Part shown: positions 1 to 64,000 of the stretch, in pieces | Numbering within the stretch: position 1 is the stretch's first letter | Layout: each line of letters starts with the position of its first letter | Assembly: GCA_017964255.1 (NCBI GenBank) | Contig: JAGCSI010000146.1 | Coordinates: forward strand, 5,860 to 69,859 | Direction of reading: 5' to 3' | Origin: Bacteroidales bacterium | Lineage (GTDB): Bacteria > Bacteroidota > Bacteroidia > Bacteroidales > WCHB1-69 | Length of the DNA: 64,000 nucleotides | Position numbers and translations under genes: made by a program | Notes under the pieces: generated by a model | What the model was told of the DNA's origin: nothing | What the model saw: only the letters and a program-made list of their open reading frames with translations | Database searches by the model: none

Positions 1-660
1 ATCGTCAATAGCAAGGACCCCGAGCTGACCGCCTTGTTCAATTTGCCCTACACTACCCGTGTATTGGGCGCACAAACGGAAAATATTAATATGAATTCCA
101 ACTATGGTACTTCTGCTTATGTGGTTAAGCGCGACGGTACCATCGATTTTCCTGTATTGGGTGAAATTCCGGCGGGAGGCAAAACCCGCGACGAGCTCTC
201 AGCCTTTATCAAAAATGAGCTGATTTCCCAAGGCTTGGTTAACGACCCCGTGGTGACGGTGGAATTCATTAACCTTCAGTTTTCTGTCATGGGCGAGGTG
301 AGAACTCCGGGCTCGTACAAAATCACCCGTGACTATGTCACTATTTTGGACGCGCTTTCGATGGCGGGCGACTTGAACATCAACGGTAAGCGCGAGAATG
401 TGCTGGTGCTCCGTCCCGACTCTATCGGCAAGCTCACCGCCTATACGGTGGATATGCGCTCCTTCGCCAGCGTGCAGAACTCGCCGGTGTATTATATCCA
501 TCAGAACGATTACATCTACGTGGAACCCAACAAGAAGAAAGCCAACGAATCCACCGTCAATGCCAACACGGTGCAGTCCGCGGCCTTCTGGATTTCCGTC
601 GCCTCCTTCCTCGCCTCCGTGGCCTCAACGGTTTCCGTTATCGTCACAAGAGCGAAATAA
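1..660 (+). CDS. wza: Polysaccharide export outer-membrane protein, Wza/BexD family (C-terminal part; 5' end lies outside the window)
   Basis: Frame 1 is open from nt 1, and the listed ORF 34..660 is its in-window part. The sequence has export-protein-like segments (DGTIDFPVLGEIPAGGKT, VTVEFINLQFSVMGEVRTPG). It ends in a hydrophobic helix (FWISVASFLASVASTVSVIV) and sits directly upstream of a Wzc-type kinase. Confidence 0.8.
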   Translation: MVNSKDPELTALFNLPYTTRVLGAQTENINMNSNYGTSAYVVKRDGTIDFPVLGEIPAGGKTRDELSAFIKNELISQGLVNDPVVTVEFINLQFSVMGEVRTPGSYKITRDYVTILDALSMAGDLNINGKRENVLVLRPDSIGKLTAYTVDMRSFASVQNSPVYYIHQNDYIYVEPNKKKANESTVNANTVQSAAFWISVASFLASVASTVSVIVTRAK

Positions 661-835
661 GATTTCGGATGAGGTTAGGAAGGTTAGAAAGGTTAGGAAG
701 GTTAGAAGAGATTATGGATTTCGGATTTTGGATTTAATTCATCATCCATCATCCATCATCCAAAATCTCTAAAACCCTAAACATTAACCCTCCTAACCCT
801 CCTAACCCTCCTAACCCCCCTCACAATTCGTAAAC
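661..835. repeat. Low-complexity stutter spacer that forms a long imperfect inverted repeat
   Basis: GGTTAGRA units lie at 673-708, CATCATC x3 at 740-760 and the complementary CCCTCCTAA x3 at 788-814. The left and right halves are imperfect reverse complements. The spacer contains CCCTAA/TTAGG telomere-like units. Confidence 0.85.
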
Positions 836-855
836 AATAAATTCAAAAAAATATC

Positions 856-3381
856 ATGCAAGAGAATCAAAACGCAACAGCGAATAACATCGACCAGCAA
901 GAAGAGCAGGCCATAGACTTGAAGGCGATATTTTACCTTTGCCTTTCCAATTGGTATTGGTTCCTGATTTCGGTTATATTATGCTTGGCTATAGCCACCT
1001 TCTATCTGAAGAAGACCACACCGGTCTATACCCGTTCGGCCAAGGTGCTGGTGAAGTCCGACGACAAGGGACGCTCATCCATGAAAGTCAGCGATTTCTC
1101 GGATTTAGGACTTTTTACCAATGGCGTCAACATCAATAACGAGTTGCTCACCATCCAGTCCATCGACAATGTTGAGGAGGTGGTGCGCCGCCTGCAATTG
1201 GATAAAACATATAACGTTGATGGCCTGCTTCATTCGGTCTTGTTGTATGGGAGCAGTCTGCCTATCCAGGTGGAAATGCCGGGCATAGCCGATTATACTG
1301 CCCTTTCCTTTGATGTGAAAATCGAAGGGGCGAAGCTTACCCTGTCCGCATTCAAGTTGGATAAGGAAGAGAAAACAGGTTCCATTACAGCCAACTTGGG
1401 CGATACCGTCGCCACTCCGGTGGGTGTGCTTTGTGTGGTTCCCACCGAGTTTTTCAATCCTAAAAACCAGTACAAAACCATTCATTTCAAACGCTCGCCC
1501 ATCGGCATCACTGCTATGGGGTATGCCTCTAAGTTGACGGTGGCATTGGCGGCTAAGCAAACCGATGTGATGACCTTGACAATGAACGACATCTCCAAAC
1601 AGCGAGCGGATGATTTCATCAATATGCTGATTGCGGTGTACAATGGCAATTGGTTGAAAGACAAGAACCAGATTACGGTCAGCACTTCCATGTTTATCGA
1701 TGACCGTTTGCAGCTCATTGAAAAAGAATTGGGTTCAGTGGATGACGACATTTCCTCTTACAAGAGCGCCAACCTTTTGCCCGATGTGGCTGCGGTAACC
1801 GCTATTTCCTTGAACCAGAGCACCATTACCACCGACCGTATTCTGGACCTGAACAACCAGATTGCCATGACGCGTTATGTGCGCAATTATCTGGTCAATA
1901 TGGAGAAAAAGGACCAGCTTTTACCGGTGAATTCAGGGGTGGGCAATGCACAGATTGAAGGTCAGATAGCCGCGTACAACAACATGATGCTGAAACGCAA
2001 CAACTTGGCCGCCAACAGTAGCGAGCAGAGTCCCTTGGTGCGTGAGATGGACGACAATTTGGCCAACATGCGCCAGGCCATTGTGGCTACCCTTGACAAT
2101 CAGTTGGAAACTCTTAATACCCTTTTGGTGAGTTTCCAAGGTACCGGACGGCAAATCAACTCCCGCTTGGCAGCCAGTCCAGGTCAAGCCAAGTACCTGC
2201 TGTCGGTGGAGCGTCAGCAGAAGGTGAAAGAGTCGCTGTATCTGTTCCTTTTGCAGAAACGTGAGGAAAACGAGTTGTCGCAGGCCTTCACCGCTTACAA
2301 CACCCGCGTGATTGAGAAACCCAATGGCTCGCCTTATCCCACCAAGCCGAAAAAATCTATCATCAGATTAATCGCCATCGTTTTGGGTTTGGCCATTCCG
2401 GGCTTTATCTTGTTCATGATTGATTACCTGAACACTACCGTGCGTAGCCGTAAGGATCTGGAGAAACTGAGTGTGCCGCTCGTTGGCGAGATTCCTTTGG
2501 TGTATAATCCGGAGGAGGCCAAGAAGAATAAAAAGAAGAAAAAAGCGGTGCAGCATGATGGTCAGACCAATCCCGAGGGCTTTGCCAAGACTGTGGTAGT
2601 GAAACATGGCAGCCGTAACGTCATCAACGAGGCTTTCCGTGTGTTCCGTACCAATTTGGAATTCATGACCAAGAACAAAGAGAACAATGTTTTCATGTTC
2701 ACCTCTTTCAATCCGGGTTCCGGTAAATCCTTTATCGCCATCAACTCGGCCATCAGCTTGGCCATCAAGAAACGTAAGGTGCTGGTTATTGATGGAGACT
2801 TGCGTCACGCTTCCTTGTCTGCCTATATCTTCTCGCCTAAGAAGGGTATCGCTAATTACTTGGGCCGTCAGGAGGAGGATATTAATAAACTGATCATCCA
2901 GAGTGATGATTATCCTTATTTGAGCTATCTGCCCGTGGGTACCATTCCGCCCAACCCCACCGAGTTGCTGGAGGATGAACGTTTTGGTGAATTGATCAAG
3001 CGGTTGAAACAGGAATACGATTATGTGATGATTGACTGTCCGCCTATCGACATTGTGGCCGACCCGCAGATTATCAACAAGTATGTGGATCGTACCGTCT
3101 TTGTGGTGCGTGCCGGCCTGATGGAGCGCAGTCTCATCCCTGAACTGGAGAAACTCTACACCCAGCACAAATATGTCAACCTGTGCATGATGCTCAACGG
3201 CACCACCAGCTCCGATGGCCGCTATGGCTACCGTTACGGTTATCGCTACGGCTATCGTTATGGTTACCGCTACGGTTACAAATACGGCTATGGCTATCAC
3301 AACTCCTACTACGGCAATAACAGCGCCTACGGCGGCTACTACCACGAAGACGACGAAACAACAGAAGAGAAACAAAGTTAA
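856..3381 (+). CDS. wzc: Polysaccharide co-polymerase / tyrosine autokinase (Wzc/GumC-type, PCP-2a)
   Basis: 841 aa. There is an N-terminal TM (WYWFLISVILCLAIATFYL) and a second TM (IIRLIAIVLGLAIPGFILFMI). The motifs are Walker A FNPGSGKSF, A' VLVIDGDLRH and Walker B DYVMIDCPP. The C-terminal tail is Tyr-rich (RYGY x5, KYGYGY). Confidence 0.9.
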   Translation: MQENQNATANNIDQQEEQAIDLKAIFYLCLSNWYWFLISVILCLAIATFYLKKTTPVYTRSAKVLVKSDDKGRSSMKVSDFSDLGLFTNGVNINNELLTIQSIDNVEEVVRRLQLDKTYNVDGLLHSVLLYGSSLPIQVEMPGIADYTALSFDVKIEGAKLTLSAFKLDKEEKTGSITANLGDTVATPVGVLCVVPTEFFNPKNQYKTIHFKRSPIGITAMGYASKLTVALAAKQTDVMTLTMNDISKQRADDFINMLIAVYNGNWLKDKNQITVSTSMFIDDRLQLIEKELGSVDDDISSYKSANLLPDVAAVTAISLNQSTITTDRILDLNNQIAMTRYVRNYLVNMEKKDQLLPVNSGVGNAQIEGQIAAYNNMMLKRNNLAANSSEQSPLVREMDDNLANMRQAIVATLDNQLETLNTLLVSFQGTGRQINSRLAASPGQAKYLLSVERQQKVKESLYLFLLQKREENELSQAFTAYNTRVIEKPNGSPYPTKPKKSIIRLIAIVLGLAIPGFILFMIDYLNTTVRSRKDLEKLSVPLVGEIPLVYNPEEAKKNKKKKKAVQHDGQTNPEGFAKTVVVKHGSRNVINEAFRVFRTNLEFMTKNKENNVFMFTSFNPGSGKSFIAINSAISLAIKKRKVLVIDGDLRHASLSAYIFSPKKGIANYLGRQEEDINKLIIQSDDYPYLSYLPVGTIPPNPTELLEDERFGELIKRLKQEYDYVMIDCPPIDIVADPQIINKYVDRTVFVVRAGLMERSLIPELEKLYTQHKYVNLCMMLNGTTSSDGRYGYRYGYRYGYRYGYRYGYKYGYGYHNSYYGNNSAYGGYYHEDDETTEEKQS

Positions 3382-3493
3382 CAATTGACAGTTTTTTTCC
3401 GTTACTTTTCGCTTGATCGAAAAGTAACCAAAAGATCAATCCGACGGTAAGTGCAGCCGCACAGGCCCGTACCCCCCAAACCCATCATTCCCT

Positions 3494-4183
3494 ATGCTAT
3501 TCCCCAAAATAAACCAACTCCTCTCCAATTTCACCGACCATCACTCTCACATCCTGCCGGGGGTGGATGATGGGGTGAAGAAAATGGAAGTATCCCTGCA
3601 AGTGCTGGAAAAGTACGAGCAGTTGGGTATCGCTGAGGTGTGGTGTACGCCGCATACCATGGAAGATATTCCCAATACCACCGAGGAGCTCAAAAGTCGG
3701 TTTGCTGAGCTGTGCGAGGCCTATAAGGGTCCCATCAAGTTGCATCTGGCCTCTGAGTATATGATGGACGGACTTTTCGAGGAACGTTTGGAAGAGGGTA
3801 ATCTGCTGACCTTGGGTGAGGAGGGCAATCAGCTTCTGGTGGAGACTTCCTATTTCACCCCTCCTATCGACATGGATATTATCTTGCGCCGTATCCGACA
3901 AAAGGGATATTTCCCGGTACTGGCGCATCCCGAGCGTTATGTGTATATGAATAAAGATCGTTATCATGAACTCAAGGACGATGGTATTCGTTTCCAGCTC
4001 AACCTCTCTTCCATTGCCGGTGCTTACGGTCCCGATGTCAAAGCCAAAGCCCTCTGGCTCCTCAAAAAGCAATATTACGACCTTGCCGGCTCCGACTTGC
4101 ATTCGCTGAGGAATGTTTCTTTCTGGGAGGCACGTGCTCCTCGAGCCCTACGGAAATTCCTGGCTACGAGCTGTGGGCAATGA
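3494..4183 (+). CDS. cpsB: PHP-family protein-tyrosine phosphatase (CpsB/CapC/Wzh type)
   Basis: 229 aa. It has the N-terminal HSHILPGVDDG motif, followed by CTPH, LAHPERY and GSDLH metal-ligand-like motifs. It lies directly after the tyrosine kinase. Confidence 0.8.
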   Translation: MLFPKINQLLSNFTDHHSHILPGVDDGVKKMEVSLQVLEKYEQLGIAEVWCTPHTMEDIPNTTEELKSRFAELCEAYKGPIKLHLASEYMMDGLFEERLEEGNLLTLGEEGNQLLVETSYFTPPIDMDIILRRIRQKGYFPVLAHPERYVYMNKDRYHELKDDGIRFQLNLSSIAGAYGPDVKAKALWLLKKQYYDLAGSDLHSLRNVSFWEARAPRALRKFLATSCGQ

Positions 4184-4273
4184 GCAATGAGTGATGGTAT
4201 GAAGAAATCACTTCTGAAGGGATAGCTAAAAATTAAAAGATAAACGTAAACAATAATTTGCTATGATTCTATG

Positions 4274-4301
4274 GCTCACAGCTCATAGCTCATAGCTCAC
4301 A
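4274..4301. repeat. Heptamer stutter repeat GCTCAYA x4 (intergenic)
   Basis: The tandem run gctcaca gctcata gctcata gctcaca is read directly, just upstream of ugd. Confidence 0.8.
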
Positions 4302-4318
4302 ACAAACAATAAACAAAT

Positions 4319-5680
4319 ATGAAAATTTCAGTAGCAGGAACAGGCTATGTGGGCATGAGTATTGCCACTCTGCTCTCTCAACACAATGAAGTAACCGCTG
4401 TGGACGTGGTTCCAGAACGAGTTGACATGGTGAACCACAAAAAGTCACCTATCCAGGATGACTATATTGAGGACTTTTTGGCCCACAAACCCCTGACCAT
4501 CAGTGCCACCTTGGATCAAGAGGCGGGCTATCGCGATGCGGACTTTGTGGTCATTGCGGCTCCTACCAATTATGACCCTCAGAAGAATTTCTTCGATACC
4601 TCCGCAGTGGAAGCGGTCATTGATGCTGTGCTGAAGGTCAACCCCGATGCGGTGATGGTCATCAAGAGTACAATTCCGGTGGGATATACCCGTTCGCTGT
4701 ATGTGAAATACCACAAGCAGGGAGCAAAGAAGTTCAACTTGCTTTTCAGCCCTGAGTTCCTGCGCGAAAGCAAGGCCCTGTACGACAACCTTTATCCTTC
4801 CCGTATTATTGTGGGTATTCCGAAAATGATGAAGGGCAAGGATTATGAAGAGGAGAACGAAGCCATCAAAGCCCTCACCGATATCGACTGGATTAGCCAG
4901 AAAGCCCATCAGTTTGCCGACCTCCTCGTCGAAGGTGCTATTGCTCCATCCAAAGACAACTGTCAACTGTCAACTGTCAACTGTCAACTGAACAAGGGCA
5001 TCCCTGTCCTGTTCATGGGCATGAAAGAGGCCGAGGCCGTCAAACTTTTTGCCAACACCTATTTGGCTCTCCGTGTCAGCTACTTCAACGAGTTAGATAC
5101 TTACGCTGAAGTGAAAGGTTTGGATCCGCAGGCTATCATTGAGGGAGTGGGACTCGACCCCCGTATCGGTTCGCATTATAACAACCCCAGCTTCGGCTAT
5201 GGCGGCTACTGCCTGCCCAAGGATACCAAGCAGTTGCTGGCCAATTATGCCGATGTGCCCCAGAACATGATGAGCGCCATCGTGGAGAGCAACCGAACCC
5301 GTAAGGACTTCATTGCCGACCAGGTGCTGAAAATGGCTGGTTACTATGCTTATAGCGAGAATAATCAATTCAAAATTCAAAATTCAGAATTCAAAGTTCC
5401 GACTATCGGAGTGTACCGGTTGACCATGAAATCGAACAGCGATAACTTCCGTCAGTCGGCTATTCAGGGCATCATGAAGCGTATCAAGGCCAAGGGTGCC
5501 GAGGTGATTATTTATGAACCTACTTTGGAAGACGGCAGCACTTTCTTCGGTTCACAGGTGGTGAACGATTTGAACAAGTTCAAAGCTCAGAGCCAAGCCA
5601 TCATCGCCAACCGCTATGATAGTTGCTTGGATGATGTGAAGGAGAAGGTGTATACGAGGGATATTTTCAAAAGAGATTAG
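4319..5680 (+). CDS. ugd: UDP-glucose 6-dehydrogenase (copy 1)
   Basis: 453 aa. It has the N-terminal Rossmann motif [11 protein letters not shown] and the catalytic-region sequence [10 protein letters not shown]. It is highly similar to the second copy at 23720..25075. Confidence 0.9.
4957..4990 (+). repeat. Tandem heptamer CAACTGT x ~4.9 inside the ugd coding sequence
   Basis: The run caactgt caactgt caactgt caactgt caactg is read directly and translates as [12 protein letters not shown]. The same TCAACTR unit recurs in the spacer at 5925-5952. Confidence 0.9.
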
Positions 5681-5717
5681 GTTAGAAGGTGAGAGGGTGA
5701 GAAGGTGAGAAGGTGAG
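5680..5717. repeat. Octamer stutter repeat GGTGAGAR x ~4.5 (intergenic)
   Basis: The sequence ggttagaaggtgagagggtgagaaggtgagaaggtgag starts at the ugd stop codon. Confidence 0.8.
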
Positions 5718-5924
5718 TGTTTAGGGGGAGTCTCGCTGTGCTCGAGGGGAGATTGAAATTAGCAAATTTGTAAATTAGTTAATTAGCAAATGAAGGTAAC
5801 TAATAAATTCGTCAAGACGTCAAGGCGTTAAGACATGCACTACGTGCATTCGGTTAGACGAATTTCGTCTCCCCGCCTCCACGAACGAGCGAAGCGAGTG
5901 TCTTTACGCCTTAACGTATAATTA

Positions 5925-5952
5925 TCAACTGTCAACTATCAATTATCAACTA
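5925..5952. repeat. Heptamer stutter repeat TCAAYTR x4 (intergenic, abuts the rfbA start)
   Basis: The sequence tcaactg tcaacta tcaatta tcaacta ends 2 nt before the ATG at 5955. Confidence 0.8.
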
Positions 5953-5954
5953 AT

Positions 5955-6842
5955 ATGAAAGGTATTGTTCTCGCCGGGGGTTCCGGCACCAGATTATATC
6001 CTATTACTAAGGGAGTGAGCAAGCAGCTCCTGCCCATCTACGACAAGCCGATGGTGTATTATCCCATCAGCGCGTTGATGCTGGCGGGGATCAGAGATAT
6101 TCTGATTATCTCCACCCCGTATGATTTGCCGGGCTTCAAGCGTTTGCTGGGCAACGGCTCCGACTATGGTGTGCATTTCGAGTATGCCGAGCAGCCATCT
6201 CCTGATGGTTTGGCACAAGCTTTTATCATTGGGGAGAAGTTCATTGGTGATGACTGCGCCTGTCTGGTCTTAGGTGATAACATCTTTTACGGTAATGGTT
6301 TTACCTCGTTATTACGCAATGCCGTCAAAGACGCAGAAGAAAACAACAAAGCCACCGTTTTCGGCTACTGGGTAGCCGACCCCGAGCGTTACGGTGTGGC
6401 TGAGTTCGACAAGCAGGGCAATTGCTTGAGTATCGAAGAGAAACCAAAAGAACCCAAGAGCAATTACGCCGTGGTGGGGCTTTATTTTTATCCCAATAAG
6501 GTGGTGGAGGTGGCCAAGACTATCAAGCCGAGCGCAAGAGGAGAGTTGGAGATTACCACCGTCAACCAGCGTTTTCTGGAAGATGGCGAGTTGAAGGTAC
6601 AGACCCTTGGACGGGGATTTGCATGGCTTGACACAGGCACTCACGACAGTTTGGCTGAGGCGTCCACCTTTGTGGAGGTCATTGAGAAACGTCAGGGTCT
6701 CAAGGTGGCATGCCTCGAAGGCATCGCCTACCGCCATGGCTGGATTACCGAAGACAAAATGCGCCAGTTGGCCCAGCCGATGCTGAAGAACCAATACGGG
6801 CAGTACCTGTTGAAAGTGATAGAGGAGTTGAGAGGGGAGTGA
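5955..6842 (+). CDS. rfbA: Glucose-1-phosphate thymidylyltransferase
   Basis: 295 aa. It has the N-terminal [18 protein letters not shown] motif, and LGDNIFYG and [10 protein letters not shown] are typical of RmlA/RfbA. Confidence 0.92.
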
Positions 6843-6957
6843 TGAGCGGTGAGCTGTGAGCAATGAGGTGAGAAGGTTAGGAGGTTAATGTTTAGGGTTT
6901 AGAGTTTAATGGTTAGGAAGGTTAGGAAGGTTATGGATGATGGATTTTGGGTGATGG
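6843..6957. repeat. Stutter spacer of the same family as 661-835, in inverted orientation
   Basis: It contains GGTGAGAA/GGTTAGGA units, TTTAGGG and GGATGATGG. Positions 6883-6904 match the reverse complement of 767-789 with a one-base indel. Confidence 0.8.
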
Positions 6958-7047
6958 AAAGTTGAAATTTAATAGTTTGAATTTATTTGTTAAGAAAAAT
7001 AATATTAAAAAATCATAAAAAACATTGGATATTTGAAAAATAAATTG

Positions 7048-7055
7048 TACTTTTG
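7048..7055 (+). promoter_or_regulatory. Candidate Bacteroidetes -7 promoter box (TAnnTTTG)
   Basis: TACTTTTG matches the TAnnTTTG consensus. It lies about 80 nt upstream of the ATG at 7133, at the start of the AT-rich island. Confidence 0.4.
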
Positions 7056-7132
7056 CGTTTGTAAATAAAGTGTTTTTGTCTTTTAGTACAATTTGTACAG
7101 TGCAAGCTATAGGAAAAAATGTTAATCAGAAT

Positions 7133-8167
7133 ATGATAGAGGGTATAACTATAAATAATTTCAGAGGAATCCATACGTGTAAGATTGACGGCTTGTCGCA
7201 GGTGAATCTTTTCTTTGGAAAGAATAATTGCGGTAAGTCATCACTGCTTGAAGCTGTTTTTTTGGTATGTGGACAGTCGAATCCTCTTTTGCCAGCCTCC
7301 ATCAATGCTATGAGAACATATAACCGTATCTCTGAACAAGATATACGCTATTTCTTCTACAAAATGGACATCTCCAGAGAAATTTCTATTTCTACTTATG
7401 GCGGCCAGGAAAGACACCTCGCTATTTCTGCTTTTCAGCAAATGTCCAATGTGGATGTCAACAGCATCTCAACGGAACTTCTTCATCAGTATGGCCTGAA
7501 AATGAGATTCAGCACTAACGAAGGCGAATATAATTCAGAAGTACAATACGATACGCACGATCCTAATAAGATAGAGCAAAAGTCACAGGTTGATTCAAGA
7601 TATGTTGAGAAGTTGAAATGTATGTATCTGAGTCCCCGTTACGACTCAAATGCTTCTTTGGAGGGACTTCAGAATATTTACTTGAACAAAGACGAAGAAT
7701 TTCTCGCCGCGGCATTAAAGCTATTGGAACCGGCAGCCAAAGACCCCGTTTTTATTGAGAACGTTATGCTTGTTGATGTTGGATTGTCACAGAGAATCCC
7801 CATCAATCTTATGGGTGATGGTATCAGAAAGATAGTTTCTTTTTTGACCAGTATCTATGCTTGTCGGGGTGGTGTGGTTCTCTTCGATGAACTCAGTAAC
7901 GGTTTCCATCATTCGGTGATGAAACCTATGTGGGACATTGTGATTCGCGCTGCCGTGAAAAACGATGTGCAGGTTTTTGCCACCACCCACGACGAGGATT
8001 CCATTCGTGGATTCCAACAGGCGGCATTTGATTTTTCAAATGAGAAAGGGAAAGAAGTGGCTTCAGGTTTCAAGCTTCAGAAGATAAAAGACGATGAATT
8101 GAAGGAATATCGCTTCTCAATCAACCAGATTGGTTATGCGATGGAACAGGAAATGGAGATTAGATAG
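7133..8167 (+). CDS. ABC-type (AAA_15/AAA_21-like) ATPase, defence-associated architecture
   Basis: The preferred start is the ATG at 7133 (MIEGITINNFRG) rather than the GTG at 7070. The motifs are Walker A GKNNCGKSS, signature-like MGDGIRK, Walker B VVLFDELSNGFH and H-loop ATTHD. Confidence 0.75.
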   Translation: MIEGITINNFRGIHTCKIDGLSQVNLFFGKNNCGKSSLLEAVFLVCGQSNPLLPASINAMRTYNRISEQDIRYFFYKMDISREISISTYGGQERHLAISAFQQMSNVDVNSISTELLHQYGLKMRFSTNEGEYNSEVQYDTHDPNKIEQKSQVDSRYVEKLKCMYLSPRYDSNASLEGLQNIYLNKDEEFLAAALKLLEPAAKDPVFIENVMLVDVGLSQRIPINLMGDGIRKIVSFLTSIYACRGGVVLFDELSNGFHHSVMKPMWDIVIRAAVKNDVQVFATTHDEDSIRGFQQAAFDFSNEKGKEVASGFKLQKIKDDELKEYRFSINQIGYAMEQEMEIR

Positions 8168-8176
8168 GTAAAAATT

Positions 8177-8809
8177 ATGGTTCAGATTTTTATAGAAGGA
8201 CATGATAAAAAGGTTCCAGAAAGCGAATTCCTCAGTGCGATATTGAAGCATTTAGGTGTGCCTTCTGATAGATATGAGATTATGCCTACCAATGGCTATA
8301 AGAACCTTATGGATTCGGATGATGCATCCAATATAGGGTTAATGCGAGCCAATACTGATGTTGGTGGTAAAAATCTTGTTGTTTTTGATGCTGATACTGC
8401 TGATAATAATGGAGGATACGATGTTAGAAGAAATGAGCTGTTGAAGCGCAAGGAAGAATTGGGATTAGAGTTCGACCTCTTCCTCTGGCCTGATAATAAG
8501 AGTGATGGTGATGTGGAGGTGTTGATGGAAAGTATTGCCAGAAAGGATCTTTACCCCGAGTTCTTTGATTGCTTCGGTAAATATGAACATTGTGTCTCTC
8601 AACGAAAAAACGAAGACGGAAGTTGTTTCTATACTACACCAAACCGAAAGGGAAAACTGCATACCTATTTCAATTCAATTCCTATCTCCAAAATCAAGAA
8701 GAATAAGTTTGGCAGAGGAGAATGGTTATGGGAAGATAAGAATATTTGGAATCTTGATGCCGAATCGCTGAAACCCATCAAGGAGTTCTTGTTATCTAAT
8801 TTAATGTAA
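8177..8809 (+). CDS. Toprim-like small protein (DUF3226/DUF4276/RloB-like class)
   Basis: 210 aa. An N-terminal IFIEG (conserved Glu) and a later VVFDADT (DxD) fit a Toprim-type acidic signature. It lies 9 nt after the ATPase. Confidence 0.5.
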   Translation: MVQIFIEGHDKKVPESEFLSAILKHLGVPSDRYEIMPTNGYKNLMDSDDASNIGLMRANTDVGGKNLVVFDADTADNNGGYDVRRNELLKRKEELGLEFDLFLWPDNKSDGDVEVLMESIARKDLYPEFFDCFGKYEHCVSQRKNEDGSCFYTTPNRKGKLHTYFNSIPISKIKKNKFGRGEWLWEDKNIWNLDAESLKPIKEFLLSNLM

Positions 8810-9732
8810 TGAACGAAAATATTTGGACGGCGCAGGCGGTTGAGACTGCCGTCATTGAAGATAATTCCAATCTCGAAATAATACTCAGCAATTATTTCCA
8901 GACCTTCATTGAGAGGTTAGGCGAATATGAGATTAATATACAGGAGATTACTACTACTGAATTATTGACCCAAAAGATTCTTGAGGGCATTGAGAAGTTG
9001 GAAGTGTTGAGGAAAGAGTTTATTTCGGTGGTGAAAATATTTGTACCAAGCGATAATTCAATCCTTAAACAGTATCTTCCCCGTTTTTTTGATAATTTGC
9101 TTAAATTTTACGAGGAAAAAGGTATTAACCTGTATGCGGGAACCGGTGCCGATGTGCTTCGAAACGATCATTACCGTTTTTTTAATCAGTTTTTGTACAT
9201 ATCACTGACTTCAATTCTATTGGAAAACAAATGTTTTGAGACATTGAAATCCATTCTCCATGCAAAATATCAGGTATATGACAAGGCGTACCAAATTCTT
9301 CGCGATGTCAATTTCATCAGGTTTCGCACTTACAATTATACTTTGAATCAGTTTTTGAATACCACGTCTCCGAAAAGGATAAGTGTAACAGCAGACTATA
9401 TTCGTAATTACTCGGTCCCGTCAGAATTCGAAAAATTAATCAAGGCAGACATATTGCTTTACTATATTTCATTGTGGTATCATATAGACAAAATTTTTAA
9501 TGCTTCGTGGTTTCCCGAATTGAGTGTTTATAACCGAGATGAGCAGATTCTTCCCTATATGAAATCAAGAACTTATTTTGAGAAAGCCAAGGTGCTATTT
9601 GGTGTGAATACAGTGGAGGAGTATAAAAAATTGCTTGAAGACACCCGGGAAAATCCTGATTGGACGGGAATGTATCGTATACCCTTGGTTCAAACAGGTT
9701 TGTTGTATGATACTGTAGGGAGTGTAGAATAG
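8809..9732 (+). CDS. Hypothetical protein, third gene of the ATPase/Toprim-like operon
   Basis: 307 aa. The start overlaps the upstream stop (TAATG). I recognise no motif, and the composition looks helical. Confidence 0.6.
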   Translation: MNENIWTAQAVETAVIEDNSNLEIILSNYFQTFIERLGEYEINIQEITTTELLTQKILEGIEKLEVLRKEFISVVKIFVPSDNSILKQYLPRFFDNLLKFYEEKGINLYAGTGADVLRNDHYRFFNQFLYISLTSILLENKCFETLKSILHAKYQVYDKAYQILRDVNFIRFRTYNYTLNQFLNTTSPKRISVTADYIRNYSVPSEFEKLIKADILLYYISLWYHIDKIFNASWFPELSVYNRDEQILPYMKSRTYFEKAKVLFGVNTVEEYKKLLEDTRENPDWTGMYRIPLVQTGLLYDTVGSVE

Positions 9733-9956
9733 GTTAAACACAGACGTGACTTAAGCATAATCAAGTAGATAAGTTAATAAAAAGTGTTTTGTACCAACTA
9801 AATTTCAAGAAGAAGATAAAATGAAATCAGTATTGTTGAATTATGCCAAAAAGTGTTCAGGTAAAGATTATTTCAATGGGGTAGTTTATGACAGGGATTT
9901 GAATATGTCTGTTTTCAAAGAAGGAAAAAAATGATTGACATTAATAATTATTTTTG

Positions 9957-10556
9957 ATGAAAACGCAAACAAGATTTCCAAAATATCTACTGTATATCTT
10001 GTCAATGGCACCATTTTTCATCATCCTTGGACTGATGAGTATGGATATTCCAATTTGCTTTGACAATTATGCAGAATTTATTGGCTGGAAAACCCTTTGG
10101 CATAATACACGAGTCGGATTCTTTATCATCTTGGGTTCTGTTTTTGTAGAATTGGTTATTTACTGGATGTTTCAGCGTGTTTGTAAAAGATGTGCTGGTG
10201 AGGCAAGTGAAAAGATAACTGTAATAAAAAATCAAAATTTTGAACTGATGTCATTCGTGACCTCCATATTCCTGCCATTAATTAGCTTTCAATATAACCA
10301 ATTGAGTCACTGGATTGTTACTGCGATTATTGTCTGTTTGATTGGGTATATATTTTGTCACGCAGATGCCTACTATACCAATCCAACGCTTGCGCTTTTT
10401 CGGTATAGGCTATATGATGTTGAACTTGATAACCAACAAGCAAATAATAGCGAAACACGTTCTATCACTATAATAGCTCAATCAGTGCTGATGGTGGGTG
10501 ATAAGGTGCGTTGTGTTTCGATGACCGATGGGGTATCTTATGCTAAAAAAGTATAA
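9957..10556 (+). CDS. Multi-pass membrane protein, KwaA-like by architecture
   Basis: About 199 aa from the ATG at 9957. It has four hydrophobic segments: YILSMAPFFIILGLM, VGFFIILGSVFVELVIYW, LMSFVTSIFLPLISF and WIVTAIIVCLIGYIF. Confidence 0.55.
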   Translation: MKTQTRFPKYLLYILSMAPFFIILGLMSMDIPICFDNYAEFIGWKTLWHNTRVGFFIILGSVFVELVIYWMFQRVCKRCAGEASEKITVIKNQNFELMSFVTSIFLPLISFQYNQLSHWIVTAIIVCLIGYIFCHADAYYTNPTLALFRYRLYDVELDNQQANNSETRSITIIAQSVLMVGDKVRCVSMTDGVSYAKKV

Positions 10557-10559
10557 TTT

Positions 10560-11516
10560 ATGAATAAGCCGGAATTAATTGAAAAAGTGGGTTTTGTTCT
10601 TGAGGAAGGCTATAAGGAACTACAACTCTATGGCTTTGTTGCAGGAGATGACAATCCCTACAGTATCAGTATTTCAAATGACTTGGAAACAGAGTTGATT
10701 GCCGTTGTCGCTTCGGGTGTTCAATCCTTGTTGGTTGATAAAGAGTATGAGATAGTATCTTTCTCAACCGCTGACGAAAGAAAAGACCGTTATTACCTTT
10801 ACGATTTGGAAGAGATTCCCGAAAGAATCATTCAAATGTCCTTTGTTATTGGAAACCACAATGTTGAAAGTTTTAATCTTCAGCAACACGATGTAACAGA
10901 GATTAACACATTGATACTATCAGTTTCTGACGGCGACGGTCATTCGTTTTCGTTATACAAGTTACTGTCGCCTGTGGAAAAAGTGGTTACCACTTCAAAG
11001 TCAATTTTAGCAAGACTTGGCGTTGACGATGCGGTGCTTAAAGAGGAGAAGTCGCCATTGCTCAAAATCGGACCGAGGTTTCAAATAGTTTTTGTTGATA
11101 ATTATTATCTTTTCTTGGAATCATCGTCCATTGAATCAAACTTCAAATTACACCAAATACTAAATAATGAGGCTGCCAGAAACATACATGTGATACAAGA
11201 AACCAACCTATTAAAAGATGTGGCCAAACTTCAACAATACGCTGAAAAAACGGCTTTTAGCCGAAAACTTGTTAATGTGATGCGAAATTCAAAAGTCATA
11301 AAAGAACATATTTCAAAAGACAAAGTATTTGAATTCATAGGGAATGATGCAAAACTAAGTGAGCAGTTGTGCATAAAAACTATTGAAGGTGAGCAATTCA
11401 TAGACATTAGGAATCTTGAAAGTGCTAAATGTTTCTTGGATTTGCTTAATGATGAGTTTGTGTATTCCAAACTAACAGGCCAAGAATATCAGGCGGTTGA
11501 TAAGGATGAAAGATAA
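10560..11516 (+). CDS. Soluble ~320-aa partner, KwaB (DUF4868)-like by size and position
   Basis: 318 aa, starting 4 nt after the membrane protein. It has no enzymatic motif. The pairing and sizes match the Kiwa two-gene layout. Confidence 0.45.
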   Translation: MNKPELIEKVGFVLEEGYKELQLYGFVAGDDNPYSISISNDLETELIAVVASGVQSLLVDKEYEIVSFSTADERKDRYYLYDLEEIPERIIQMSFVIGNHNVESFNLQQHDVTEINTLILSVSDGDGHSFSLYKLLSPVEKVVTTSKSILARLGVDDAVLKEEKSPLLKIGPRFQIVFVDNYYLFLESSSIESNFKLHQILNNEAARNIHVIQETNLLKDVAKLQQYAEKTAFSRKLVNVMRNSKVIKEHISKDKVFEFIGNDAKLSEQLCIKTIEGEQFIDIRNLESAKCFLDLLNDEFVYSKLTGQEYQAVDKDER

Positions 11517-11539
11517 TTTTTGTATGATGAGTTGAAAGC

Positions 11540-12382
11540 ATGAAAAAATTAGACTGGAAAACATACGAAGAACTAGTAAAAGACATATATGAGAGTCTTG
11601 GGAAGGCCTCAAACGTCAAAATATTAGGTTATGGCAATGGTTGTAAACGAAAAGGAAACTCAAGTGTAGAACATCAGATAGATGTTTTGACTTCACATAA
11701 TGACGGCCTACATGATTATTTGACTGACATCGAATGTAAATATTGGAATCAGAAAGTAAATAAAGACATAGTGATGAAGGTGAAAGAAATTGTGGCTGAC
11801 TGCAATTTCTCAAAAGGTATAATTGTATCAAAAATTGGATTTACCTCAGATGCTATTGATTACGCAAGATTCGTAGGTGTTGGTTTGGTTGAGTTGAGGG
11901 AGATAACAGAAGAGGATTGGAAAGGAAGAGTAAAGACAATTGTTCTTAAAATAGTTGCTAAAACCCCAGTGTTAACGTCATGTCAGATAAACATGATTTC
12001 AGATGACCCCAAGGTTATGTATCAGGAAACCAAGGGAGTTACAGCCAATGCAACACTTACAGAAATATGTAAGCCAGATGGTACAAAAATAACCTTGTCA
12101 GAATTTATACAAAATGGTTTATTCAAAAAAATCAGTAGCGAAGAGCCCACTGATGAAATAACAGAGCATTATTTTTTCGAAGAAGGCACAACTATTATAT
12201 ACAGAGAAACAGGTATCACACATAAGTTGAATACAATTATACTCTCAGGGAAGATTGAAACAGAAACTATGAATAGTGTGATAGATGGTAGTGATGAGGT
12301 ATTATATTATATGAAGAGTATTTTTGAAGGCATGGTACTTACAATTAGAAAAGATGGCAGAATTGTAAAACAGAATAATTGA
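11540..12382 (+). CDS. Mrr-like (PD-(D/E)xK) restriction-endonuclease-domain protein with an unknown C-terminal domain
   Basis: 280 aa. The N-terminus reads WKTYEELVKDIYESLG ... HQIDVL ... DIECKYW ... GIIVSKIGFTSDA, which fits the Mrr_cat pattern (D...E-x-K). Confidence 0.65.
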   Translation: MKKLDWKTYEELVKDIYESLGKASNVKILGYGNGCKRKGNSSVEHQIDVLTSHNDGLHDYLTDIECKYWNQKVNKDIVMKVKEIVADCNFSKGIIVSKIGFTSDAIDYARFVGVGLVELREITEEDWKGRVKTIVLKIVAKTPVLTSCQINMISDDPKVMYQETKGVTANATLTEICKPDGTKITLSEFIQNGLFKKISSEEPTDEITEHYFFEEGTTIIYRETGITHKLNTIILSGKIETETMNSVIDGSDEVLYYMKSIFEGMVLTIRKDGRIVKQNN

Positions 12383-12387
12383 AAAAA

Positions 12388-13344
12388 ATGAAAACCATCT
12401 GCATTGATATAGACGGAACCATAAGCCACTACATAGAATGGGTTGACTCAAAGACATTCGGTGAGGTTTTGCCTCATTGTGCCGAAACGATACATCACCT
12501 CAAGGCCGATGGTTGGTTTGTCATTATTTATACAACAAGAGTTGACAAGGATGAAATAAAGAATTTCTTGGACAAAAACAATGTCCCCTTTGATGCCATC
12601 AATGAGAATCCGAACCAACCTAACAATGCAATAGGAGGAAAGCCAATAGCCGATGTTTATATTGATGATAGAGCGATTCAGTTTGACGGTGATTGGGAAG
12701 GAGCATACACGAAGATAACAGGTTTCAAGTCTTGGGAGGAAAAACCTGAAGTGAAACAGCGGCCCACAAAAGAGTATAGTGCTGAATTGATGATAGCGGA
12801 TTTCTCTCAGTGCATGGAAATGCATCGACATTACGATTCCTTAAATTGGCAAATAACCAAGTTTGCATTTGGTGAAATACTTGTTGCTATTGGTGCCTGC
12901 TGGACAGTTTACTCATTTGATATGGCAAAAGAAACAGCTCCGGAACTGAAATGGTGGGCAATAGGCATGATAGGACTTGTTAGCTGGCTGTATGGAATTT
13001 TGTCAATCTACACAATAGTGAAAAACAGAGGATATTTTGTCAGAACATCCCGTCATATCAATGAACTACGACATCATGCCATCGCAAGTAAGCCATTGGG
13101 TTTTGAGAACTCAGCACACTTTTGGGAAGATCCAACCTATCCAAAAGTCAGAGATTGGAAAAGCACCCAGTTTTTCAGCCTTTATATGCTTGTGTTATTA
13201 CTAATGGCAATTTCATATTTGACCACGTTTTCTTTTGTTCATCTGCTTAACGGTTTTTGTTATTGGATTGGCTGGCTATCTGTGCTTGCAACTATAGGGA
13301 TTTGGCTGATTATTGTTTTTACGGCAGTGAAAGAAAAGTTTTAA
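12388..13344 (+). CDS. HAD-phosphatase-like domain fused to a 4-TM C-terminal domain
   Basis: The ATG at 12388 is preferred (a TTG at 12379 is possible, overlapping the upstream stop). The HAD motifs are I ICIDIDGT, II YTTR and IV YIDDR. The C-terminal half has four hydrophobic helices (e.g. ILVAIGACWTVYSF, WWAIGMIGLVSWLYGILSIY). Confidence 0.6.
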   Translation: MKTICIDIDGTISHYIEWVDSKTFGEVLPHCAETIHHLKADGWFVIIYTTRVDKDEIKNFLDKNNVPFDAINENPNQPNNAIGGKPIADVYIDDRAIQFDGDWEGAYTKITGFKSWEEKPEVKQRPTKEYSAELMIADFSQCMEMHRHYDSLNWQITKFAFGEILVAIGACWTVYSFDMAKETAPELKWWAIGMIGLVSWLYGILSIYTIVKNRGYFVRTSRHINELRHHAIASKPLGFENSAHFWEDPTYPKVRDWKSTQFFSLYMLVLLLMAISYLTTFSFVHLLNGFCYWIGWLSVLATIGIWLIIVFTAVKEKF

Positions 13345-13357
13345 ATAAATAGGATTT

Positions 13358-14419
13358 ATGAAGAAAGATAAATATTTGATACGTTTTTTCCAAGTCGGAA
13401 ATGGCACAAAGGGTGGTGACGCTATTCTGATTCGATTGTTTGATGATAAAGATAAAGAACACCTTGTTTTGATAGATGGAGGCTATAAGGAAACAGGAGA
13501 TAAGATAATAAATTATATCAAAGGAACTTGTTCAACCAGCCATATAGATATTGTTTTTAATACACATCCAGACAGAGACCATATATCTGGTTTGGTGACA
13601 CTTTTTGATGATAAAGACATTACGATAGGATGTTTGGTTCTTAACCGTCCTTGGAAGGATGCTAAATTCACCAAGGATATGTTTGACGATAGTAAAATCA
13701 CAGACAGAAGCCTCGTTCAACGTCTCAAAGACAATTTTAATCAAGCCGAAGAATTGGAATCAATCGCCAATGATAGAAAAATTAGAATAGAAAGAGCTTT
13801 TGCCGGTGTGTGTTGTTACGATGGACTTATTAGGGTATTGGGGCCTTCAAAGACGCTTTACGAAAGGGGGCTTTTGGCATCCGACAAAACACCTGAAACT
13901 TATATTGAAGCAGGTTTGGGTGACTATTCACCAGCGGCATATAAAGAGGAGGTTTATGATTCAAGTCAACCGATTGAATGGTTCGATGATGAGCAGACAT
14001 CTGCTGTAAACCAAACAAGTTTTGTTATAGCCTTGGATTTAGGAAAGCAAAAGGTGTTGTTTACGGGTGATGCAGGAAAAGAGGCTCTTAATGATGCATT
14101 AGACTATTATGTGTCAATAGGAGGTAATCCTAAAGATTTCACAATAGTTCAGTTGCCGCACCATGGAAGTAGAAAAAACATAGCCCCATCAATTATCAAT
14201 AGATTTGGCAATCCCGAGTACATTGTGTCATGTCCACCAGATGGTGAAAGCGAGGGCCATCCGTCCAGAAGATTGATGAATAAAATATTAGAGATTAACC
14301 CCAAGGCGGATATTTATTTCACGAAGAAGGTGAACTTTGTTTTCCATGAGAATGTTCCTGTGACAAATTGTGAACCGCAAAAACCGGCAACGGTTTATGA
14401 TAAAATGGATGGGAGATAA
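13358..14419 (+). CDS. Metallo-beta-lactamase-fold hydrolase, ComEC/Rec2-related type
   Basis: 353 aa. It has NTHPDRDHISG (an HxHxDH-like motif) and QLPHHGSRKN, both typical of the ComEC-type MBL domain. Confidence 0.7.
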   Translation: MKKDKYLIRFFQVGNGTKGGDAILIRLFDDKDKEHLVLIDGGYKETGDKIINYIKGTCSTSHIDIVFNTHPDRDHISGLVTLFDDKDITIGCLVLNRPWKDAKFTKDMFDDSKITDRSLVQRLKDNFNQAEELESIANDRKIRIERAFAGVCCYDGLIRVLGPSKTLYERGLLASDKTPETYIEAGLGDYSPAAYKEEVYDSSQPIEWFDDEQTSAVNQTSFVIALDLGKQKVLFTGDAGKEALNDALDYYVSIGGNPKDFTIVQLPHHGSRKNIAPSIINRFGNPEYIVSCPPDGESEGHPSRRLMNKILEINPKADIYFTKKVNFVFHENVPVTNCEPQKPATVYDKMDGR

Positions 14420-14447
14420 AACGACAAATATCAAGATTGTAGACAAA

Positions 14448-14514
14448 CAGCGGCCTTCCGGTATTAACGTGCAGCCGGAGTCGCGATAGGGGTGGGAAGG
14501 TCATCTACACAGCC
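14448..14514 (+). promoter_or_regulatory. Leader RNA motif, copy A (5' half only)
   Basis: It shares the blocks GTGCAGCCGGAG ... TAGGGG ... AAGG ... ACACAGCC with copies at 22187, 23521 and 46544. It lies 31 nt upstream of the epimerase ATG. Confidence 0.45.
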
Positions 14515-14544
14515 TGAATATCCCGACGAAATAAAACTAAAACA

Positions 14545-15801
14545 ATGAATATACTCGTTACCGGTGCGGCCGGGTTTATCGGTGCCAGTTTGGTGATGCG
14601 CCTCCTTCGCGACATGACCGAGGGCACCATCGTCGGCCTCGACAACCTCAACAGCTATTACGATGTCTCCCTCAAGGAGTACCGTCTGAAGAAGCTCGAT
14701 GCGCTCTATGCTCAAAGGATGGGGATTCCGGGTCCAGCCCGGAATGAGGGGACGTGTGTTCGGAATGAGGATTCCTCGTCGAGGGCGAAGACCCGCAATC
14801 TCCATTACGAATTTGTGAAGGGAAGTATTGCCGACCGCGAGCTGGTGAACAAGTTGTTTGAAGAATACAAGTTCGACATTGTGGTGAACCTGGCGGCACA
14901 GGCGGGCGTGCGGTACTCTATTGAGAATCCCGATGTGTATATCGAGAGCAACATCATAGGGTTTTACAATATCCTTGAAGCCAGTAGGCATTCTTACGAC
15001 CTCGTAGACTCCTCGTCGCAGGCGGGAGCCCGCGATCCTAATGCTGTCCCTCATTGCGGGCTTGACCCGCAATCTCAAGGGGATTCCGGCTCGGAGGCCG
15101 GAATGAGGGCTCAAGGCCAGAATGAGGGGTATAAAGGTGTTCAGCATCTCGTGTATGCTAGCAGTTCCAGTGTATATGGCGGCAACAAGAAAGTGCCCTT
15201 CAGCGTGGATGACCGAGTGGATAATCCTGTAAGTTTGTACGCCGCCACCAAGAAAAGCAACGAACTCTTCGCCCACTGCTACAGCAAACTCTACAACATC
15301 CCCACCACCGGCCTCCGTTTCTTCACCGTCTATGGCCCCGCTGGCCGTCCTGACATGGCTTATTTTGGTTTCACCAACAAGCTTCTGAAAGGTGAGACGA
15401 TACAGATATACAACTATGGCAACTGCCGCCGCGATTTCACCTACGTGGACGACATAGTGGAAGGAATTGTAAGAGTGATGCAGAAAGCCCCCGAGAAGCG
15501 TAATGGCGACGACGGCCTGCCGATTCCGCCTTATAAGGTGTACAACATTGGTGGCGGCCAGCCTGAGAATCTATTGGACTTTGTGCAGACTTTGCAGGAA
15601 GAACTGTTGAGAGCAGGTCTCCTTCCGCAGGATTACGATTTCGAGGCTCACAAGCAGCTGGTGCCGATGCAGCCTGGTGATGTACCCATCACGTATGCTG
15701 ACGCTACGGCATTGGAACGTGACTTTGGGTTTACGCCTAAAATTACGCTGAGAGAGGGATTGAGGAAGTTCGCGGAGTGGTATAAAGGATACTATGGTTG
15801 A
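14545..15801 (+). CDS. NAD-dependent sugar-nucleotide epimerase (UDP-glucuronate 4-epimerase-like SDR) carrying two in-frame repeat insertions
   Basis: 418 aa. It has the N-terminal VTGAAGFIG motif and the catalytic YAATK. About 65 extra residues (GIPGPARNEG..., HCGLDPQSQGDSGSEAGMRAQGQNEG) are encoded by GC-rich palindromes. Confidence 0.8.
   Translation: MNILVTGAAGFIGASLVMRLLRDMTEGTIVGLDNLNSYYDVSLKEYRLKKLDALYAQRMGIPGPARNEGTCVRNEDSSSRAKTRNLHYEFVKGSIADRELVNKLFEEYKFDIVVNLAAQAGVRYSIENPDVYIESNIIGFYNILEASRHSYDLVDSSSQAGARDPNAVPHCGLDPQSQGDSGSEAGMRAQGQNEGYKGVQHLVYASSSSVYGGNKKVPFSVDDRVDNPVSLYAATKKSNELFAHCYSKLYNIPTTGLRFFTVYGPAGRPDMAYFGFTNKLLKGETIQIYNYGNCRRDFTYVDDIVEGIVRVMQKAPEKRNGDDGLPIPPYKVYNIGGGQPENLLDFVQTLQEELLRAGLLPQDYDFEAHKQLVPMQPGDVPITYADATALERDFGFTPKITLREGLRKFAEWYKGYYG
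14721..14800. repeat. GC-rich palindromic element(s), in frame inside the epimerase
   Basis: It contains ATTCCGGG-TCCAG-CCCGGAAT-GAGGG (14725-14750), a further CGGAATGAGG half-site and the palindromes GAGGA-T-TCCTC and CCTCG-T-CGAGG. Confidence 0.85.
14996..15132. repeat. GC-rich palindromic element cluster, in frame inside the epimerase
   Basis: It contains CCCTCATTGCGGG-CTTGA-CCCGCAAT, ATTCCGGC-TCGGAG-GCCGGAAT-GAGGG and the half-site GGCCAGAATGAGGGG. Confidence 0.85.
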
Positions 15802-17014
15802 AAGAAATAGTGAAGAAACAAAAAATAGTGTAAATATGGAACTTAAACCTGAAATAGAGAAACAAATTAAAGAACAGCTCGTTGAAAAGGAACAAGTATG
15901 GTCGAAGTATGCTTGTAAATCAAGTGATGCGATTCAGTTTTATCACCGTAAAGAGGATATAAGACCTGCTTTCTTTCATGATGTTGACAAAATCATTCAT
16001 TCTCGCTGTTACAGTAGATACATTGATAAGACACAGGTTTTTTATTTGATAGAAAACGATCATATCACCCATCGTGTTCTCCACGTTCAGTTGGTTTCCA
16101 AAATTGCAAGAACCATTGGTCGGTTTTTAAATCTGAACGAGGATCTAATAGAGGCTATATCCTTGGGACATGATGTTGGACACACTCCTTTTGGACATAA
16201 CGGAGAGAGAATAATTTCGGATTTTTGTGAAAGGAAGGGAGAAGGAATTTTCGAACATAATGTGCAAAGTTTCAGATTGTTTCATGAGATAGAAAAGAAA
16301 GGTGATGGTGTCAACATGTGTGTTCAAACATTAGATGGCATTATTTGTCATAATGGAGAACTTCTGGTACCTCGATTTGATTGTGATAGAACAAAAACAA
16401 AAGAAAAGCTTTTTAGTGAATATACAGAAAGTTTGAAAAACAAAGGAGTTTCTGCTAAAATGAAACCTATGACTTTGGAAGGCTGTGTGATGAGAATATC
16501 TGATATAATCGCATATATTGGTAGGGACATTGAAGATGCAATCAAACTTCAGCTAATAGACAGAAAAGATATTCCTCGTGAAATAACAAAGGTTTTGGGT
16601 GATAATAACAAAGAGATAATCAACAATCTCATAATTGATCTTGTTAATAACAGTTATGGGAATGATTACATTTCATTTTCCACTGAAGTATTTAACGCAT
16701 TGGATGAACTGAAAAAATGGAATAACAAAAACATTTATAGTAATCCTGAAAAAATGGCTCAAGACGATAAGATTAAGAAAATGTTTGATTACATGTTGGA
16801 AACAAATCTTGTATTTCTGAATGAAAATAACACTAAATCTAATATAATCAAATGGTTAGATGGGGAAATGTCACATTCATATATAGATAAATCTTCTAAT
16901 GTACGAATTGTGGCAGATTATGTGTCTGGTATGACAGACGATTATTTAATGAATAGTTATAAAGAATTGGTTCTCCCAAAATCATTCGGTATTAATTTCA
17001 GCAAAAAGGCATAG
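15794..17014 (+). CDS. dGTP triphosphohydrolase-like HD-domain protein (dNTPase)
   Basis: 406 aa. It has HRVLHVQLVS and LGHDVGHTPFGHNGE, the dGTPase-family HD signature. The start overlaps the epimerase stop. The gene is AT-rich. Confidence 0.8.
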   Translation: MVERNSEETKNSVNMELKPEIEKQIKEQLVEKEQVWSKYACKSSDAIQFYHRKEDIRPAFFHDVDKIIHSRCYSRYIDKTQVFYLIENDHITHRVLHVQLVSKIARTIGRFLNLNEDLIEAISLGHDVGHTPFGHNGERIISDFCERKGEGIFEHNVQSFRLFHEIEKKGDGVNMCVQTLDGIICHNGELLVPRFDCDRTKTKEKLFSEYTESLKNKGVSAKMKPMTLEGCVMRISDIIAYIGRDIEDAIKLQLIDRKDIPREITKVLGDNNKEIINNLIIDLVNNSYGNDYISFSTEVFNALDELKKWNNKNIYSNPEKMAQDDKIKKMFDYMLETNLVFLNENNTKSNIIKWLDGEMSHSYIDKSSNVRIVADYVSGMTDDYLMNSYKELVLPKSFGINFSKKA

Positions 17015-17058
17015 TCTCGGTTTATTGTTCCTACATTCATCGTTATTATTGATATAGA

Positions 17059-17469
17059 AACTACGGCAATTGTCGCCGCGATTTCACTTACATTGACGAT
17101 ATAGTTGAGGGAATAGTAAGAGTGATGGCCAAGGCTCCGGAGAAGAAGACTGGCGAGGATGGACTGTCGGTTCCTCCCTATGCGTTGTATAACATCGGTG
17201 GAGGCCAACCCGAGAATCTCCTGGATTTTGTACAGACCTTGCAGGAAGAACTGTTGAGAGCGGGTGTTCTTCCGCAGGATTACGATTTTGAAGCTCACGA
17301 GCAGCTGGTTCCGATGCAGCCTGGCGATGTGCCCGTTACGTATGCGGATAGTACCGCATTAGAGAGAGATTTTGGCTTTACTCCAAAGATAACGTTGCAA
17401 GAAGGTTTGAGAAAGTTCGCGGAGTGGTATAGAGAATACTATAAAAAGAACGAAATAGTGCGAGGATAA
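17059..17469 (+). pseudogene. Orphan 3' fragment (~135 codons) of a second epimerase allele
   Basis: 17059-17450 aligns with 15411-15795 (NCRRDFTYIDDIVEGIVRVM...KFAEWY), with many substitutions; I estimate roughly four-fifths identity by eye. No N-terminal half is present. Confidence 0.85.
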
Positions 17470-17983
17470 AGAAGACATCAAAAACATAACAAGAAAAGGA
17501 GAAGCACGGAAGTATCCATTGTGGTATACGGAGATAGCATGGGGTAGCAGAGTGGAAGAAGATTGGGAACACCTCACGATAGCGAGGAAAGTTGAAGATA
17601 TTGATAAGCCGAATACGAGCGTGGAGCGCGAGAAAAAATACTCAAAACGATGAACAACTCAATAGAACAATTTGAAGATATGTATTCTCGCTGGGCGTTG
17701 CTAGACAAGTTGGGGAAGGAGATATAATTGGCGGAGAAGTGGCAGAGAACACAGGATATTTATCAGGTATTACAGTGGTCGTATAGGGTTAATGGAAGGC
17801 TCACAGCGGAAGAGTGTAATTACGTGAAGCAGTTGAACCAGTGGTTCCAGGTGCTGCAAGCACAGAAAATGGAGGTTGACATAGATTTTGCTAATGAGAT
17901 GATGAAGCACCTTGCTAAGATGATGGTGAGCCGCCTGTAATAGAATTGCGAACTAAAAGATTTGTGTAAACAACGACGACGAT

Positions 17984-18106
17984 ATGGCATCCAAATTACG
18001 TCTTGAGATTCACCGTATAACCCTCCAAAAGCAAGTCTATGATGACGTTGTTCGGTTGGTGTCAGTAGACGTACCAAAAGTTGACGATGACGATTTGCCG
18101 TTATGA
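17984..18106 (+). CDS. Possible 40-aa small ORF, translationally coupled to the next gene
   Basis: It reads MASKLRLEIHRITLQKQVYDDVVRLVSVDVPKVDDDDLPL. Its TGA overlaps the ATG at 18103 (ATGA). It falls below the ORF-track length cutoff. Confidence 0.3.
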   Translation: MASKLRLEIHRITLQKQVYDDVVRLVSVDVPKVDDDDLPL

Positions 18107-18897
18107 CAAATAATAATGTATTTAAAATTATGATCAGATTTTTGTTTTTGTTTTTAACATTGCCATTCCTTTCTTGTTCAATCTCAGAAGAGGACCCAAT
18201 AGGAACAATCGATCAAGTCGTGCAAGACACGACAACTAGTATAGATACAATAATAGAAGTAAGCCCCGATACTGCGTTATTCTTGTATAAACATAAAGAG
18301 ACAAATGCTTATGCAATGCCACCTCAAGAAAAAAAGAAAACCCATTTTGATTGGGGTTTCATAGCTGTGTTAATAGCACTAATTGCCTTATGTGTGAATT
18401 TTATTCAGTCAAAAAAAAGTAGCAATCAAGCAGAAAAAACGTATGACAAATTTGTCACAACATCAGAAAAACAGTTTAATATACAAACGAATACTCTTGA
18501 AACAATAAAAAACCAGACAGAAAAGATTTATAGCAACAATAATAAAAGAGATTTTATCGGTTATCTATCAGATTGTTATACTTCAATAGGCTTGGTGGGT
18601 AAATATTTGAAAGATAATTTCTCAAATATTATTTGGAACGTACAAACCAATGATTATGTGTTTGGATTATTACAACCAGCCATTAAGGCAGCCACGGCAA
18701 TGGAAATTACGCTATCCTCATTAGAAGAGTTTGATAATAATGAGGAATTTGTAAATTCGGTAAAACTATGTGCTAAATTGGGTGAAAAAGAATTCATTAA
18801 TCGTGAAGATGTAGAATTGATGATTCATCAGTTAGAGGAATGTAAAATTGTTTTTGAAAAATACATTAAAAAATTAAAAGGAGGACAAAATGAATAA
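18103..18897 (+). CDS. Membrane-anchored hypothetical protein (possible lipoprotein signal plus one internal TM)
   Basis: 264 aa. The N-terminus is hydrophobic with a Cys (FLFLTLPFLSCS). There is an internal TM (FIAVLIALIALCVNFI) and a helical C-terminal domain. Confidence 0.6.
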   Translation: MTNNNVFKIMIRFLFLFLTLPFLSCSISEEDPIGTIDQVVQDTTTSIDTIIEVSPDTALFLYKHKETNAYAMPPQEKKKTHFDWGFIAVLIALIALCVNFIQSKKSSNQAEKTYDKFVTTSEKQFNIQTNTLETIKNQTEKIYSNNNKRDFIGYLSDCYTSIGLVGKYLKDNFSNIIWNVQTNDYVFGLLQPAIKAATAMEITLSSLEEFDNNEEFVNSVKLCAKLGEKEFINREDVELMIHQLEECKIVFEKYIKKLKGGQNE

Positions 18898-21109
18898 TTT
18901 AGAATTGAATACTTGTTTGAGGTACACTCCTTTTGATAACAAGGTTGCAACTATTTTTGGCAATGATGCTGATGCGGTGAAGTCCTTTTATGATAATTTG
19001 TTTGAGCAGTATGAACAAAAATATTATAATCCACTGAAGCAAAAACTGGATTCTGCCATTCAGGCTATTGAAAAAAGGTTTATATATTTTGTGGGACCTG
19101 CTGGTTCTGGGAAGACAACATTCCTGCATTATTATTTCATGAATATACCCAAAGAAGACAATGTCAATTATAGTTTTGTCAATTTGGTTGAGTACCCAGC
19201 AATCTCTATGGATGATGATACACTGAAGAGAAGTCTTTGCAACTATATTGACAATGTGCTGGATGAAGAAGCAATAAATAGGTTTATAGATAAATATTTG
19301 GAAAGTGGAAGTCACATGTCCGCTTTAGTAGAAGGAGGCCAGTATAAAGATACTCAATTGCTTAATTTTCTGTTCAGGAGAAAATACGAGAATAAACTTA
19401 GCGCTTTGACGAGTTTGCTTAATTGTTACAACCCTGTCCAACTAGCTGCTATTTTTGTCATCTTGTCCATTTATAAAAAGAATGGTAAAGAAGCACAAAA
19501 TGTCTTTGTGTTCGATAATATAGATGAATTGTCATCCACGTATATAGGAAAAAAATTTGTTTCTTTTGTGTTGGATGTGTTTTCTGTCGTTCAAGAATTT
19601 TTTTATACAATAGACACGACTTTTTTTGAGACAGGTTCACCTTATATCGACCATTGTACTTTTCTCATTGCCATACGAGCCATAAATGCTAAACTTCTTG
19701 GAGAGAGCCAACAACTAAACGAAAGGGTCAGGTCTCAAAATGTAAAGATAGAATTTAATCCTTATATTTATTCCTATCCAAAGATGTTGAAAAAAAGGAT
19801 TGATTTTTACGCTGGCATTTCACAAGGTATAGATGAAACAGAGAAGAGATTGGCCTTCCGTAGATATAGTCAGATGGTGGCTGATGAGAAACAATATGTA
19901 GTGAGCCATCTTGAACCATTATTGAACTTTGATAGGCGTATTCTCACTTTGTCTTTCAATGATATTCTTAATAAATCAACTTGGTTCGGTAATTTAGAGT
20001 CACTTCCTGATGGTATTGGACGTAGAGGGGCTGTTATTCTTAATACGCTTGATTTTCTTTATCACGAAAACAACAACTCCTCCATGTTTGCCACTTATGT
20101 TCAAAATGACATCAAATGCAATACAAAAGAAGAGTCTAAAAAGTGTAATATTCATCGTATGTGTTTTACATTGCTGAGCAATTTAAGCGGTTTGAGTTCT
20201 ATCGCAAAAAACCAAAGATCAAATGTTCTTAATGATGAAAGTGTATTCTTCGAACATTTGGAAGGAGTAAGATTAGATTTATTTGTCAATCGGTTGCGTA
20301 AATGGTATTCGGACGACGAAATAAAAAATGTTTTGGACAAATTGGTTAGCATTTCCTCGTCCAACTATGAAGTCCCTGTATTCCTTGAAGGGGATGTTGT
20401 TGATACATTTACTGAGACTTATTACAAATCGCAAGAAACAAACATCTCTACGCCATCATATGTCCATTCGCTTGTTGACCACGTAATGACAATGTCAGAC
20501 TCGGCTAAACAGAGTGTTTCTATTAAAATAAACCCACTTTGTGTCATTTACCCTTACCATATTTTTATTCATTTTGAATATTTTAATCTGCTCTCTTTTT
20601 ATGCTCCTGGGCAAAAAAACAATGATATATTAAAACCATTGTTTATAATTGATGATAAAAAAGAGCTTAGGGAATGTCTTGATAGAGTTTGGTTGACGTT
20701 CGAAAATATGATAAATGGCATGCAGACACATTTTTGCAATGAGTGTGGAGGGAATTGCAAAAAAAATGTCAATGGAACAAAGTGCAAAGAACAAGTTCTC
20801 AAATTTAAGGACAAGGACTTCTGTTTCAATGGTGCATTGTATTCTACAAGATGTATCTCTTCAATAGTGAATTATCTAGACTATTATCGAACTTTCATTT
20901 GGAAAAAGTCAGAGTTGGATAAAGAGATTCAGAATATACTCATTACAGAAATCAGAAAATATATTGATAAATATTGGGAAAAGAAGATACAAGACGACAC
21001 CGCGAAGGAGAAAATGGCCGAAATAAGTCGCAATATTAGGGATATTGAGGGGAAGGGTGAATACGCAAAATCCTGTATGTTGGAGTCAGATGATTTTGGA
21101 ATCAATTAG
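18890..21109 (+). CDS. Large P-loop NTPase of unknown family
   Basis: 739 aa. It overlaps the upstream gene by 8 nt. The motifs are Walker A GPAGSGKT (nt 19094-19117) and Walker B-like NVFVFDNIDE. A Cys cluster (CNECGGNCKKNVNGTKC) lies near the C-terminus. Confidence 0.7.
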   Translation: MNNLELNTCLRYTPFDNKVATIFGNDADAVKSFYDNLFEQYEQKYYNPLKQKLDSAIQAIEKRFIYFVGPAGSGKTTFLHYYFMNIPKEDNVNYSFVNLVEYPAISMDDDTLKRSLCNYIDNVLDEEAINRFIDKYLESGSHMSALVEGGQYKDTQLLNFLFRRKYENKLSALTSLLNCYNPVQLAAIFVILSIYKKNGKEAQNVFVFDNIDELSSTYIGKKFVSFVLDVFSVVQEFFYTIDTTFFETGSPYIDHCTFLIAIRAINAKLLGESQQLNERVRSQNVKIEFNPYIYSYPKMLKKRIDFYAGISQGIDETEKRLAFRRYSQMVADEKQYVVSHLEPLLNFDRRILTLSFNDILNKSTWFGNLESLPDGIGRRGAVILNTLDFLYHENNNSSMFATYVQNDIKCNTKEESKKCNIHRMCFTLLSNLSGLSSIAKNQRSNVLNDESVFFEHLEGVRLDLFVNRLRKWYSDDEIKNVLDKLVSISSSNYEVPVFLEGDVVDTFTETYYKSQETNISTPSYVHSLVDHVMTMSDSAKQSVSIKINPLCVIYPYHIFIHFEYFNLLSFYAPGQKNNDILKPLFIIDDKKELRECLDRVWLTFENMINGMQTHFCNECGGNCKKNVNGTKCKEQVLKFKDKDFCFNGALYSTRCISSIVNYLDYYRTFIWKKSELDKEIQNILITEIRKYIDKYWEKKIQDDTAKEKMAEISRNIRDIEGKGEYAKSCMLESDDFGIN

Positions 21110-21156
21110 AGATTATAAAATTTGGTGGCGTTTGATCCAATTAGAAATATACAAAG

Positions 21157-22179
21157 ATGAATATATTAGTTACTGGCGGAGCCGGGTTTATAGGTAGCCA
21201 TACCTTAATTGAGCTATATGCTGCAGGGCATACTGCTGTTGTGATAGATAACTTGAGCAATAGCAATCCTGTTGCATTGAAAAGAGTAGCAGAAATCATA
21301 GGCATTAAGAATATCCCCTTTTATAAGGTAGATATCCGTGACCGCGAAGGGTTAGAGAAGGTATTTGAAGAGCATCAATTTGATGCATGTATTCATTTCG
21401 CTGGCCTAAAGGCGGTAGGAGAGAGCGTGGAAAAACCATGGGAGTACTACGATAATAATATTGGCGGTACTCTTACTTTGCTGGATGTGATGCGTAAACA
21501 TGGTTGCAAGAACATTATCTTTAGTTCCAGCGCAACTGTTTATGGTGATCCTGCTGAGATTCCAATAACCGAAAACTGTCCTAAAGGTCAATGCACCAAC
21601 CCTTACGGCTGGACAAAAAGTATGTTAGAACAAGTGCTGATGGATATGCAGAAAGCAGATCCAGAATGGAATGTAGTGCTGCTTCGTTACTTCAACCCCG
21701 TGGGTGCGCATCCGAGCGGACGCATTGGCGAGAATCCAAATGGCATCCCCAACAACCTGATGCCGTACATTACACAGGTAGCAGTAGGCAAGCGTAAAGA
21801 ACTGGGCGTGTTTGGCAATGATTACGACACTCCTGATGGTACAGGCGTTCGCGACTATATCCATGTTGTTGATCTTGCCGATGCTCATGTTTGTGCTCTT
21901 AAGGCATTAGAACGTAAATGCGGCCTTGGAATCTTCAATGTGGGCACCGGCCACGGATATAGCGTGCTGGATATGGTGAAGGTTTTTATCCGTGTGAATA
22001 GAGTGGATGTTCCTTATAGCATCAAGCCACGTCGAGCCGGGGATATTGCTACCTGTTATTGTAATCCTTCCAAAGCAGAATCAGAACTCGGATGGAAAGC
22101 CAAGTATGGTATTGAAGAAATGGTACGCGATAGTTGGAACTGGCAACGACAAAACCCAGAAGGATATAATGAAGAATAG
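21157..22179 (+). CDS. galE: UDP-glucose 4-epimerase
   Basis: 340 aa. It has MNILVTGGAGFIGSH, the catalytic YGWTK (a YxxxK motif), and typical GalE length and C-terminus. Confidence 0.9.
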   Translation: MNILVTGGAGFIGSHTLIELYAAGHTAVVIDNLSNSNPVALKRVAEIIGIKNIPFYKVDIRDREGLEKVFEEHQFDACIHFAGLKAVGESVEKPWEYYDNNIGGTLTLLDVMRKHGCKNIIFSSSATVYGDPAEIPITENCPKGQCTNPYGWTKSMLEQVLMDMQKADPEWNVVLLRYFNPVGAHPSGRIGENPNGIPNNLMPYITQVAVGKRKELGVFGNDYDTPDGTGVRDYIHVVDLADAHVCALKALERKCGLGIFNVGTGHGYSVLDMVKVFIRVNRVDVPYSIKPRRAGDIATCYCNPSKAESELGWKAKYGIEEMVRDSWNWQRQNPEGYNEE

Positions 22180-22186
22180 ATGAACT

Positions 22187-22246
22187 TGCGGCATCAGGCC
22201 TATGCGCAGCCGGAGCCGTTCAGGGGCAGGAGGGCAGCAACACAGC
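22187..22246 (+). promoter_or_regulatory. Leader RNA motif, copy B (5' half only, degenerate)
   Basis: The sequence ATGCGCAGCCGGAGCCGTTCAGGGGCAGGAGGGCAGCAACACAGC aligns block for block with copies C and D. It lacks the third hairpin. Confidence 0.4.
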
Positions 22247-22386
22247 ATGAGTGCAACACTGAACTTAAACAATGAAAATACTAGACTTCGATGAAGCTTG
22301 ATTGTTCAGTAGAAATATAGTTGCTCTGTAAGAGCCCTATAGTATAGAACGTCATAAATGATTGATTATAATAATTCATTTTATTA

Positions 22387-23393
22387 ATGAAGCAACGTAA
22401 TTATTCTATAGATAGTTTAAAATTTATATGCGCTGTCCTTGTCGTTTTTCTTCATACGCAATGGAATTTTCAAGATGAATTCCTACCTATTACGAGATGT
22501 GCCGTTCCATGTTTCTTTATTATTTCAGGATATCTTCTTTATGAAGGAAGTGGGATAAAGCCAGAACGTCTGAAGCGCAATATTTCTCATGTTGTCAAAA
22601 TTTCATTGTGGGCAAGCATATTCTATATTGTTTGGATAGAGACGGTGTCATTACTAACGCTTCGTGAAGTGTGGCTTCCAACATCTAGAAATATTGTGGA
22701 TTGAATTCTCTTTAATGAAACTCCGTTTTGTTTTCATCTTTGGTACCTTTTTGCATATTTATATGTGCTTCTTATTATGATGGTGATCAACAGGTATAAC
22801 TTGTGGAAGTTTCTCTATATAGCAGTTCCGGTTTTGTTATTGACCGACTTAGCGTTTGGAACTTATAGTATTGTTCTATGGGGTTGGGAACTACCATTCT
22901 ATTATGTTAGGAATTTTCTTTTTGTAGGATTGCCCTATTTTGCTATAGGAACGATGATAAAAAAACTAAAGAGGTCTTCGTGTGGCCTCAAGGCCATAAT
23001 AGCCAGGTTCAATGTGCAGTATATGTTTAGTGTTTTAATGTGGTGGGGGTGGTAATTGTTTGTATATTAACAACTTATGCAGAAAAGTCTTTACTACTGT
23101 CTTTAGACTCTTGTGCAACAAGAGAGCATTATTTAAGTTCAACATTCTTGTCAATTTCTATTTTTTTGTTAGCATTGACATATAAAAGTGCCTCTAAGTC
23201 ATTGTTCTCTGAAATGGGCGAAAAAGATTCTTTGTATATCTATATTTTTCATCCATTATTCATTTCCTTGTGCAATGCATTGTTCATAAAGATTCACATG
23301 CAAGCAATATATTTGTGGGTAGCACCAATAATAGTGTTGATAACAACAATGGTTTTTGTTAAGTGTATTAGAAAGTTGAAGTTTGTCAAATGA
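22387..23393 (+). pseudogene. Acyltransferase family 3 (O-acyltransferase) gene broken into three ORFs
   Basis: ORFs 22387..22704, 22765..23055 and 23040..23393 are consecutive hydrophobic pieces. The first begins with the family-typical SLKFICAVLVVFLHT. Stops and frameshifts lie between the pieces. Confidence 0.7.
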
Positions 23394-23520
23394 GTTTCAC
23401 TAACAGTAAAAAAAGGACACATAAACGTGAACCATGTGTTAAAGAATATTAGTGTTTATACAGATGTAATTCGAACAGGAATAAAATATCAATAAATCAT
23501 TAAAGGTTATCTTTTTGAAA

Positions 23521-23652
23521 CAAGCGGCTCGGTCTTTATGCGCAGCCGGAGCCGCTTTAGGGGCGAAAGAGCATCCACACACTCTGGCCGCCCCAGATAT
23601 AGTGGCAGAAAGTTCCCGCTGGTCTCTCAAAAATGGTATAATTCCCAGCGGG
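23521..23652 (+). ncRNA. Candidate structured leader RNA, copy C (three hairpins)
   Basis: H1 is AGCGGCTC/GAGCCGCT (23523-30/23549-56), H2 is GGGGCG/CGCCCC (23560-65/23589-94) and H3 is CCCGCTGG/CCAGCGGG (23615-22/23645-52). The H3 loop TCTCTCAAAAATGGT is conserved. The element lies 68 nt upstream of ugd copy 2. Confidence 0.55.
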
Positions 23653-23719
23653 TCTGCCAATAACTTGCAAGAAAACGATTGCTATGGCAATTGAACTAAA
23701 ATATTGAAATCTTACAATT

Positions 23720-25075
23720 ATGAAAATATCAGTAGCAGGTACTGGCTATGTAGGCATGAGTATTGCCACATTGCTGGCACAACACAATGAAGTAACCGCT
23801 GTGGACGTGGTTCCAGAGCGTGTTGACTTGGTAAATAATAGGAAGTCACCTATACAGGATGACTACATAGAGGATTATCTTGCAAACAAGTCACTCAATA
23901 TCAAGGCAACTCTTGACCAGGAAGCTGGGTATCGTGACGCTGACTTTGTGGTGATAGCAGCGCCAACGAACTATGATGTAAAGAAGAACTTCTTCGACAC
24001 GAGTCATGTTGAAGAGGTAATTGATGCGGTGCTGATGGTGAATCCCGATGCTGTAATGGTTATCAAGAGTACCATCCCCGTGGGCTATACTCGTAGCCTC
24101 TATGTGAAATATGCAGCAAAGGGCGTAAAGAAGTTTAACCTGCTGTTTTCTCCTGAATTTTTGCGTGAAAGCAAGGCTTTGTACGATAATCTCTATCCTA
24201 GTCGTATCATCGTTGGTATTCCTAAGATGATGAGTGACGAGTTCAAGGAGGAAAACGATGCAATTAAGCAAGTAACAGACCTCAACTGGCTCACAGAACG
24301 TGCCCATGTGTTCTCTCAACTCCTCGTAGAGGGAGCTATTGGACCTTCAAAGGACTCTCAGCCTGTACCTGAAACTTGGAACTTGAAAACTGAAACAGAC
24401 AAGGGTATCCCTTGTTTGTTTATGGGTATGAAAGAGGCAGAGGCCGTAAAACTCTTTGCAAATACCTATTTGGCTCTTCGTGTAAGCTATTTCAACGAAC
24501 TGGACACCTACGCTGAAGTGAAGGGTTTGGATACACAGGCCATTATCGAAGGTGTTGGTCTTGACCCTCGTATAGGTACTCACTATAACAACCCCAGCTT
24601 TGGTTATGGTGGTTATTGCTTGCCTAAAGATACCAAGCAGCTGCTTGCAAACTATGAAGATGTGCCAGAAGATTTGATTCGTGCTATTGTAGAGAGCAAC
24701 CGCACACGTAAGGACTACATTGCCGATTCTGTCCTTAAACGTGCAGGTTACTATGATGCAAGCAGTCTTTATGATTCTGAAAGAGAACAGCGGTGTGTGA
24801 TTGGCGTGTATCGTCTTACAATGAAGAGCAACAGCGACAATTTCCGCCAGAGTGCCATTCAGGGCATTATGAAACGCATCAAGGCCAAGGGTGCAGAAGT
24901 AATCATCTACGAACCCGCCTTACCTGATGGAGATACCTTCTTTGGTTCGCTTGTTGTCAATGACCTTGCCACATTCAAGGCCAAGAGTCAAGCAATTATA
25001 GCCAACCGCTATGACAGTTGTCTTGATGATGTAAGGGGAAAAGTTTATACCAGAGATATCTTTAAAAGAGATTAA
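23720..25075 (+). CDS. ugd: UDP-glucose 6-dehydrogenase (copy 2)
   Basis: 451 aa and collinear with copy 1. A 38-nt run is identical between the copies (23780-23817 = 4379-4416). The low-complexity loop differs from copy 1 ([15 protein letters not shown]). Confidence 0.9.
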
Positions 25076-25076
25076 A

Positions 25077-26033
25077 ATGGGATCATATTCAAGAAATTAT
25101 CCGTTTGACTTAGCCCGCTCCATTTGTGTGATATGGATAGTGGGGTTTTGGCACATGTTACAATATTTGCCAGACGAACTGCAACTGAGCGATACGGCAT
25201 TACCCATATTCAAAAGTATTACTATGGGTGTTTTGTCTTGTTTTACCTTTTTGTCAGGATATTTCTTGAAAAAATATGATTTTCATGATATTCAGGATGT
25301 GTTGTTTTTCTATAAAAAGAGATTCCTGCGCTTCTATCCTCTGTTTGTCATAGCAACCTTTAGCCTTATTATTTGCGGAAGTACTATTCGTCAGATAATA
25401 TTAGCAATCGTAGGTTTGTCCCTTCTTTGCCCCCCCCCTATAGAGACATTGTGGTATTTTAGCATGCTCCTTCTCTTCTATTTAATGACCCCTTTATTGA
25501 AAATACGAATGGACGAATGGCGAAAGAATGTAGTTCCAATCGTTCTAATTCTATCAGTTTTAGTGTTAGGTTATATTTTCTTCGACAAAAGGCTTATCAT
25601 TTATTTTCCGTTCTATGTTTTGGGGTTGAATATCACTAATCATACTGTAGATAGAATGCTCAATCCATGGACTTTAGCTGTGTCAATAGCTGTATTTGTA
25701 GTTATATGTATATGGGGCCAATACAACATAATTGTTCAAATCGTTCAGTCATTATGTGGATTGATTGCAATACTATCCTTTTGTAAGCTTGTCTATTTCG
25801 GTGGGTTGCAGCGTTCTGTTTCTTTTGTTGCAGAAGCCTCGATGTGTGCATATCTGTTCCACAGACCTTTATATACCATCGTCTTGGTGGCTTTACGTAA
25901 ACTTACGCAGTATCAATATATGTCTATCCCAATAGCATTGATATCAATAGTTGTTTTGTTCTTAATAGCTTACTTTGTACAAATATTATATAACAGATTG
26001 ATTCAACAAATATCGTTAAAATATGGAAGATAA
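25077..26033 (+). CDS. Acyltransferase family 3 membrane O-acyltransferase
   Basis: 318 aa and multi-TM throughout. The N-terminus (FDLARSICVIWIVGFWH) resembles acyltransferase_3 proteins. Confidence 0.65.
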   Translation: MGSYSRNYPFDLARSICVIWIVGFWHMLQYLPDELQLSDTALPIFKSITMGVLSCFTFLSGYFLKKYDFHDIQDVLFFYKKRFLRFYPLFVIATFSLIICGSTIRQIILAIVGLSLLCPPPIETLWYFSMLLLFYLMTPLLKIRMDEWRKNVVPIVLILSVLVLGYIFFDKRLIIYFPFYVLGLNITNHTVDRMLNPWTLAVSIAVFVVICIWGQYNIIVQIVQSLCGLIAILSFCKLVYFGGLQRSVSFVAEASMCAYLFHRPLYTIVLVALRKLTQYQYMSIPIALISIVVLFLIAYFVQILYNRLIQQISLKYGR

Positions 26034-27273
26034 ATTAGTGACGATTTGTCCGTCTGAACTCAATGGAGAGGTCTTTATTACTGGTGCCAAAAACGCAGTG
26101 TTGCGTCACTTGGCCGCAAGTATCCTTAGCGACGGAATAATCTGCATTTCAAATTATCCAAAAGATATGCTTGATATACAGGTGCATGAAGAAATGCTTA
26201 CCGTGCTTGGCAAAAAGGTTACCCCAAATGAGGGGATTATCACAATTGAGGGTTCTGTAAATACATCAAACCTTGTATGGGAAAAACGTTCAATTAGGAA
26301 CACTTTATTGATTCTTGGAGCTCTTCTTACCAAGACCGGTGAAGGTCGTGTTCCCCTGCCTGGCGGCTGTTCGTTGGGAGACCGTAAGTATGACATTCAT
26401 GTTGGGCTTATGGAAGCTATGGGGGCCAAAGTGTGGCAAGAGGACAATTATCTTTGTGCAAAAACGGAAGGCCGGCTTAAAGCTTGTAACTACACATTGC
26501 CCATGCGTTCAACAGGTGCGACAGAAAATTCCATTATCATGGCATCTTTAGCAGAAGGTACAAGCCGAATTTGGAATCCACATATTCGCCCAGAGATACT
26601 TGATCTCATAGAGTTCTTGAGGAAGATGGGAGCTAAGATAAGTGTCAATGGCCAAGAGTCTATCATTATTGAAGGAGTAAAGAAACTTGACAGAGAAGTC
26701 TATCATTCGGCACTGAGTGACAATATGCAGGCACTGACTTATCTTATTGCCGGAGGTGTTGCTGGTAAGGAGTTGTTGATTCACAATTTTCCATTTGCCG
26801 ACTTAGAGATACCATTGGTTTTTTTGCGGTTTTCTGGTCTCTCGTATTATCAGAATGGTAACGACCTAATTGTTCGCAAGTGCAATCCCTATCCTGTTGA
26901 CATCAGTACCGGTCCTTATCCTGGAATTAATTCAGATATGCAACCTCTTTTTGCTGTTTGGGGAGCTCTGTCTCAAGGCACATCCACGATTACTGATCTT
27001 CGTTTTGTGGGCAGATATGGCTATGCAGAAGAATTTGCCAAGATGGGAGTTATAAGTGCGGTCGACAATAACCGCTTGCTCATCTATGGCGGCAATTCTA
27101 TTATAGGTGGGCAGAAAGTAACCGCATTGGATTTACGTGCTGGTGCTGCCCTGCTACTTCTGAGTCTCATTGCTGATGGGCCTACTACAATTGATGATTT
27201 CTGGATGATAGAAAGAGGGTATGATAGCCTTAAATCGACCCTTGAAAAGTTAGGTGTAAGGATTAAATATTAA
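26023..27273 (+). CDS. UDP-GlcNAc 1-carboxyvinyltransferase paralog (MurA-like enolpyruvyl transferase)
   Basis: 416 aa. It has the active-site-like LPGGCSLGDRKYDIH (compare MurA LPGGCAIG..R..D.H) and an EPSP/MurA-type length. Confidence 0.75.
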   Translation: MEDKLVTICPSELNGEVFITGAKNAVLRHLAASILSDGIICISNYPKDMLDIQVHEEMLTVLGKKVTPNEGIITIEGSVNTSNLVWEKRSIRNTLLILGALLTKTGEGRVPLPGGCSLGDRKYDIHVGLMEAMGAKVWQEDNYLCAKTEGRLKACNYTLPMRSTGATENSIIMASLAEGTSRIWNPHIRPEILDLIEFLRKMGAKISVNGQESIIIEGVKKLDREVYHSALSDNMQALTYLIAGGVAGKELLIHNFPFADLEIPLVFLRFSGLSYYQNGNDLIVRKCNPYPVDISTGPYPGINSDMQPLFAVWGALSQGTSTITDLRFVGRYGYAEEFAKMGVISAVDNNRLLIYGGNSIIGGQKVTALDLRAGAALLLLSLIADGPTTIDDFWMIERGYDSLKSTLEKLGVRIKY

Positions 27274-27278
27274 ATTGA

Positions 27279-28805
27279 ATGTCCGAAATATCAGATAATA
27301 AACGAATAGCGAAAAACACGCTGTTTCTATACGCTCGTATGCTCCTCATCATGCTGGTGGGGTTGTTTACGGTGCGTGTAGTACTTGACATTTTAGGAGC
27401 AGATGATTATGGCATCTATAATGTCGTAGGGGGCGTTGTTGCGATGTTTTCTTTCTTGACCAACTCAATGGTATCAGCTTCGCAACGATATTTCGCTTAC
27501 TATATTGGGAAGAAAGATTCCGAAAAACTTCGTCAATATTTCGTAATCACATGCCTATGCTATCTTGGCATAGGCCTTATTGTAATCATTTTAGCAGAGA
27601 CCGTTGGCTTATGGTTTGTGCTTAACAAACTCACAATACCTGAGGAACGAATGACCGCAGCCCTTGTGGTTTATCAGTGCTCTATATTTAGCTTTGTACT
27701 CAGAATACTAGTAATACCACACCAGTCATTCATTATCGCCAAAGAGCGTATGAGCATTTATGCTTATATAAGTATAGTGGAGGCTATTCTTCAATTATTG
27801 ATAGTATACTTGCTTATTGTTATCGAAATGGATCATTTGGCGCTGTATGGAATTCTTCACTGTTTTACAGGCCTTATCATATCTGTCTGGTATATCATCT
27901 ATTGTCGATACCATTTTAAGGAAACCAAGTTATATAAATATTATAACAAGAATCAGTTTGTGGATCTGTTGAGTTATAGTGGGTGGAACTTAATAGGAGT
28001 TTTATCTGGAGTGTGCAGAAGCCAGGGAATAAACATTCTGTTGAATATGTTCTTCATGCCGGCCATAAATGCTGCACGAGCTGTTGCCTATCAAATAAAC
28101 TCGGCTGTAACGACATTTGCAAACAACTTCTTCAGTGCTGTTAAACCTCAAATTACCAAACAATATGCTGCCGGAGAAAATGCAGGTATGGTTAATCTTG
28201 TTTTCAGGTCATCTAGATTCTGCTATTACATTTTGTATTTTCTTGCTCTTCCCATACTTTTTGAGGTGCCAACGATATTGAACTTATGGCTTAAGGACGT
28301 ACCTGATTATACAGTTTTATTTTCTCGTTTAGTTATAATAAATGCCTTAATCGATAGCACGGCTCTCCCTATAATGACAGCCATTCAAGCAACCGGACGT
28401 ATTAGGAATTATCAAATAGTGACGGCAGGCTTGTTATTACTTATTTTACCTGTTTCCTATGTTTTCCTCAAATTGGGCTACCCTCCGCAATCCACAATGA
28501 TAGTGTCTATTTGTATTTCTGCCATAGCACAGTTATCACGAATGTTTTTTGCTAAGCAGTTACTATCAATTAGAATTGGGGCTTATTTCAAAGAAGTACT
28601 AGTGCCGATTGGAATAGTAACCATTCTTTCATTCATACCACCTTTTGTGTTGAAATCTATAATGAATAATGGATACTTTGAATTCTTTATAGTTATTGGT
28701 ACATCATGCCTTTTTGTGGCCTTGATTGCTTTCATGCTTGGTATGTCCCAAGCAGAACGAAGTTATTTGATAAGCATTGTAAAAAAGAGAATTCATAAAA
28801 AATGA
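27279..28805 (+). CDS. wzx: Wzx-type oligosaccharide flippase (MOP superfamily)
   Basis: 508 aa with about 12-14 hydrophobic segments. The N-terminus (KNTLFLYARMLLIMLVGLFTVRVVL) is typical of polysaccharide-biosynthesis flippases. Confidence 0.75.
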   Translation: MSEISDNKRIAKNTLFLYARMLLIMLVGLFTVRVVLDILGADDYGIYNVVGGVVAMFSFLTNSMVSASQRYFAYYIGKKDSEKLRQYFVITCLCYLGIGLIVIILAETVGLWFVLNKLTIPEERMTAALVVYQCSIFSFVLRILVIPHQSFIIAKERMSIYAYISIVEAILQLLIVYLLIVIEMDHLALYGILHCFTGLIISVWYIIYCRYHFKETKLYKYYNKNQFVDLLSYSGWNLIGVLSGVCRSQGINILLNMFFMPAINAARAVAYQINSAVTTFANNFFSAVKPQITKQYAAGENAGMVNLVFRSSRFCYYILYFLALPILFEVPTILNLWLKDVPDYTVLFSRLVIINALIDSTALPIMTAIQATGRIRNYQIVTAGLLLLILPVSYVFLKLGYPPQSTMIVSICISAIAQLSRMFFAKQLLSIRIGAYFKEVLVPIGIVTILSFIPPFVLKSIMNNGYFEFFIVIGTSCLFVALIAFMLGMSQAERSYLISIVKKRIHKK

Positions 28806-29650
28806 GAATAGAACGTAATCTGGATTTAACCGAATTCAACTCTTATCGGATTCATTCAGTCGCAGAGACTGCGTATTTTCCGGAAACGACTGAAGAAATA
28901 AAAAAATTGGCAGATAGTATAAATCCTATCATCATTGGCGGTGGTTGCAATGTTATTTTCGCGCAAGATTGTTATGCACAACCTATCATGTTTGTTAGAG
29001 ACAACTATTCTGGTATTTCTTCAAATGGAGAATGTCTGGTGGTAAAAGCTGGTACCGACTTAAAGGTGCTAAGTGAATATGCTAAAGACCATTCGTTAAG
29101 TGGTGTGGAGTACTATTATGACATCCCAGGATGTGTTGGAGGTGCAACTATTATGAATGCCGGTTGTAATGGCCGTTCATTCAGCGAATTGTTGGAGGAG
29201 GTAACTTTTTACGATATTGAGAAGGAGACTATATCAACGATGACTAAAGAGGAGATGAGATTTGAATACCGTGGCAACGTGCTTAAGGACATGAAAGTTG
29301 TGGTTTTGGAAGTTGTCTTGAGGTTACAGAAATCAAGTCAAACAGATATAGCATTATTGATGGAAAATAATAAGGAAAACCGATGGGCAAAGCAACCACG
29401 TGATTATCCGAGCGCAGGAAGCGTTTTTAAACGCCCTGTCGGTCACTTTGTGGGGCCAATGATTACCGAGGTAGGATTAAAAGGCTATCGCATTGGTGAT
29501 GCTATGATTTCAGACAAGCATGCAGGTTTTATTGTCAATCTTGGGAATGCCTCAGCAGGGGACATCATATCGCTCATTCGTATGGCTCAAGAAAAAGTAA
29601 AGGCTCAGTTTGGTGTCGAGTTAGAACTAGAACAAAGAATCATAGGATAA
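28802..29650 (+). CDS. UDP-N-acetylenolpyruvoylglucosamine reductase paralog (MurB-like)
   Basis: 282 aa. It has NSYRIHSVAE, IIGGGCNV, a PSAGSVFKRP-type motif and ISDKHAGFIVN, as in type-II MurB. Confidence 0.75.
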   Translation: MRIERNLDLTEFNSYRIHSVAETAYFPETTEEIKKLADSINPIIIGGGCNVIFAQDCYAQPIMFVRDNYSGISSNGECLVVKAGTDLKVLSEYAKDHSLSGVEYYYDIPGCVGGATIMNAGCNGRSFSELLEEVTFYDIEKETISTMTKEEMRFEYRGNVLKDMKVVVLEVVLRLQKSSQTDIALLMENNKENRWAKQPRDYPSAGSVFKRPVGHFVGPMITEVGLKGYRIGDAMISDKHAGFIVNLGNASAGDIISLIRMAQEKVKAQFGVELELEQRIIG

Positions 29651-30789
29651 TGAAATCCATACTATTTGTTATCAATACATTTTCAGATATAGGGGGGCAT
29701 TACTATAGCTTAGTGACCACTGCTACAGCATTAAGTATGCAATATAGAGTTTATATAGTAAATGTCGGAGAAAAACCGGCACCTATTATTTCAAACACTG
29801 ATATTCCCCACTCCTATGTTTATTCTGATTTAAAAAATCAAGGCTCTGTCACACGACAAATTACTAGGATTGTAAAATCGCAACATGCTGAAGTTATTCA
29901 TGCTTTTGATCAAGTTTCTTATTTTTTAAGTTTCTTTACCGCATGGAGATGTGGAATACCTTTAGTCGCGACTAAGTGCGGTGGGCCTGTGAGTCCTAAT
30001 TATCCATATATTAATAACATTGTCGTTTTTACCAAAGAGGATCAGACGTTTTTCAATTCAAAGTTAAATTGTAATGAGTCCCAGATAGCTCTAATCCCCA
30101 ACAGGGTTATTCCTTTTCAGCAGGATAAGGATAGAATTGATTCGTTGAGAAAAGTATGCAATATTGAAGACAAGCGAGTTATTCTTCGAATAGGCAGAAT
30201 AGATCCATTCTATTATGAAACTAGCAAACAAAGTATTAACTTAGCGAAAGCCTTGCATGAGTTAGATCCGTCTTTTGTTTTGTTGATTGTGGGTAATGTG
30301 GTGGATAATGAGACTCTTGGAAAAATGCGTCAGGATGCTTATGGTTGTGATTTCATATACTTTGTGACCGATAGAAAATTTACGCTCGATGCAAAACAGT
30401 TAATTGATATAGCAGAAATTGTTGTTGGAACAGGCAGAGGGTTTATGGAAGCTTGCAGTTTGGGCAAAACCATGATGGCACCGAATAAGGGCAACTTGTA
30501 TCCGACTATGATGACAGACGATATATTTGATGAAGTGTTTTATTATAATTTCTCAGAGCGGTACAAAGGGCGTGATTATTCTCCTACTGAGATTATTGAA
30601 ATGATTAATCATAGTAAAGGGGAGTCCCTATCATGGTTTGATCATTATTTCTCTAGTTCAAAGATTGAACCTTTATATTCTTCTTTTTATGATAATTTAA
30701 AACCGACAAAATATTATAAAATCTTCAAAGATATTGTTAAGCCTCTTCTTTCGGGGTGGTATCATACTATTAAATTGAGAAATAGATAA
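29650..30789 (+). CDS. Putative glycosyltransferase (GT-B-like) or hypothetical protein
   Basis: 379 aa. The N-terminus (ILFVINTFSDIGGHY) and a mid-protein ILRIGRID...LLIVGN resemble GT4 layouts, but there is no clear EX7E motif. Confidence 0.4.
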   Translation: MKSILFVINTFSDIGGHYYSLVTTATALSMQYRVYIVNVGEKPAPIISNTDIPHSYVYSDLKNQGSVTRQITRIVKSQHAEVIHAFDQVSYFLSFFTAWRCGIPLVATKCGGPVSPNYPYINNIVVFTKEDQTFFNSKLNCNESQIALIPNRVIPFQQDKDRIDSLRKVCNIEDKRVILRIGRIDPFYYETSKQSINLAKALHELDPSFVLLIVGNVVDNETLGKMRQDAYGCDFIYFVTDRKFTLDAKQLIDIAEIVVGTGRGFMEACSLGKTMMAPNKGNLYPTMMTDDIFDEVFYYNFSERYKGRDYSPTEIIEMINHSKGESLSWFDHYFSSSKIEPLYSSFYDNLKPTKYYKIFKDIVKPLLSGWYHTIKLRNR

Positions 30790-30799
30790 GAAGAATTAT

Positions 30800-31921
30800 A
30801 TGAGAAAACAAACAGTTTTATTATTCAATACTATTTATCCAACACAAACAGGAGGAATGGAAGTGTATAACTACCGTTTATCCAATCGTATTCTGACGGG
30901 AAAGACACCGAATATTATTTTGTTGTTGTCTGATTCGTCTCGGGTGGATAATAGGCGGATTTTTTGTATACGCAATCGAATATTTGGAATTACTCGCTAT
31001 GGTTTAGGAATGCTATCTGTATTTGTTTCTTGTTTGATCTCGAGACATATACATATCAGGAAATGGAAAACAGTAATGATTCCCTATACAAGCAATTTTG
31101 AGTTCAATGCATGGCCAGTTCTGTTGTTCAGTAAACTGTTTGGATTTAAGTATGTGCTTCATTGTCATGGGGGGGGAGCAAAAGAATGGCGTACACCAAA
31201 GTTGCAAACAAAGCTTTTCAGAAGAGCTAGTCACGTGACAGCCGTATCACAAAAGATTATCGATGAGTATGAAAAAAGGACAGGATGTAAAGTTGAGTAT
31301 TTACCGCCTTTGATGGACTACAAGAAATCCACTTTATCCAAAGAAGAGGCAAAGAAACAATTTGGTCTTGAAAAGTATGACAAAATTGTTCTCTATGTCG
31401 GAAGTGTTAAACACCTAAAATCACCTGAGACTCTGCTAAAAGCATTCTCTTCACTTCCCGATGACTATGTAAAAGAGAAAAGAATTGGTCTGGTAATGGC
31501 AGGTGGAGGAGAACTGCTTATGGAAATGCAATCCAAATACTCATCTAATAGTAATATACATATTCTTGGCGCGGTAAAAAACGAGCTGATTAAGGACTTG
31601 TATGCCGCTGCAGATATTTATGTTATATGTTCCTGGTTTGAAGGTACTCCTCTCGCTTTAATGGAGGCTATGTATAATGGTCTTTGTTGTATTGGAACGA
31701 AGGTGCAGGGAATAGACGCTATTCTCGAAGACAAAAAGAATGGACTGTTATTCCAGAAAGACGATGATAAGGTTTTGCGTGAACTTTTACAAAAGTGTCT
31801 TAATGACGATGATTTGGCACTGCGATTAGGAAAGAATGCACAGGAGTTCTATAATACTCATTATTCATACGACAACCACTTGAAAAAAGTGTTTGAATTA
31901 CTTGATTATAGTAAAAACTAA
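30800..31921 (+). CDS. Glycosyltransferase family 4 (GT1-type fold)
   Basis: 373 aa. It has the C-terminal EGTPLALMEAM (EX7E) motif. Confidence 0.75.
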   Translation: MRKQTVLLFNTIYPTQTGGMEVYNYRLSNRILTGKTPNIILLLSDSSRVDNRRIFCIRNRIFGITRYGLGMLSVFVSCLISRHIHIRKWKTVMIPYTSNFEFNAWPVLLFSKLFGFKYVLHCHGGGAKEWRTPKLQTKLFRRASHVTAVSQKIIDEYEKRTGCKVEYLPPLMDYKKSTLSKEEAKKQFGLEKYDKIVLYVGSVKHLKSPETLLKAFSSLPDDYVKEKRIGLVMAGGGELLMEMQSKYSSNSNIHILGAVKNELIKDLYAAADIYVICSWFEGTPLALMEAMYNGLCCIGTKVQGIDAILEDKKNGLLFQKDDDKVLRELLQKCLNDDDLALRLGKNAQEFYNTHYSYDNHLKKVFELLDYSKN

Positions 31922-31922
31922 T

Positions 31923-33041
31923 ATGAGAAACGTAATAATGATGCACAGTGTGGGCAGTAACCATACCTTGTGGAAAGAACGCTGGCTCTCGGTTGACAAA
32001 GAGCAGTTTGAGGTGTTTTGCCGATACCTGAGCAAACATGGTTATAAAACGTACTTTCTTGATTATTGGTATGAGCAAGAGAATGTGTCAGTAAAAGATA
32101 AGAAGGATTTATACCTGACATTTGATGATGGATATCTTGACAATCTGCTGGTCGCCTATCCCATCATGAAGAAATATGGCATCAAGGGTACTATTTTCGT
32201 TAATCCAGAGTTCGTTGACCCCAGTAGCGGTATTCGCACATTAGAGGGTAACAAAGGAGAGACACTAGGATTTCTGAATTGGGACGAGATTCGCTTCCTC
32301 GACAAATCTGGAGTGATGGATATTCAGTCGCATAGTATGTCGCACAATTTCTATTTCAGAAGCGATAATATGATAGATGTGCATACACCAGAGGATAAGT
32401 ATCATTGGTTGGCATGGTATAATAAACCGGAGAGAAAGCATGTTTGGCAGTTAGAAGACCAAAGTATTTATACTCCTTATGGAACTCCAGTGTTTGAGTA
32501 TTATCGTGCTTTAGGGCTACGTCGTTATTTCCCAGATGAAAGGGTTGTAGATAAGTCAATCACTTTATATAATGAAGGTAAAAGCAAAGAAGATATTATC
32601 GCTGCATGCATTGAGCTGTTGAAGACATATCCTGGCCGTTTTGAGACTGACGAGGAGAAAGAACTGCGTTTTCGTTATGAGTTATTTGATAGTAAGCGGA
32701 TCTTGGAAGAAAAGTTGGACAAGAGGGTGGATTTCCTTTGCTGGCCTGGAGGGGGGTATGACGAAATGTCATTACAATTGGCTGAAGAAGCAGGATATAA
32801 GGCTTCTACTATTGCATCAAGAGAAGGAAGGTTGCTTGTTAATAATATAGGATTGAAATACAAAAGAATAGTGCGAATGGGAATGGATTCTACGATTAGA
32901 AAAGGCAGGTATTTCAGACCACTGCGTATTGTTCCATCTCATTATAAGGGTCATCTATCTTTCATGCTTAAAATTGAAGAAAGGCGACCAATAGCTCTTT
33001 TTCTTGCAAAAGTTAATAATTTGTTTTTAAGATTTTTCTGA
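31923..33041 (+). CDS. Polysaccharide deacetylase (NodB-homology) family protein
   Basis: The ATG at 31923 is preferred (MRNVIMMHSV). It has the LTFDDGYLDN motif, HSMSH and WPGGGY. Confidence 0.7.
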   Translation: MRNVIMMHSVGSNHTLWKERWLSVDKEQFEVFCRYLSKHGYKTYFLDYWYEQENVSVKDKKDLYLTFDDGYLDNLLVAYPIMKKYGIKGTIFVNPEFVDPSSGIRTLEGNKGETLGFLNWDEIRFLDKSGVMDIQSHSMSHNFYFRSDNMIDVHTPEDKYHWLAWYNKPERKHVWQLEDQSIYTPYGTPVFEYYRALGLRRYFPDERVVDKSITLYNEGKSKEDIIAACIELLKTYPGRFETDEEKELRFRYELFDSKRILEEKLDKRVDFLCWPGGGYDEMSLQLAEEAGYKASTIASREGRLLVNNIGLKYKRIVRMGMDSTIRKGRYFRPLRIVPSHYKGHLSFMLKIEERRPIALFLAKVNNLFLRFF

Positions 33042-34255
33042 TGAGTAATAAATACACCTTTTCTATAATCGTCATTTTTTTGGTGATTATTTGGGGACCA
33101 CTTCAGGCTTATATAGAGACTGATGGTGCATTTAGAATTCCAATGGCATTGTCATTTATTGCAGTTTTAATGTGGAGTTCTGATATTATAAAGTTCTGCT
33201 TTCGTAAAGCAGTAGCTTTTTATTTAATACTTGCGCTTTATATTTTTATTAATGGATTGGCACATCATAGTCAATTATTGTATGGAGAAGGATTCATGGG
33301 TGTCTATTTGATGGCCGTTGCACTTTTTCTGCCAGTTATGATAATGCTTGTGGTATTTTGTTGTTCAAGATATAAGTTGGATAAGACGCTTCAGTGGATT
33401 ACTGTCGCATTAGTTGTATATTGTGTGTTATGCTTCTCCTCAGGTGAAATGGTAGATGATATCTCCGGTGAAGGTCAAAGATTTACCTCCATTATTAATG
33501 CAAATGAGGTGGCATTGATGCTTGCAATATGTTTTGCTTTTTTATATTTACTATTTGTAAGAGGTCGTATTAGGTTACCCTTTTTTGTTTCATTAGGAAT
33601 CCTTATTGTAATTGGAGAAATGGCAACGGGCTCTCGTATGGGGTTCTCAATGGTCGGTATAATGTCGGTTTCTTCTATTATAATGTTAAGAAAGCGTGGA
33701 AAAATAAACTCTTTTCTAAAAACAGTTTCATTGCTTCTTATTGCATTTGTTCTAATCTATTATATGATGGAATATACTTATGTCGGCCAGCGTTTATCAA
33801 GTACTACGACTCAGACAGAAACGATGGTGATGGCAACGGGAACTATTTGGGATAAGTTTGGCGATAGAGGTCTTCAATATTACTATAGCTGGCCGTTTTT
33901 TCTCAAAAGTCCGATTTTTGGAATTGGGTTCCACCAGTGGGTAAATGTAGGTAATTTTGGCTATGTATGTCATTCTGAATATCTTGTTCAATATCTGGAG
34001 GATGGATTAATTGGTATTGGCCTTTATCTTCCCTTTTTTTTTGGTCTTATAATGAAGCTCTGGCGTAATAGGAATAAGGCAAATTCAAAAGAATCAGCAA
34101 CGAATAAGGTTGTACTATCCGCAATGTTTGCTATTGCGTTTGCCAATGCAGTCTTGTGGACCTTTTCTAGTATTGGAGTTTTTGCACTCTATGGTATAGC
34201 ACACGTATTAACTATAGATGATAGCAGGAAAAAGGTTAAATCGTTACTTGCATAA
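33041..34255 (+). CDS. wzy: O-antigen/capsule repeat-unit polymerase (Wzy-like)
   Basis: 404 aa with about 10 TM segments and a large late loop. The call rests on locus context (wzx and glycosyltransferases). Confidence 0.55.
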   Translation: MSNKYTFSIIVIFLVIIWGPLQAYIETDGAFRIPMALSFIAVLMWSSDIIKFCFRKAVAFYLILALYIFINGLAHHSQLLYGEGFMGVYLMAVALFLPVMIMLVVFCCSRYKLDKTLQWITVALVVYCVLCFSSGEMVDDISGEGQRFTSIINANEVALMLAICFAFLYLLFVRGRIRLPFFVSLGILIVIGEMATGSRMGFSMVGIMSVSSIIMLRKRGKINSFLKTVSLLLIAFVLIYYMMEYTYVGQRLSSTTTQTETMVMATGTIWDKFGDRGLQYYYSWPFFLKSPIFGIGFHQWVNVGNFGYVCHSEYLVQYLEDGLIGIGLYLPFFFGLIMKLWRNRNKANSKESATNKVVLSAMFAIAFANAVLWTFSSIGVFALYGIAHVLTIDDSRKKVKSLLA

Positions 34256-34265
34256 TTATTGTGTT

Positions 34266-35186
34266 ATGAGAAATATTTCTTTTTATCTTACACATCCGAA
34301 GAAAACGCTCTTTTACATATTTATTACGTTTTCACATTTCCTTCCAGATAGGCTCCATTTGAAATTGCTTTATCGTTTTGAGATGGGGAAGAATCTTGAT
34401 TTGGATAATCCGCAGACTTTTTGTGAAAAACTCCAATGGTTGAAATTGTATAATCGGAAAGCAGAATACACCACGATGGTGGATAAACTAGCCGTCAAGA
34501 AATATGTGACGGACAAGATCGGAAGCCAATATGTAATTCCCGTCTTGGGCGTATGGGAGCGTCCGGAAGATATCGATTTTGAATCTTTACCTGAAAGGTT
34601 TGTACTCAAAACCACTAACGGGGGAGGGGGAGAAGGCGTTTATATATGCAAAGATAAAAGAATGATTGATAAGAGAGAAGCAATAAGAATGATGTCTCAT
34701 TCTATGAAAGCTGATATATATAAAGCACGCGTTGAATGGGCATACAAAAACGTGCCCAAACGGATATTTGCTGAACAATATATGGAAGATAAGCCAGATG
34801 TTGCAGACCTGCCAGATTATAAATGGTATTGCTTTAATGGGTCCCCCACTTTCTGCCAAGTTATCAAAGATCGTTCTTCAAAAGAAACCATTGATTTCTT
34901 CGATACCGATTGGAATCATCAAGAGTTTGTTGGTTTAAATCCTAATGTCACTCATGCTCAAGTATTACCTGAACGTCCGGCACATCTTGAAACTCAGATT
35001 CATATAGCGAAAGAGTTATCTAAAGATATTCCTTTTTCAAGGATTGATCTTTATGAAATAAACAATAAAATCTATTTTGGAGAAATAACGTTATATCCTG
35101 CTTCTGGAATTGGAAAGTTTCGCCCTGAACAATATGATCAGATTTTAGGGCAGTTACTGGTTTTGCCGGAAGATAAGCATTGCTAG
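34266..35186 (+). CDS. TupA-like ATP-grasp protein
   Basis: The ATG at 34266 is preferred. The N-terminal region (PQTFCEKLQWLKLYNR, DKLAVKKYV) and the C-terminal FSRIDLYEINNKIYFGEITLYP match the TupA-like ATP-grasp pattern. Confidence 0.6.
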   Translation: MRNISFYLTHPKKTLFYIFITFSHFLPDRLHLKLLYRFEMGKNLDLDNPQTFCEKLQWLKLYNRKAEYTTMVDKLAVKKYVTDKIGSQYVIPVLGVWERPEDIDFESLPERFVLKTTNGGGGEGVYICKDKRMIDKREAIRMMSHSMKADIYKARVEWAYKNVPKRIFAEQYMEDKPDVADLPDYKWYCFNGSPTFCQVIKDRSSKETIDFFDTDWNHQEFVGLNPNVTHAQVLPERPAHLETQIHIAKELSKDIPFSRIDLYEINNKIYFGEITLYPASGIGKFRPEQYDQILGQLLVLPEDKHC

Positions 35187-35224
35187 AAGTATCTTATTTT
35201 GAAAGAGATGAAATCCAAAAAAAT

Positions 35225-36310
35225 ATGAAAGAAAAAAGGAGATTACTATTAATTATTGATACTCTTAATTCAGGGGGTGCACAGAGGCAATTGGTAGGTT
35301 TAGCGAAATTGTTGAAAGACAATGGCCATACCGTGCGTGTGATAAGCTATATAGATGCTCCTTTTTATAAAGCATTCCTTGATGAGAACGAAGTGGATAA
35401 CGAGTGCTTGATAGAAGGAGGGCCAGCAAAGCCAAATTACATCAAGGTATATAGGGCTATTAAAAAGGACATTAAATGTTTTAAGCCAGAAGTTGTAATA
35501 GCATATTTACAATTTCCTTCAATTATGTCTTCGCTTATCCATAGTAGAGATAAGTCGTTTAAATTAATTGTATCAGAACGAAATACTACACAAGAATTTG
35601 ACTGGTTCGAAAGAATAAAATTTTGGACTTTCCGTTGGGCTGACTATATTGTGCCAAACTCGCATTCTCAAGAAAGATTTATTCAACTGCATTATCCAAA
35701 GTATGCAAGTAAAATTGTTACGATTACTAATTTTGTAGATACAGATATTTTTGTTCCTGCAACCAAGCAATTTGAGAATCCGACACCTATATTACTGTCT
35801 GTTGGTAGGGTTATGGTGCAGAAGAATGTGTTAGTATTCATAAATGTATTAAAGCGTCTTAAGGATGAAGGTATTCTATTCAAAGTACTTTGGTATGGAG
35901 GGAAAGAAGATCAATATTTTAAAGAGTGTGAAACAAAACAAAAGGAATACGGATTGGATGGATTGTTAGAATTTAAAGGTCGGACAAATGACGTTCTGGA
36001 TGTCTATCAAAAAGCAGACGTTTTTTGTCTTCCTTCTATTTATGAAGGATATCCTAATGTCTTATGCGAAGCGATGTGTTGCGGCTTGCCTGTAACTGCA
36101 AGTGATGTGTGTGATAATTCGGATATAGTTTCATCTTCGTGTGGACGCTTGTTCAATCCTTATGACGAAGATGATATGTATAATAAGATTAAAGAGATTC
36201 TCACAATGAATAAGAGTGAACTGGCTAAGATGGGTGAATGTAGTCGAGATATATCGATTAGAAAGTTCTCTAAGGTCGAATTTGTGATAAAATACGAATC
36301 TTTGTTTTAA
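35225..36310 (+). CDS. Glycosyltransferase family 4
   Basis: The ATG at 35225 is preferred. It has LLLIIDTLNSGGAQRQ and EGYPNVLCEAM (EX7E). Confidence 0.75.
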   Translation: MKEKRRLLLIIDTLNSGGAQRQLVGLAKLLKDNGHTVRVISYIDAPFYKAFLDENEVDNECLIEGGPAKPNYIKVYRAIKKDIKCFKPEVVIAYLQFPSIMSSLIHSRDKSFKLIVSERNTTQEFDWFERIKFWTFRWADYIVPNSHSQERFIQLHYPKYASKIVTITNFVDTDIFVPATKQFENPTPILLSVGRVMVQKNVLVFINVLKRLKDEGILFKVLWYGGKEDQYFKECETKQKEYGLDGLLEFKGRTNDVLDVYQKADVFCLPSIYEGYPNVLCEAMCCGLPVTASDVCDNSDIVSSSCGRLFNPYDEDDMYNKIKEILTMNKSELAKMGECSRDISIRKFSKVEFVIKYESLF

Positions 36311-36342
36311 AACAAGAAGAAAATCTACGTAAAGTCTTGATA

Positions 36343-37026
36343 ATGAATACAATTAATGAAATAAGGAGTGGAGAGAAAAAGGCCAACAAGCCAGGATTAA
36401 AGAGTGGTTTGAGAGACTTTTTGAAAAGTATTTGGATGTTTATTCAGAGGAAAAAATATCCTTTTATTTCAACAACAGCCATCATTGGAAGACAACTCGT
36501 TGTTCTATCACCACGTAATCTTGTTATGGAAGATTACACAAACATTAAAGATGGTTTAATAATGAACACCAGAGCTAAATTCATTTTTAAAAAATGGTCG
36601 GGGGCTGCATCTGGATTGACTGTTATTACGGGAAACCACATGTCAGTTCCAGGCAAGCATCATAAAATGGTATCTGACAAGGATAAAGACGAGATAGATA
36701 TTAATCATGAATTTGATAAGGATGTTGTTGTTAATGAGGACGTTTGGCTTGGAGTGAATGTAATCCTTATGGCGGGTGTTACCATTGGGCGTGGTGCTAT
36801 TGTTGGTGCTGGAGCTGTGGTGAGATATGATGTTCCTCCCTATGCTATCGTGACTGGTAATCCTGCAAAGGTTGTTGGTTTTCGTTTTACACCCGGAATT
36901 ACCGTTCAACATGAAGAGGAACTGTACCCTGAAGAGGAAAGACTTTCGGAAGAATTGCTACAAGAGAACTATAAAAAATATTTTGTTTCAAGGATTAAAG
37001 ATATTCAGGATTATCTGAAACAATAG
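36343..37026 (+). CDS. Hexapeptide-repeat (left-handed beta-helix) O-acetyltransferase
   Basis: It has VWLGVNVILMAGVTIGRGAIVGAGAVVRYDVPPYAIVTGNPAKVV. The ATG at 36343 is preferred over the TTG at 36337. Confidence 0.75.
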   Translation: MNTINEIRSGEKKANKPGLKSGLRDFLKSIWMFIQRKKYPFISTTAIIGRQLVVLSPRNLVMEDYTNIKDGLIMNTRAKFIFKKWSGAASGLTVITGNHMSVPGKHHKMVSDKDKDEIDINHEFDKDVVVNEDVWLGVNVILMAGVTIGRGAIVGAGAVVRYDVPPYAIVTGNPAKVVGFRFTPGITVQHEEELYPEEERLSEELLQENYKKYFVSRIKDIQDYLKQ

Positions 37027-37030
37027 AGAT

Positions 37031-37441
37031 ATGAAGCATTTAAAATCAATAAATCACATTGGATATGCTGTTAAAGATATATCCAAGAGTGCGAGTGTTT
37101 ACACCTCGGCAGGTTGGGCCTTGTCCCCTGTCTTTGATGAGGAAGTACAAGGAACCAAAATAGCCTTTTTAACAAAGAAGGGTTTCCCGACGATTGAATT
37201 AGTGGCTCCATTGAAGGAAGGGACTCCCTCACCTGTTGATAATTATTTGGAAAAGGTTGGCTGTTCGACGTATCATGTATGCTATGATGTGGATGATATC
37301 GAACAGGCAGTAGAGGATCTCTTCGATGAGGGGTTCAAGCCATTATTTATGCCTGTAGAGTCTGTGGCTATGGATGGGCATCAGATATGTTATTTGTATC
37401 ACATGAGTGTTGGATTGATAGAGTTAGTAAGTACAAGATGA
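37031..37441 (+). CDS. VOC/glyoxalase-family protein (methylmalonyl-CoA-epimerase-like)
   Basis: 136 aa. It has INHIGYAVKDI, HVCYDVDD and GLIELV. Confidence 0.6.
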   Translation: MKHLKSINHIGYAVKDISKSASVYTSAGWALSPVFDEEVQGTKIAFLTKKGFPTIELVAPLKEGTPSPVDNYLEKVGCSTYHVCYDVDDIEQAVEDLFDEGFKPLFMPVESVAMDGHQICYLYHMSVGLIELVSTR

Positions 37442-38937
37442 AATATACATTTTATAGTCAGGTGCTGAATCCTGTATTGCAGAGCATCGAGAAATATCCT
37501 GATAGAAATGCTTTCTGCATAGATGAGAAATTCTATACATACAGTGATTTTTCAAAGAGAATAAGTGCTATTTACTCTTCGTTAGAAAAACATTCCACAA
37601 CAAAGCAACAAGTGGGTTTGGTCATCAATGATGACTTGGATACGTATGCTTCCATATTTGCACTATGGTTGAAGGGACTTTGTTATGTGCCATTACATCC
37701 GGGTTGGCCATTGGACCGATGTGAGGAGATTTGTAGTCAGGTAGGTCTTAGTTTGATTTTGGATTCATCCTCAAAAACCAGGTATACGGGGCAGGAAGTA
37801 CTCATGACATCCTCTGTTGAGGATTTGAGCGCCCAATTGACGTATACGTCCAATGTAGATGAAGATGATTTAGCTTACATCTTATTTACATCTGGGAGTA
37901 CGGGCAAGCCTAAAGGTGTGCAATTGATGAGAAAGAACGTTGCTGCCTTTATGGATTCTTTCTGGCAAACAGGTATAGAAATCAATGAAGAAGACCGGTG
38001 CTTGCAGGCCTTCGATTTGAGCTTTGACGTGTCGGTTCAAAGTTATCTGGTGGCTCTTACCCGTGGAGCATGTGTCTTTACAATACCACATGGACAAGTT
38101 AAATATGTGTATGCCAGCGGCCTAATAGAAGATCATGGAATTACATTTGGCGCAATGGCTCCGTCAATGCTCCGTTATCTACAGCCCTATTTTGATGAGA
38201 TGGATGCAACAAGCCTTAAAGCCTGTATTTTGACAGCAGAGGCTTGCCCTGTTAACTTGATGGAAGAATGGTATAATTGTGCCACAAATACAGAGATATA
38301 TGATTTCTATGGTCCAACAGAGGCAACTATTTATTGTACTTATTATAAGCTGACCAGAGGCGGTAATAATAAGAGTTTGAATGGAATTATCTCAATAGGA
38401 AGACCTTTGGCAAATTGCATTGGGTTAATACTTGATGAAGCTGGGAACGAATTACCTACAGGGGAAAAAGGAGAATTTTGTGTTGCGGGTGATCAAGTCA
38501 CAAAGGGCTATTGGGATAATCCAGAGAAAAACGAAAGTTCTTTCTTCTACAAAGAAGTGAATGGTGAAAGAATACGTTTCTATCACACTGGAGACCTCTG
38601 CTATAAGGACGAAGATGGCGACATCATGTATTCTGGACGCTTGGATCATCAAGCTAAGATACAAGGCTTTCGTGTTGAATTAGGGGAAATAGAGTTTCAC
38701 GCCAGAGAGTTTCTGAAAAAGAATGCAGTTTGCATTGCATTTGATAACGAGAAGTGTCTCACAGAAATTGCGATGTTCATTGAAAGTACAGAATTCAATG
38801 CAGAAGATTTGCTGGCGTATATGAGAACAAAGATGCCTTCCTACATGATACCAACAAGGCTCTTCTTCATTCCTGTTTTTCCGCTGAATTCCAATGATAA
38901 AACAGATAAGGTAAAACTTAAAGGAATGATAAAATGA
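37438..38937 (+). CDS. AMP-forming adenylation enzyme (DltA/NRPS A-domain-like carrier-protein ligase)
   Basis: The start at 37438 (ATGA overlap) is preferred. It has the A3 core motif LAYILFTSGSTGKPKGV, plus YGPTE and YHTGDL. Confidence 0.8.
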   Translation: MKYTFYSQVLNPVLQSIEKYPDRNAFCIDEKFYTYSDFSKRISAIYSSLEKHSTTKQQVGLVINDDLDTYASIFALWLKGLCYVPLHPGWPLDRCEEICSQVGLSLILDSSSKTRYTGQEVLMTSSVEDLSAQLTYTSNVDEDDLAYILFTSGSTGKPKGVQLMRKNVAAFMDSFWQTGIEINEEDRCLQAFDLSFDVSVQSYLVALTRGACVFTIPHGQVKYVYASGLIEDHGITFGAMAPSMLRYLQPYFDEMDATSLKACILTAEACPVNLMEEWYNCATNTEIYDFYGPTEATIYCTYYKLTRGGNNKSLNGIISIGRPLANCIGLILDEAGNELPTGEKGEFCVAGDQVTKGYWDNPEKNESSFFYKEVNGERIRFYHTGDLCYKDEDGDIMYSGRLDHQAKIQGFRVELGEIEFHAREFLKKNAVCIAFDNEKCLTEIAMFIESTEFNAEDLLAYMRTKMPSYMIPTRLFFIPVFPLNSNDKTDKVKLKGMIK

Positions 38938-39605
38938 TAGATGAAACAAAATATATATTTCGTGATGCAACGTTAGCAGATGTTGACTTCCTTTCTACAG
39001 CTATTGTTGAAGCTAAAAAAGGTGGTTCAGAAATGGTCGGAATGGCCAACCTCTTTGACTTATCCGTAGACTCCTTTAGGAATTACGTTAAACAAATGCT
39101 TGAAGAGGAAATTGATGGCTGCGATTTCTCAATCAGTAGTTTTATCATCGCTGAGTATGAAGGAAAGCCTGTTGCAACTTTCGGGGGTTGGGTAGAAGGC
39201 GAAAATGAAGATGAAATGCCGTCGTCGTTACTGAAATCCAATCTGATTGGATATGTTATTCCGATTGAAAATGTTCAGAAAGCAAGGGAAAAATCACATA
39301 TTCTTGAGGATTTACAAGTCGAGAGAGTGGCAGGAACTTATCAATTGGAATATGGTTATACTGTGCCTGAACATCGTGGTCATCATCTTATTGGAAGACT
39401 AATAGAAAAACATATTAACCGAGCCAAAGCTTCTGCTTTGAGTGTTAGAAAAATGCAAGTCTTGGTATATGACAACAACATAGCTGCGATTACAGCCTAT
39501 ACAAAAGCAGGGTTCAAAGTTATTCAAACATTGGTGGCGGACAATAGCGAAATACTTAAGTATTACCCTCATAATAGAGAATTATTTTTAGAAAAATCAT
39601 TATAA
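38934..39605 (+). CDS. GNAT-family N-acetyltransferase
   Basis: 223 aa. It has a VPEHRGHHLIGRLIEK segment (Q/RxxGxG/A-like), and the size and fold pattern are typical of GNAT proteins. Confidence 0.55.
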   Translation: MIDETKYIFRDATLADVDFLSTAIVEAKKGGSEMVGMANLFDLSVDSFRNYVKQMLEEEIDGCDFSISSFIIAEYEGKPVATFGGWVEGENEDEMPSSLLKSNLIGYVIPIENVQKAREKSHILEDLQVERVAGTYQLEYGYTVPEHRGHHLIGRLIEKHINRAKASALSVRKMQVLVYDNNIAAITAYTKAGFKVIQTLVADNSEILKYYPHNRELFLEKSL

Positions 39606-39617
39606 AACTATTAAACA

Positions 39618-39863
39618 ATGGAAAAAACAGAAATTATTGAAAAGTTGACATCCGTATTTCAGGAGGTCTTTTCTGACAACTGTCTCGTGCTCAACGATGA
39701 AATGACAGCTAATGATGTCGAAAAGTGGGATTCTCTCACCCACATGTTAATGATTTCAACGGTTGAGGAGCAGTTTGGAGTTAAGTTTAAGTTGAAGGAG
39801 CTTAACAAACTTAAGAAAGTTGGAGATATTGTGGAGATTCTACACGACAAACTTTCGGCATAG
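39618..39863 (+). CDS. Acyl/peptidyl carrier protein
   Basis: 81 aa. It has a WDSLTHMLMI phosphopantetheine-attachment-type DSL motif. Confidence 0.75.
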   Translation: MEKTEIIEKLTSVFQEVFSDNCLVLNDEMTANDVEKWDSLTHMLMISTVEEQFGVKFKLKELNKLKKVGDIVEILHDKLSA

Positions 39864-39984
39864 GCATTTTGTTGTCAATCGTAATGGATTAGAGCCTTTT
39901 AATGCGTGGCTAGCAATCATTAAGGCTCTAATCCAAATTATCAGTTTAAATAGTATTATTATCAAATGATAGCAAAGATTAATA

Positions 39985-41028
39985 ATGTCGATGACTAAAG
40001 TACTTGTACTATCTACAAGCAAGAGGGCTCGTGGGGGCATCGCTGCTGTTTTGAAACTCTATGAGCAAAGTGATGTGTGGAAAAAGTATCATTGTCGATG
40101 GGTTTCTACACATAAGGATAGTAGCAAACTGATAAAGATTTGGTATCTATGTAAAGGAATGATAGAGTTTCTTTTTTTACTACCATTTTATGATATCGTC
40201 CACATCCACTTTAGCCTAGCCGGTTCTGCACGAAGAAAGTACCCATTCTTTAGGATAGCAAAGAAGATGGGAAAAAAAGTCATTATTCATTTGCATTGTG
40301 GGTCTCAGATTGATGATATTTGGAATCATACTTATCAGACGATGTTCGAACAATGTGATTGTGGAATACTGCTATCAGAGAGCTTGAAATCAAAAATCGA
40401 AGAGCATATTGGAAAATCTGACAAACTGAAAGTAGTGTATAATCCCTGTCCAATCGTACCCAATAATACTGAGTATGAAAAGAAGAATCATATTCTTTTT
40501 AGCGGAACGCTATATGACGGTAAAGGCTACAAAGACTTGATTAATGCATTTGCAAGAGTGGCAGCAAAGTATCCAAATTGGAAGATTGTTTTTGCAGGAA
40601 ACGGTGAAGTTGAGCAAGCGAGGGCTTTATCAGAGAAGTTAGGGATTAGTAAACAGGTGCTATTGTTAGGCTGGGTTAGTGGAGAAGCAAAACATAAGGC
40701 ATTCAGTGAGGCAAAAGCATTATGTCTCCCCAGTTATGCTGAAGGTTTTCCAATGGCTGTATTGGATGCTTGGGCATACGGTTTGCCTGTGGTAACCACC
40801 CCTGTAGGTGGTGTTCCAGATGTGGCTGTAGATAGAGAGAACATGCTGTTGTTTGAGCCTGGAGATGTGGATCAATTGGCCGTACAGTTGGGACGAGTGA
40901 TAAATGATGAGGCGTTGAGAGTTCGTTTGAGCGAGGAATCTGCAAAAATGGCGCAAAATCAGTTTAACTTGGTTTCGATAACGAATCAGGTTGGCGACAT
41001 TTATAAACAAATAGTGAAGACGGAATGA
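39985..41028 (+). CDS. Glycosyltransferase family 4
   Basis: 347 aa. It has EGFPMAVLDAW (EX7E-like) and an N-terminal VLVLSTSKRARGGIAAV. Confidence 0.7.
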   Translation: MSMTKVLVLSTSKRARGGIAAVLKLYEQSDVWKKYHCRWVSTHKDSSKLIKIWYLCKGMIEFLFLLPFYDIVHIHFSLAGSARRKYPFFRIAKKMGKKVIIHLHCGSQIDDIWNHTYQTMFEQCDCGILLSESLKSKIEEHIGKSDKLKVVYNPCPIVPNNTEYEKKNHILFSGTLYDGKGYKDLINAFARVAAKYPNWKIVFAGNGEVEQARALSEKLGISKQVLLLGWVSGEAKHKAFSEAKALCLPSYAEGFPMAVLDAWAYGLPVVTTPVGGVPDVAVDRENMLLFEPGDVDQLAVQLGRVINDEALRVRLSEESAKMAQNQFNLVSITNQVGDIYKQIVKTE

Positions 41029-41029
41029 C

Positions 41030-41779
41030 ATGGACTTAAAAGAAATACATATTTGGAACATCAAGTATAATCTACTTACTGTAGATGAAATTGTAATGAT
41101 TGTAAATAAATGGTTGTCTGAAGGGCGTAAGGGTGTTCATTTAACTGGAGCTGATGCATACGTGACAGTTCTTGCCCAAAAGGATGAACTGCTTCATCGT
41201 GCTATTATGGAATCCGACATAGTTAATGTTGACAGTTATTACCCAACAAAGATGCTGGCCAAACAAGGTTATGAAATCAGAGAGAGAGTCACTACACCTG
41301 ATGTGATGGAAGGTTTTTTAAAAAGTGCAAATGAAAAAGGACAGAAGATTTATTTGTTAGGAGCTAAAGAGGAAACATTACAAGCCTTAATTGAGATATT
41401 GAAGAGAGATTATCCCAATATGAAAATAGTAGGATTCCATAATGGCTATTTCAAAGAAGAGGAAGAAGACGCTATTGCTGAGGCTATCTCAAAGGTGGCT
41501 CCCGACTACCTCTTTTTAGGTATGCCTACACCAAGGAAAGAACATTTTATTTTAAAATATAAAAGAAAAATTGATGTTGGTGTTTTTCTTGGCGTTGGTG
41601 GCGCTTTTGACGCCAGAGCTAACGTAATGAAAAGGCCCCCTAAATTTATGCGTGGTCATGGGTTAGAAGCTTTTTTCAGAGTGCTTAGAAGTCCCAGAGT
41701 ATATGGAAAAAGGCTGCATATTTTTAGAGAGTTTGACAAATTAGTTGAAGAATATAATAATAAATTGAAAGATAATTGA
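41030..41779 (+). CDS. WecB/TagA/CpsF-family glycosyltransferase (GT26)
   Basis: 249 aa. It has IYLLGAKEE, PDYLFLGMPTPRKEHF and GVGGAFD, which are typical of GT26. Confidence 0.7.
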   Translation: MDLKEIHIWNIKYNLLTVDEIVMIVNKWLSEGRKGVHLTGADAYVTVLAQKDELLHRAIMESDIVNVDSYYPTKMLAKQGYEIRERVTTPDVMEGFLKSANEKGQKIYLLGAKEETLQALIEILKRDYPNMKIVGFHNGYFKEEEEDAIAEAISKVAPDYLFLGMPTPRKEHFILKYKRKIDVGVFLGVGGAFDARANVMKRPPKFMRGHGLEAFFRVLRSPRVYGKRLHIFREFDKLVEEYNNKLKDN

Positions 41780-41792
41780 TAAGATTGTAGAT

Positions 41793-42737
41793 ATGAGCAA
41801 AGCATTCATTTTTCCTGGCCAAGGTTGCCAGAAGGAGGGGATGGGAAGCGACCTCAATGAGCAGTTTCCCCAGGCACGAGAGCTATTTGAGCGGGCTAAC
41901 GACTTCTTGGGCTACAAGATAACGGACGTGATGTTTCATGGTACGGAAGAGGAGTTGATGGAAACCAAGAACACCCAACCCTCGGTGTTCGTGTATGAAA
42001 CCATCCTCGCCCTGTGTCAGGATGATGTGAAGCCCGACGTGGTGGCCGGTCACTCACTGGGTGAGTTTGCGGCATTGGTAGTGGCCGGTATCCTTTCGTA
42101 TGAAGATGGTCTGAACCTTGTCTTGAACCGTGCCTTGATTGGCCAGAAAGCCTGCGAGAAATATCCCACAGGTATGGGAGCCGTGATCGGCCTTACGGAC
42201 GAATATGTGGCACAACGTATCAAAGAGATTTGGGAGGAGACAGGTGAGCCTATATATTTTGCCAACTACAACGGCCCCGGTCAGGTGGTCATCAGCGGCT
42301 CGATGAAGGGCGTGATGAAAGCCTGCAAGGCATTCCGCAAGGAGGGAGCCAAGAAGGCTGTGCCGCTGGCCATTGGCGGTTCGTTCCATACACCTTATAT
42401 GGACGAGGCGCGTGAGGAATTGGGTGAGATTATCAAGAAGACTCCGTTCAGTACCCCCAAGATCCCTATCTACCAGTGCGTGGATGCCCTGCCGCATACA
42501 GACCCAGACGAGATTAAGGAGAACCTGATTCAGCATATCACTCACCCTGTGCTGTGGACGGACATGACCCGCAACATGGTGAAGGATGGCGTGACGGAAT
42601 TTTATGAGGTGGGAACCGACGATACACTGGAGAAGATTGTTCGTCGCATGGCTCCAGAACTACATCAGCAGTCGTTGCTGGATGTGCCTACTTATGCTGG
42701 GAAGGTGAAGAATTTCAAGATTGTGAAGGATAGTTGA
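41793..42737 (+). CDS. fabD: Malonyl-CoA:ACP transacylase
   Basis: 314 aa. It has FIFPGQGCQ, the active site GHSLGEFAAL, and GSFHTPYM. Confidence 0.85.
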   Translation: MSKAFIFPGQGCQKEGMGSDLNEQFPQARELFERANDFLGYKITDVMFHGTEEELMETKNTQPSVFVYETILALCQDDVKPDVVAGHSLGEFAALVVAGILSYEDGLNLVLNRALIGQKACEKYPTGMGAVIGLTDEYVAQRIKEIWEETGEPIYFANYNGPGQVVISGSMKGVMKACKAFRKEGAKKAVPLAIGGSFHTPYMDEAREELGEIIKKTPFSTPKIPIYQCVDALPHTDPDEIKENLIQHITHPVLWTDMTRNMVKDGVTEFYEVGTDDTLEKIVRRMAPELHQQSLLDVPTYAGKVKNFKIVKDS

Positions 42738-42782
42738 GAGTTGAGGGTTTAGAGTTGAGAGACAGTAATAAAGTTTAGAGTT
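42736..42782. repeat. Stutter spacer (GAGAGTTGAGGGTTTAGAGTTGAGAG ... AGTTTAGAGTT)
   Basis: It is read directly. It belongs to the same TTTAGRG/GTTGAGA unit family as 6843-6957. Confidence 0.7.
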
Positions 42783-42814
42783 ATATATATTATTCACATT
42801 AAATTATTAGAATT

Positions 42815-43042
42815 ATGACTTTAGAAGAATTTGTAACGGCATTTGCCGATGAGTTTGATGAGACTCCTGCTGAGAGCTTTGCTCCTGCAACTGTTTACAA
42901 AGACTTGGATGAATGGGGTTCGCTGACCGCCCTCAGCATCATAGCACTGGCTATGGAAGGCTTTGGTAAAAAGATTACCGGTGCAGATCTCAGATCGGTT
43001 GATACCATCGAGGATTTGTACAATCTGATTCAGACCAAGTAA
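42815..43042 (+). CDS. Acyl carrier protein
   Basis: 75 aa. It has an EWGSLTALSI serine attachment-type motif. Confidence 0.7.
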   Translation: MTLEEFVTAFADEFDETPAESFAPATVYKDLDEWGSLTALSIIALAMEGFGKKITGADLRSVDTIEDLYNLIQTK

Positions 43043-43052
43043 ACGACAGGCG

Positions 43053-43805
43053 ATGGAGAATCCTTTTTCCCTTGAAGGGAAATGCATATTGGTAACGGGA
43101 GCCTCGTCCGGCATCGGACGAGGCATTGCCGTGGCCTGTGCCAAGATGGGAGCAAAGGTGTTACTCTCCGGCAGAAACGAGGCGAGACTGCAAGAAACAC
43201 TCTCGTTGATGTCAGGGGATGGACACACGGTTTTGTGTGGTGATTTGAACTCGGAAGAAACCCGCAAGGAAGTTGTCGAAAAGATACCCGACCTGAACGG
43301 TGTGGTATATTGTGCCGGTATTTCGCAGATTCAGATGGCAAAGCGTATGGAGCAATCCTCATTAGAGGGTATTTTCCAGACCAATGTCTTTTCACCACTG
43401 ATGCTGAACACCCTACTGCTGAAGAAAAAGAAAATCAAGAAAGACTCATCCATCATATTTATCTCATCAATTTCTGGCGTATATCGCAGTCAGATAGGTG
43501 AGGGAGGCTACGGAGCCACCAAGGCCGCTCTTACAGGCTATGTGAAGAGCCTGGCCCTGGAACTTGCCGCCCAAGGCATCAGGGTGAACACTATCCATCC
43601 CGGAGTTGTGGAGACACCCCTGCTGGAAGTGAGCAACGGCACCTTTGGCGAAGAAGAGTTGGAAGCCCTGCGGCAGAAATACCCCTTGAAGCGTTTCGGA
43701 AAGCCGGAAGACATTGCCCATTGTGCGGTCTATCTGCTGAGCGATGCTTCGAGTTGGATGACAGGTTCCAACCTGTTGATTGATGGTGGGTTTACATTAA
43801 AATAA
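43053..43805 (+). CDS. Short-chain dehydrogenase/reductase (3-oxoacyl-ACP reductase-like)
   Basis: 250 aa. It has VTGASSGIGRG, YGATKAAL (YxxxK) and PGVVETPL. Confidence 0.8.
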   Translation: MENPFSLEGKCILVTGASSGIGRGIAVACAKMGAKVLLSGRNEARLQETLSLMSGDGHTVLCGDLNSEETRKEVVEKIPDLNGVVYCAGISQIQMAKRMEQSSLEGIFQTNVFSPLMLNTLLLKKKKIKKDSSIIFISSISGVYRSQIGEGGYGATKAALTGYVKSLALELAAQGIRVNTIHPGVVETPLLEVSNGTFGEEELEALRQKYPLKRFGKPEDIAHCAVYLLSDASSWMTGSNLLIDGGFTLK

Positions 43806-43810
43806 TTAGA

Positions 43811-44812
43811 ATGAAAGCATATATCAAAGCAATCAACTATGCCCTGCCGGAAGGTGTGCTGACCAACGAAGAGGTGGCCGCCATGTTTCCGGAGTGGACG
43901 GTTGAGAAGATAGAGAAGAAACTCGGCATCAAGCAGCGTCATATCACTGCTGAGAACGAGACGGCAAGCGACCTTGCCATTCAAGCAGCCGAGGAGTTGT
44001 TTGAAACCACGGGCATCGACAAGGAGGAGATAGACTATCTGATCTTTGTGACCCAGAGTCCCGACTATCACCTGCCCACCACGGCCTGTGTGATTCAGAA
44101 ACGTATGGGGCTGAGCCATAACCTCACCTCCATCGATGTGAACTTAGGTTGCAACGGTTTTGTGGTAGGACTGTCATTAGCCAAGGCCGTGATCATGGCT
44201 GGTCAGGCCAAAAACGTGCTGCTGCTGACGGGTGAGACCTACTCGAAATACATGCACGAGCGCGACAAGAGCAACCGCACCATCTTTGGTGACGGAGCCA
44301 GCGCTACGGTGGTGAGTACCGAGGGGATGGCCGAGATAGGCGACTTTGTGGTGGGAACCGACGGTGAAGGTGCAGAGAACCTGATTGTGAAGACCGGTGG
44401 TGCCCGTCACTTGAAACCAGCCAACGACCTGGAGTTTGACGACTTCGGGAATCCCCGTTCGTCGGACAACCTGTATATGGACGGCCCGGCCATCCTGAAC
44501 TATTCGCTGGAGTTCCTCACGAAGCTGGTGAACGATGTGCTGGCAAAGAACAACCTGACGATGGATGACATTGACCTGCATGTGTATCATCAGGCTAACA
44601 TCTTCTTAGCCAACTTGGAGCGCAAGACCCTGCGGATTCCGCCCGAGAAATATTGGGTCTGCATAGAGAATACGGGTAACACCGTCAGTTCCACCATTCC
44701 CATTGCCCTCTGTGAGGCTTTGAGACAAGGCAAACTGACCAAGGGCATGAAAGTGCTATCGATAGCCCAGGGCTTGGGTTATACTTGGGGTGGTATGGTG
44801 CTCTACTTCTAA
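43811..44812 (+). CDS. 3-oxoacyl-ACP synthase III (FabH-like KAS III)
   Basis: 333 aa. It has the active-site context LGCNGFV (Cys), YHQAN (His) and NTGNTVSSTIP (Asn). Confidence 0.8.
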   Translation: MKAYIKAINYALPEGVLTNEEVAAMFPEWTVEKIEKKLGIKQRHITAENETASDLAIQAAEELFETTGIDKEEIDYLIFVTQSPDYHLPTTACVIQKRMGLSHNLTSIDVNLGCNGFVVGLSLAKAVIMAGQAKNVLLLTGETYSKYMHERDKSNRTIFGDGASATVVSTEGMAEIGDFVVGTDGEGAENLIVKTGGARHLKPANDLEFDDFGNPRSSDNLYMDGPAILNYSLEFLTKLVNDVLAKNNLTMDDIDLHVYHQANIFLANLERKTLRIPPEKYWVCIENTGNTVSSTIPIALCEALRQGKLTKGMKVLSIAQGLGYTWGGMVLYF

Positions 44813-44821
44813 TCAGAAAGC

Positions 44822-45445
44822 ATGCTGAAGATAGAGCGGTTTGTCAACCAACTGATGACCTCCAACTGCTATGTGGTGGTGGACGAGGAGAGCAAGCATT
44901 GCCTGTGTATTGACCCAGCCTCTGAGCAATCGGAACGGGAGATTGCCTACATTGGGCAAAACGGGCTGACGCTTGACCACATCATCCTCACCCACGAGCA
45001 TACTGACCATACTTGGGGTGTGAATGCCTTGAAGGGTCGGTTTGCGGAGGCCAAAGTCATCTGTTCGGAAGTATGCTGTGAAAACCTGGCGAAGGAGTTT
45101 CAGGCATATTTCCTCCTCTATTTTGACAATCCCGACTACCAATATACAGTGTGTCAGGTGGATGAAACCACCGAGGCGATGGGAGGCAGCCTGCTTTGGC
45201 AGGGACACAAGATTAAGTTTGTTTCCACCCCAGGGCATAGCTTGGGTTCCATCAGTATAGACATAGACGGAAGACTGTTTACGGGCGATTCCATCATGCA
45301 GTCGAAACCGTATGTCAACAAACGAAATGGCTCGAAGGAGCTGTTCTTTGAAAGCGTGAAAAAGATTCTGGAAACCTACCCTCAGGAGACCTTGGTATAT
45401 CCGGGGCATGGGGAGGTGTTTCAGTTAAAAGACTATCAACGATGA
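44822..45445 (+). CDS. Metallo-beta-lactamase-fold hydrolase (thioesterase-like)
   Basis: 207 aa. It has THEHTDH (HxHxDH), TPGHS and a late GH. Confidence 0.75.
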   Translation: MLKIERFVNQLMTSNCYVVVDEESKHCLCIDPASEQSEREIAYIGQNGLTLDHIILTHEHTDHTWGVNALKGRFAEAKVICSEVCCENLAKEFQAYFLLYFDNPDYQYTVCQVDETTEAMGGSLLWQGHKIKFVSTPGHSLGSISIDIDGRLFTGDSIMQSKPYVNKRNGSKELFFESVKKILETYPQETLVYPGHGEVFQLKDYQR

Positions 45446-46398
45446 TACATATAGAGAACAAAAAGACCACGGAACTGAGCAGGGAAGACCTGGAGCAGAT
45501 ACGGAAAGGATTCAACGACACCTTCTCGCTCGACAGGCCATTTGACGTGTTTATGAACCAGTATGTGCAGAATGCCTTTGGCTATTCGTGGCACAACGTG
45601 GTCTATGACGACGACAAGGTGGTGGGGCATATCTGTGCGGTACCCAGTTACTATTGGTGCGACGGAGAGAAAGTGGTGTTTGTGGACGGAGTGGATGCGT
45701 TTATCCTGAAAGAATACCGTGACGGAGAGATCTTTCTGGAGCAGTTGCAGTCCTACTTCGGACACATGAAGGAGATAGGTGCCAAACTGATGGTGGGCTT
45801 TCCCGATGCCAAGGTGATGAAGCTTTACGCCAAAACCAAGGTATATAAGAAGATAGGCGAGATGCAGACCTATATCCTGCCCTATAGGGTTGGGGGTATA
45901 AAACCCTCGTTGAAGCTCTTCAATTGGGCATCGGAAGCGTTTGCTTGGTGCTATGTGGGGCTGACAGGACTTTTTGCCAGCAAGGAAGTCACTAAATTCA
46001 AGATTGAGAAAGACACCGAATCGTTCAATGCCACCCGCTACAAACGGATGGATGGCGATTACCAAATAGTGAAGAACGGAGATGTGGAGTTCTTCTATAA
46101 GTGTATGCCCTTCAAGGGCGTGAGGGCTGCTTTCCTGATTGACGTAACAGGTAAGTCGGCCAAACACTTCAATCAGGCGGTGAAATACATCCTGATGCAT
46201 AACCGCAAGGAGTTTGACCTCATACTGTATGTGGGCAACCTCTATTTCAAGAACAGCGGCCTGATCAAGGTTCCGGCCAAGTTCGCCCCCAAGCAGTTCA
46301 ACTTCATCATCAAGTTCTTCGATAAGAACTACAACAACGACATGGTGAAAGAAATCAGGAACTGGGATGTGAATTTGGCGACGTATGATGTGATATAA
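45442..46398 (+). CDS. Hypothetical protein; possible acyl-ACP-dependent acyltransferase (inferred from context only)
   Basis: 318 aa. The start overlaps the upstream stop. It has no motif I can name, and it is the last gene of the fabD-ACP-fabG-fabH-MBL block. Confidence 0.5.
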   Translation: MIHIENKKTTELSREDLEQIRKGFNDTFSLDRPFDVFMNQYVQNAFGYSWHNVVYDDDKVVGHICAVPSYYWCDGEKVVFVDGVDAFILKEYRDGEIFLEQLQSYFGHMKEIGAKLMVGFPDAKVMKLYAKTKVYKKIGEMQTYILPYRVGGIKPSLKLFNWASEAFAWCYVGLTGLFASKEVTKFKIEKDTESFNATRYKRMDGDYQIVKNGDVEFFYKCMPFKGVRAAFLIDVTGKSAKHFNQAVKYILMHNRKEFDLILYVGNLYFKNSGLIKVPAKFAPKQFNFIIKFFDKNYNNDMVKEIRNWDVNLATYDVI

Positions 46399-46543
46399 GA
46401 AGAAACTTCAAACTTTAAACAAATTATAGTAGACTTTGTTCTCTTGGACACGAACGTTTACCTGCATTGTCAGGCATTCGACACCTTGCCCTTGAAGGAA
46501 ATTGTCTGGGCAATGGATGAGATGGCTGTGTTGTAAAAATTAA

Positions 46544-46690
46544 ATACGGCAATAGGCTTTTACGCGCAGCCATTGCCGTATTGGGGCAGAAGGGTAATCC
46601 ACACAGCCCGGATGCCCCTAACCATAAGTGGGTGGGTCAACGCTGGTCTCTCAAAGATGGTTCAATTTCCAGCGTTCCTGCCCGTTTTTT
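46544..46690 (+). ncRNA. Candidate structured leader RNA, copy D (three hairpins plus a T-run)
   Basis: H1 is ATACGGCAAT/ATTGCCGTAT (46544-53/46572-81), H2 is GGGGCA/TGCCCC and H3 is AACGCTGG/CCAGCGTT (46639-46/46669-76). The H3 loop TCTCTCAAAGATGGT is conserved. A TTTTTT run follows at 46685-90. The element lies upstream of the ATG at 46769. Confidence 0.55.
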
Positions 46691-46768
46691 GTAATTGAAT
46701 CTGAAAAAAAGAATCCTATAAGTTGTGAATATCAACTATACCTTCATAAAAGAATAAACAAGATTACT

Positions 46769-47635
46769 ATGAATATACTGACATTCGACGTAGAAGAATG
46801 GTTCCACCTTCTCGATTTCGATGCCACTCGCACCGAAGCCGACTGGGGGAAGTATGAGGTGAGGATACATGAGAATGTGGAACGCGTGTTTCGAATCCTG
46901 GAAGACACGAATACCAAGGCTACTTTTTTCATCATTGGCTGGATAGCGAAAACCTACCCCGAACTGGTAAAGAAAATAGCTGAGAAGTATCAGATTGGTT
47001 CGCACACGATGACGCATCAATTGGTATGGCAACAGAGTAGGGAAGCGTTCAAAGAGGATGTATCGGCTTCCATCAAACTGTTGGAAGACATTAGCGGTAA
47101 AGCTGTGGAATGTTTCCGGGCTCCGGGATTCTCTATTAGGGAGAGCGAAGCATGGGCTTTTGAAACGCTGGCGGAACTTGGGATAAAGTACGACAGTAGC
47201 GTTTTTCCTGCTCCAGCCTCGCATGGGGGAATGCCAAGTTATGGTGCGGCGGTGCCATCGATAATGGAGGTTGGCGGTGTGCAGATGAAGGAATTCCCTA
47301 TTCCGTATCACTCTTTTGCAGGCCGACATATCGTCTTCAACGGAGGTGGTTATTTCCGTCTGATGCCCTATCGTATCATCAGGAAGTGGACGAAGGAGAT
47401 CGCGGGTCAAGCCCGCGATGAGGGTTATTGTCTGAGTTACATTCATCCTCGTGACCTGGATGCCGGTCAACCTATGTTGGAAGGCCTTCCCGCCACCCGT
47501 AAGTTCAAGAGTTACGTTGGCTTGAAAGGCGCAGAAAACAAGCTACGGAAGTATTTGACGGAATTTGGGTTTATGGATATTGCCACGGCAGAGAAATTGG
47601 TGGATTGGAAGAATGCACCGGTGGTGCAATTATGA
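46769..47635 (+). CDS. Polysaccharide deacetylase family protein (DUF3473-type C-terminus)
   Basis: The ATG at 46769 is preferred (MNILTFDVEEWFH). HTMTH is also present. It carries an in-frame palindromic insert (EIAGQARDEG). Confidence 0.8.
   Translation: MNILTFDVEEWFHLLDFDATRTEADWGKYEVRIHENVERVFRILEDTNTKATFFIIGWIAKTYPELVKKIAEKYQIGSHTMTHQLVWQQSREAFKEDVSASIKLLEDISGKAVECFRAPGFSIRESEAWAFETLAELGIKYDSSVFPAPASHGGMPSYGAAVPSIMEVGGVQMKEFPIPYHSFAGRHIVFNGGGYFRLMPYRIIRKWTKEIAGQARDEGYCLSYIHPRDLDAGQPMLEGLPATRKFKSYVGLKGAENKLRKYLTEFGFMDIATAEKLVDWKNAPVVQL
47396..47424. repeat. Palindromic element GAG-ATCGCGGG-TCAAG-CCCGCGAT-GAGGG, in frame in the deacetylase
   Basis: This 29-mer is identical to 49569-49597 in fnlB and is read in the same frame in both genes. 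Confidence 0.95.
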
Positions 47636-47662
47636 GATTGCGGGTCTTTGCCCGCGATGAGG
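47634..47662. repeat. Palindromic element, intergenic copy abutting the deacetylase stop codon
   Basis: The sequence is GAG-ATTGCGGG-TCTTTG-CCCGCGAT-GAGGT, and it overlaps the TGA at 47633-35. Confidence 0.9.
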
Positions 47663-47701
47663 TAGAACAGTGATAAAAACAAAAATAATAAAAAATATTA
47701 A

Positions 47702-48793
47702 ATGAGTGTATTTCAAGACAAAACCCTCCTGATTACAGGAGGTACAGGCAGTTTCGGCAATGCTGTGCTGCGTAGGTTTTTAGACAGCGACATCAAGGAA
47801 ATCCGTATCTTGAGCCGCGATGAGAAGAAACAGGACGATATGCGCCACTACTTGCAGGCGCAGCGTCCGGATGTGTTCCACAAGGTGAAATTCTATATCG
47901 GCAACGTGCGTCAACGCGAGGCGGTGGACTTCGCCATGGGTGGGGTGGACTATGTGTTCAGCGCGGCTGCCCTGAAGCAGGTGCCCAGCTGCGAGTTCTT
48001 CCCTATGGAGGCGGTGCGCACCAATGTAGAGGGAACGAACAATGTGTTGTTGAGCGCTATTGCCCATGGTGTGAAAAATGTGGTGGTGCTCAGTACGGAC
48101 AAGGCAGCTTACCCCATCAATGCGATGGGTATCAGCAAGGCGATGATGGAAAAAGTGGCTATTGCGCAAGGCCGAGCCTTGGGTGAAGGAGCCGCTACCA
48201 CAATTTGCTGCACCCGTTACGGTAACGTAATGGCTAGCCGTGGTTCTGTTATTCCCCTTTGGGTGGAACAGATGATGGAAGGCAAGCCCATCACCATCAC
48301 CGACCCCAACATGACCCGCTTCATGATGACGCTGGATGATGCGGTGGATCTGGTTATTTATGCATTTACCCATGGCCACAATGGTGACCTCTTCGTGCAA
48401 AAAGCGCCTGCCGCTACACTCTCTGTGCTGGCACAGGCCCTGAAGGAGACTTATGCTAAGCTTGATCCCAAATACGGTGAGACGGAAGTGAAGGTGATTG
48501 GCACGCGCCACGGCGAGAAGCTCTATGAGACGCTGGTGACCCGCGAGGAGATGGCCCGCGCCATCGACATGGGCAATTACTTCAGGATTCCCTGCGATAG
48601 CCGCGACCTGAACTACGACAAGTATTTCACCGAGGGCAGTGAGGATATCTCCCGCATTGAGGACTATCACAGTCACAACACGGGTCAGCTTGACGTGGAG
48701 GGTATGAAGGAACTGCTCCTGAAATTAAGGTTTATACGTGAGGACTTGGGATTAGAGCCCAGAGCAAAGAGTAAGGATATTAGATCTGAATAA
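47702..48793 (+). CDS. fnlA: UDP-GlcNAc 4,6-dehydratase/5-epimerase (FnlA/Cap5E/WbjB)
   Basis: 363 aa. It has the hallmark N-terminus KTLLITGGTGSFGNAVLRRFLDSDIKEIRILSRDEKKQDDM. Confidence 0.88.
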   Translation: MSVFQDKTLLITGGTGSFGNAVLRRFLDSDIKEIRILSRDEKKQDDMRHYLQAQRPDVFHKVKFYIGNVRQREAVDFAMGGVDYVFSAAALKQVPSCEFFPMEAVRTNVEGTNNVLLSAIAHGVKNVVVLSTDKAAYPINAMGISKAMMEKVAIAQGRALGEGAATTICCTRYGNVMASRGSVIPLWVEQMMEGKPITITDPNMTRFMMTLDDAVDLVIYAFTHGHNGDLFVQKAPAATLSVLAQALKETYAKLDPKYGETEVKVIGTRHGEKLYETLVTREEMARAIDMGNYFRIPCDSRDLNYDKYFTEGSEDISRIEDYHSHNTGQLDVEGMKELLLKLRFIREDLGLEPRAKSKDIRSE

Positions 48794-48794
48794 G

Positions 48795-50159
48795 ATGAAA
48801 ATACTAGTTACCGGAGCCAAAGGCTTTGTGGGTAAAAACCTTTGTGCCCAATTAAGGAATATCAGGGATGGCAAAGCCCGGAATTATGCCGTGCAAATTG
48901 AGGAGATTTTCGAGTACGACATTGATTCCACACCAGAGGAATTGGAACTGGCCTGCCGAGAGGCGGACTTTGTATTCAACCTCGCCGGGGTGAACCGTCC
49001 GAAGGAAACCTCTGAGTTTATGGCGGGCAACTTCGGCTTTGCCTCTACTTTGCTTGATACTTTGAAGAAGCACGGCAATAAGTGCCCAATCATGCTCAGC
49101 AGTTCGCAGCAGGCAAGTCTGACGGGACGATTCGGGAATTCCGAATATGGAAGAAGTAAAAAAGCCGGAGAGGATCTCTTCTTGGAGTACGAAAGGGAGT
49201 TTTTGCAAGCAGCTCCTCATGCCGCAGTTGATGCGGCATCTCCAGGAGATTGCGGGTTTTCGCCCGCAATGAGGGATCAAGCCCGCGATGAGGGATTAAG
49301 ACCTCGTGTCTTAATCTACCGTTTCCCGAACCTTTTTGGCAAGTGGTGCCGGCCCAATTATAATTCCGCGGTGGCCACCTTCTGCAACGCTGTGGCGAAC
49401 GATTTGCCTTATACGGTGAATGATCCGTCTGTGGAACTGGAACTTCTGTACATTGATGACCTTGTGGAAGAAATGATTGCCTGTCTGCAGGGAAAGGAGC
49501 ACAGATGTGAGTTTGAAGGGCTGGAAGTAATCCCGACTCCTCATGCCGGACTTGATGCGGCATCTCCTGAGATCGCGGGTCAAGCCCGCGATGAGGGAAT
49601 AAACGTGGGCCGCTATTGTTACGTGCCAACCACCCACAAGGCTACTTTGGGTGAGATTGTGGATTTGCTGAATTCCTTTGCGGCACAGCCGTCAACGCTG
49701 ATGATTCCCGAGATTCCCGCCAACAGTTTTGCAAAGAAACTGTACTCTACATATCTCTCCTATTTGCCTAAGGAGAAGGCCGCCTTTCCGCTGAAGATGA
49801 ACGTAGACGACCGTGGCTCATTCACAGAGCTGGTGCATACGCCCAGTTGCGGTCAGGTGAGCATCAACATTTCCAAGCCCGGCATCACCAAGGGCCAGCA
49901 CTGGCATCACACCAAATTCGAGCAGTTCATTGTGGTAAAGGGTCATGGCCTGATTCAGCAACGTAACCTCAACGACCCTGAGGGCAAGATTTTGGAATGG
50001 GAGGTGAGCGGCGACAACATCCAGGCGGTTCACATGCTCCCGGGATACACCCACAACATCATCAACCTCAGTGACACCGAAGATCTTGTCACTGTCATGT
50101 ATTGCAACGAGATTTTCGATCCCAATAAACCGGATACATTTTTTGAAAAAGTTAAATAA
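48795..50159 (+). CDS. fnlB: FnlB/Cap5F/WbjC-type reductase (SDR plus C-terminal cupin) with two in-frame repeat insertions
   Basis: 454 aa. It has the N-terminal KILVTGAKGFVGKN and a C-terminal cupin region (GITKGQHWHHTK). About 60-85 extra residues are encoded by palindromic elements. Confidence 0.8.
   Translation: MKILVTGAKGFVGKNLCAQLRNIRDGKARNYAVQIEEIFEYDIDSTPEELELACREADFVFNLAGVNRPKETSEFMAGNFGFASTLLDTLKKHGNKCPIMLSSSQQASLTGRFGNSEYGRSKKAGEDLFLEYEREFLQAAPHAAVDAASPGDCGFSPAMRDQARDEGLRPRVLIYRFPNLFGKWCRPNYNSAVATFCNAVANDLPYTVNDPSVELELLYIDDLVEEMIACLQGKEHRCEFEGLEVIPTPHAGLDAASPEIAGQARDEGINVGRYCYVPTTHKATLGEIVDLLNSFAAQPSTLMIPEIPANSFAKKLYSTYLSYLPKEKAAFPLKMNVDDRGSFTELVHTPSCGQVSINISKPGITKGQHWHHTKFEQFIVVKGHGLIQQRNLNDPEGKILEWEVSGDNIQAVHMLPGYTHNIINLSDTEDLVTVMYCNEIFDPNKPDTFFEKVK
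49215..49294. repeat. Composite palindromic element, in frame in fnlB (insert A)
   Basis: It reads CCTC-ATGCCGC-AGTTGAT-GCGGCAT-CTCC, then ATTGCGGG-TTTTCG-CCCGCAAT-GAGGG, then the half-site TCAAG-CCCGCGAT-GAGGG. Confidence 0.9.
49539..49597. repeat. Composite palindromic element, in frame in fnlB (insert B)
   Basis: It reads CCTC-ATGCCG-GACTTGAT-GCGGCAT-CTCC, then ATCGCGGG-TCAAG-CCCGCGAT-GAGGG. Confidence 0.9.
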
Positions 50160-50165
50160 AAAGAT

Positions 50166-51323
50166 ATGGCTTCTTTTAAAGATAATGGAAAACTTAAGCT
50201 TCTCATCATTGTAGGCACACGACCAGAGATTATCCGTCTGGCGGCAGTGATTAACAAATGTAGGCAATACTTTGACTGCCTGCTGGCGCATACAGGACAG
50301 AATTATGACTATAACCTGAACGGGGTGTTTTTCAAAGACCTCGGTCTGGCTGACCCAGATGTGTATATGGAAGCTGTAGGTAAGGATCTGGGCGAGACGA
50401 TGGGCAACATCATCGCCAAGAGCTACCAGCTGATGGTGGAGGTGCAGCCCGAGGCAGTCCTTGTTCTCGGCGACACCAATAGCTGCTTGTCGGTTATTGG
50501 TGCCAAGCGACTGCATATCCCCATCTTCCACATGGAGGCTGGCAACCGCTGCAAGGACGAGTGTCTGCCCGAGGAGACCAACCGCAGGATTGTGGATATT
50601 ATTTCTGATGTGAACATGGCTTATTCTGAACATGCCCGTCGCTATCTGGCCGATTGCGGGCTGCCCAAGGAAAGGACTTATGTGACGGGTAGCCCGATGG
50701 CGGAGGTGCTGCACAATAATCTGGCATCGATTGAGGCGTCGGATATTCACCAGCGGCTGGGCTTGGAGAAAGGCAAGTATATACTGCTTTCGGCACACCG
50801 TGAGGAGAACATCGATACTGAAAAGAACTTCCTTTCGCTGTTCAACGCCATTAATGCTATGGCGGAGAAATACGATATGCCGATCCTCTATAGTTGCCAT
50901 CCCCGTAGCAGAAAGCGTTTGGAGGCCAGTGGATTCAAACTTGACGAGAGAGTGATTCAGCATGAGCCGCTCGGATTCCATGACTATAATTGTCTGCAGA
51001 TGAATGCCTTTGCGGTGGTTTCGGATTCGGGCACTCTGCCGGAAGAGAGTTCCTTTTTCACGTCGGTGGGTCATCCGTTCCCTGCGATCTGTATCCGCAC
51101 ATCGACCGAGCGCCCTGAGGCATTGGACAAGGCCTGCTTCTTTATTGCCGGTATAGATGAGAAGTCGTTGCTGCAAGCGGTTGAGACGGCTGTTTCGATG
51201 AACCTTGCCGGTGACCATGGCATCCCTGTACCGGATTATGTGGATGAGAACGTCAGCACCAAAGTAGTGAAGATCATCCAAAGCTACACGGGCATTGTGA
51301 ACAAGATGGTGTGGAGGAAGTAA
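50166..51323 (+). CDS. fnlC: UDP-N-acetylglucosamine 2-epimerase, non-hydrolysing (FnlC/Cap5G/WbjD)
   Basis: 385 aa. It has LKLLIIVGTRPEIIRL, VLGDTNS and HMEAGNR. Confidence 0.88.
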   Translation: MASFKDNGKLKLLIIVGTRPEIIRLAAVINKCRQYFDCLLAHTGQNYDYNLNGVFFKDLGLADPDVYMEAVGKDLGETMGNIIAKSYQLMVEVQPEAVLVLGDTNSCLSVIGAKRLHIPIFHMEAGNRCKDECLPEETNRRIVDIISDVNMAYSEHARRYLADCGLPKERTYVTGSPMAEVLHNNLASIEASDIHQRLGLEKGKYILLSAHREENIDTEKNFLSLFNAINAMAEKYDMPILYSCHPRSRKRLEASGFKLDERVIQHEPLGFHDYNCLQMNAFAVVSDSGTLPEESSFFTSVGHPFPAICIRTSTERPEALDKACFFIAGIDEKSLLQAVETAVSMNLAGDHGIPVPDYVDENVSTKVVKIIQSYTGIVNKMVWRK

Positions 51324-51678
51324 AGAATTGTTATATTACAATCTTATTGATTTTAGACACTTCATGTGTGTAGGAGTAAGCAACTGCCATCACGCATTCA
51401 TTGTCCAACTTTCATTGATTATTGTGTTGTCAATAATGAAACTCATTATTAATTCAAGAACTCATTTATTCACTAAAATACAGAAAGGAGGGCATATGAC
51501 GCCAGTAAAATTATTTTTATTTCAGTTAAGGAAGTTCTTTTCCGCAACTACTTTTGTCAGTTTCTTAGAAACTCTTTGGGCAATCGGGTGCTCCGTGGTG
51601 GCAGGGATTATCCCTGCAAAAAAATAACCACTTATTATAGTATTGCAAGTTTTAGCAGAGTGTAAAGAAAAGGATATC

Positions 51679-52077
51679 ATGAAAATAGACAAAGAACTAT
51701 TGGATGATTTAACGGGGCGTGCCAAGGCATCGCCCCGTTTGCGGATGAATTGCGACCTTCGCAACGGCGCCGAGGACAGTTCCCAGCGTATGCTCAACGC
51801 TATCGAGCCTGGTACTGTGCTGCCGATTCATCGCCATAGGGAGAGCTCCGAGACGGTGGTGATGCTGCGTGGCAAAGGCCGTTGGAATTACTTCGATGAC
51901 AACGGCAACCTCACAGAGTCTTTCCTCCTTTCCGCCGATGGCGACCTCCGTGGCCTCTCCGTCCCGCAAGGCCAGTGGCATAACGCCGAGAGCCTCGAAA
52001 CAGGCACGGTGATCCTGGAATGCAAGAATGGGAAGTATGACCCGAAGGGGACGGAAGAGTTTCGGAATAAAAGTTAG
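51679..52077 (+). CDS. wbuC: WbuC-family cupin-fold protein
   Basis: The ATG at 51679 is preferred. It has a cupin HRH (LPIHRHRESSE) and QGQWHN. Its position after fnlC is the usual one for wbuC. Confidence 0.7.
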   Translation: MKIDKELLDDLTGRAKASPRLRMNCDLRNGAEDSSQRMLNAIEPGTVLPIHRHRESSETVVMLRGKGRWNYFDDNGNLTESFLLSADGDLRGLSVPQGQWHNAESLETGTVILECKNGKYDPKGTEEFRNKS

Positions 52078-52152
52078 TATTGAGATAGGTATGGAGTTGT
52101 GAGAGTGCGTCAGTAACTACGGCATGCCAAAGTGGAAGATGATAACACATAT
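51944..52152. repeat. Left boundary repeat: wbuC 3' end plus 40 nt, fused to a 34-nt piece of the distal AbiJ-like gene
   Basis: 51944-52117 aligns with 61746-61918 with scattered substitutions. 52119-52152 is identical to 62749-62782. Confidence 0.85.
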
Positions 52153-52296
52153 AAAATGAGAGTTGTCTTTTACAAACCCAGACCAAACATCATGGGTAAA
52201 AACATATAGAAAACGGAAGAAACATTGGAGAAGCCTATAAGTCTTGTTGTTAAAGTTAGACAATAGTATTTAACCTCCATATTTTTACATTGCATT

Positions 52297-55200
52297 ATGT
52301 CTAGATCTGAGAAAATAAACAACAAAATAAACAACATTGTCTCAACCAATGCTTTCAACGACAGATTTACGTCGTTGACACGTTCTATTAAGATTTTTCT
52401 TCCTTCCAAAGAGTCAAATAGAAAAGACGAGGTTGAAAATAACAATTTTGATGATTTTGTTGGACGTGAGCGTTTGATGGAACGATTGTATAATTGGCTT
52501 TCTGACAAAAATAAAGATAGCGGGTCTTATTTGGTAACAGGTTTTCGAGGGATGGGCAAAACAAGTCTCGTAACCCGAGTAACAGATCGGTTAACACGTG
52601 AAATTAAGCAGAAGAGTGAGCGATACTACTTTATATTGCTCTTGCTACCTTTACTGTGTCTAGGAATTATTTATTCAATTGACATTGTCAATACACTCCA
52701 AGGTTATGTTTATGTGATTTTTTTCATGTCTCTTTTCCTGCCTCTCGGGTGTTTGGGATACTGTAACAAGTATAATAAAAAAAGATACAAGTATCCCAAT
52801 AGGGATAAATTTGAAGAGGAACATGTCAGTAAAATGGCAAGAGGTAAAGACGATGACAAGAGCGAAAAAAAATATAGCAATATCAAGGTTTCAATTAATT
52901 TAGGCCACGAAGTACTCAATGAACGTGATGTCTTGAGCATGATTGCAACCAGTGTAAGGAACAAATACAAGGTGTTCGTCAAAAGCATACAGCCTCATTT
53001 TTTTCACAACATGATAATTGTACTCATTGTGGGAATATTTGGCGCTGGTGGTGCTCTTTGGGTCGAAAAAGAGGTTGTTAATGTGGCTGGATTTAAGAAA
53101 TATTCAGATAATATAGAAGTATATCGAGAGAAAGCTGTTGATTGTAATGCTGATGGTGAATTTCTTGAAATCGAAGGTAATCATGGCGAATCGTGGTTTC
53201 CGAGATTAATGTACAACATTGGACATGCTTTTCATGAAACATACAGGAATAACCCCTTTTCAAGAATGTTGTTCAAATTTTTAATGTATGGTTCTTTTGT
53301 TGCCTTATTTTGGTGGTTGGGAAGTTTTTTAAATTTGTTGATACCAAGACGCTCAACGCCACGAAAAGTTCTTCGACGGCTTGATACATTAGTGGAACGG
53401 ATTGTAGCCACTACCGAGGAGGTGTCTGGTGCGACATCTGTTGCTGAAAAAAATGTATTGTCGGTTTCTTTCTTCAATAGACAAAGGCATAAGATTAGGC
53501 CTATTGCTGATATTCGAGAGATTGAGACTGAATTAGCTGAAATTATCAATCAGATTAATTCTGATGGGTGCCCAAACAATTATAGAGCTCACTTTATTGT
53601 CGTGTTTGATGAAATGGATAAAATTGATCCTGCAATAATGGAACAACACAATGTTAATGAAATGCCGGAATTTACGGATTCTGTGAAAGGATTTCCGGAT
53701 GGCATGGATTCCCGCGAACGAAGGAGAAATGTGTTGAAACTATTGGCAAACATCAAACTTTTTGTTTCGACAGCTAAAGCAAAGTTTATCTTCATCTCTG
53801 GCCGTGAACTTTATGATGCATATCTTGCAGATCTCAGTGATCGCGACTTTGCCATCAGCAGTATTTTTTCAGGAGTTATTAATGTGGATAGTTTCCTTAC
53901 TCCGGAAGGTGGGCAAACAGATGTACGCTCCATGTCGGAATGGTACATCGCTAATCAATTGATACCATTTACATGGCTCAAGGAGAAAGAAATAATGAAT
54001 GCTGAAGGGAGAATGAAAGGACAAAGTGAAATGAATAAGGAAAAGGCTGTGTTAAAACAAGAACGTCCCTCCTTGCGTTGGTATTACGAGTATTTGGTTG
54101 ACGAATGCAAAAATGACCCTCAAGAAGCTACTTATGTCATAGGTTTTCTCCATATTTTTGCTGCTTATTTGACACATATCAGCAATGGATCTCCTAAAAA
54201 GATTTTCTTGTATTTTGACAAATACATTCGACTTGCCAAAGACTGTTTGCCCATGAATGACTGGAAGGATGAGTGTATTGTGGGGCAAGAGATAAGGAGT
54301 GATAAGAGACAAAGAGTACTTTTTTTTGAGCCTATTCAGCAGAAAACCATTAATTTTGTTTATTATCTCTCTAATCCGATCATGGGTACCATAACCAATG
54401 ATATGAGCAATTATGGAGACCGGTTCTTGGTTTCCTTATCATTTATCATTGACCATATCTATAAGTATCACAGCCGAAGTTTTTCTTGGCGAAACTTGGA
54501 GCAAATTCCTGATCTGCTGAAGACCAGTAAAGCACCAGAACTTCGTGATGAGATGACCTCAATTATGGAGTATTTGACGCAGGTGCATATTTCTCCAATA
54601 CTCATTGGATTGAACGAATATAAGTTTCACAAAAGCATTGCGGAGGAGATTTCTGTAATGTCAAGAATGTCAGATGAAGCTTCTGCCATTTTTAATTTCA
54701 CACTAGACGAATCGCTGTCGGTAATTCAATATAACACCCGTCTGCTCAATTATTATAAGAAACTTGATAAAGAAAGTAGTCAAGATAATAATACACAAAA
54801 AGAACAGAAGTACATGCCCCTTATTGCCCGTATTCATTCTAATTTAGGGGATTTGCATTTCTGGGATGAGGATTATTACTCTGCGACATTGGAGTATAGG
54901 GCAGCTATAGAGACGCTTCCTGACAGCAATGAGGATGAATCTGGATTTCTTACACGGGTTAGGTGTATGTTAAAATTAGGACTTGCCTATGAATTACGTA
55001 AACTTTATCCCAATGCATACCAAACTTATTGTCGTCTCATTAATTTGTTGATTAGCAAACGTTGGGTCCACGAAGAAGAATTTGGTCTTTCAGTGATGGA
55101 TGCTCGTATCAAAGGTTGGCAAGAGAAGCGTCAGGTAATGATATATCCCCCTACACCAGAATATTCTTGGTATGAAGACGCAAACTTCGCACATCAATTC

Positions 55201-57897
55201 AAACACCCTTTGTTTGAAGGTAATTACAATCTTCCGGAAAATACATCTTTTAGTGCTAATTTTGATGGTATTATATCGACTTTTGCCAGAGACTTAACTG
55301 TTCAAAAGTCACAGACTATCAATACCCTCACTCTTTTTGAGGAAATAAGGTATTTGTATCAGTCAATTCTTGCAAAATTAAGCATCTTGGAAAAAATGGG
55401 TATGAGTGGAATCACCCAAACTAATATTGATGTAGCGGAGGGAGAATTCAGGACAATACATAAGAGTGTAAATTTCAGAGAGAAATTTATTATTGCTGCT
55501 GATTTTTTTAGAAAACTGGCAGAGATACTTTATTACAAAAACAATCTTACAATTTTAACACAGAACCAAGATGCCTTTTACGTTTCAGCTTATTATTTTG
55601 ATCAGGACTTAATGGCTAATCTTGACGATTTTTGCACACAACGTAGTGACAATGCACATACTTCAAAACATGATATAAGATATTTCTTTTATATACTGAA
55701 TAATTCAGCATCTGATAAAATACCAAAAGTAGATTACTCTTCACTAGGGAATCGGTGTACATTGGATCGCCTTTATCAATATCTTGATGACAATGTTGAT
55801 TTTTTTCTTAACGATGATAAGACCTTACAAGCGGAAAATAGAAAAATAGATAGGGAAAGGGTTGCTAAAAACGTCAAAAGATACCTGAAGTACAACATTG
55901 AAAATGTGATACCTAATTCCAGAAAGGTCCTTTATTTTAGAAGTGTTGAGGCGTGTGATAATCACAGCAAATTGCTCCGTCAATGTGGGTTGCGAACGCC
56001 TTGTTATGCTTGTAAGTATTATGTGCGTAGTCTTCGGATTTTGGCAGATAATATGTTTGTAGATAAGGATGTACTGGATAATACGATTACTAAATCCATG
56101 GGTATCATTAAACATTCGTTCAAAAACAAATTGCTTTATACTAATTCAAGCAATATTCGAGCATTGGCACAGACTCTAGAGGGTTTTGGTAATGTGATGT
56201 TTTCATGCGCTTCGGGTAATAATCGTGAAGGGAAAAAGCACTATTCGCCGAATGGTATTAGCAGGAGCGTCATAAAATTATTGCAGGAATTAAGTTTTAA
56301 GGATACTGAGAAGGAAGAGTTGGAGACAATAATTGAAGGGGAAAAAGAATTAATGAAATGCCTTCCCTTAAGTCGTCTTGATAAAAGTATTCTATATTAT
56401 TGGGATGCATATCGGTTCTATCTGATGGATGCTTGTTACAACGATGCTGTTGGCTGCTTGAACAAAATTCTCAATCTCCTTGTCTATTACATAGAAGTGT
56501 TGTGTTATTATGAAGATGGGTCTAATTTACAATGGGGAGATGAAAAAGATACTGTTGTTGCATTGATTGGAGATAAAGAGTTCAATGATTCTTTTATAGC
56601 AACTCTTTTTCATTTGATTGTGAGGTACACAAGTTATAAATATGACCTAACCAATTTAAGTGAAATAAATGAGTTGAAATGGATATACAGTAAGGAGATT
56701 CGTCATAATATAGACCTTACCCGTTTGTCTTTGTTTCCTGCTGTACGTTCTGCGTGGCTTCGTGCAATTGAAATCCGGGCAAAAGGACTCCGCTTTCTTG
56801 TCAAACAAGGATTCATGGGATATGAACAAGATGATTATCTGAAATTCATTAAATTGACATACCCTCTCATTACTCCTCAACGACGTTATGAAACAACATT
56901 CTATGAAGAGGTTATGGGATATTATACTAAAATGAGGTATAATGACCATATAATGAACATTCTCTTTGGGGGTAATCCGCTTATTGACAAAAAAGCAAGG
57001 GATTATTCAGACAAATATCACATTGTTTTCTATGAGAAGTTATACGATTTTCTTGACTCTCGTGTTTTTTCTGTAAAAAAGGATTATCAGTTTTTTGATA
57101 TTGATATTGAACATGATGTGAATAAGCGTTTGGACTTGATTGAGTTTTTGATTCACGATTCGCTCGTTTGCATTACCAATATGGTTAATGTGTTTACACC
57201 GCACAATCATCTAACATCATATTCGAAGAGTTTTGTCGGTGTTGTATATAACTTTTTTTGGGAATGGTCACGAAAATATGAATTTTTATATACTCTGTAT
57301 CAGTATCATGAACTTATAAAAAAAGGATGTAAAAAAGAAGCCGAAAAGATTGTGGGAAATATATGGGGTAGCAGCAGTGTTCAAAGTGCTGGTGCGGGCG
57401 AGGGGTTAAGAAGACGTTTGGGGCAAGCGATGAGTAAATGTAGCGATTGGATTACACAGAATGAAACAGAAACGGAAAAGGAAAGTCGTTATGGTTCCCG
57501 AAGTGATCGCTTATACGAGCGCTTGCGTCATGACATAGATGACATAACCATTAATACTATTTTTAGTAATTATGCGGCCGAAATGGCATTGAAATACTAT
57601 CAAAAAGCAGTGGAGGCTAATACGGAAGGAGAGTCATACAGGGAAATGATAGGTGCAATGCATTTTTTGAATGATGACCTTAACAATGATACGTGCCAAT
57701 TTAACATTGCATGTGATAGATTCCTCCTCAATTGTGGAGTTGTTGCTGAGCAACACCGTCGTCTTGAGAAGCTTTACAAGAATTCGAATGTTTACAGCCT
57801 TCGCAAGGCATATATTGAAGGTCCAGACAAATTGAGCAGAGAAACTATTGCCCAAAATCAATTTGACAGGTCGCAATTTATTAATTCAGAATATTAA
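52297..57897 (+). CDS. Giant KAP-type P-loop NTPase (TM helices inserted between the Walker A and B motifs) with a ~1400-aa helical-repeat/TPR-like C-terminal region
   Basis: 1866 aa. Walker A GFRGMGKTS is at aa 82-90 and Walker B FIVVFDEMD at aa 433-441. Four hydrophobic segments lie between them (aa ~110-130, 137-156, 235-255, 323-349). TPR-like stretches occur further downstream (YYSATLEYRAAIETL, LGLAYELRKLYPNAYQTYCRLI). Confidence 0.75.
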   Translation: MSRSEKINNKINNIVSTNAFNDRFTSLTRSIKIFLPSKESNRKDEVENNNFDDFVGRERLMERLYNWLSDKNKDSGSYLVTGFRGMGKTSLVTRVTDRLTREIKQKSERYYFILLLLPLLCLGIIYSIDIVNTLQGYVYVIFFMSLFLPLGCLGYCNKYNKKRYKYPNRDKFEEEHVSKMARGKDDDKSEKKYSNIKVSINLGHEVLNERDVLSMIATSVRNKYKVFVKSIQPHFFHNMIIVLIVGIFGAGGALWVEKEVVNVAGFKKYSDNIEVYREKAVDCNADGEFLEIEGNHGESWFPRLMYNIGHAFHETYRNNPFSRMLFKFLMYGSFVALFWWLGSFLNLLIPRRSTPRKVLRRLDTLVERIVATTEEVSGATSVAEKNVLSVSFFNRQRHKIRPIADIREIETELAEIINQINSDGCPNNYRAHFIVVFDEMDKIDPAIMEQHNVNEMPEFTDSVKGFPDGMDSRERRRNVLKLLANIKLFVSTAKAKFIFISGRELYDAYLADLSDRDFAISSIFSGVINVDSFLTPEGGQTDVRSMSEWYIANQLIPFTWLKEKEIMNAEGRMKGQSEMNKEKAVLKQERPSLRWYYEYLVDECKNDPQEATYVIGFLHIFAAYLTHISNGSPKKIFLYFDKYIRLAKDCLPMNDWKDECIVGQEIRSDKRQRVLFFEPIQQKTINFVYYLSNPIMGTITNDMSNYGDRFLVSLSFIIDHIYKYHSRSFSWRNLEQIPDLLKTSKAPELRDEMTSIMEYLTQVHISPILIGLNEYKFHKSIAEEISVMSRMSDEASAIFNFTLDESLSVIQYNTRLLNYYKKLDKESSQDNNTQKEQKYMPLIARIHSNLGDLHFWDEDYYSATLEYRAAIETLPDSNEDESGFLTRVRCMLKLGLAYELRKLYPNAYQTYCRLINLLISKRWVHEEEFGLSVMDARIKGWQEKRQVMIYPPTPEYSWYEDANFAHQFKHPLFEGNYNLPENTSFSANFDGIISTFARDLTVQKSQTINTLTLFEEIRYLYQSILAKLSILEKMGMSGITQTNIDVAEGEFRTIHKSVNFREKFIIAADFFRKLAEILYYKNNLTILTQNQDAFYVSAYYFDQDLMANLDDFCTQRSDNAHTSKHDIRYFFYILNNSASDKIPKVDYSSLGNRCTLDRLYQYLDDNVDFFLNDDKTLQAENRKIDRERVAKNVKRYLKYNIENVIPNSRKVLYFRSVEACDNHSKLLRQCGLRTPCYACKYYVRSLRILADNMFVDKDVLDNTITKSMGIIKHSFKNKLLYTNSSNIRALAQTLEGFGNVMFSCASGNNREGKKHYSPNGISRSVIKLLQELSFKDTEKEELETIIEGEKELMKCLPLSRLDKSILYYWDAYRFYLMDACYNDAVGCLNKILNLLVYYIEVLCYYEDGSNLQWGDEKDTVVALIGDKEFNDSFIATLFHLIVRYTSYKYDLTNLSEINELKWIYSKEIRHNIDLTRLSLFPAVRSAWLRAIEIRAKGLRFLVKQGFMGYEQDDYLKFIKLTYPLITPQRRYETTFYEEVMGYYTKMRYNDHIMNILFGGNPLIDKKARDYSDKYHIVFYEKLYDFLDSRVFSVKKDYQFFDIDIEHDVNKRLDLIEFLIHDSLVCITNMVNVFTPHNHLTSYSKSFVGVVYNFFWEWSRKYEFLYTLYQYHELIKKGCKKEAEKIVGNIWGSSSVQSAGAGEGLRRRLGQAMSKCSDWITQNETETEKESRYGSRSDRLYERLRHDIDDITINTIFSNYAAEMALKYYQKAVEANTEGESYREMIGAMHFLNDDLNNDTCQFNIACDRFLLNCGVVAEQHRRLEKLYKNSNVYSLRKAYIEGPDKLSRETIAQNQFDRSQFINSEY

Positions 57898-57909
57898 AAC
57901 CATCAGAAT

Positions 57910-58893
57910 ATGCGAGAAAAAATAAAAATTATAGTTAGAGCAAGTTTTGATAACATGGGAACTGTTTCGGTCACTGATGTAGCAGAACAAACCAAGATAG
58001 ATCCTGTGGAAGGGGATATTTATGAAGTGGAAAAAGGGGTGGACTTATATTTGATAGCCAATGCAAAAGAAAGCCATCGATTTGTTGTGTGGAACGATGG
58101 TACGATAGAAAATAATCGCAAAATACAAGTAACAGAAGAAAATGAATATATGGCTGTTTTCACACCAATAACCAAATCGAACTGCCTATGCCTACTGTTA
58201 AATAAACTATTACATGCTAATCCTATTTCTGTTCAAACTTCGTTTGCAGGTAACGAGTCATTTAACAATGCCAACAGCAATATTTCCAATCAAGGTAATG
58301 CTAAAGAAATAGAAAATAAGACGAAAAATTTAATTTTTAAAGGATTCAATCCATTTTGGATGTTCTTGATATTGTTATTGACAATTATTTCGATATCTTG
58401 GTTTTTGTTGAGTCCATTGAAACATTACATTGAAGAATTGAATCATTTGGATGCTGTTGATTTTATTCAGAAAGCAGGGCCTATACTTTTGTATTGCGTC
58501 ATAATAGGCGTGATTGTTATGGTGTCAATCATTATGGCTGTTAGAAGCCTTCTTCCGTATTTTGGGAAAAAGTTAGATTTTGAGCAAAAAATGTGGGAAC
58601 TCCAATATAGGAATCAAATTCGATTCCAAGATGAAGACCGAAAATATGAGCGTCTCGGTCATGAAATGGAGATGGCTCTCCATGACAAGAAGGAAAAGGC
58701 TATAATTGAAGAGAATGTGCGTGACAATGAACATAAGCGCAAACTAGATATTAAAGAGCGAGAGCGCATTGCTGAATTGAGTAAAGTTATACTTGAGTTG
58801 GCCAAAATAAAAAATACAATAACTATTAAAGATTCCGATTGTAATAATAAGACTATTGTAATTGAAAAGAGTGTTTTGACAAATGACAAATGA
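57910..58893 (+). CDS. Two-TM protein with an N-terminal beta-rich domain and a charged coiled-coil tail; partner of the giant NTPase
   Basis: 327 aa, starting 12 nt after the giant ORF. The N-terminus (HRFVVWNDG...YMAVFTPI) is reminiscent of InlB B-repeat-type domains. The TMs are FWMFLILLLTIISISWFLL and ILLYCVIIGVIVMVSIIMAV. The tail is rich in E/K/R. Confidence 0.65.
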   Translation: MREKIKIIVRASFDNMGTVSVTDVAEQTKIDPVEGDIYEVEKGVDLYLIANAKESHRFVVWNDGTIENNRKIQVTEENEYMAVFTPITKSNCLCLLLNKLLHANPISVQTSFAGNESFNNANSNISNQGNAKEIENKTKNLIFKGFNPFWMFLILLLTIISISWFLLSPLKHYIEELNHLDAVDFIQKAGPILLYCVIIGVIVMVSIIMAVRSLLPYFGKKLDFEQKMWELQYRNQIRFQDEDRKYERLGHEMEMALHDKKEKAIIEENVRDNEHKRKLDIKERERIAELSKVILELAKIKNTITIKDSDCNNKTIVIEKSVLTNDK

Positions 58894-58948
58894 GTTTTTT
58901 TAACAAAAAGGGGATGTTTACAAGAACCAGATATTTGAGTGCTGAATA

Positions 58949-58973
58949 CAAAAAAAGCAGGATTTCTCCTGCT
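58949..58973 (-). terminator. Intrinsic terminator for the minus-strand tRNA-like gene
   Basis: On the minus strand, the hairpin AGCAGGA-GAAA-TCCTGCT is followed by a T-run of six (seven counting the last stem base). It lies about 23 nt downstream of the tRNA-like 3' end. Confidence 0.5.
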
Positions 58974-58995
58974 TATATATAGTTGTGTAATGAAT

Positions 58996-59080
58996 TTTAA
59001 GGTGGGGGATTCGAACCCCCGAGCCAGGGAAGGCTTCCTGATTTTCAGTCAGGTGCATTAAACCACTCTGCCAACCTTCT
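58996..59080 (-). tRNA. Type-II (long variable arm, Ser-like body) tRNA-like gene with anticodon GAA and a defective acceptor stem; possibly a pseudo-tRNA
   Basis: The minus strand reads AGAAGGT-TG-GCAG-AGTGGTTTAA-TGCA-CCTGA-CTGAAAA-TCAGG-AAGCCTTCCCTGGCTC-GGGGG-TTCGAAT-CCCCC-ACCTTAA-A. The T-arm, anticodon arm and variable arm are well formed. Pairs 1:72 and 2:71 are A-A and G-A mismatches. Confidence 0.6.
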
Positions 59081-59136
59081 ATATTTTCTTTTGCAAAAAT
59101 CATGCCAATCTCAACGACTGACATAATGACAGTTAG

Positions 59137-59307
59137 CTTTGCGATAGTGACGGGTTATACCTTTTTCTTGAAGAGGACGTGGACATCACATATATCCAGC
59201 ATATTTTGGGCCACAGTTCCATCTCCACCAAGCAGATATACCTGCATGTTAATCTCTTCCGGCAGCGCGAGATTTTGAAAAATTACCATCCTCGGAATCG
59301 GATATAA
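59137..59307 (+). pseudogene. C-terminal remnant of a tyrosine recombinase/integrase
   Basis: The translation LEEDVDITYIQHILGHSSISTKQIYLHVN matches the integrase box II region (LLGHSS..T..IYTHV, including the catalytic Tyr). An upstream in-frame stop lies at 59134, and no N-terminal part is present. Confidence 0.75.
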
Positions 59308-59362
59308 TGCAATGAAGAAAATGAAAAAAAAATCTCATTACGTTTTATAAGATAAAAAGTTG

Positions 59363-59370
59363 TATTTTTG
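59363..59370 (+). promoter_or_regulatory. Candidate Bacteroidetes -7 promoter box (TAnnTTTG)
   Basis: TATTTTTG lies 55 nt upstream of the ATG at 59425. Confidence 0.4.
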
Positions 59371-59424
59371 CAAAACTGTTTTGTATCGGACAATATTGGT
59401 GAAAAGTAGTAAAAAAAGAAAAAG

Positions 59425-60159
59425 ATGACATACTCATTTAAACCTGTCGAACACCATATCTATCAGAATACTTTTCTGAAAGATGTACGTGTTGCGGTTG
59501 AGTTCTCACCGGTTGATACTGATTCTGTGAAGAAGGATCAGTTACAGAAATTCTTTAATAAATTTAAGGGAACGAACATCGATGTGAATGATTTCCTGAC
59601 GAAAGAAAACATCAGTGTTATTTCTAGCAATAGGGAGGTGGAGTTCCTCTTTTCTTTAAGTTATGCCGAGGCAAAGTTGAGTACTCCTTTCTATAGTACT
59701 TTTGACTCTGCCATCCAGTATTGGCAGTTGTTGCTTGATTACATGAATGCTATTGGAGTATGTCGGATGGAGGGGATTATGGTTCGCAAATACAGTGAGT
59801 TCTCTTTCCGAAGTAATAATGCTGATTTTAAGTTTAAAGATGTGATGAGCGAGGTTTTTAGTGGTGAATTGATGGAAAAAATACCCCAAAACACTTCTTT
59901 TAACGGGCTAAATAGTTTTGAAAAAACATGGATGGAAAAGGATGAAGACAGTGGCTCTACTTTTAATGTCGTTTTTGGTTTTAAGAAAGCTGATACCAAT
60001 ACTAAATATGACCATCTGACGCTTGTAACATCTTTAGAAATGAACAACGGTCCCATTGGTCTGGATGGTTTTATAGATAAAATCAAAGAATATAATGCGA
60101 TTTTGTATAATGCTTTTCATTGGTGTGTAAAAGAAGAGATTATAAAAGAAATGAATTAA
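59425..60159 (+). CDS. Hypothetical protein (possibly TIGR04255-like; weak)
   Basis: 244 aa. It is the first of three tightly packed genes. It has no recognisable catalytic motif. Confidence 0.55.
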   Translation: MTYSFKPVEHHIYQNTFLKDVRVAVEFSPVDTDSVKKDQLQKFFNKFKGTNIDVNDFLTKENISVISSNREVEFLFSLSYAEAKLSTPFYSTFDSAIQYWQLLLDYMNAIGVCRMEGIMVRKYSEFSFRSNNADFKFKDVMSEVFSGELMEKIPQNTSFNGLNSFEKTWMEKDEDSGSTFNVVFGFKKADTNTKYDHLTLVTSLEMNNGPIGLDGFIDKIKEYNAILYNAFHWCVKEEIIKEMN

Positions 60160-60165
60160 GGAACG

Positions 60166-60747
60166 ATGAAAAAAACTTTATATACTGCACAAACATTTTC
60201 CCTGCGTGAAGACTTTAAGAGGCGATTGCGTAAGGGTGTGATGATTGCATTTATGTTTACTGCAACAGTGGCCAGTGCGTCATCTGTTGATAGCTACGAT
60301 GTTGAAAATAATGTTGTGAATACAGAAACAATAGCAAGAATTCCAACAAAAAGCACGCAGACCAACGGTATTATATCTGTTGAGCTTTTGGCCGATAGTT
60401 ATCCTGAGTTCAAAACCGTGCAGGCATTCGATAGACTTATCACACGTTTACCCGAGGCTTTATCTATGGAACCTGTAATGCGTTTTGTGACAGAGGGTAT
60501 AGGGAACATTGATGCTGAACGTGTTGTCATGGATTGTGATACGGAAAACGAGGTGTTAAATGTTTCGTACAAATTGCGTGACAATATGCTTCTGTCTATT
60601 TCCAAACCGCTTGAAACTATGAATGATCAATTTGTGATGTTCAATGTGTATCATGGTCGGGATCTATTGGTATCGGATAGTGCCAGCATAGAATTATTAT
60701 CGGAGTATATTCATAACGTTGAGAATAGAATCAAAGAGTTGGCATAG
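60166..60747 (+). CDS. Hypothetical protein with an N-terminal membrane anchor or signal
   Basis: 193 aa. A basic stretch is followed by the hydrophobic segment GVMIAFMFTATVASASS. Confidence 0.55.
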   Translation: MKKTLYTAQTFSLREDFKRRLRKGVMIAFMFTATVASASSVDSYDVENNVVNTETIARIPTKSTQTNGIISVELLADSYPEFKTVQAFDRLITRLPEALSMEPVMRFVTEGIGNIDAERVVMDCDTENEVLNVSYKLRDNMLLSISKPLETMNDQFVMFNVYHGRDLLVSDSASIELLSEYIHNVENRIKELA

Positions 60748-60750
60748 CGA

Positions 60751-61524
60751 ATGGCAAAACCGCAATACCCAAACGAGATTCTTCCACAACAAGGTTGGCG
60801 GCAATGCATCTGCACACAAGATTTGTTGGATAGTTGCCCTGACGCAATGTTGGGTCGGAAAATGGATGGTACGAAAGAACAATGTATCAATCCAGAAGAC
60901 GGCTCTATATACATGAACGTTTTACCAACAGGAAGCATTCCCAATCTTTCATGCAGTTTGTTGGGTACTTTCTTCAAAGTGGATCATCTTCACTTCTTGC
61001 CAGACAATGCGGGAAAAGCCGCTTGGGAGGAAGGAACACTTGTGGGTAAGGAAATGCTGTGTGAAGAGAATTACTATCATTTTCCTGAAGTTACCGTTGT
61101 GGGTTGGAAAGTGAAGGACGTTTCTAGTAAGGAATTGCCATATAATCGCACGTTTGAGAAGCCACAGTTATATGAAGAATTCAAAGAGGAGGTTGAAGAT
61201 GTAGCTGAAATACGCAAGATGGTCGTTTATTTAGATACTTGGGAAAAACTGAAAACCAATCCAGCCAAAAAAAAACAGCGTATTGTTGAGGTTATGGGTG
61301 TAGCTAAGGTGAATCATGCTCCAACGATGTTGAATTATTGGCATTTCACCATTGATATTTATACTGCCGAAAATGACTTGGATCCATTGTTGAAGGTCAG
61401 TGATGGATGGCGTAAGTATATAGCGGCAAATCTATGCGACTTCTTGAGACGTTCCTATGATATTATTACAGACGATGCTCAGGTTGCGCCTGTTGATAAA
61501 AAATCGTTGTGGGTTAAAGAATAG
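60751..61524 (+). CDS. Hypothetical protein
   Basis: 257 aa, starting 3 nt after the upstream gene. The N-terminal third is Cys-rich (CICTQDLLDSC, C at several positions). Confidence 0.55.
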   Translation: MAKPQYPNEILPQQGWRQCICTQDLLDSCPDAMLGRKMDGTKEQCINPEDGSIYMNVLPTGSIPNLSCSLLGTFFKVDHLHFLPDNAGKAAWEEGTLVGKEMLCEENYYHFPEVTVVGWKVKDVSSKELPYNRTFEKPQLYEEFKEEVEDVAEIRKMVVYLDTWEKLKTNPAKKKQRIVEVMGVAKVNHAPTMLNYWHFTIDIYTAENDLDPLLKVSDGWRKYIAANLCDFLRRSYDIITDDAQVAPVDKKSLWVKE

Positions 61525-61745
61525 TTGTTGAGTAAGTTTCTGGTAAAAGCCATCTTGTGAAGTTGTTGGTAAAGACTATGGACGGAAAGCACATCATATT
61601 CAGCGGAGGCTTCATTATCGTTGAAAATGAATTACCTTTCATTGATGAAGTGGAAGTAAGTCTTGTTGAGGCATAAGAGAGAGGGGATAAAGAATTACAA
61701 TGACAAGCAACCATACAGACTCCGTCCATCTCTCATTTGATGTCA

Positions 61746-61918
61746 ACCTTCGGGGCCTTTCCGTCCCTCAAGGCCAGTGGCACAACGCCGAGAGCCTCGA
61801 AACCGGCACAGTAATCCTGGAGCGCAAGAACGGGAAGTATAACCCGAAAGGGACGGAGAAGTTTCGAAATAAAGTTAGTATTGAGACAGGTATGGAGTTG
61901 TGAGAGGGCGTCAGTAAT
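61746..61918 (+). pseudogene. Orphan wbuC 3' fragment plus its downstream 40 nt (right boundary repeat)
   Basis: It encodes LRGLSVPQGQWHNAESLETGTVILERKNGKYNPKGTEKFRNK, matching the wbuC C-terminus. A more degenerate similarity extends back to about 61708. Confidence 0.85.
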
Positions 61919-61963
61919 CATATCAATTTCCATGATATTAGAAGGACACACCAAAGTTTTATT

Positions 61964-62896
61964 ATGATCAGTTTATTTTCAGAAAGGAATGGTTACGCTA
62001 AGTCCTCTGATTACATAATCAAAGGAAAGATTACGCACAACATAGTCAATGCGCTTTCATCATGTTTTACGCAGTTGAAACAAGATTTGGATAATGCCGA
62101 TTATTTGATAAGCGAAGCGAATGGTGATGAGGACTATTTAATTTTTACAAACGGATCGTTTTACAAGATGGATAGGACGGTGTGGACGGATTTTATGAAC
62201 AGAAGAGCTGACAAGTATGTTGGTGGTATCAATATGCGCGAATTTGATGCAGTGCAAGTTTGTTTGCTTAACAAGAAAAATAAGTGGTATAAGAAACTTG
62301 ATTGTGTAGAGGTTGCAATAGAGTTTATGAGAACTCACTATACAGATTCCATAAGAAAGAAGGTTGTTGAAGATTTTGTTCAAGAAATTAATAGGCAGTT
62401 TGAGAGATTGAAATATGGATATAGAATTGTTCAAGGTAAGATAGTAGATATAATCTCAGACATTGAGATACAGTCAATAAACAAGTCGGTTGAGGTTAAC
62501 GCAAAAAATAATGTATCTGTTCACATGCTCCAGGCCTTGAATTTATATGCATTAAAACCTAATCCAGACTATAGAAATTCAATAAAGGAATCTATCACCG
62601 CTGTTGAGACTTTGTTTCGCGAGTTGACAAATGAGAGTACATTTGGGAAGGCATATGGTAAAATCAAAAAACAGATTTCAATCCATCCAAGATTGGAAGA
62701 AATGATACAGAAAATGTATGACTACACAAATCAAAAGGAAACAGGGATACGGCATGCCAAAGTGGAAGATGATAACACATATTTGCCAACAGCACAAGAA
62801 GCTACGCTAATGCTGGTTATATGTAGTGCAACAATCAATTATGTGAGAGAAAAAATGGGAACGTTGCGAGGTGAGTTATCTCAGGAATTATCGTAA
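61964..62896 (+). CDS. AbiJ-N-terminal-domain-like abortive-infection-type protein (weak call)
   Basis: 310 aa. The N-terminus (LFSERNGYAKSS) resembles the FS.R.GY signature of AbiJ NTD4-type proteins. The C-terminal GIRHAK region may be HEPN-like. Confidence 0.4.
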   Translation: MISLFSERNGYAKSSDYIIKGKITHNIVNALSSCFTQLKQDLDNADYLISEANGDEDYLIFTNGSFYKMDRTVWTDFMNRRADKYVGGINMREFDAVQVCLLNKKNKWYKKLDCVEVAIEFMRTHYTDSIRKKVVEDFVQEINRQFERLKYGYRIVQGKIVDIISDIEIQSINKSVEVNAKNNVSVHMLQALNLYALKPNPDYRNSIKESITAVETLFRELTNESTFGKAYGKIKKQISIHPRLEEMIQKMYDYTNQKETGIRHAKVEDDNTYLPTAQEATLMLVICSATINYVREKMGTLRGELSQELS

Positions 62897-63258
62897 ATTA
62901 TCAAAGATACTGAGAACGGGAAAATGCGAGAAGGATATCCTTAGGAATTGAAAAAAAGAGATGTCCTAAAAACATTGAAAGCCGATTTTCTGAAAAAAAA
63001 ATGATGTGCGATGAGTTCGAATTAATCGTTGATTATTTGCAAGATATGGTAGGATGATTTTTTGAAAACACATCCAATCTTATCGAATTTTATTGTATTT
63101 TTGTAGCGTGTTGTGATGGTCGTTTTTGTTGTAAATATTATAAGATACTGAATTTTAATTTTAATTAATTATGAAATTCTAATACCATTTTTAATTTGTA
63201 TTGCTCAGTTTCAATCTGTTGGGTGAGCAGACAAAACTTAAACTATAATATTCGGGAT

Positions 63259-64000
63259 ATGGAAAAAAGTTTTAAATATAAAGGCCAGGACATAATGTTA
63301 TCGGTTAGACTGACAGATGATACGCATGGTTTTTTGGTGGACTCAGGGGGAGAGATAGTGCAAAGGTTTGTATTGGAAGACGATACTACTCGATTGGAAG
63401 ACGGTAACTCGTTTGATGAGAGTGAGGAAAGTGTGCTTAGAAAAATAGATACGCTCCGTTTGCAGGCCATTGAGCAGGTTTTTACAGGTATCGAAAATGA
63501 AAGTGATGACACAAAGACAGTATATGCCAATGACGAGACAGATCCGTTTAATCCAGATGAGATTTCGATAGACACAAAGCCAGTGACAATGGAAACTTTG
63601 TTAAGGCGATTGGAACAAAAAACAATTCGTCTAAATCCTGACTTTCAGCGACAAGAGGTTTGGGATGATGTACGTAAATCGCAATTGATAGAATCGTTGC
63701 TGCTAAAGATTCCTATTCCGATGTTCTATGTTTCATCTGATGAAAAGGCCAACTGGACTGTGGTTGACGGTTTGCAGCGTATCAGTTCTTTCCGAGACTT
63801 CATACTTGGTGAGAATTACATGAAAGACAGGGAAAAATATAAGAACGAAAAAGGCGATGGGATGCGGCTGACGGGATTAGAGTTTTGGAAGACTCTCAAT
63901 GGGAAAACCATGAACGAATTACCATCCCATCTGTACAACAGGATATTAGAAACTGTTTTTACATTCACCATAGTTAATCCTGGCACTCATGAGGAGGTGA
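63259..64000 (+). CDS. DUF262 (ParB-like nuclease, GmrSD N-terminal type) protein, 3' end outside the window
   Basis: The frame is open from the ATG at 63259 to the window end and is absent from the ORF track because it has no stop. The motifs are FQRQEVW, IPIPMFYV and VDGLQRISS (DGQQR-type). Confidence 0.7.
   Translation, partial: MEKSFKYKGQDIMLSVRLTDDTHGFLVDSGGEIVQRFVLEDDTTRLEDGNSFDESEESVLRKIDTLRLQAIEQVFTGIENESDDTKTVYANDETDPFNPDEISIDTKPVTMETLLRRLEQKTIRLNPDFQRQEVWDDVRKSQLIESLLLKIPIPMFYVSSDEKANWTVVDGLQRISSFRDFILGENYMKDREKYKNEKGDGMRLTGLEFWKTLNGKTMNELPSHLYNRILETVFTFTIVNPGTHEEV

What the first reader, a model, noticed from the sequence alone, without database searches (positions are those of the whole stretch)
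11540..14419. Mrr-like nuclease + HAD-phosphatase::4-TM fusion + ComEC-type MBL hydrolase: a compact three-gene cassette not matching any defence system I know
Seen in sequence: three back-to-back genes with overlaps or gaps of 14 nt or less. Gene 1 has an N-terminal PD-(D/E)xK Mrr-type core (HQIDVL ... DIECKYW) and an unknown ~150-aa C-domain. Gene 2 joins a minimal HAD phosphatase (DIDGT, YTTR, YIDDR) to four C-terminal TM helices, a fusion I have not seen described. Gene 3 is a metallo-beta-lactamase of the ComEC/Rec2 DNA-processing type (HPDRDHISG, LPHHGS). All three are AT-rich and sit immediately after a Kiwa-like pair (23-nt gap), inside a capsule locus. Inference: this is a nucleic-acid-targeting defence cassette (nuclease, nucleotide/phosphoester phosphatase, membrane anchor). 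It may be functionally coupled to the upstream pair as a five-gene operon.
Basis: partly seen in the sequence, partly recalled or inferred. Interest (0 to 1): 0.7.

Follow-up and report, generated by a model that had tools for sequence, protein, structure and literature searches.

The report
Membrane HAD phosphatase plus MBL nuclease pair
The reported three-gene cassette is really two units: a stand-alone Mrr-type restriction nuclease that travels with the upstream Kiwa genes, and a conserved, apparently unnamed two-gene module (a membrane protein with a HAD phosphatase head plus a ComEC-like metallo-beta-lactamase nuclease) that is a good candidate for a new anti-phage defence system.

Summary
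All three ORFs and their domain assignments are real. The three genes are not a conserved cassette.

**Gene 1 (Mrr-like).** It belongs to a DNA block with KwaA and KwaB. That block is 90% identical to contigs where no HAD-TM or MBL gene follows. Its family is large and usually stands alone.

**Genes 2 and 3.** These are the true unit. The HAD-4TM protein lies next to a same-strand ComEC-like MBL in 28 of 30 non-redundant loci. The other two loci are cut by contig ends. Gene order varies, and the MBL is sometimes doubled.

**The 4TM domain.** It is the constant partner of the MBL:
- It is mostly a stand-alone protein of about 200 aa, and is also MBL-adjacent in 3 of 3 loci checked.
- HAD is fused to it, or split into an overlapping gene, or absent.

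**Context.** Flanking genes are rich in known defence families (DarTG, AbiU, Kiwa, RM, SoFic, dGTPase). The pair also occurs outside capsule loci, next to an integrase or an RM system. No PADLOC model hits the HAD-4TM or 4TM proteins. The MBL hits candidate PDC-M48B and relatives of protease-activated defence DNases, but no protease is present.

**Closest analogues.** Chp (HAD-4TM-CARF) and Rst_Hydrolase-3TM.

**Verdict.** A probable new variant of MBL-nuclease defence. It is untested.

The parts
12388..13344 (+). g2: HAD-4TM membrane protein (318 aa from the ATG; the mechanical TTG start is at 12379). Core component 1 of the conserved pair.
   Evidence: The family has about 110 full-length clusters at 37-93% identity. 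It is adjacent to an MBL in 28/30 non-redundant loci. AF2 mean pLDDT is 88.6.
12388..12750 (+). g2 N-terminal capless (C0) HAD phosphatase domain. The catalytic set D7/D9, T50, K85, D93/D94 (318-aa numbering) is invariant or nearly so.
   Evidence: Invariant columns are listed. BT0820 family E 9e-12, below the cutoff. phrog_1238 E 6e-28. PDB 2obb by sequence and by fold.
12751..13344 (+). g2 C-terminal 4TM domain. The conserved polar motifs RHYD, KNRxYF, INExR and STQ lie on the predicted cytoplasmic face.
   Evidence: A profile of this domain alone finds 321 cluster representatives, mostly stand-alone proteins of about 200 aa. There is no PDB fold match, no Pfam or PADLOC hit, and no relation to KwaA.
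13358..14419 (+). g3: ComEC-like metallo-beta-lactamase-fold hydrolase, a predicted nuclease. Core component 2 of the conserved pair.
   Evidence: PADLOC PDC-M48B E 5e-61, LmuA 2e-38, RTasMBL 1e-28, Avs1a 5e-20. The metal-ligand motifs HxDxDH, TGD and HHGS are conserved in all partners. AF2 pLDDT is 93; the top PDB match is ComEC 9ic4.
11540..12382 (+). g1: Mrr_cat + unknown C-terminal domain, a restriction-endonuclease-like protein. It is an adjacent, independent gene and not part of the conserved pair.
   Evidence: Pfam Mrr_cat. The family has more than 667 clusters. It is found after Kiwa without g2/g3 (L177-L180), alone (L181-L184), or after MBL-HADTM-MBL (L098).
9954..11516 (+). KwaA (9954-10556) and KwaB (10560-11516): a Kiwa system. 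This is a neighbour, in the same DNA block as g1.
   Evidence: PADLOC KwaA 6e-42 and KwaB 8e-57; Pfam KwaB. The block is 89.9% identical to L177.

Best explanation
The conserved unit is a two-gene module, g2 + g3. It consists of a membrane protein built on a conserved 4TM domain, here carrying an N-terminal HAD phosphatase, and a cytoplasmic ComEC-like MBL hydrolase.

It is most likely a mobile anti-phage defence system lodged in a defence islet inside a Bacteroidales capsule locus.

Proposed mechanism (inferred, not shown):
- The MBL is a metal-dependent DNase effector, like its defence relatives.
- The 4TM protein is its membrane-embedded partner. Through its conserved cytoplasmic juxtamembrane face, it holds, positions or licenses the nuclease in response to an infection cue at the envelope. 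In this it takes the place of the protease that licenses related MBL proenzymes.
- The HAD domain is an add-on catalytic module that dephosphorylates nucleotides or another phosphoester, giving nucleotide depletion as in Chp.

g1 is a separate single-gene Mrr-type (Type IV-like) restriction nuclease. It came in with the Kiwa block.
For: **Linkage**
- HAD-4TM is adjacent to a same-strand MBL in 43 of 45 fetched loci, which is 28 of 30 non-redundant loci. These span Bacteroidota and a Chloroflexota MAG. Both exceptions are cut at a contig end.
- Gene order is variable (MBL>HADTM, HADTM>MBL, MBL>HADTM>MBL), so linkage is kept through rearrangement.
- Pairwise identities of the two partners correlate, r = 0.81.
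- Starting from the MBL side, P0423 is followed by a split HAD + 4TM.
- Stand-alone 4TM proteins are also MBL-adjacent in 3 of 3 loci.

**Catalytic competence**
- The HAD and MBL metal or catalytic residues are invariant.

**Defence context**
- Among 93 flanking proteins, strong PADLOC hits include DarT, DarG, AbiU, SoFic, bSEFIR, Type IIG RM, DrmMI-like MTase, dGTPase, KwaA/B, PDC-S31, PDC-S47, PDC-M11B and PDC-M64B.
- Non-capsule contexts exist: directly after an integrase (L003) and next to a MmeI-like RM gene (L005); near SIR2/Thg1 genes (L095).
- g3-like MBLs sit near the right end of P2-like phage records, beyond replication gene A.

**Precedents**
- Related defence MBLs are Zn-dependent dsDNases (PMC12642450, PMC12799240).
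- The HAD-4TM-CARF effector Chp depletes ATP and IMP (PMC12715507).
- A HAD hydrolase + TM protein system blocks T7 (PMC9122126).

**Separation of g1**
-.
Against: - There are no experimental data for this family.
- Most examples lie inside capsule loci, on the operon strand. The HAD is distantly similar to 'capsule biosynthesis phosphatase' (TIGR01689 E 0.0017; PDB 9iqw E 0.03). The MBL model's second-best fold match is the teichoic-acid phosphorylcholine esterase Pce.
- The 4TM domain was not found in IMG/VR viral contigs.
- The related defence MBLs need a protease, and none is here, so how or whether g3 is licensed is unknown.
- Which partner senses and which one kills is not determined.
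- In Chp, point mutants of the HAD catalytic residues did not abolish toxicity, so a HAD 'nucleotide depletion' role is itself uncertain.
Confidence: 0.5

Rival explanations
1. Reversed roles. The HAD-4TM protein is the killing effector, by membrane disruption and/or nucleotide dephosphorylation as in Chp or Rst_Hydrolase-3TM. The MBL is the sensor or trigger; for example, it could process phage nucleic acid or a nucleotide signal.
For: - Chp (HAD-4TM-CARF) is itself the toxic effector, and deleting its HAD domain abolishes toxicity.
- TM proteins are usual effectors in Abi systems (PMC9122126).
- One stand-alone partner MBL has a weak Anti-Pycsar_Apyc1 (cyclic-nucleotide phosphodiesterase) hit.
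- The MBL is often duplicated with divergent paralogues next to one 4TM gene. That is what a diversifying sensor would look like.
Against: - The MBL's nearest characterised relatives are effector DNases, not sensors (PMC12642450, PMC12799240).
- HAD is dispensable in most of the 4TM family, so nucleotide depletion cannot be the core activity.
- No pore-forming or SLATT-like signature was found.
Confidence: 0.17
2. The pair is a capsule or cell-surface glycan enzyme pair and not immunity. It would be a Pce-like phosphodiesterase plus a membrane-anchored sugar- or lipid-phosphate phosphatase that trims or recycles phosphorylated capsule intermediates.
For: - The pair lies on the operon strand inside capsule loci in most Bacteroidales examples, once directly between glycosyltransferases (L092).
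- The HAD is distantly similar to capsule biosynthesis phosphatases.
- Pce is the second-best fold match for g3.
- BacA lies 1.5 kb downstream in L005.
Against: - The flanking capsule genes differ from locus to locus, so there is no constant glycan-pathway partner.
- The same insertion zone holds bona fide defence genes.
- The pair also occurs outside capsule loci, next to an integrase or RM genes.
- g3's best profile hits are defence-specific MBL models, at E down to 5e-61.
- ComEC, a nuclease, beats Pce by 5-6 orders of magnitude in E-value.
- g3-like MBLs occur in P2-like phages.
- g3 has no signal peptide or TM segment.
Confidence: 0.15
3. g1 (Mrr), g2 and g3 form one three-component system, possibly coupled to Kiwa.
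For: - The spacing is tight, so co-transcription is likely.
- A 60%-identical g1 homologue is also adjacent to an MBL-HADTM-MBL module in L098.
Against: - g1 is absent from 26 of the 28 non-redundant loci with an adjacent MBL.
- In L098 it lies at the opposite end of the module.
- g1 plus Kiwa occurs as a 90%-identical block without g2/g3.
- g1 relatives stand alone elsewhere.
- The gene in g1's position in L087 is unrelated to g1.
- Kiwa is next to the module only in this window.
Confidence: 0.08

Closest known systems
Protease-MBL nuclease modules of defence systems (HamM of HamMAB; trypsin-MBL of Avs1/2/4; DRT- and Lamassu-associated MBLs; PADLOC Avs1a, RTasMBL, LmuA, PDC-M48B)
   Same: Both have a ComEC-like MBL fold with the HxDxDH, TGD and HHGS ligands. 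g3 hits these models at E 5e-20 to 5e-61. Characterised members are Zn-dependent dsDNase effectors (PMC12642450, PMC12799240).
   Different: There is no protease gene or domain next to g3 or in its homologous loci. The constant partner is a 4TM membrane protein. g3 scores far below the Avs1a and 6A-MBL curated cutoffs (86 vs 420 bits; 38 vs 220 bits). Whether g3 is an autoinhibited proenzyme is unknown.
Chp, CRISPR-associated HAD phosphatase (BbChp/PsChp; PMC12715507)
   Same: Both have an N-terminal HAD phosphatase followed by four TM helices. Both come from Bacteroidales/Prevotella, are membrane-localised, and have a defence role. Chp dephosphorylates ATP, dATP and IMP.
   Different: Chp has a C-terminal CARF domain and sits in type III CRISPR loci. 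g2 has neither, and it is paired with an MBL. The Chp N-terminus read from the cloning oligos (MKKRLFFDMDNVLVDF; motif IV at 128/129) points to a larger, NT5C-like HAD, not the capless BT0820-like HAD of g2. Homology of the TM regions could not be tested.
Rst_Hydrolase-3TM (Rousset et al. 2022, PMC9122126)
   Same: It is a HAD-like hydrolase plus a transmembrane protein acting as an anti-phage (anti-T7) system. In three lineages the present module also has HAD and 4TM as separate overlapping genes.
   Different: Rst has no MBL partner, comes from the E. coli P4 satellite hotspot, and has 3 TM helices rather than 4. Sequence relatedness was not testable here; g2 has no PADLOC hit at E<=0.1.
ComEC/Rec2 competence protein
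   Same: It is the best solved structural and sequence relative of g3 (9ic4, 30bt). ComEC is also a membrane-associated nuclease acting on incoming DNA.
   Different: In ComEC the MBL domain is fused to the channel-forming competence domain. Here the MBL is a separate soluble protein, and the 4TM partner is not a detectable ComEC relative.
Mrr / Type IV restriction endonucleases (for g1 only)
   Same: g1 has the Mrr_cat PD-(D/E)xK core, with D48 and E65-x-K67 invariant.
   Different: In g1 the catalytic domain is N-terminal. The C-terminal domain of about 150 aa has no detectable relative. Canonical Mrr has an N-terminal winged-helix reader instead.

Membership tests
Kiwa (KwaA+KwaB) | KwaA 4TM protein plus KwaB (DUF4868) encoded together | tested here: met
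   This holds for 9954-11516 only: KwaA E 6e-42, KwaB E 8e-57. g1-g3 are not Kiwa components.
Kiwa (extended with g1-g3) | Conserved linkage of g2/g3 with KwaAB in other genomes | tested here: not met
   No KwaA or KwaB hit was found in any of the other HAD-4TM loci. The 4TM domain is unrelated to KwaA (hhalign probability 0.3%).
PADLOC candidate PDC-M48 | PDC-M48B (MBL) component | tested here: met
   g3 hits PDLC04676 at E 5e-61, residues 3-283.
PADLOC candidate PDC-M48 | PDC-M48A partner encoded next to B | tested here: not met
   No protein of the window islet, no HAD-4TM protein and no stand-alone 4TM protein hit any PDC-M48A model at E<=0.1. What PDC-M48A is could not be looked up.
Protease-MBL nuclease pair (HamM / Avs-associated MBL) | Trypsin-, caspase- or subtilisin-like protease fused or adjacent to the MBL | tested here: not met
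   There is no protease domain in g1, g2 or their neighbours, nor in the related loci.
Protease-MBL nuclease pair (HamM / Avs-associated MBL) | MBL is a proenzyme with inhibitory insertions over the active site | tested here: inconclusive
   g3 is about 90 aa longer than the ComEC MBL domain. It has about 160 residues between HxDxDH (70-75) and TGD (236-238), including a lower-confidence stretch at about 181-200. Occlusion of the active site was not examined.
AVAST type 1 (Avs1a) | Score at or above the NCBIfam equivalog cutoff, and an adjacent STAND NTPase | tested here: not met
   86 bits against a cutoff of 420. No STAND gene is adjacent to g3.
6A-MBL system | MBL at or above the NCBIfam cutoff, with ubiquitin-like-system partner genes | tested here: not met
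   38 bits against a cutoff of 220. No such partners are present.
Lamassu (LmuA-MBL type) | LmuB/LmuC SMC-like partners | tested here: not met
   Only the LmuA MBL model is hit. No SMC-like gene is adjacent.
Chp (CARF-HAD phosphatase) | N-terminal HAD followed by 4 TM helices | tested here: met
   AF2 model and hydropathy. This is a resemblance in architecture only.
Chp (CARF-HAD phosphatase) | C-terminal CARF domain and type III CRISPR locus | tested here: not met
   g2 ends a few residues after TM4. None of the best 150 4TM-profile hits is longer than 374 aa. No cas genes were seen.
Chp (CARF-HAD phosphatase) | Sequence homology of the HAD-4TM region to BbChp/PsChp | not testable with these tools
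   The Chp sequences are not in the paper's held text or supplements; only oligos are given.
Rst_Hydrolase-3TM | HAD-like hydrolase gene next to a TM-protein gene, homologous to the E. coli P4 system | not testable with these tools
   The architecture is analogous, with split forms in L117, L118 and L192.
BT0820-family HAD phosphatase (NF046079) | Score at or above the equivalog cutoff | tested here: not met
   45.5 bits against a cutoff of 165. The fold and the closest PDB entry are nevertheless BT0820/2obb.
ComEC/Rec2 | MBL domain fused to the competence (channel) domain | tested here: not met
   Only local similarity to the ComEC MBL region (NCBIfam E 6e-7 and 1e-6; PDB). g3 has no TM or channel domain.
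Mrr-type restriction endonuclease (g1) | Mrr_cat domain above the Pfam gathering score, with D...ExK residues | tested here: met
   41.1 bits against a cutoff of 21. D48, E65 and K67 are invariant in 23 homologues.

The most novel reading that the evidence does not exclude
4TM(+/-HAD) + ComEC-like MBL is a widespread, undescribed family of membrane-coupled nuclease immunity. It has hundreds of 50%-identity clusters, from Bacteroidota to Chloroflexota. In it, a dedicated membrane protein, rather than a protease, licenses a ComEC-type DNase at the envelope. This could amount to attacking DNA as it enters the cell, a defensive mirror image of competence. In Bacteroidales it is co-transcribed with phase-variable capsule operons.
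Probability: 0.3. Interest if true: 0.75.

Novelty: new variant of a known kind. Interest (0 to 1): 0.58.

Why it matters
If the pair defends, three things follow.
- It adds a protease-independent way of controlling the ComEC-like MBL DNases that many immune systems have recently been shown to use.
- It gives a second, CRISPR-independent context for HAD-4TM membrane effectors.
- It points to a large 4TM protein family with no annotation as an immune component.

The finding also illustrates that Bacteroidales capsule loci act as insertion hot spots for defence genes. Immunity may therefore switch on and off together with the capsule type that a phage uses as its receptor. For annotation, it corrects 'tail protein' and 'phosphoheptose isomerase' labels that are propagated for these families.

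Tried and rejected
1. **Three-gene synteny.** Rejected.
2. **g2 or stand-alone 4TM proteins as a known PADLOC component, including PDC-M48A, KwaA or 4TM effectors.** No hits. hhalign against KwaA was negative.
3. **Fold search of the 4TM domain.** No meaningful PDB match; only the HAD part matched.
4. **g1 C-terminal domain.** No Pfam, NCBIfam or PDB relative. I did not model it, because g1 proved to lie outside the unit.
5. **Sigma-70 promoter and terminator scan.** Not above shuffles, and not suited to Bacteroidales promoters.
6. **4TM domain in IMG/VR viral contigs.** None found.
7. **The TM protein next to the MBL in Ralstonia phage YO009_3.** No detectable homology to the 4TM family.
8. 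**Literature searches** for PDC-M48, BT0820, and MBL plus a membrane partner. No description of this pair was found.
9. **Retrieving Chp sequences for a direct comparison.** Only oligos are available.
Full report
**1. Observation.**
The three ORFs exist as described.
- g1: 11540-12382, 280 aa.
- g2: 12379-13344 from a TTG. All homologues start at the ATG at 12388, which gives 318 aa.
- g3: 13358-14419, 353 aa.

The junctions are a 4-nt overlap or 5-nt gap (g1/g2), 13 nt (g2/g3), and 23 nt after KwaB.

Profile searches confirm every domain call.
- g1 has Mrr_cat over residues 2-122 (E 2e-10, above the gathering score).
- g2 has a small capless HAD: BT0820 family E 9e-12 (below the cutoff) and phrog_1238 E 6e-28. 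The closest PDB entry is 2obb, by sequence and by fold.
- The HAD is followed by four long helices (AF2 pLDDT 88.6). Hydropathy TM segments lie at 156-177, 189-212, 259-288 and 289-318.
- g3 is an MBL whose best solved relatives are ComEC MBL nuclease domains.

The upstream pair is a true Kiwa system.

The region sits in a capsule locus. Wza-like, Wzc-like, CpsB, UGDH and RmlA genes lie upstream, and epimerase, UGDH and glycosyltransferase genes lie downstream.

GC is low (0.35-0.38) compared with the conserved capsule genes (0.47-0.49). It is not low compared with the variable part of the locus.

**2. The trio is not a unit; the pair is.**
The HAD-4TM protein defines a family of about 110 full-length 90%-identity clusters. 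I fetched loci from genomes and metagenomes, and through exact-protein look-ups.

- Of 45 loci with a full-length HAD-4TM, 42 have an MBL detected by tblastn immediately next to it on the same strand.
- In L005 (a Chloroflexota MAG) the 360-aa upstream gene is an MBL by Pfam.
- In L003 (one of the 42) ATG-only ORF calling missed the MBL, but a 281-aa ORF (9148-9993) covers the tblastn hit.
- The remaining two loci are cut at a contig end.
- After removing redundancy, this is 28 of 30 loci.

Gene order differs between loci. MBL>HADTM is the commonest. HADTM>MBL occurs here and in L087, L097 and L103. MBL>HADTM>MBL occurs in L092, L098, L105 and L111.

Pairwise identities of the two partners correlate (r = 0.81). 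This is a description and not a formal test.

By contrast, g1 has a homologue in only one of these loci (L098, 60% identity), and there it lies after the second MBL. In L087 the ORF that overlaps the HAD-4TM start, as g1 does here, is unrelated to g1.

**3. Where g1 belongs.**
g1's family is large: 667 clusters at E<=1e-3, about 270-280 aa, annotated 'restriction endonuclease' where named at all, and found from Leptospira to Flavobacteriia.

Its closest relative (88% identity) lies 24 nt after KwaA-KwaB in several contigs, and no HAD-4TM or MBL follows there. Other relatives stand alone in capsule loci.

The DNA comparison is decisive.
- Window 9942-12385 (KwaA, KwaB, g1) aligns as one block at 89.9% identity with L177. 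The alignment ends 3 nt after g1's stop.
- Window 12383-14419 (g2, g3) aligns as one block at 69% identity with L087.

The breakpoint between the two modules therefore falls exactly at the g1/g2 junction. g1 is best read as an independent Type IV-like restriction nuclease. Its catalytic D48 and E65-x-K67 are invariant, and its C-terminal domain has no detectable relative.

**4. The constant partner of the MBL is the 4TM domain.**
A profile of the C-terminal 197 residues alone, searched against 1.84 billion cluster representatives, found 321 hits at E<=1e-3 and 197 at E<=1e-10. Most of the best 150 are stand-alone proteins of about 190-220 aa that cover the whole profile.

All three stand-alone members I could look up are again next to MBLs of the same family, two of them with doubled MBLs (HMM check).

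In three unrelated lineages (L117, L118, L192) HAD and 4TM are separate ORFs. They are split at the same domain boundary with overlapping stop and start codons. The L192 type was reached from the MBL side and is listed in 94 blocks of the collection.

The module is therefore MBL + 4TM, with HAD fused, split or absent.

The invariant polar residues of the 4TM domain all lie at the predicted cytoplasmic ends of the helices or in the basic TM2-TM3 loop. In 318-aa numbering they are R147-H148-Y149-D150, N213-R214-x-Y216, N225, R228, P252 and S259. This suggests a cytoplasmic juxtamembrane interaction or ligand site. That reading is an inference.

**5. Is it defence?**
- Of 93 proteins flanking the module in about 27 loci, strong PADLOC hits include DarT, DarG, AbiU, SoFic, bSEFIR, Type IIG RM, DrmMI-like methyltransferase, dGTPase, KwaA/KwaB and the candidates PDC-S31, PDC-S47, PDC-M11B and PDC-M64B.
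- The pair also occurs away from capsule genes. It lies directly after a tyrosine integrase beside a housekeeping mutase gene (L003), next to a MmeI-like RM gene (L005), among T9SS cargo genes (L004) (all), and near SIR2/Thg1 genes (L095).
- g3's best profile hits are defence MBL models: PDC-M48B 5e-61, LmuA 2e-38, RTasMBL 1e-28, Avs1a 5e-20.
- g3-like MBLs (about 30% identity over 97% of the length) occur in P2-like phages, near the right end of the record beyond replication gene A. They are annotated 'tail protein' or 'hypothetical'.
- In a Ralstonia P2-like phage, such an MBL is followed, with a 4-nt overlap, by an unrelated multi-TM protein.

Neither the HAD-4TM protein nor the stand-alone 4TM proteins hit any PADLOC v2 model. 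I found no paper describing the pair.

**6. Mechanism, and what the literature supports.**
- Defence-associated MBLs of the ComEC-like branch are Zn-dependent dsDNases. They are made as proenzymes and activated by an adjacent protease (PMC12642450; PMC12799240).
- g3 keeps every metal ligand (HxDxDH, TGD, HHGS). It is about 90 aa larger than the ComEC MBL domain.
- No protease is present in this window or in the related loci examined.
- HAD-4TM has a precedent in Chp, a HAD-4TM-CARF effector from Bacteroidales/Prevotella type III CRISPR loci. Chp is membrane-bound, dephosphorylates ATP, dATP and IMP, and arrests growth. Its HAD point mutants remained toxic, while HAD deletion did not.
- A HAD-like hydrolase plus a TM protein from P4 satellites blocks T7.
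- The HAD clade of g2 is also found fused to a PolyA_pol-type nucleotidyltransferase head. It has a weak similarity to the T4 PNK-type phosphatase PHROG. Both hint at nucleotide or nucleic-acid substrates, but the hints are weak.

My preferred model has three parts. The MBL is the DNase effector. The 4TM protein is the membrane-embedded partner that restrains, positions or licenses it. HAD is an accessory phosphatase.

What is shown: linkage, conservation of catalytic residues, and a defence-rich context. What is inferred: enzymatic substrates, direction of signalling, and the trigger.

**7. Rivals.**
- Roles reversed, with HAD-4TM as the killer and the MBL as the sensor.
- A capsule or surface-glycan function. 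This is supported by location, by the distant similarity of the HAD to capsule phosphatases, and by Pce being the second-best fold match. It is weakened by the non-capsule loci, the changing capsule gene sets, and the defence-specific MBL matches.
- The original three-gene model.

Confidences are given in the structured fields.

**8. Comparison and novelty.**
The module is not a member of Kiwa, AVAST type 1, Lamassu, 6A-MBL, the protease-MBL pairs, Chp or ComEC. In each case a defining feature was tested and not met (see the membership table).

It shares the B component with the uncharacterised PADLOC candidate PDC-M48. I could not detect an A component here, and I could not find out what PDC-M48A is. 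If PDC-M48A is an analogous membrane protein, this would be a variant of that candidate.

I rate the finding a new variant of a known kind: an MBL-nuclease defence module with a new, membrane-bound partner. It is untested experimentally.

**9. Limits.**
- The neighbourhood sample for stand-alone 4TM proteins is only three loci.
- The defence enrichment has no matched background.
- The source organism is probably a Prevotellaceae member. The relatives are Segatella copri (L002) and Prevotella sp. khp1 (P0400), so this is an inference.

Noticed in passing
window 15125-15795, 15794-17014 and 17059-17469: A dGTPase-type defence gene lies between the 3' end of the epimerase gene and a second copy (about 390 bp) of that same 3' end. 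The ORF at 17122-17469 repeats the epimerase C-terminus almost word for word. PADLOC gives dGTPase at 6e-59; NCBIfam's top hit is PRK01286.1-2 at 6e-86, below the cutoff. Both copies align to the single epimerase of L177. This looks like insertion by recombination at a conserved capsule gene.
   Followed up: partly
window 7070-21109: The whole stretch between rmlA and the next epimerase is a defence islet inside the capsule operon, all on one strand. In order: an AbiL/PARIS-like AAA_15/AAA_21 ATPase (7070-8167) with a DUF3226 protein (8177-8809); orf307; Kiwa; Mrr; HAD-4TM+MBL; dGTPase; and a TM protein (18103-18897) overlapping a 739-aa AAA_22/NACHT-like ATPase (18890-21109). Two UDP-glucose dehydrogenase paralogues (4319-5680 and 23720-25075) bracket it. 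Related loci show other defence genes at the same kind of site, so capsule loci seem to be defence hot spots. Expression may be phase-variable with the capsule.
   Followed up: partly
window 8809-9732: orf307 resembles the C-terminal part of SEFIR-TIR proteins (PADLOC bSEFIR 2e-8; 31% identity to the 437-aa SEFIR/TIR protein next to the module in L081-L086). It lacks the SEFIR and TIR domains. It could be a truncated or recombined effector-less remnant, or a separate sensor module.
   Followed up: no
window 14545-15801 (about 14689-14814 and 14982-15124): The epimerase ORF carries extra, GC-rich, low-complexity in-frame segments (for example '...SSSQAGARDPNAVPHCGLDPQSQGDSGSEAGMRAQGQNEGYKG...') that are absent from, or diverged relative to, the L177 orthologue. 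A 270-aa antisense ORF (14464-15276) overlaps them. This may be an inserted element or a disrupted gene.
   Followed up: no
L117 6007-7064; L118 5989-7070; L192 5098-6058: In three unrelated lineages, HAD and 4TM are separate ORFs. They are split at the same boundary (after ...F-K-(T/P)-W-E-(Q/E-R)). In L117 and L118 the stop and start overlap (ATGGGAGCAATGA in L117); in L192 the ORFs overlap by 62 nt. This is either translationally coupled genes or programmed frameshifting.
   Followed up: partly
L189 (NC_049389.1 29621-30706) and L190 (ON170032.1 about 23108-25002): P2-like phages carry g3-like MBL genes near the right end of the record, beyond gene A. They are annotated 'tail protein' (phrog_7043), which looks like a propagated misannotation. 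In the Ralstonia phage the MBL is followed, with a 4-nt overlap, by a 268-aa multi-TM protein unrelated in sequence to the 4TM family. This is an analogous MBL+TM pair.
   Followed up: partly
P0117, P0118 (344 aa): A HAD domain 49-53% identical to g2's HAD is fused to a PolyA_pol (CCA-adding/nucleotidyltransferase) head domain. P0120 fuses it to a short-chain dehydrogenase. This capless HAD clade is a promiscuous module.
   Followed up: no
L092-L094, L098, L105, L111, L185, L187: There are often two divergent MBL paralogues (33-58% identical to each other) per single 4TM gene, either flanking it or in tandem. No explanation was tested. Possibilities include a heterodimeric nuclease or diversified specificities.
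   Followed up: partly
window 52297-57897: A very large ORF (1866 aa) followed by a 327-aa ORF with no Pfam hit, in an AT-rich stretch downstream of the capsule genes. Not examined.
   Followed up: no

What the first reader, a model, noticed from the sequence alone, without database searches (positions are those of the whole stretch)
14721..15132. GC-rich palindromic repeats inserted in frame into the epimerase add about 65 residues without breaking the ORF
Seen in sequence: two blocks (14721-14800 and 14996-15132) consist of units of the form AT(T/C)(C/G)CGG(G/C)-loop-(G/C)CCG(G/C)(A/G)AT-GAGGG, e.g. ATTCCGGG-TCCAG-CCCGGAAT-GAGGG. They translate as GIPGPARNEG... and HCGLDPQSQGDSGSEAGMRAQGQNEG, which interrupt otherwise canonical SDR sequence. 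The first sits between the N-terminal Rossmann region and HYEFVKG, and the second sits just before the catalytic-Ser region VYASSSSVYG. The same repeat family occurs in two other genes and in one spacer (47396, 47634, 49215, 49539). Established knowledge: Rickettsia palindromic elements are the classic case of selfish palindromic repeats that insert in frame into protein genes. I am not aware of an equivalent description for Bacteroidales. Inference: this is a mobile or recombinogenic hairpin element tolerated as surface loops. The mRNA hairpins could also modulate translation or stability.
Basis: partly seen in the sequence, partly recalled or inferred. Interest (0 to 1): 0.65.

Follow-up and report, generated by a model that had tools for sequence, protein, structure and literature searches.

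The report
Hairpin repeats translated inside an epimerase
Two stretches of a sugar-nucleotide epimerase gene in an uncultured rumen Bacteroidales bacterium are clusters of a small selfish-looking DNA hairpin repeat read in frame as floppy loops; this is a new family of a phenomenon already known from REP and Rickettsia palindromic elements.

Summary
ORF 14545-15801 (418 aa, UDP-glucuronate-4-epimerase-like SDR) carries two in-frame blocks: 14722-14802 (27 aa) and 15001-15129 (43 aa). Both are built from ~30-nt hairpin units, GGAG-AT-stem6-TCAAG-stem6-AT-GAGGG, in both orientations, plus "half units".

A covariance model finds 9 strong copies in the window; 8 lie inside three polysaccharide genes. 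The exact 26-mer core occurs in at least 120 rumen metagenome contigs. Most of those copies are intergenic, often within a ~95-nt three-hairpin composite. About 13% sit deep inside real genes (SodB, WecB, GT4, MFS, KAS and others).

Insert-free orthologs exist, and 5u4q aligns with breaks exactly at the two blocks. Both sites are helix-to-strand loops with low pLDDT. The gene is under purifying selection (dN/dS 0.085).

In the 120 closest orthologs the same two sites are hypervariable and hold several unrelated repeat families. In one Prevotella ortholog the site-1 insert is the palindrome that brackets a nearby Y1 (RAYT-like) transposase gene.

Verdict: a REP/REPIN-like, RPE-like element tolerated in loops. 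The family itself is undescribed, but the kind is known (Di Nocera 2013, Quentin 2018).

The parts
14545..15801 (+). Host gene: extended-SDR nucleotide-sugar 4-epimerase (UDP-glucuronate 4-epimerase-like), 418 aa, intact ORF
   Evidence: ORF. Pfam Epimerase E=3.9e-49. PDB 5u4q E=5.6e-101. Foldseek TM 0.83 to 5u4q and 0.84 to 6zl6. dN/dS 0.085 against L201.
14720..14751 (+). Site 1, forward hairpin unit GGGG-ATTCCGGG-TCCAG-CCCGGAAT-GAGGGG, read as GIPGPARNEG
   Evidence: R1 45.1 bits, E=1e-12. Perfect 8-bp stem.
14752..14771 (+). Site 1, half unit (loop plus right arm plus foot): ACGTGTGTTCGGAATGAGGA
   Evidence: 12-mer hit TCGGAATGAGGA. Direct repeat D1/D2.
14772..14804 (-). Site 1, decayed reverse unit ..CGAAGA-CCCGCAAT-CTC. 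Orthologs L001 and L204 hold a perfect reverse hairpin here (VIAGSTRNL).
   Evidence: R1 12.7 bits, E=0.094. Codon alignment. R1 hits in L001 and L204.
15007..15037 (+). Site 2, decayed reverse-type unit GACTCCTCGTCGCAGGCGGGAGCCCGCGATC, 74% identical to 14770-14800
   Evidence: Family D3. Not detected by R1.
15047..15078 (-). Site 2, reverse unit CCCTC-ATTGCGGG-CTTGA-CCCGCAAT-CTC, read as PHCGLDPQSQ
   Evidence: R1 47.1 bits, E=2.2e-13.
15078..15110 (+). Site 2, forward unit GGGG-ATTCCGGC-TCGGAG-GCCGGAAT-GAGGG. With the preceding unit it forms an inverted (REPIN-like) doublet.
   Evidence: R1 46.4 bits, E=3.7e-13. Fold z=-2.8 for the whole block.
15110..15129 (+). Site 2, half unit CTCAAGGCCAGAATGAGGGG. 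It lies at the position of the right half of the single unit in orthologs P0049 and L099.
47394..47425 (+). Single forward unit in frame (EIAGQARDEG) in the polysaccharide deacetylase gene 46769-47635
   Evidence: R1 50.6 bits. The empty allele L205 has CAG TGC GGC AAT instead.
47632..47664 (+). The only intergenic copy in the window. Its 5' foot overlaps the TGA stop of the deacetylase.
   Evidence: R1 36.7 bits. Sequence.
49213..49294 (+). FnlB-like gene (48795-50159), insert A: reverse unit 49213-49244, forward unit 49244-49276, half unit 49276-49294
   Evidence: R1 42.3 and 43.7 bits..
49537..49598 (+). FnlB-like gene, insert B: inverted doublet, reverse 49537-49568 plus forward 49567-49598 (PHAGLDAASPEIAGQARDEG)
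   Evidence: R1 37.4 and 45.5 bits. Ortholog L200 lacks this insert.

Best explanation
The two blocks are clusters of a dispersed, REP/REPIN-like family of ~30-nt GC-rich DNA hairpins. The consensus is GGAG-AT-NNCGNN-TCAAG-NNCGNN-AT-GAGGG. The stems vary but stay complementary.

In rumen Bacteroidales the family lives mainly between genes. It occurs there as single units, as inverted doublets, or as a ~95-nt three-hairpin composite.

Copies that arrived in two permissive helix-to-strand loops of the epimerase persisted for three reasons. They keep the reading frame. They avoid the two frames that contain TGA. They encode short hydrophilic, disordered peptides (EIAGQARNEG and PHCGLDPQSP).

The clusters then grew by adding neighbouring units and by tandem duplication of the 3' half. 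They are exchanged between strains by homologous recombination through the conserved flanks. The enzyme stays functional.

Shown here: the repeat nature, the dispersal, insertion relative to orthologs, presence/absence polymorphism, the loop location, and purifying selection.

Inferred, not shown: that the inserts are translated, and that spread is catalysed by a single-strand HUH/Y1 (RAYT-type) transposase acting on the hairpin.
For: Repeat family and dispersal:
- Unit anatomy and 9 strong model hits in the window.
- At least 120 metagenome contigs hold the exact 26-mer, in 105 distinct contexts. Of these, 29 are the ~95-nt composite, next to unrelated genes in the cases examined, and 9 are doublets. 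The composite folds as a three-way junction, z=-7.
- When copies are selected by the flanks alone, 88 have perfect 6/6 stems despite at least 16 different stem sequences.
- K-mer depth over 15012-15113 is 30-60x that of the flanks.

Copies inside real genes:
- 14 copies lie deep in long ORFs. Nine were scanned against Pfam and eight match families: SodB, M15 peptidase, GT4, cytidylyltransferase, WecB, MFS, KAS and a Polysacc_synt_2 enzyme. The others include epimerase and FnlB-like orthologs.
- Only 4 of the 6 frames are open. Intragenic copies use two of them, 8:3:0:0, exact p~0.001.

Insertion relative to orthologs:
- Firmicutes orthologs and many Bacteroidales orthologs lack the inserts. 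Orthologs with HHP at site 2 have no site-2 insert; those with LVPEGIN or AKPAGIN at site 1 have no site-1 insert.
- 5u4q aligns in three pieces, broken exactly at the inserts.
- In the AF2 model (pLDDT 80) the inserts are mostly low-confidence coil; the first ~10 residues of the second insert are modelled as a helix. They lie between H41-59 and E85-92, and between H129-149 and E201-206.

Selection and turnover:
- dN/dS is 0.085.
- Filled and empty deacetylase alleles share 93-97% identical flanks.
- A 97%-identity tract, 14722-14901, sits inside an otherwise 82-88% identical gene pair.

Transposase precedent in a relative: the site-1 insert of ortholog L014 is the palindrome that brackets both sides of a Y1_Tnp gene (NHVH / YIHQNP) about 3 kb away.
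Against: - The units have no GT[AG]G or CGTC tag.
- No Y1/RAYT gene lies in the 64-kb window or next to the units in the ~125 loci scanned.
- The two Y1-like genes seen in those loci: L116's is flanked by a different repeat, and none of these units flanks L139's.
- None of 150 representative homologs of the L014 Y1 protein carries unit-encoded peptides.
- The family is absent from the REP table of Quentin 2018.
- No target-site duplication is seen. The deacetylase insertion replaces 12 nt with 30 nt.
- Translation of the inserts is inferred only from frame conservation. No RNA run was found.
Confidence: 0.8

Rival explanations
1. There is no transposase. The hairpins arise and spread by replication template-switching or slippage at palindromes, and by short-patch gene conversion from other copies, seeded by microhomology at permissive sites.
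For: - Tandem half units (loop + right arm + foot) sit next to full units in the window and in several metagenome loci.
- The empty deacetylase site holds AGTGCGG, which resembles the left arm.
- The change at that site is a replacement (12 nt to 30 nt) with no target-site duplication.
- A recombination tract covers site 1.
- No cognate transposase was found.
Against: The same ~95-nt composite with near-identical sequence sits beside unrelated genes in several contigs. That pattern is easier to explain by transposition. A related Prevotella shows a transposase gene bracketed by the very palindrome that is inserted in its epimerase.
Confidence: 0.13
2. The intragenic hairpins are selected cis-acting elements of polysaccharide operons, such as mRNA stabilisers, pause sites or recombination signals. 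They are not merely tolerated passengers.
For: In the window and in the loci of relatives, 15 of 16 strong copies lie inside polysaccharide-biosynthesis genes. By my own reading of the gene products, about 9 of the 14 deep intragenic metagenome copies are in sugar-nucleotide or surface-polysaccharide genes. The hairpins are stable, with z from -3.3 to -3.7.
Against: - Close orthologs do without them or carry unrelated repeats at the same site.
- The units decay in place (14772-14804, 15007-15037).
- No Rfam family matches.
- There are no expression data.
Confidence: 0.05
3. The segments are ancestral variable loops or low-complexity expansions of this enzyme family, or assembly artefacts.
For: The two sites vary in length in nearly all close orthologs.
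Against: - Identical 26-mers occur in unrelated intergenic DNA and in other genes.
- Insert-free orthologs are common.
- Independent metagenome assemblies carry the same junctions.
Confidence: 0.02

Closest known systems
REP / REPIN / BIME elements and their RAYT (TnpA-REP) transposases (Di Nocera et al. 2013, PMC3733652; Quentin et al. 2018, PMC6006769; Nunvar 2010 and Bertels & Rainey 2011, recalled from memory)
   Same: - 20-40-nt GC-rich hairpins with conserved feet and family-level stem variation.
- Single units, inverted doublets and clusters.
- Mostly extragenic, with a minority lying wholly inside ORFs in frame. Di Nocera reports intragenic dimers of 20-30 aa, clusters of 43-82 aa, and different REPs at the same recB site in two Xanthomonas species.
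- Termini that supply stop codons.
   Different: - No 5' GT[AG]G or CGTC tag. The feet are GGAG...GAGGG.
- The two units of a doublet have different stems.
- Tandem half units are frequent.
- The cognate RAYT was not identified.
- The host is rumen Bacteroidales.
- The sequence is absent from the REP table of Quentin 2018 and from the full-text library.
Rickettsia palindromic elements (RPE; Ogata et al. 2000/2002, as cited in PMC3733652)
   Same: Palindromic repeats are inserted in frame in many unrelated, apparently functional protein genes as well as between genes. The encoded peptides recur in a preferred frame.
   Different: From memory, RPEs are longer (about 100-150 bp for RPE-1) and belong to an obligate intracellular alphaproteobacterium. 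Here the unit is ~30 nt, the inserts are clusters of 2-4 units, and the sites turn over rapidly between strains.
Atypical hairpins flanking TnpA-Y1 subclass 2.6 genes of Bacteroidetes (Quentin et al. 2018)
   Same: These are Bacteroidetes hairpins that lack GT[AG]G, flank a Y1 gene with NH[LIV]H / YIH[QN]NP motifs, and have further copies elsewhere in the genome. This arrangement is seen in ortholog locus L014, whose palindrome is also inserted at site 1 of the epimerase.
   Different: The L014 palindrome (CTGACAGGGGACAGGTACCTGTCAG) is a different family from the one in the window. No such gene was found next to the window's family.
Small dispersed repeats of cyanobacteria (Elhai et al. 2008; recalled from memory, not checked here)
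   Same: These are very small (about 21-27 nt) mobile repeats that nest in one another and occur inside coding sequences.
   Different: The phylum and the sequences are different. The mechanism is equally unknown.

Membership tests
REP/REPIN (RAYT-mobilised) | Short (20-40 nt) GC-rich imperfect palindrome forming a stable hairpin | tested here: met
   8-bp stems with 5-6-nt loops. DNA folds have z from -3.3 to -3.7.
REP/REPIN (RAYT-mobilised) | Many dispersed copies, predominantly extragenic | tested here: inconclusive
   At least 120 metagenome contigs hold the 26-mer, and 57 of 105 contexts look intergenic. In the window itself 8 of 9 copies are intragenic.
REP/REPIN (RAYT-mobilised) | Conserved 5' GT[AG]G (or CGTC) tetranucleotide at the foot | tested here: not met
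   The consensus is nGGAGAT...ATGAGGGn, with no GTAG or CGTC on either strand.
REP/REPIN (RAYT-mobilised) | Inverted doublets (REPINs) or clusters | tested here: met
   Adjacent reverse + forward pairs lie at 15047-15110, 49213-49276 and 49537-49598. 29 composite and 9 compact doublets were found among 105 contexts.
REP/REPIN (RAYT-mobilised) | Cognate Y1/RAYT gene flanked by the same repeat (REPtron) | tested here: inconclusive
   None was found in the window or in ~125 loci. None appeared among 150 representative homologs. The organism's genome could not be searched. A REPtron-like unit exists for another family in L014.
Rickettsia palindromic elements | In-frame insertion in functional protein genes, with recurring encoded peptides | tested here: met
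Rickettsia palindromic elements | Sequence or lineage membership (Rickettsiales RPE-1 to RPE-8) | not tested
   No RPE sequence was compared here. The host is Bacteroidales, judged from the best hits, and the unit is only ~30 nt.
MITE | Terminal inverted repeats plus target-site duplication; 70-300 bp | tested here: not met
   Single units are ~30 nt. No target-site duplication is seen in the filled-versus-empty pair. Only the ~95-110-nt composite has MITE-like inverted ends.
Intron / intein (removed insert) | Group I/II intron RNA structure or intein splicing motifs | tested here: not met
   Rfam finds nothing in 14400-15900 even at E<=1. The inserts are 27 and 43 aa of low-complexity peptide.

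The most novel reading that the evidence does not exclude
Certain helix-to-strand loops of conserved sugar-nucleotide enzymes in rumen Bacteroidales act as standing "landing pads". At least four or five unrelated short-repeat families colonise, overwrite and exchange these loops again and again. The families include this hairpin family, a RAYT-linked palindrome, heptamer tracts and others. The hairpin family described here would have adapted to this intragenic niche: it is open in 4 of 6 frames, is used almost only in the two hydrophilic frames, and forms compact doublets without the central hairpin. On this reading, coding sequence is a genuine habitat for the element, not an accident.
Probability: 0.25. 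Interest if true: 0.6.

Novelty: new member of a known kind. Interest (0 to 1): 0.4.

Why it matters
The case extends in-frame colonisation of working genes by selfish hairpin repeats to abundant, uncultured rumen Bacteroidales. The family involved lacks the canonical GTAG tag. This phenomenon was previously known from Rickettsia and from REP-rich Proteobacteria.

There are practical consequences:
- These repeats inflate and diversify protein lengths.
- They break assemblies. Unitigs end at the repeats.
- They generate recurring pseudo-motifs such as EIAGQARNEG and PHCGLDPQSP in protein databases.

Scientifically, the hypervariable sites offer natural filled/empty pairs. These can be used to study how much loop insertion an SDR enzyme tolerates, and how such elements move.

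Tried and rejected
- Rfam at gathering and E-value thresholds: no family matches the inserts or the composite.
- RNA sequencing runs: none listed, so transcription and translation are untested.
- Viral contigs: no exact 26-mer.
- First AF2 model from 25 close sequences: too poor (pLDDT 52). Repeated with 82 sequences (pLDDT 80).
- Search for a cognate Y1/RAYT by motif and by tblastn in all loci. Only L014 and L027 (2.6-like) and L116 and L139 (another type) turned up. L014, L027 and L116 are bracketed by other repeats; none of these units flanks L139's gene.
- 150 representative homologs of the L014 Y1 protein: none contains unit-encoded peptides.
- Supplement of Quentin 2018: no matching REP.
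- Full-text search for the sequence or its peptides: nothing.
- Target-site duplication: none seen.
- The pair count on alignment A3 is not independent evidence, because those units were selected for perfect stems. It was replaced by the flank-only test.
- Ancestral-loop, artefact, intron and intein readings were all rejected (see rival explanations and membership test).
Full report
**What is there.** ORF 14545-15801 (+) encodes an unbroken 418-aa protein.
- It matches Pfam Epimerase PF01370 at E=3.9e-49.
- Its best solved relative is the NAD-dependent epimerase 5u4q of Klebsiella (E=5.6e-101).
- A model built from 82 sequences (pLDDT 80, pTM 0.83) superposes on 5u4q and on the Bacillus cereus UDP-glucuronate 4-epimerase 6zl6, with target-normalised TM 0.83-0.84.
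- In a relative's locus the gene follows a UDP-glucose dehydrogenase gene. This fits a UDP-GlcA 4-epimerase.

**Anatomy of the inserts.** Both blocks are built from one ~30-nt unit.
- Forward form: GGAG-AT-[6-nt stem]-TCAAG-[complementary stem]-AT-GAGGG.
- Reverse form: CCCTC-AT-...-CTTGA-...-AT-CTCC.
- Site 1 (14722-14802, 27 aa): a forward unit, a "half unit" (loop + right arm + foot), and a decayed reverse unit.
- Site 2 (15001-15129, 43 aa): a decayed reverse-type unit, a perfect reverse unit, a forward unit directly abutting it (an inverted doublet), and a half unit.

A covariance model built from 39 variants finds nine strong copies in the 64-kb window (E<=7e-10) and one marginal copy.
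- Three lie in the epimerase.
- One lies in a polysaccharide deacetylase.
- Four lie in an FnlB-like gene, as two inverted doublets.
- One lies in a spacer, where it overlaps the deacetylase TGA stop.

The blocks are 62% G+C against 51% for the rest of the gene.

**More than chance, and not an artefact.**
- The 12-mer foot occurs 14 times against 3.6 expected, and 0 of 100 shuffles reach 14.
- Contigs from several independent bovine and gut metagenome studies carry the same sequence across the junctions. A diverged strain (19 differences in 557 nt) keeps both inserts.
- Summed k-mer depth over 15012-15113 is 30-60 times that of the unique flanks, and unitigs break at the repeats.
- The exact protein stands for six contigs.

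**A dispersed family.** These give 105 distinct contexts:
- 29 are a conserved ~95-nt composite: a reverse unit with stem GGCGGA, a central hairpin, and a forward unit with stem TGCGGG. It sits next to unrelated genes in the cases examined. It folds into a three-way junction, -29.7 kcal/mol, z=-7.
- 9 are compact doublets.
- The remaining 67 are single units.

By ORF context, 57 look intergenic, 34 lie near ORF ends, and 14 lie at least 60 codons inside long ORFs. Nine of the 14 were scanned against Pfam and eight matched:
- Fe/Mn superoxide dismutase
- M15 peptidase
- GT4 transferase
- a cytidylyltransferase-domain enzyme
- UDP-GlcNAc 2-epimerase
- an MFS transporter
- a ketoacyl synthase
- a Polysacc_synt_2 enzyme

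The others include epimerase and FnlB-like orthologs.

I then selected copies by their flanks alone and excluded the 26-mer used for retrieval. Of these, 88 have perfect 6/6 stems although at least 16 stem sequences occur. The hairpin is therefore conserved, not the stem sequence.

**Insertions, not ancestral loops.** The alignment with 5u4q falls into three pieces:
- Query 1-51 aligns to chain 4-52.
- Query 89-150 aligns to chain 58-119.
- Query 199-417 aligns to chain 121-335.

The two gaps are the two blocks. Orthologs from Firmicutes and many from Prevotellaceae have 44-50 residues across site 1 and 11 or 17 across site 2. The window has 75 and 58.

Among the 120 closest homologs (at least 72% identity), about 20 have no site-2 insert (HHP) and about 23 have none at site 1. 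The rest carry a remarkable variety (the classification is a rough regex one):
- peptides of this hairpin family in several frames and orientations (QEIAGQARNEG, TPHCGLDPQSP, LIAGEDPQSP, EIPHQVRNEG, VIAGSTRNL)
- heptamer-type tracts (TLNSKLSTLNY)
- MDDVRCKMDG
- a 52-aa type
- others

The boundaries are constant: ...HS(Y/K)D | insert | Y(K/Q)G VQHLV.

The nearest relative (P0002/L201) shares site 1 almost base for base. At site 2 it holds an unrelated heptamer-type insert.

Identity to L201 is 97% over 14722-14901 and 82-88% on either side. This marks a recombination tract that carries the site-1 insert.

The deacetylase gives a clean filled/empty pair with 93-97% identical flanks. CAG TGC GGC AAT in the empty allele is replaced by GAG ATC GCG GGT CAA GCC CGC GAT GAG GGT. 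There is no target duplication. That site is also hypervariable among orthologs.

**Tolerated and probably translated.**
- dN/dS against L201 is 0.085 at dS about 1.
- In the model, the site-1 insert is low-confidence coil between helix 41-59 and strand 85-92. The site-2 insert lies between helix 129-149 and strand 201-206; its first ~10 residues are modelled as a short helix (152-160) and the rest is low-confidence coil.
- In a Rossmann fold, helix-to-strand connections lie on the face opposite the cofactor site. This is established knowledge; I did not measure it on coordinates.
- The FnlB-like insert A likewise precedes a strand, by my reading of the sequence.
- The unit has a TGA in one forward and one reverse frame. 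Of the four open frames, intragenic copies at 11 independent gene sites use EIAGQARNEG (8) and PHCGLDPQSP (3) only (exact p about 0.001, small sample).
- Units with 6-nt loops switch frame in the loop and so avoid the stop.
- All orthologs keep the frame whatever the insert length. Frame conservation argues that ribosomes read through.
- No RNA or protein data were available.

**How it spreads.** This step is inferred. The closest mechanistic model is REP/REPIN mobilisation by HUH/Y1 (RAYT) transposases acting on single-stranded hairpins.

Support comes from a relative. In Prevotella sp. Tb.RUG.398 (L014), the site-1 insert of the orthologous epimerase consists of the palindrome CTGACAGGGGACAGGTACCTGTCAG. 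The same palindrome brackets both sides of a Y1_Tnp gene about 3 kb downstream and occurs in two other nearby places. That gene has NHVH and YIHQNP motifs, the motifs of subclass 2.6 of Quentin 2018, which is "mostly present in Bacteroidetes" and "flanked by atypical secondary structures". In Prevotella sp. MA2016 (L027) a homologous gene, bracketed by 27-nt inverted repeats, lies directly after the epimerase.

For the window's own family I found no cognate gene:
- None lies in the window or the ~125 loci.
- The L116 Y1-like gene is flanked by a different 38-nt repeat, and none of these units flanks the L139 gene.
- None of 150 representative homologs carries unit peptides.
- The organism's genome could not be searched.

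Half units, the replacement-type junction and the recombination tract show that local duplication and homologous exchange also shape the clusters. A transposase-free origin remains a live rival (about 0.13).

**Comparison with what is known.** Di Nocera et al. 2013 (PMC3733652) report REPs wholly inside ORFs in several species. More than half are dimers or groups encoding 20-30 aa, and clusters encode 43-82 aa. Different REPs lie at about the same recB site in two Xanthomonas species, and REP termini provide stop codons. Quentin et al. [quoted passage not shown] RPEs are the classic case.

The present family fails the GT[AG]G/CGTC feature. It is absent from Quentin's REP table, from Rfam and from the full-text library. 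It is therefore an undescribed family of a described kind.

Earlier notes of this scan report similar in-frame REPs in this and other rumen genomes. I treated them as leads only.

**Verdict.** This is a new member of a known kind, of moderate interest. The most interesting residue is the "landing-pad" behaviour of specific loops and the frame bias of the family.

Noticed in passing
L014:5157-5290, 7308-7380, 8469-8575, 9190-9262, 10096-10230; Y1 gene L014:9297-10088: In Prevotella sp. Tb.RUG.398 the palindrome CTGACAGGGGACAGGTACCTGTCAG brackets a Y1_Tnp gene (NHVH / YIHQNP, Pfam E=8.9e-09). The same palindrome is inserted in frame (DRGQVPVSP...DRYLSPVR) at site 1 of the orthologous epimerase. 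This is a REPtron-like unit with an intragenic copy 4 kb away.
   Followed up: partly
L027:6053-6079 and 6908-6934, around Y1 gene 6113-6904: In the cultured Prevotella sp. MA2016 a homologous Y1 gene lies 75 nt after the epimerase gene. It is bracketed by 27-nt inverted repeats that are 96% complementary ("TIRtron"-like). Partial copies of the gene lie at 1621-1758 and 8606-8683.
   Followed up: partly
L116:3165-4085 (-) with repeats at about 3040-3160 and 4100-4440: A 306-aa Y1-like gene (SNHLHIIL, YVQMNC; 51% identical to L139:7092-7964) is flanked by arrays of a 38-nt repeat, GCGCCTAACGTCCCGGGGNTGGGGACGAYGGGAGCGTT. There are 6 copies on one side and 2 on the other. It looks like another candidate REPtron with a different repeat.
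   Followed up: no
metagenome loci such as L151, L095, L091, L112, L127: A ~95-110-nt three-hairpin composite element with inverted ends GCCTTTTACCCTCAT...ATGAGGGTTAAAGGC lies beside unrelated genes (miaA-like, ATP synthase gamma-like, lipoproteins). It is the main intergenic form of the family, and Rfam has no match.
   Followed up: partly
window 47632-47664: The deacetylase stop codon TGA is formed at the junction with the 5' foot of a hairpin unit (TTA TGA GAT TGC GGG). The close relative L206 lacks this unit and has a different C-terminus.
   Followed up: partly
orthologs P0006, P0007, P0014, L001 and others, at epimerase sites 1 and 2: Many orthologs carry in-frame heptamer-type tracts (ACTCTAAACTCTAAAC..., read as TLNSKLSTLNY) or MDDVRCKMDG-type tracts at the same two sites. 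These match the 7-8-nt tandem spacer repeats noted earlier for this genome.
   Followed up: partly
L201:1061-3495: In the closest relative's contig, UDP-glucose dehydrogenase appears as separate N/central and C-terminal ORFs (1061-1816 and 3241-3495). Two ORFs lie between them, one a SocA/Panacea-domain ORF. This may be a gene split by an insertion.
   Followed up: no
L087 (524-aa ORF): An ORF with no Pfam match carries at least three unit-derived peptides (NPHCGQGPAIP, GIAGQARNEG, LIAGKDPRSP). It is the most heavily colonised gene seen.
   Followed up: no

What the first reader, a model, noticed from the sequence alone, without database searches (positions are those of the whole stretch)
47396..47662. 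The identical 29-mer palindrome occurs in the same reading frame in two unrelated enzymes, with a further copy sitting on the stop codon
Seen in sequence: gagatcgcgggtcaagcccgcgatgaggg at 47396-47424 (polysaccharide deacetylase) is base-for-base identical to 49569-49597 (fnlB). Both begin on a codon boundary, and both translate to EIAGQARDEG. A third, slightly different copy (gagattgcgggtctttgcccgcgatgaggt, 47634-47662) starts inside the deacetylase TGA. Inference: identity across non-homologous genes argues for recent spread by transposition-like insertion or gene conversion rather than convergent protein evolution. The frame conservation suggests selection against frames with stops or deleterious peptides.
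Basis: seen in the sequence. Interest (0 to 1): 0.65.

Follow-up and report, generated by a model that had tools for sequence, protein, structure and literature searches.

The report
Hairpin repeats translated inside capsule enzymes
The identical 29-base palindromes are copies of a short hairpin DNA repeat common in rumen Bacteroidales; the repeat has landed in frame in surface loops of three capsule-sugar enzymes, and in related bacteria it flanks a tiny GIY-YIG nuclease gene, so this is a new example of a known kind of element.

Summary
GAGATCGCGGGTCAAGCCCGCGATGAGGG occurs exactly at 47396-47424 and 49569-49597. Both copies start on codon boundaries and read EIAGQARDEG. A 30-nt variant supplies the GA of the deacetylase TGA.

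The window holds 9 intact, 2 degenerate and 3 half units. All lie in three sugar-nucleotide enzyme genes (deacetylase, FnlB, NAD-epimerase) or on the stop codon.

Read on the other strand, the unit is CCTC-AT(stem)-loop-(stem)AT-CTC. That is the architecture of CGTC/TGTC/CCTC-tagged REPs (Di Nocera 2013), the class that includes Rickettsia RPE-4/-6 and the Neisseria NTS hairpins cut by Ssn GIY-YIG nucleases (Chenal 2025).

The same core occurs in about 40 other genomes, nearly all ruminant-gut Bacteroidales MAGs. In rumen metagenomes it brackets small GIY-YIG genes: 10 of the 11 closest relatives have one on both sides.

In orthologues, the same loops are empty or hold many different palindromic fillers, which change between close relatives.

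Identity therefore reflects a conserved repeat family, not necessarily a recent event, and frame sharing is weak evidence. The element is a new member of a known kind.

The parts
47396..47424 (+). REP unit A (GAG-ATCGCGGG-TCAAG-CCCGCGAT-GAGGG) inside the polysaccharide deacetylase gene, read as EIAGQARDEG
   Evidence: Exact match. Frame. Hairpin -10.2 kcal/mol. The insert-free orthologue L119 has CAGTGCGGCAAT here, so 12 nt are replaced by 30 nt.
49569..49597 (+). REP unit B, identical to A, in FnlB slot 2, read as EIAGQARDEG
   Evidence: Absent from the insert-free FnlB allele L122.
47634..47663 (+). REP unit C (6-nt loop, one T-G pair). Its GA completes the deacetylase stop codon TGA. The probable original TAG follows at 47663-47665.
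   Evidence: L120, a 95% identical orthologue, reads TTA TAG with no repeat there, which is consistent with a 30-nt insertion; the intergenic spacers differ otherwise. X13 shows 66 letters replacing 106 here.
49539..49567 (-). Partner REP unit (CCTC-ATGCCGGA-CTTGA-TGCGGCAT-CTCC), forming an inverted dimer with unit B, read as PHAGLDAASP
49215..49243 (-). REP unit in FnlB slot 1 (CCTC-ATGCCGCA-GTTGA-TGCGGCAT-CTCC), read as PHAAVDAASP
49246..49274 (+). REP unit in FnlB slot 1 with a 6-nt loop, read in the other frame as GDCGFSPAMR
49275..49294 (+). 3' half unit (GATCAAGCCCGCGATGAGGG), equal to unit A/B minus its 5' arm
   Evidence: Similar tandem half units follow full units in many loci.
14722..14749 (+). 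REP unit in epimerase slot 1 (stem ATTCCGGG), read as GIPGPARNEG
14760..14771 (+). 3' half unit (TCGGAATGAGGA) in epimerase slot 1
   Evidence: Read directly.
14774..14803 (-). Degenerate unit carrying the CGTC tag (CCTCGTCGAGGGCGAAGACCCGCAATCTCC)
   Evidence: Read directly.
15011..15038 (-). Degenerate unit carrying the CGTC tag (CCTCGTCGCAGGCGGGAGCCCGCGATCC) in epimerase slot 2
15048..15076 (-). REP unit of the T/A stem subfamily, 2 mismatches from the 29-mer, read as PHCGLDPQSQ
15080..15108 (+). REP unit (stem ATTCCGGC, 6-nt loop), read as GDSGSEAGMR
15110..15129 (+). 3' half unit (CTCAAGGCCAGAATGAGGGG)
   Evidence: Read directly.
46766..47635 (+). Host gene 1: polysaccharide deacetylase (XrtA/PEP-CTERM type), 288 aa against 282 aa in most orthologues
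   Evidence: TIGR03006 E = 1.8e-73, below the curated cut-off. 91 of 120 homologues are 282 aa.
48795..50159 (+). Host gene 2: FnlB/Cap5F-type UDP-2-acetamido-2,6-dideoxy-hexulose reductase, 454 aa against 400 aa for insert-free alleles and 369 aa for S. aureus Cap5F
   Evidence: NF047837 matched in 3 stretches. Cap5F alignment is broken at query residues 137-171 and 234-276. Homologue lengths run 400-474 aa.
14545..15801 (+). Host gene 3: NAD-dependent sugar-nucleotide epimerase/dehydratase (SDR), 418 aa against 351 aa at the minimum
   Evidence: Alignment to 5U4Q is broken at residues 52-88 and 151-198. Homologue lengths run 351-425 aa.

Best explanation
The 29-mer is one unit of a dispersed, hairpin-forming repeat family of ruminant-gut Bacteroidales.

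Read on its tagged strand, the unit is CCTC (tag), then an 8-bp G+C-rich stem that starts with AT, a 5-6 nt loop, the return stem, then CTC. This is the architecture of the CGTC/TGTC/CCTC-tagged REPs. That class includes Rickettsia RPE-4/-6, Neisseria dRS3/NTS and the 'Ssn-related motifs'.

Shown here:
- Units of 28-30 nt, alone, as inverted dimers or with tandem half units, sit inside three intact enzyme genes.
- They are read through as 9-10 hydrophilic residues each.
- They lie where alignments to solved homologues break between conserved blocks.
- The same positions in orthologues are empty or hold other palindromic elements.
- In related bacteria the same hairpin brackets a small GIY-YIG nuclease gene, with tags outward and the gene's stop codon inside the 3' hairpin.

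Inferred:
- The units spread as DNA through a single-strand hairpin-specific process in which an Ssn-like GIY-YIG nuclease is the partner enzyme.
- Selection then keeps only insertions that preserve the frame, avoid the two frames with TGA, and fall in permissive loops.
- A unit of 30 nt keeps the frame by itself.
- The elements are most likely neutral or selfish passengers here, not functional peptide modules.
For: Family and structure:
- There are 3 matches against 0 expected by chance.
- The window holds 9 intact units with head GAG/GGG and tail GAGG.
- 875 kb of related loci hold 200 units with 10 fully compensated stem types. The head is GAG in 185 of 200. The tail is GAGG in 197 and GACG (the CGTC tag) in 20.
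- The hairpins are stable as ssDNA.

Distribution:
- At least 118 loci and 128 copies match in about 40 genomes; 115 of 118 records are Bacteroidales/Bacteroidia MAGs, nearly all from ruminants.
- No match was found in 2.9 million viral contigs.
- Contig depth over the repeat is 15-30 times that of its flanks in rumen metagenomes.

Insertions:
- Orthologues without the inserts exist for all three genes.
- L120 lacks the stop-codon copy, and the site is consistent with a 30-nt insertion before TAG.
- A strain about 97% identical in fnlB carries a different slot-1 filler.
- True intragenic copies elsewhere lie in alpha-2-macroglobulin, radical-SAM, HemN-like, DegT and primase genes.

Loop location: the inserts fall between Cap5F residues 121-125 and 187-196, and between 5U4Q residues 53-57 and at residue 120.

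Partner enzyme:
- GIY-YIG ORFs in L002 (two copies), L061, L024 and L055 abut the repeat.
- Loci chosen by the GIY-YIG protein alone gave 11 relatives at 75% identity or more. All 11 have CCTC hairpins within 150 nt, and 10 have them on both sides. That is 25 hairpins in 3.3 kb against 14 in 23.8 kb elsewhere, about 12-fold.
- The exact reverse complement of the window core is the upstream hairpin in L126 and L127.
- More distant GIY-YIG relatives carry CGTC or TGTC tags.

Literature:
- The class definition, its intragenic units and RPE-4/-6 membership come from PMC3733652.
- Ssn GIY-YIG nucleases bind NTS (CGTCATTCCCGCG..GCGGGAATC) as ssDNA. The C after the palindrome is critical for binding, the 3 nt upstream govern cleavage, and the genes sit in an NTS-ssnA-NTS arrangement (PMC11893778).
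Against: - No transposition event, excision product or target rule was observed.
- Two of three empty/filled comparisons are not clean insertions. In the deacetylase, 12 nt are replaced by 30. In FnlB slot 1, 12 nt are replaced by 54.
- The window has no GIY-YIG gene and no HUH/Y1-motif ORF.
Whether this organism has the nuclease, or many more copies, is therefore unknown.
- The published SRM search pattern does not match these units, even with the tag relaxed.
- Membership of the GIY-YIG protein in the Ssn clade (cd10448) could not be tested. Only Pfam GIY-YIG matched, and there was no PDB relative.
- Ssn is shown to be a nuclease, not a transposase.
- The AlphaFold model was too poor (mean pLDDT 53.5) to confirm that the inserts are surface loops.
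Confidence: 0.8

Rival explanations
1. The identity of the two copies comes from recent gene conversion or recombination between the two genes or between alleles, not from insertion of a mobile unit.
For: Slot contents differ between strains whose flanks are about 97% identical. Capsule loci recombine often (general knowledge). Two empty/filled comparisons look like replacements rather than clean insertions.
Against: The shared stretch is exactly 29 nt with unrelated flanks. The same 29-mer occurs in at least 6 other species in unrelated contexts. The family has hundreds of dispersed copies.
Confidence: 0.08
2. The hairpins are kept because they do something for the host. Candidate roles are an NTS-like signal that lets a resident Ssn nuclease limit recombination or transformation of capsule genes, an mRNA hairpin that tunes translation or stability within the operon, or a useful loop peptide.
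For: In Neisseria, NTS repeats cluster around surface-antigen genes and modulate transformation. All 14 units of this 64-kb window lie in capsule-sugar genes. The core is strongly conserved across families.
Against: The fillers of the same loops are unrelated in sequence between orthologues, and insert-free alleles are common. The compensating change alters the residue (N/D), so the peptide is not conserved. Host genes elsewhere are unrelated to capsules. There is no Rfam match and no T-run after the stop-codon copy.
Confidence: 0.1
3. It is a classical GTAG-type REP/REPIN system moved by a RAYT (TnpA-REP, HUH-Y1) transposase.
For: It shows the general REP features: short G+C-rich hairpins, inverted dimers and clusters. 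Earlier notes of this scan reported GTAG 'double-foot' REPs in frame in other rumen Bacteroidales.
Against: There is no GTAG/CTAC foot; the flanks are CCTC...CTC. No HUH...YxxNP ORF was found in the window or in 875 kb of loci. The flanked genes are GIY-YIG.
Confidence: 0.02

Closest known systems
CGTC-tagged REPs (families CGTC-1 to -4; Di Nocera, De Gregorio & Rocco 2013, PMC3733652), which include R. conorii RPE-4/RPE-6 and Neisseria dRS3
   Same: A tag at one end, with CCTC and TGTC listed as common variants of CGTC. An 8-9 bp stem that starts with AT. A short loop and a 3-nt unpaired tail. Inverted dimers. Units found inside ORFs as singles, dimers or clusters that encode 10 to about 80 residues. 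The encoded peptides are analogous: WMPGTRPGMT and DARHKAGHD there, EIAGQARDEG and PHAGLDAASP here.
   Different: The tail is CTC rather than CCA. Loops are 5-6 nt rather than 4-5. The host group is ruminant-gut Bacteroidales. That paper found no associated enzyme, whereas a GIY-YIG gene is bracketed by these units here. Tandem 3' half units are common here.
NTS/SRM hairpin repeats and their Ssn GIY-YIG ssDNA nucleases (Chenal et al. 2025, PMC11893778)
   Same: The NTS, CGTC-ATTCCCGCG-loop-GCGGGAAT-C..., has the same layout, including the C directly after the palindrome. The repeat-nuclease-repeat gene architecture is the same. The partner is a single-domain GIY-YIG protein of about 95-120 aa. 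Repeat variant tracks nuclease lineage.
   Different: The published SRM search pattern does not match these units. Bacteroidota are not mentioned in the main text. NTS are only 2% intragenic in N. meningitidis, whereas 13 of 14 units are intragenic in this window. No biochemistry exists for this subfamily, and membership of the nuclease in cd10448 was not tested.
Rickettsia palindromic elements (RPE-1 type, about 100-150 bp; Ogata et al., as summarised in PMC10969869)
   Same: Palindromic repeats inserted in frame into unrelated metabolic genes and translated as extra loops, apparently compatible with protein function.
   Different: RPE-1 elements are several times longer, encode a conserved peptide, and are restricted to Rickettsia. 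The units here are 28-30 nt, and the constraint is on the hairpin.
REP/REPIN-RAYT systems ('REPtrons'; Nunvar 2010, Bertels & Rainey 2011, Quentin 2018 PMC6006769)
   Same: An enzyme gene bracketed by inverted copies of a hairpin that is dispersed through the genome. Inverted doublets occur. In-frame REP insertions are reported for subclass 2.4.
   Different: The enzyme superfamily differs (GIY-YIG rather than HUH-Y1), and the foot is CCTC rather than GTAG.

Membership tests
CGTC/TGTC/CCTC-tagged REP superfamily (Di Nocera 2013) | Conserved tetranucleotide tag (CGTC, or its variants TGTC/CCTC) at one end of the hairpin | tested here: met
   All 9 intact window units have CCTC on the tagged strand. 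In related loci, 197 units have CCTC and 20 have CGTC. Two degenerate window units carry CGTC within CCTCGTC.
CGTC/TGTC/CCTC-tagged REP superfamily (Di Nocera 2013) | Stem of 8-9 bp whose first two pairs are A-T and T-A | tested here: met
   AT(N6)...(N6)AT in all units, with 8-9 bp stems.
CGTC/TGTC/CCTC-tagged REP superfamily (Di Nocera 2013) | Loop of 4-5 nt and a short unpaired 3-nt tail (consensus CCA) | tested here: inconclusive
   Loops are 5-6 nt, or 3-4 if the extra closing pair forms. A 3-nt tail is present, but it is CTC, not CCA.
CGTC/TGTC/CCTC-tagged REP superfamily (Di Nocera 2013) | High copy number dispersed in the host genome | not testable with these tools
The window has 14 units. 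Related genomes have up to 12 or more hits each in a capped scan.
Ssn/SRM system (Chenal 2025) | Repeat matches the published SRM search pattern HGTCWYN(0-2)YYVSBRHN(0-5)WNVSBRGN(0-2)RNCYNB | tested here: not met
   There are 0 matches in the window, even with position 2 relaxed to S. The NTS control matches.
Ssn/SRM system (Chenal 2025) | Small single-domain GIY-YIG gene flanked on both sides by the repeat | tested here: met
   Met in related bacteria, not in this window. L002 (two copies), L061 and L055 are flanked on both sides. All 11 closest metagenomic relatives carry the repeat nearby, 10 of them on both sides, a 12-fold local enrichment.
Ssn/SRM system (Chenal 2025) | Nuclease belongs to the cd10448 clade and cuts ssDNA next to its hairpin | not testable with these tools
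   Only Pfam GIY-YIG matched (E = 5.6e-14). There was no specific NCBIfam hit and no PDB relative. No CDD library is available and no biochemistry exists.
Ssn/SRM system (Chenal 2025) | Conserved C immediately after the palindrome and a conserved 3 nt before it | tested here: met
   Units read ...AT-C-TC after the palindrome and C-CTC-AT... before it. The head is GAG (its complement is CTC) in 185 of 200 units.
GTAG REP / RAYT | GT[AG]G foot and an associated HUH-Y1 (RAYT) gene | tested here: not met
   There is no GTAG foot. No HUH..YxxNP ORF was found in the window or in 875 kb of loci. This motif test is weak, and the whole genome was not searched.
Rickettsia palindromic elements (RPE-1 type) | A 100-150 bp element encoding a conserved peptide, restricted to Rickettsia | tested here: not met
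   Units are 28-30 nt in Bacteroidales, and the peptide varies with frame and stem. The behaviour is analogous, but this is not a member.
MITE | Terminal inverted repeats plus a target-site duplication | tested here: inconclusive
   The whole unit is one hairpin. The flanking GAG...GAGG is constant and so is not target-derived. The one comparatively clean empty/filled pair is consistent with a 30-nt insertion with at most a 1-nt ambiguity.

The most novel reading that the evidence does not exclude
Certain enzyme loops act as self-renewing 'slots'. Once a tagged hairpin sits there, it becomes the preferred landing or repair site for the next one, perhaps because a resident Ssn-like nuclease cuts the hairpin in single-stranded DNA and repair copies another family member. 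Whichever repeat family a genome carries would then overwrite the same coding positions.

This would be a nuclease-driven cassette exchange inside genes. It would make specific loops of capsule enzymes hypervariable.

In support: FnlB slot 1 has 74 distinct fillers among 120 homologues. On a tree built without the slot columns, filler class changes at least 33 times. Both slots of a gene hold the same repeat family in 38 of 51 cases, against 11 expected by shuffling. Nested and half units occur in L121 and in the window.
Probability: 0.15. Interest if true: 0.7.

Novelty: new member of a known kind. Interest (0 to 1): 0.42.

Why it matters
The finding places a very abundant repeat of ruminant-gut Bacteroidales into a defined class, the tagged REP / Ssn-related hairpins. 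It extends that class to a CCTC-tagged subfamily that the published search motif misses.

It also shows that in these bacteria such hairpins are often translated inside intact enzymes. Until now this behaviour was mainly associated with Rickettsia.

Practical consequences:
- Protein length and 'low-complexity loop' differences among rumen MAG orthologues are often repeat insertions, not assembly or annotation errors.
- Short-read assemblies break at these units.
- The paired GIY-YIG genes are candidates for new sequence-specific ssDNA nucleases with a CCTC-type specificity.

Tried and rejected
- RAYT hypothesis: a motif scan for HUH...YxxNP ORFs in the window plus 875 kb of loci found nothing, and there is no GTAG foot.
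- Phage carriage: 0 matches in the viral contigs.
- Known RNA family: no Rfam hit in 14000-52000.
- AlphaFold2 model of FnlB from a 24-sequence alignment: mean pLDDT 53.5, unusable for placing the loops. Sequence alignment to Cap5F and 5U4Q was used instead.
- Crude 'intragenic' count: 54 of 128 copies lie in stop-free stretches of at least 150 codons. This overstates the case, because many lie at relative position below 0.15 or above 0.9 of a stop-to-stop ORF, or on the antisense strand. Only about 20-25 are convincingly internal.
- RNA evidence: only one run of uncertain type was found. It carries a related allele, not this one, so transcription or translation of the inserts was not shown.
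- A GCGGG..CCCGC hit at 172-189 is native coding sequence of the polysaccharide-export gene (...PAGGKTRDEL...), not a family member.
- Target-site rule: not derivable, because the empty and filled alleles are too diverged.
Full report
**1. The observation**

The 29-mer GAGATCGCGGGTCAAGCCCGCGATGAGGG occurs exactly at 47396-47424 and 49569-49597 on the + strand. A copy with two mismatches lies at 15048-15076 on the - strand. None were found in 100 dinucleotide-preserving shuffles.

Both exact copies begin on codon boundaries of long ORFs and read EIAGQARDEG. Identity ends exactly at the 29 nt.

The third copy, GAGATTGCGGGTCTTTGCCCGCGATGAGGT, starts at 47634, inside the TGA at 47633-47635. As written it is 30 nt and ends at 47663. 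Each unit is a stable DNA hairpin; the 29-mer gives -10.2 kcal/mol with z = -4.4.

**2.

The host genes are:
- a polysaccharide deacetylase (46766-47635; TIGR03006-like),
- an FnlB/Cap5F-type reductase (48795-50159),
- a third, unrelated SDR epimerase/dehydratase (14545-15801).

A hairpin scan finds 9 intact units in the window, with AT-stems at 14725, 15053, 15083, 47399, 47637, 49219, 49249, 49543 and 49572. There are also 2 degenerate units (14774-14803, 15011-15038) and 3 tandem 3' half units.

All lie in these three genes or on the deacetylase stop codon. None lies elsewhere in the 64 kb.

In fnlB the units form inverted dimers, [CCTC-AT..AT-CTCC][GAG-AT..AT-GAGG]. The outer flanks of each dimer also pair.

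**3. Anatomy**

On one strand every unit reads (G/T)GAG-AT-N6-loop(5-6)-N6-AT-GAGG. On the other strand it reads CCTC-AT...AT-CTC(C).

In 875 kb of related loci there are 200 such units with perfect 8-bp stems of 10 different sequences. The head is GAG in 185 of 200. The tail is GAGG in 197 and GACG (the CGTC tag) in 20.

In the 128 copies that match the search pattern, the variable stem pair is compensated in 125 (T with A, or C with G). In the EIAGQAR(N/D)E frame, that change is synonymous on one arm (ATT/ATC) and changes the residue on the other (N/D). The constraint is therefore on the hairpin, not the peptide.

**4. Frames**

The 5-nt-loop unit is open in four frames: EIAGQAR(D/N)E, R(S/L)RVKPAMR, PH(R/C)GLDP(R/Q)S and LIAGLTR(D/N)L. 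It has TGA in the other two. A 6-nt loop shifts which frames are open.

In the window, + units with 5-nt loops use frame +1 (3 of 3). Units on the - strand use the PH.. frame (3 of 3). Units with 6-nt loops use +3 (2 of 2).

Across genomes, copies lying in long ORFs use every open frame. Many of those ORFs are not verified genes, so this is a weak test. Two same-strand copies sharing a frame is weak evidence, and stop avoidance is real but modest. A 30-nt unit preserves the frame by itself.

**5. Are they insertions?**

*FnlB.* Homologues at 75-82% identity range from 400 to 474 aa. The differences sit in two slots: after residue 135 (occupied in 89 of 120, with 74 distinct fillers) and after about residue 251 (85 of 120). 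The homologue list is biased towards sequences that share words with the query, so these occupancy fractions may be inflated.

Insert-free alleles read LQYGQETGAK|VFVYRF and PTED|GRYCY.

*Epimerase.* Lengths range from 351 to 425 aa. The slots are after residue 61 (82 of 120 occupied) and after residue 149 (103 of 120, with 72 distinct fillers). L015 and L023, from other species, carry the same REP in the second slot in the opposite orientation to the window's copy. L111 carries one in the first slot.

*Deacetylase.* 91 of 120 homologues are 282 aa, reading KWTKQCG(N/D)YCL. The window has KWTK-EIAGQARDEG-YCL. At the DNA level, 12 nt (CAGTGCGGCAAT) are replaced by 30 nt.

L120 is 95% identical and has the same unit with one substitution. 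L121 has a unit nested in the remains of another.

*Stop-codon copy.* L120 reads TTA TAG. The window reads TTA T[GAGATT...GATGAGG]TAG. This is consistent with a 30-nt insertion in front of the old stop, with the new TGA built from T plus the GA of the repeat. The rest of the two intergenic spacers differs, so the junction is not certain.

**6. Location in the proteins**

In alignment to S. aureus Cap5F (2ZKL/3ST7), the FnlB inserts fall between Cap5F residues 121-125 and 187-196. In alignment to 5U4Q, the epimerase inserts fall between residues 53-57 and at residue 120.

Several of these positions follow a helix and precede a Rossmann strand. Such connections lie on the side away from the cofactor. 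This is an inference from SDR topology, and the AlphaFold model was too poor to check it.

The nucleotide-binding and catalytic motifs are intact by direct reading: GxxGxxG, YGRSK, SSSSVYG and YAATK.

**7. Turnover**

The fillers of the FnlB slots belong to several unrelated palindromic families. These include CCTC-REP dimers, TGTC-REP dimers (..SVILSEAKDL..), elements with 7-nt repeat arms (NADDADKAD..SAKSAG), and others.

On a FastTree built without the slot columns, filler class changes at least 33 times over 120 tips, and well-supported sister sequences differ.

Both slots of one gene hold the same family in 38 of 51 classifiable cases, against 11.3 in shuffles. This test does not correct for relatedness among the sequences.

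Metagenomic contigs about 97% identical to the window's fnlA-fnlB carry a different slot-1 filler with TGTCAAC heptamers. These contigs come from different studies. Slot content therefore tracks the genome's repeat repertoire rather than the gene's ancestry.

**8. Distribution**

A capped scan of one genome per species found at least 118 loci and 128 copies in about 40 genomes. 115 of the 118 records are Bacteroidales/Bacteroidia MAGs, nearly all from ruminant hosts. They include F082, P3, Prevotellaceae, Bacteroidaceae and Ca. Limimorpha. The exceptions are one Rhodohalobacter, one unclassified Bacteroidota MAG and one unclassified bacterial MAG.

The exact 29-mer is in at least 7 loci of at least 6 other species. 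Identity between the two window copies is therefore not evidence of recency.

There are no hits in viral contigs and no Rfam family. Contig depth over the unit is 15-30 times that of its flanks in rumen metagenomes.

Most copies elsewhere are intergenic or at gene ends. They are often one half of a spaced inverted dimer or the core of heptamer-armed elements. About 20-25 are convincingly internal to genes such as alpha-2-macroglobulin, radical-SAM, HemN-like, DegT and primase.

**9. What class is it?**

The CCTC tag, the 8-bp stem that starts with AT, the short loop, the 3-nt tail, the inverted dimers and the intragenic units all match the CGTC-tagged REPs of Di Nocera et al. That paper lists CCTC and TGTC as tag variants. 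It includes RPE-4/-6 and Neisseria dRS3, and it found no dedicated enzyme.

Chenal et al. (2025) showed that the Neisseria NTS (CGTCATTCCCGCG..GCGGGAATC..) is bound and cut as ssDNA by a 94-aa GIY-YIG nuclease, SsnA. The gene for SsnA is bracketed by the repeat. The C after the palindrome and the 3 nt before it are the key positions.

**10. The partner gene, tested here**

While listing host genes, I found a GIY-YIG ORF bracketed by the repeat in L002 and L061. Five of six GIY-YIG genes in the repeat-selected loci abut units.

To remove that selection bias, I searched metagenomes with the GIY-YIG protein alone. Eleven relatives had at least 75% identity. All 11 have CCTC hairpins within 150 nt, and 10 have them on both sides. 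The typical layout is [CCTC-ATCGCGGGC-ttg-ACCCGCGAT-C], then 12 nt, then ATG...GIY-YIG..., then [GAG-ATTCCGGG..AT-GAGG]. The tags face outward, and the ORF's TGA lies inside the 3' hairpin.

Local density is about 12 times that of the rest of the same loci. The upstream hairpin in L126 and L127 is the exact reverse complement of the window's core. More distant relatives (53-59% identity) carry CGTC or TGTC tags. The tag therefore follows the nuclease lineage.

Earlier notes of this scan report the same pairing in other phyla. I treated them as leads. One of them pointed me to the Chenal paper.

**11. Limits**

- The published SRM pattern does not match these units.
- The cd10448 membership of the nuclease could not be tested.
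- No GIY-YIG or HUH gene lies in the window.
- How units move, and whether Ssn-type enzymes move them at all, is unknown.

**12. Verdict**

The element is a CCTC-tagged member of the CGTC-REP / Ssn-related hairpin class. It is translated in frame in permissive loops of three capsule enzymes. This is a new member of a known kind.

The hypervariable 'slot' behaviour is the part most worth following up.

Noticed in passing
L126:1464-1890 (also L127, L130, L132, L133): A minimal unit: CCTC hairpin, 12 nt, an ORF of about 120 codons encoding a GIY-YIG protein, then an inverted hairpin. The ORF's stop codon is the TGA inside the 3' hairpin (ATGAGG). This is the one frame of the repeat that carries a stop.
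   Followed up: partly
window 49294-49316: A 9-bp inverted repeat, GATTAAGAC / GTCTTAATC, with a 5-nt loop (CTCGT). It spans the right edge of FnlB slot 1 and the native codons V-L-I. The conserved 'GLRPR' boundary in this allele is therefore partly an inverted copy of the adjacent coding sequence. The same repeat is not present in L123 or L125.
   Followed up: partly
FnlB homologues P0044-P0118, L124/L125 slot 2: Another tagged repeat occupies FnlB slot 2 in many alleles. It is a TGTC-tagged dimer (TGTCATCCTGAGCGAAGCGAAGGATC ... GATTCTTCGGCTACGCCTCAGAATGACA), read as TPSVILSEAKDLDSSATPQNDK.
   Followed up: partly
loci L004, L028, L038, L039, L045, L054, L058, L085, L106: In other genomes the same 29-30-nt core sits at the centre of long palindromes. 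Their arms are tandem 7-nt repeats (GGCTTCT / CCAGAAG type). This links the 'heptamer-armed hairpins' noted elsewhere in this scan to the same core.
   Followed up: no
window 22184-22255, 23523-23578 (and about 46544-46676): A different G+C-rich recurrent element (..TATGCGCAGCCGGAGCCG..AGGGGC..) lies upstream of polysaccharide operons. It is unrelated to the CCTC hairpins.
   Followed up: no
window 47396-47424 and 49569-49597, in runs X1, X5, X7: Short-read unitigs of independent metagenomes end exactly at the 29-mer copies. One chimeric joint, 47423 to 49569, appears in two runs. The repeat therefore breaks or mis-joins assemblies at these genes.
   Followed up: partly
L121:3001-3888 (deacetylase orthologue): A nested arrangement: GAGGTTGCGGG | GATCCCGGGTCAAGCCCGGGATGAGGG | TATTAACGAGGG. 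An intact unit lies inside the remains of an older one, in the same loop as the window's copy.
   Followed up: partly
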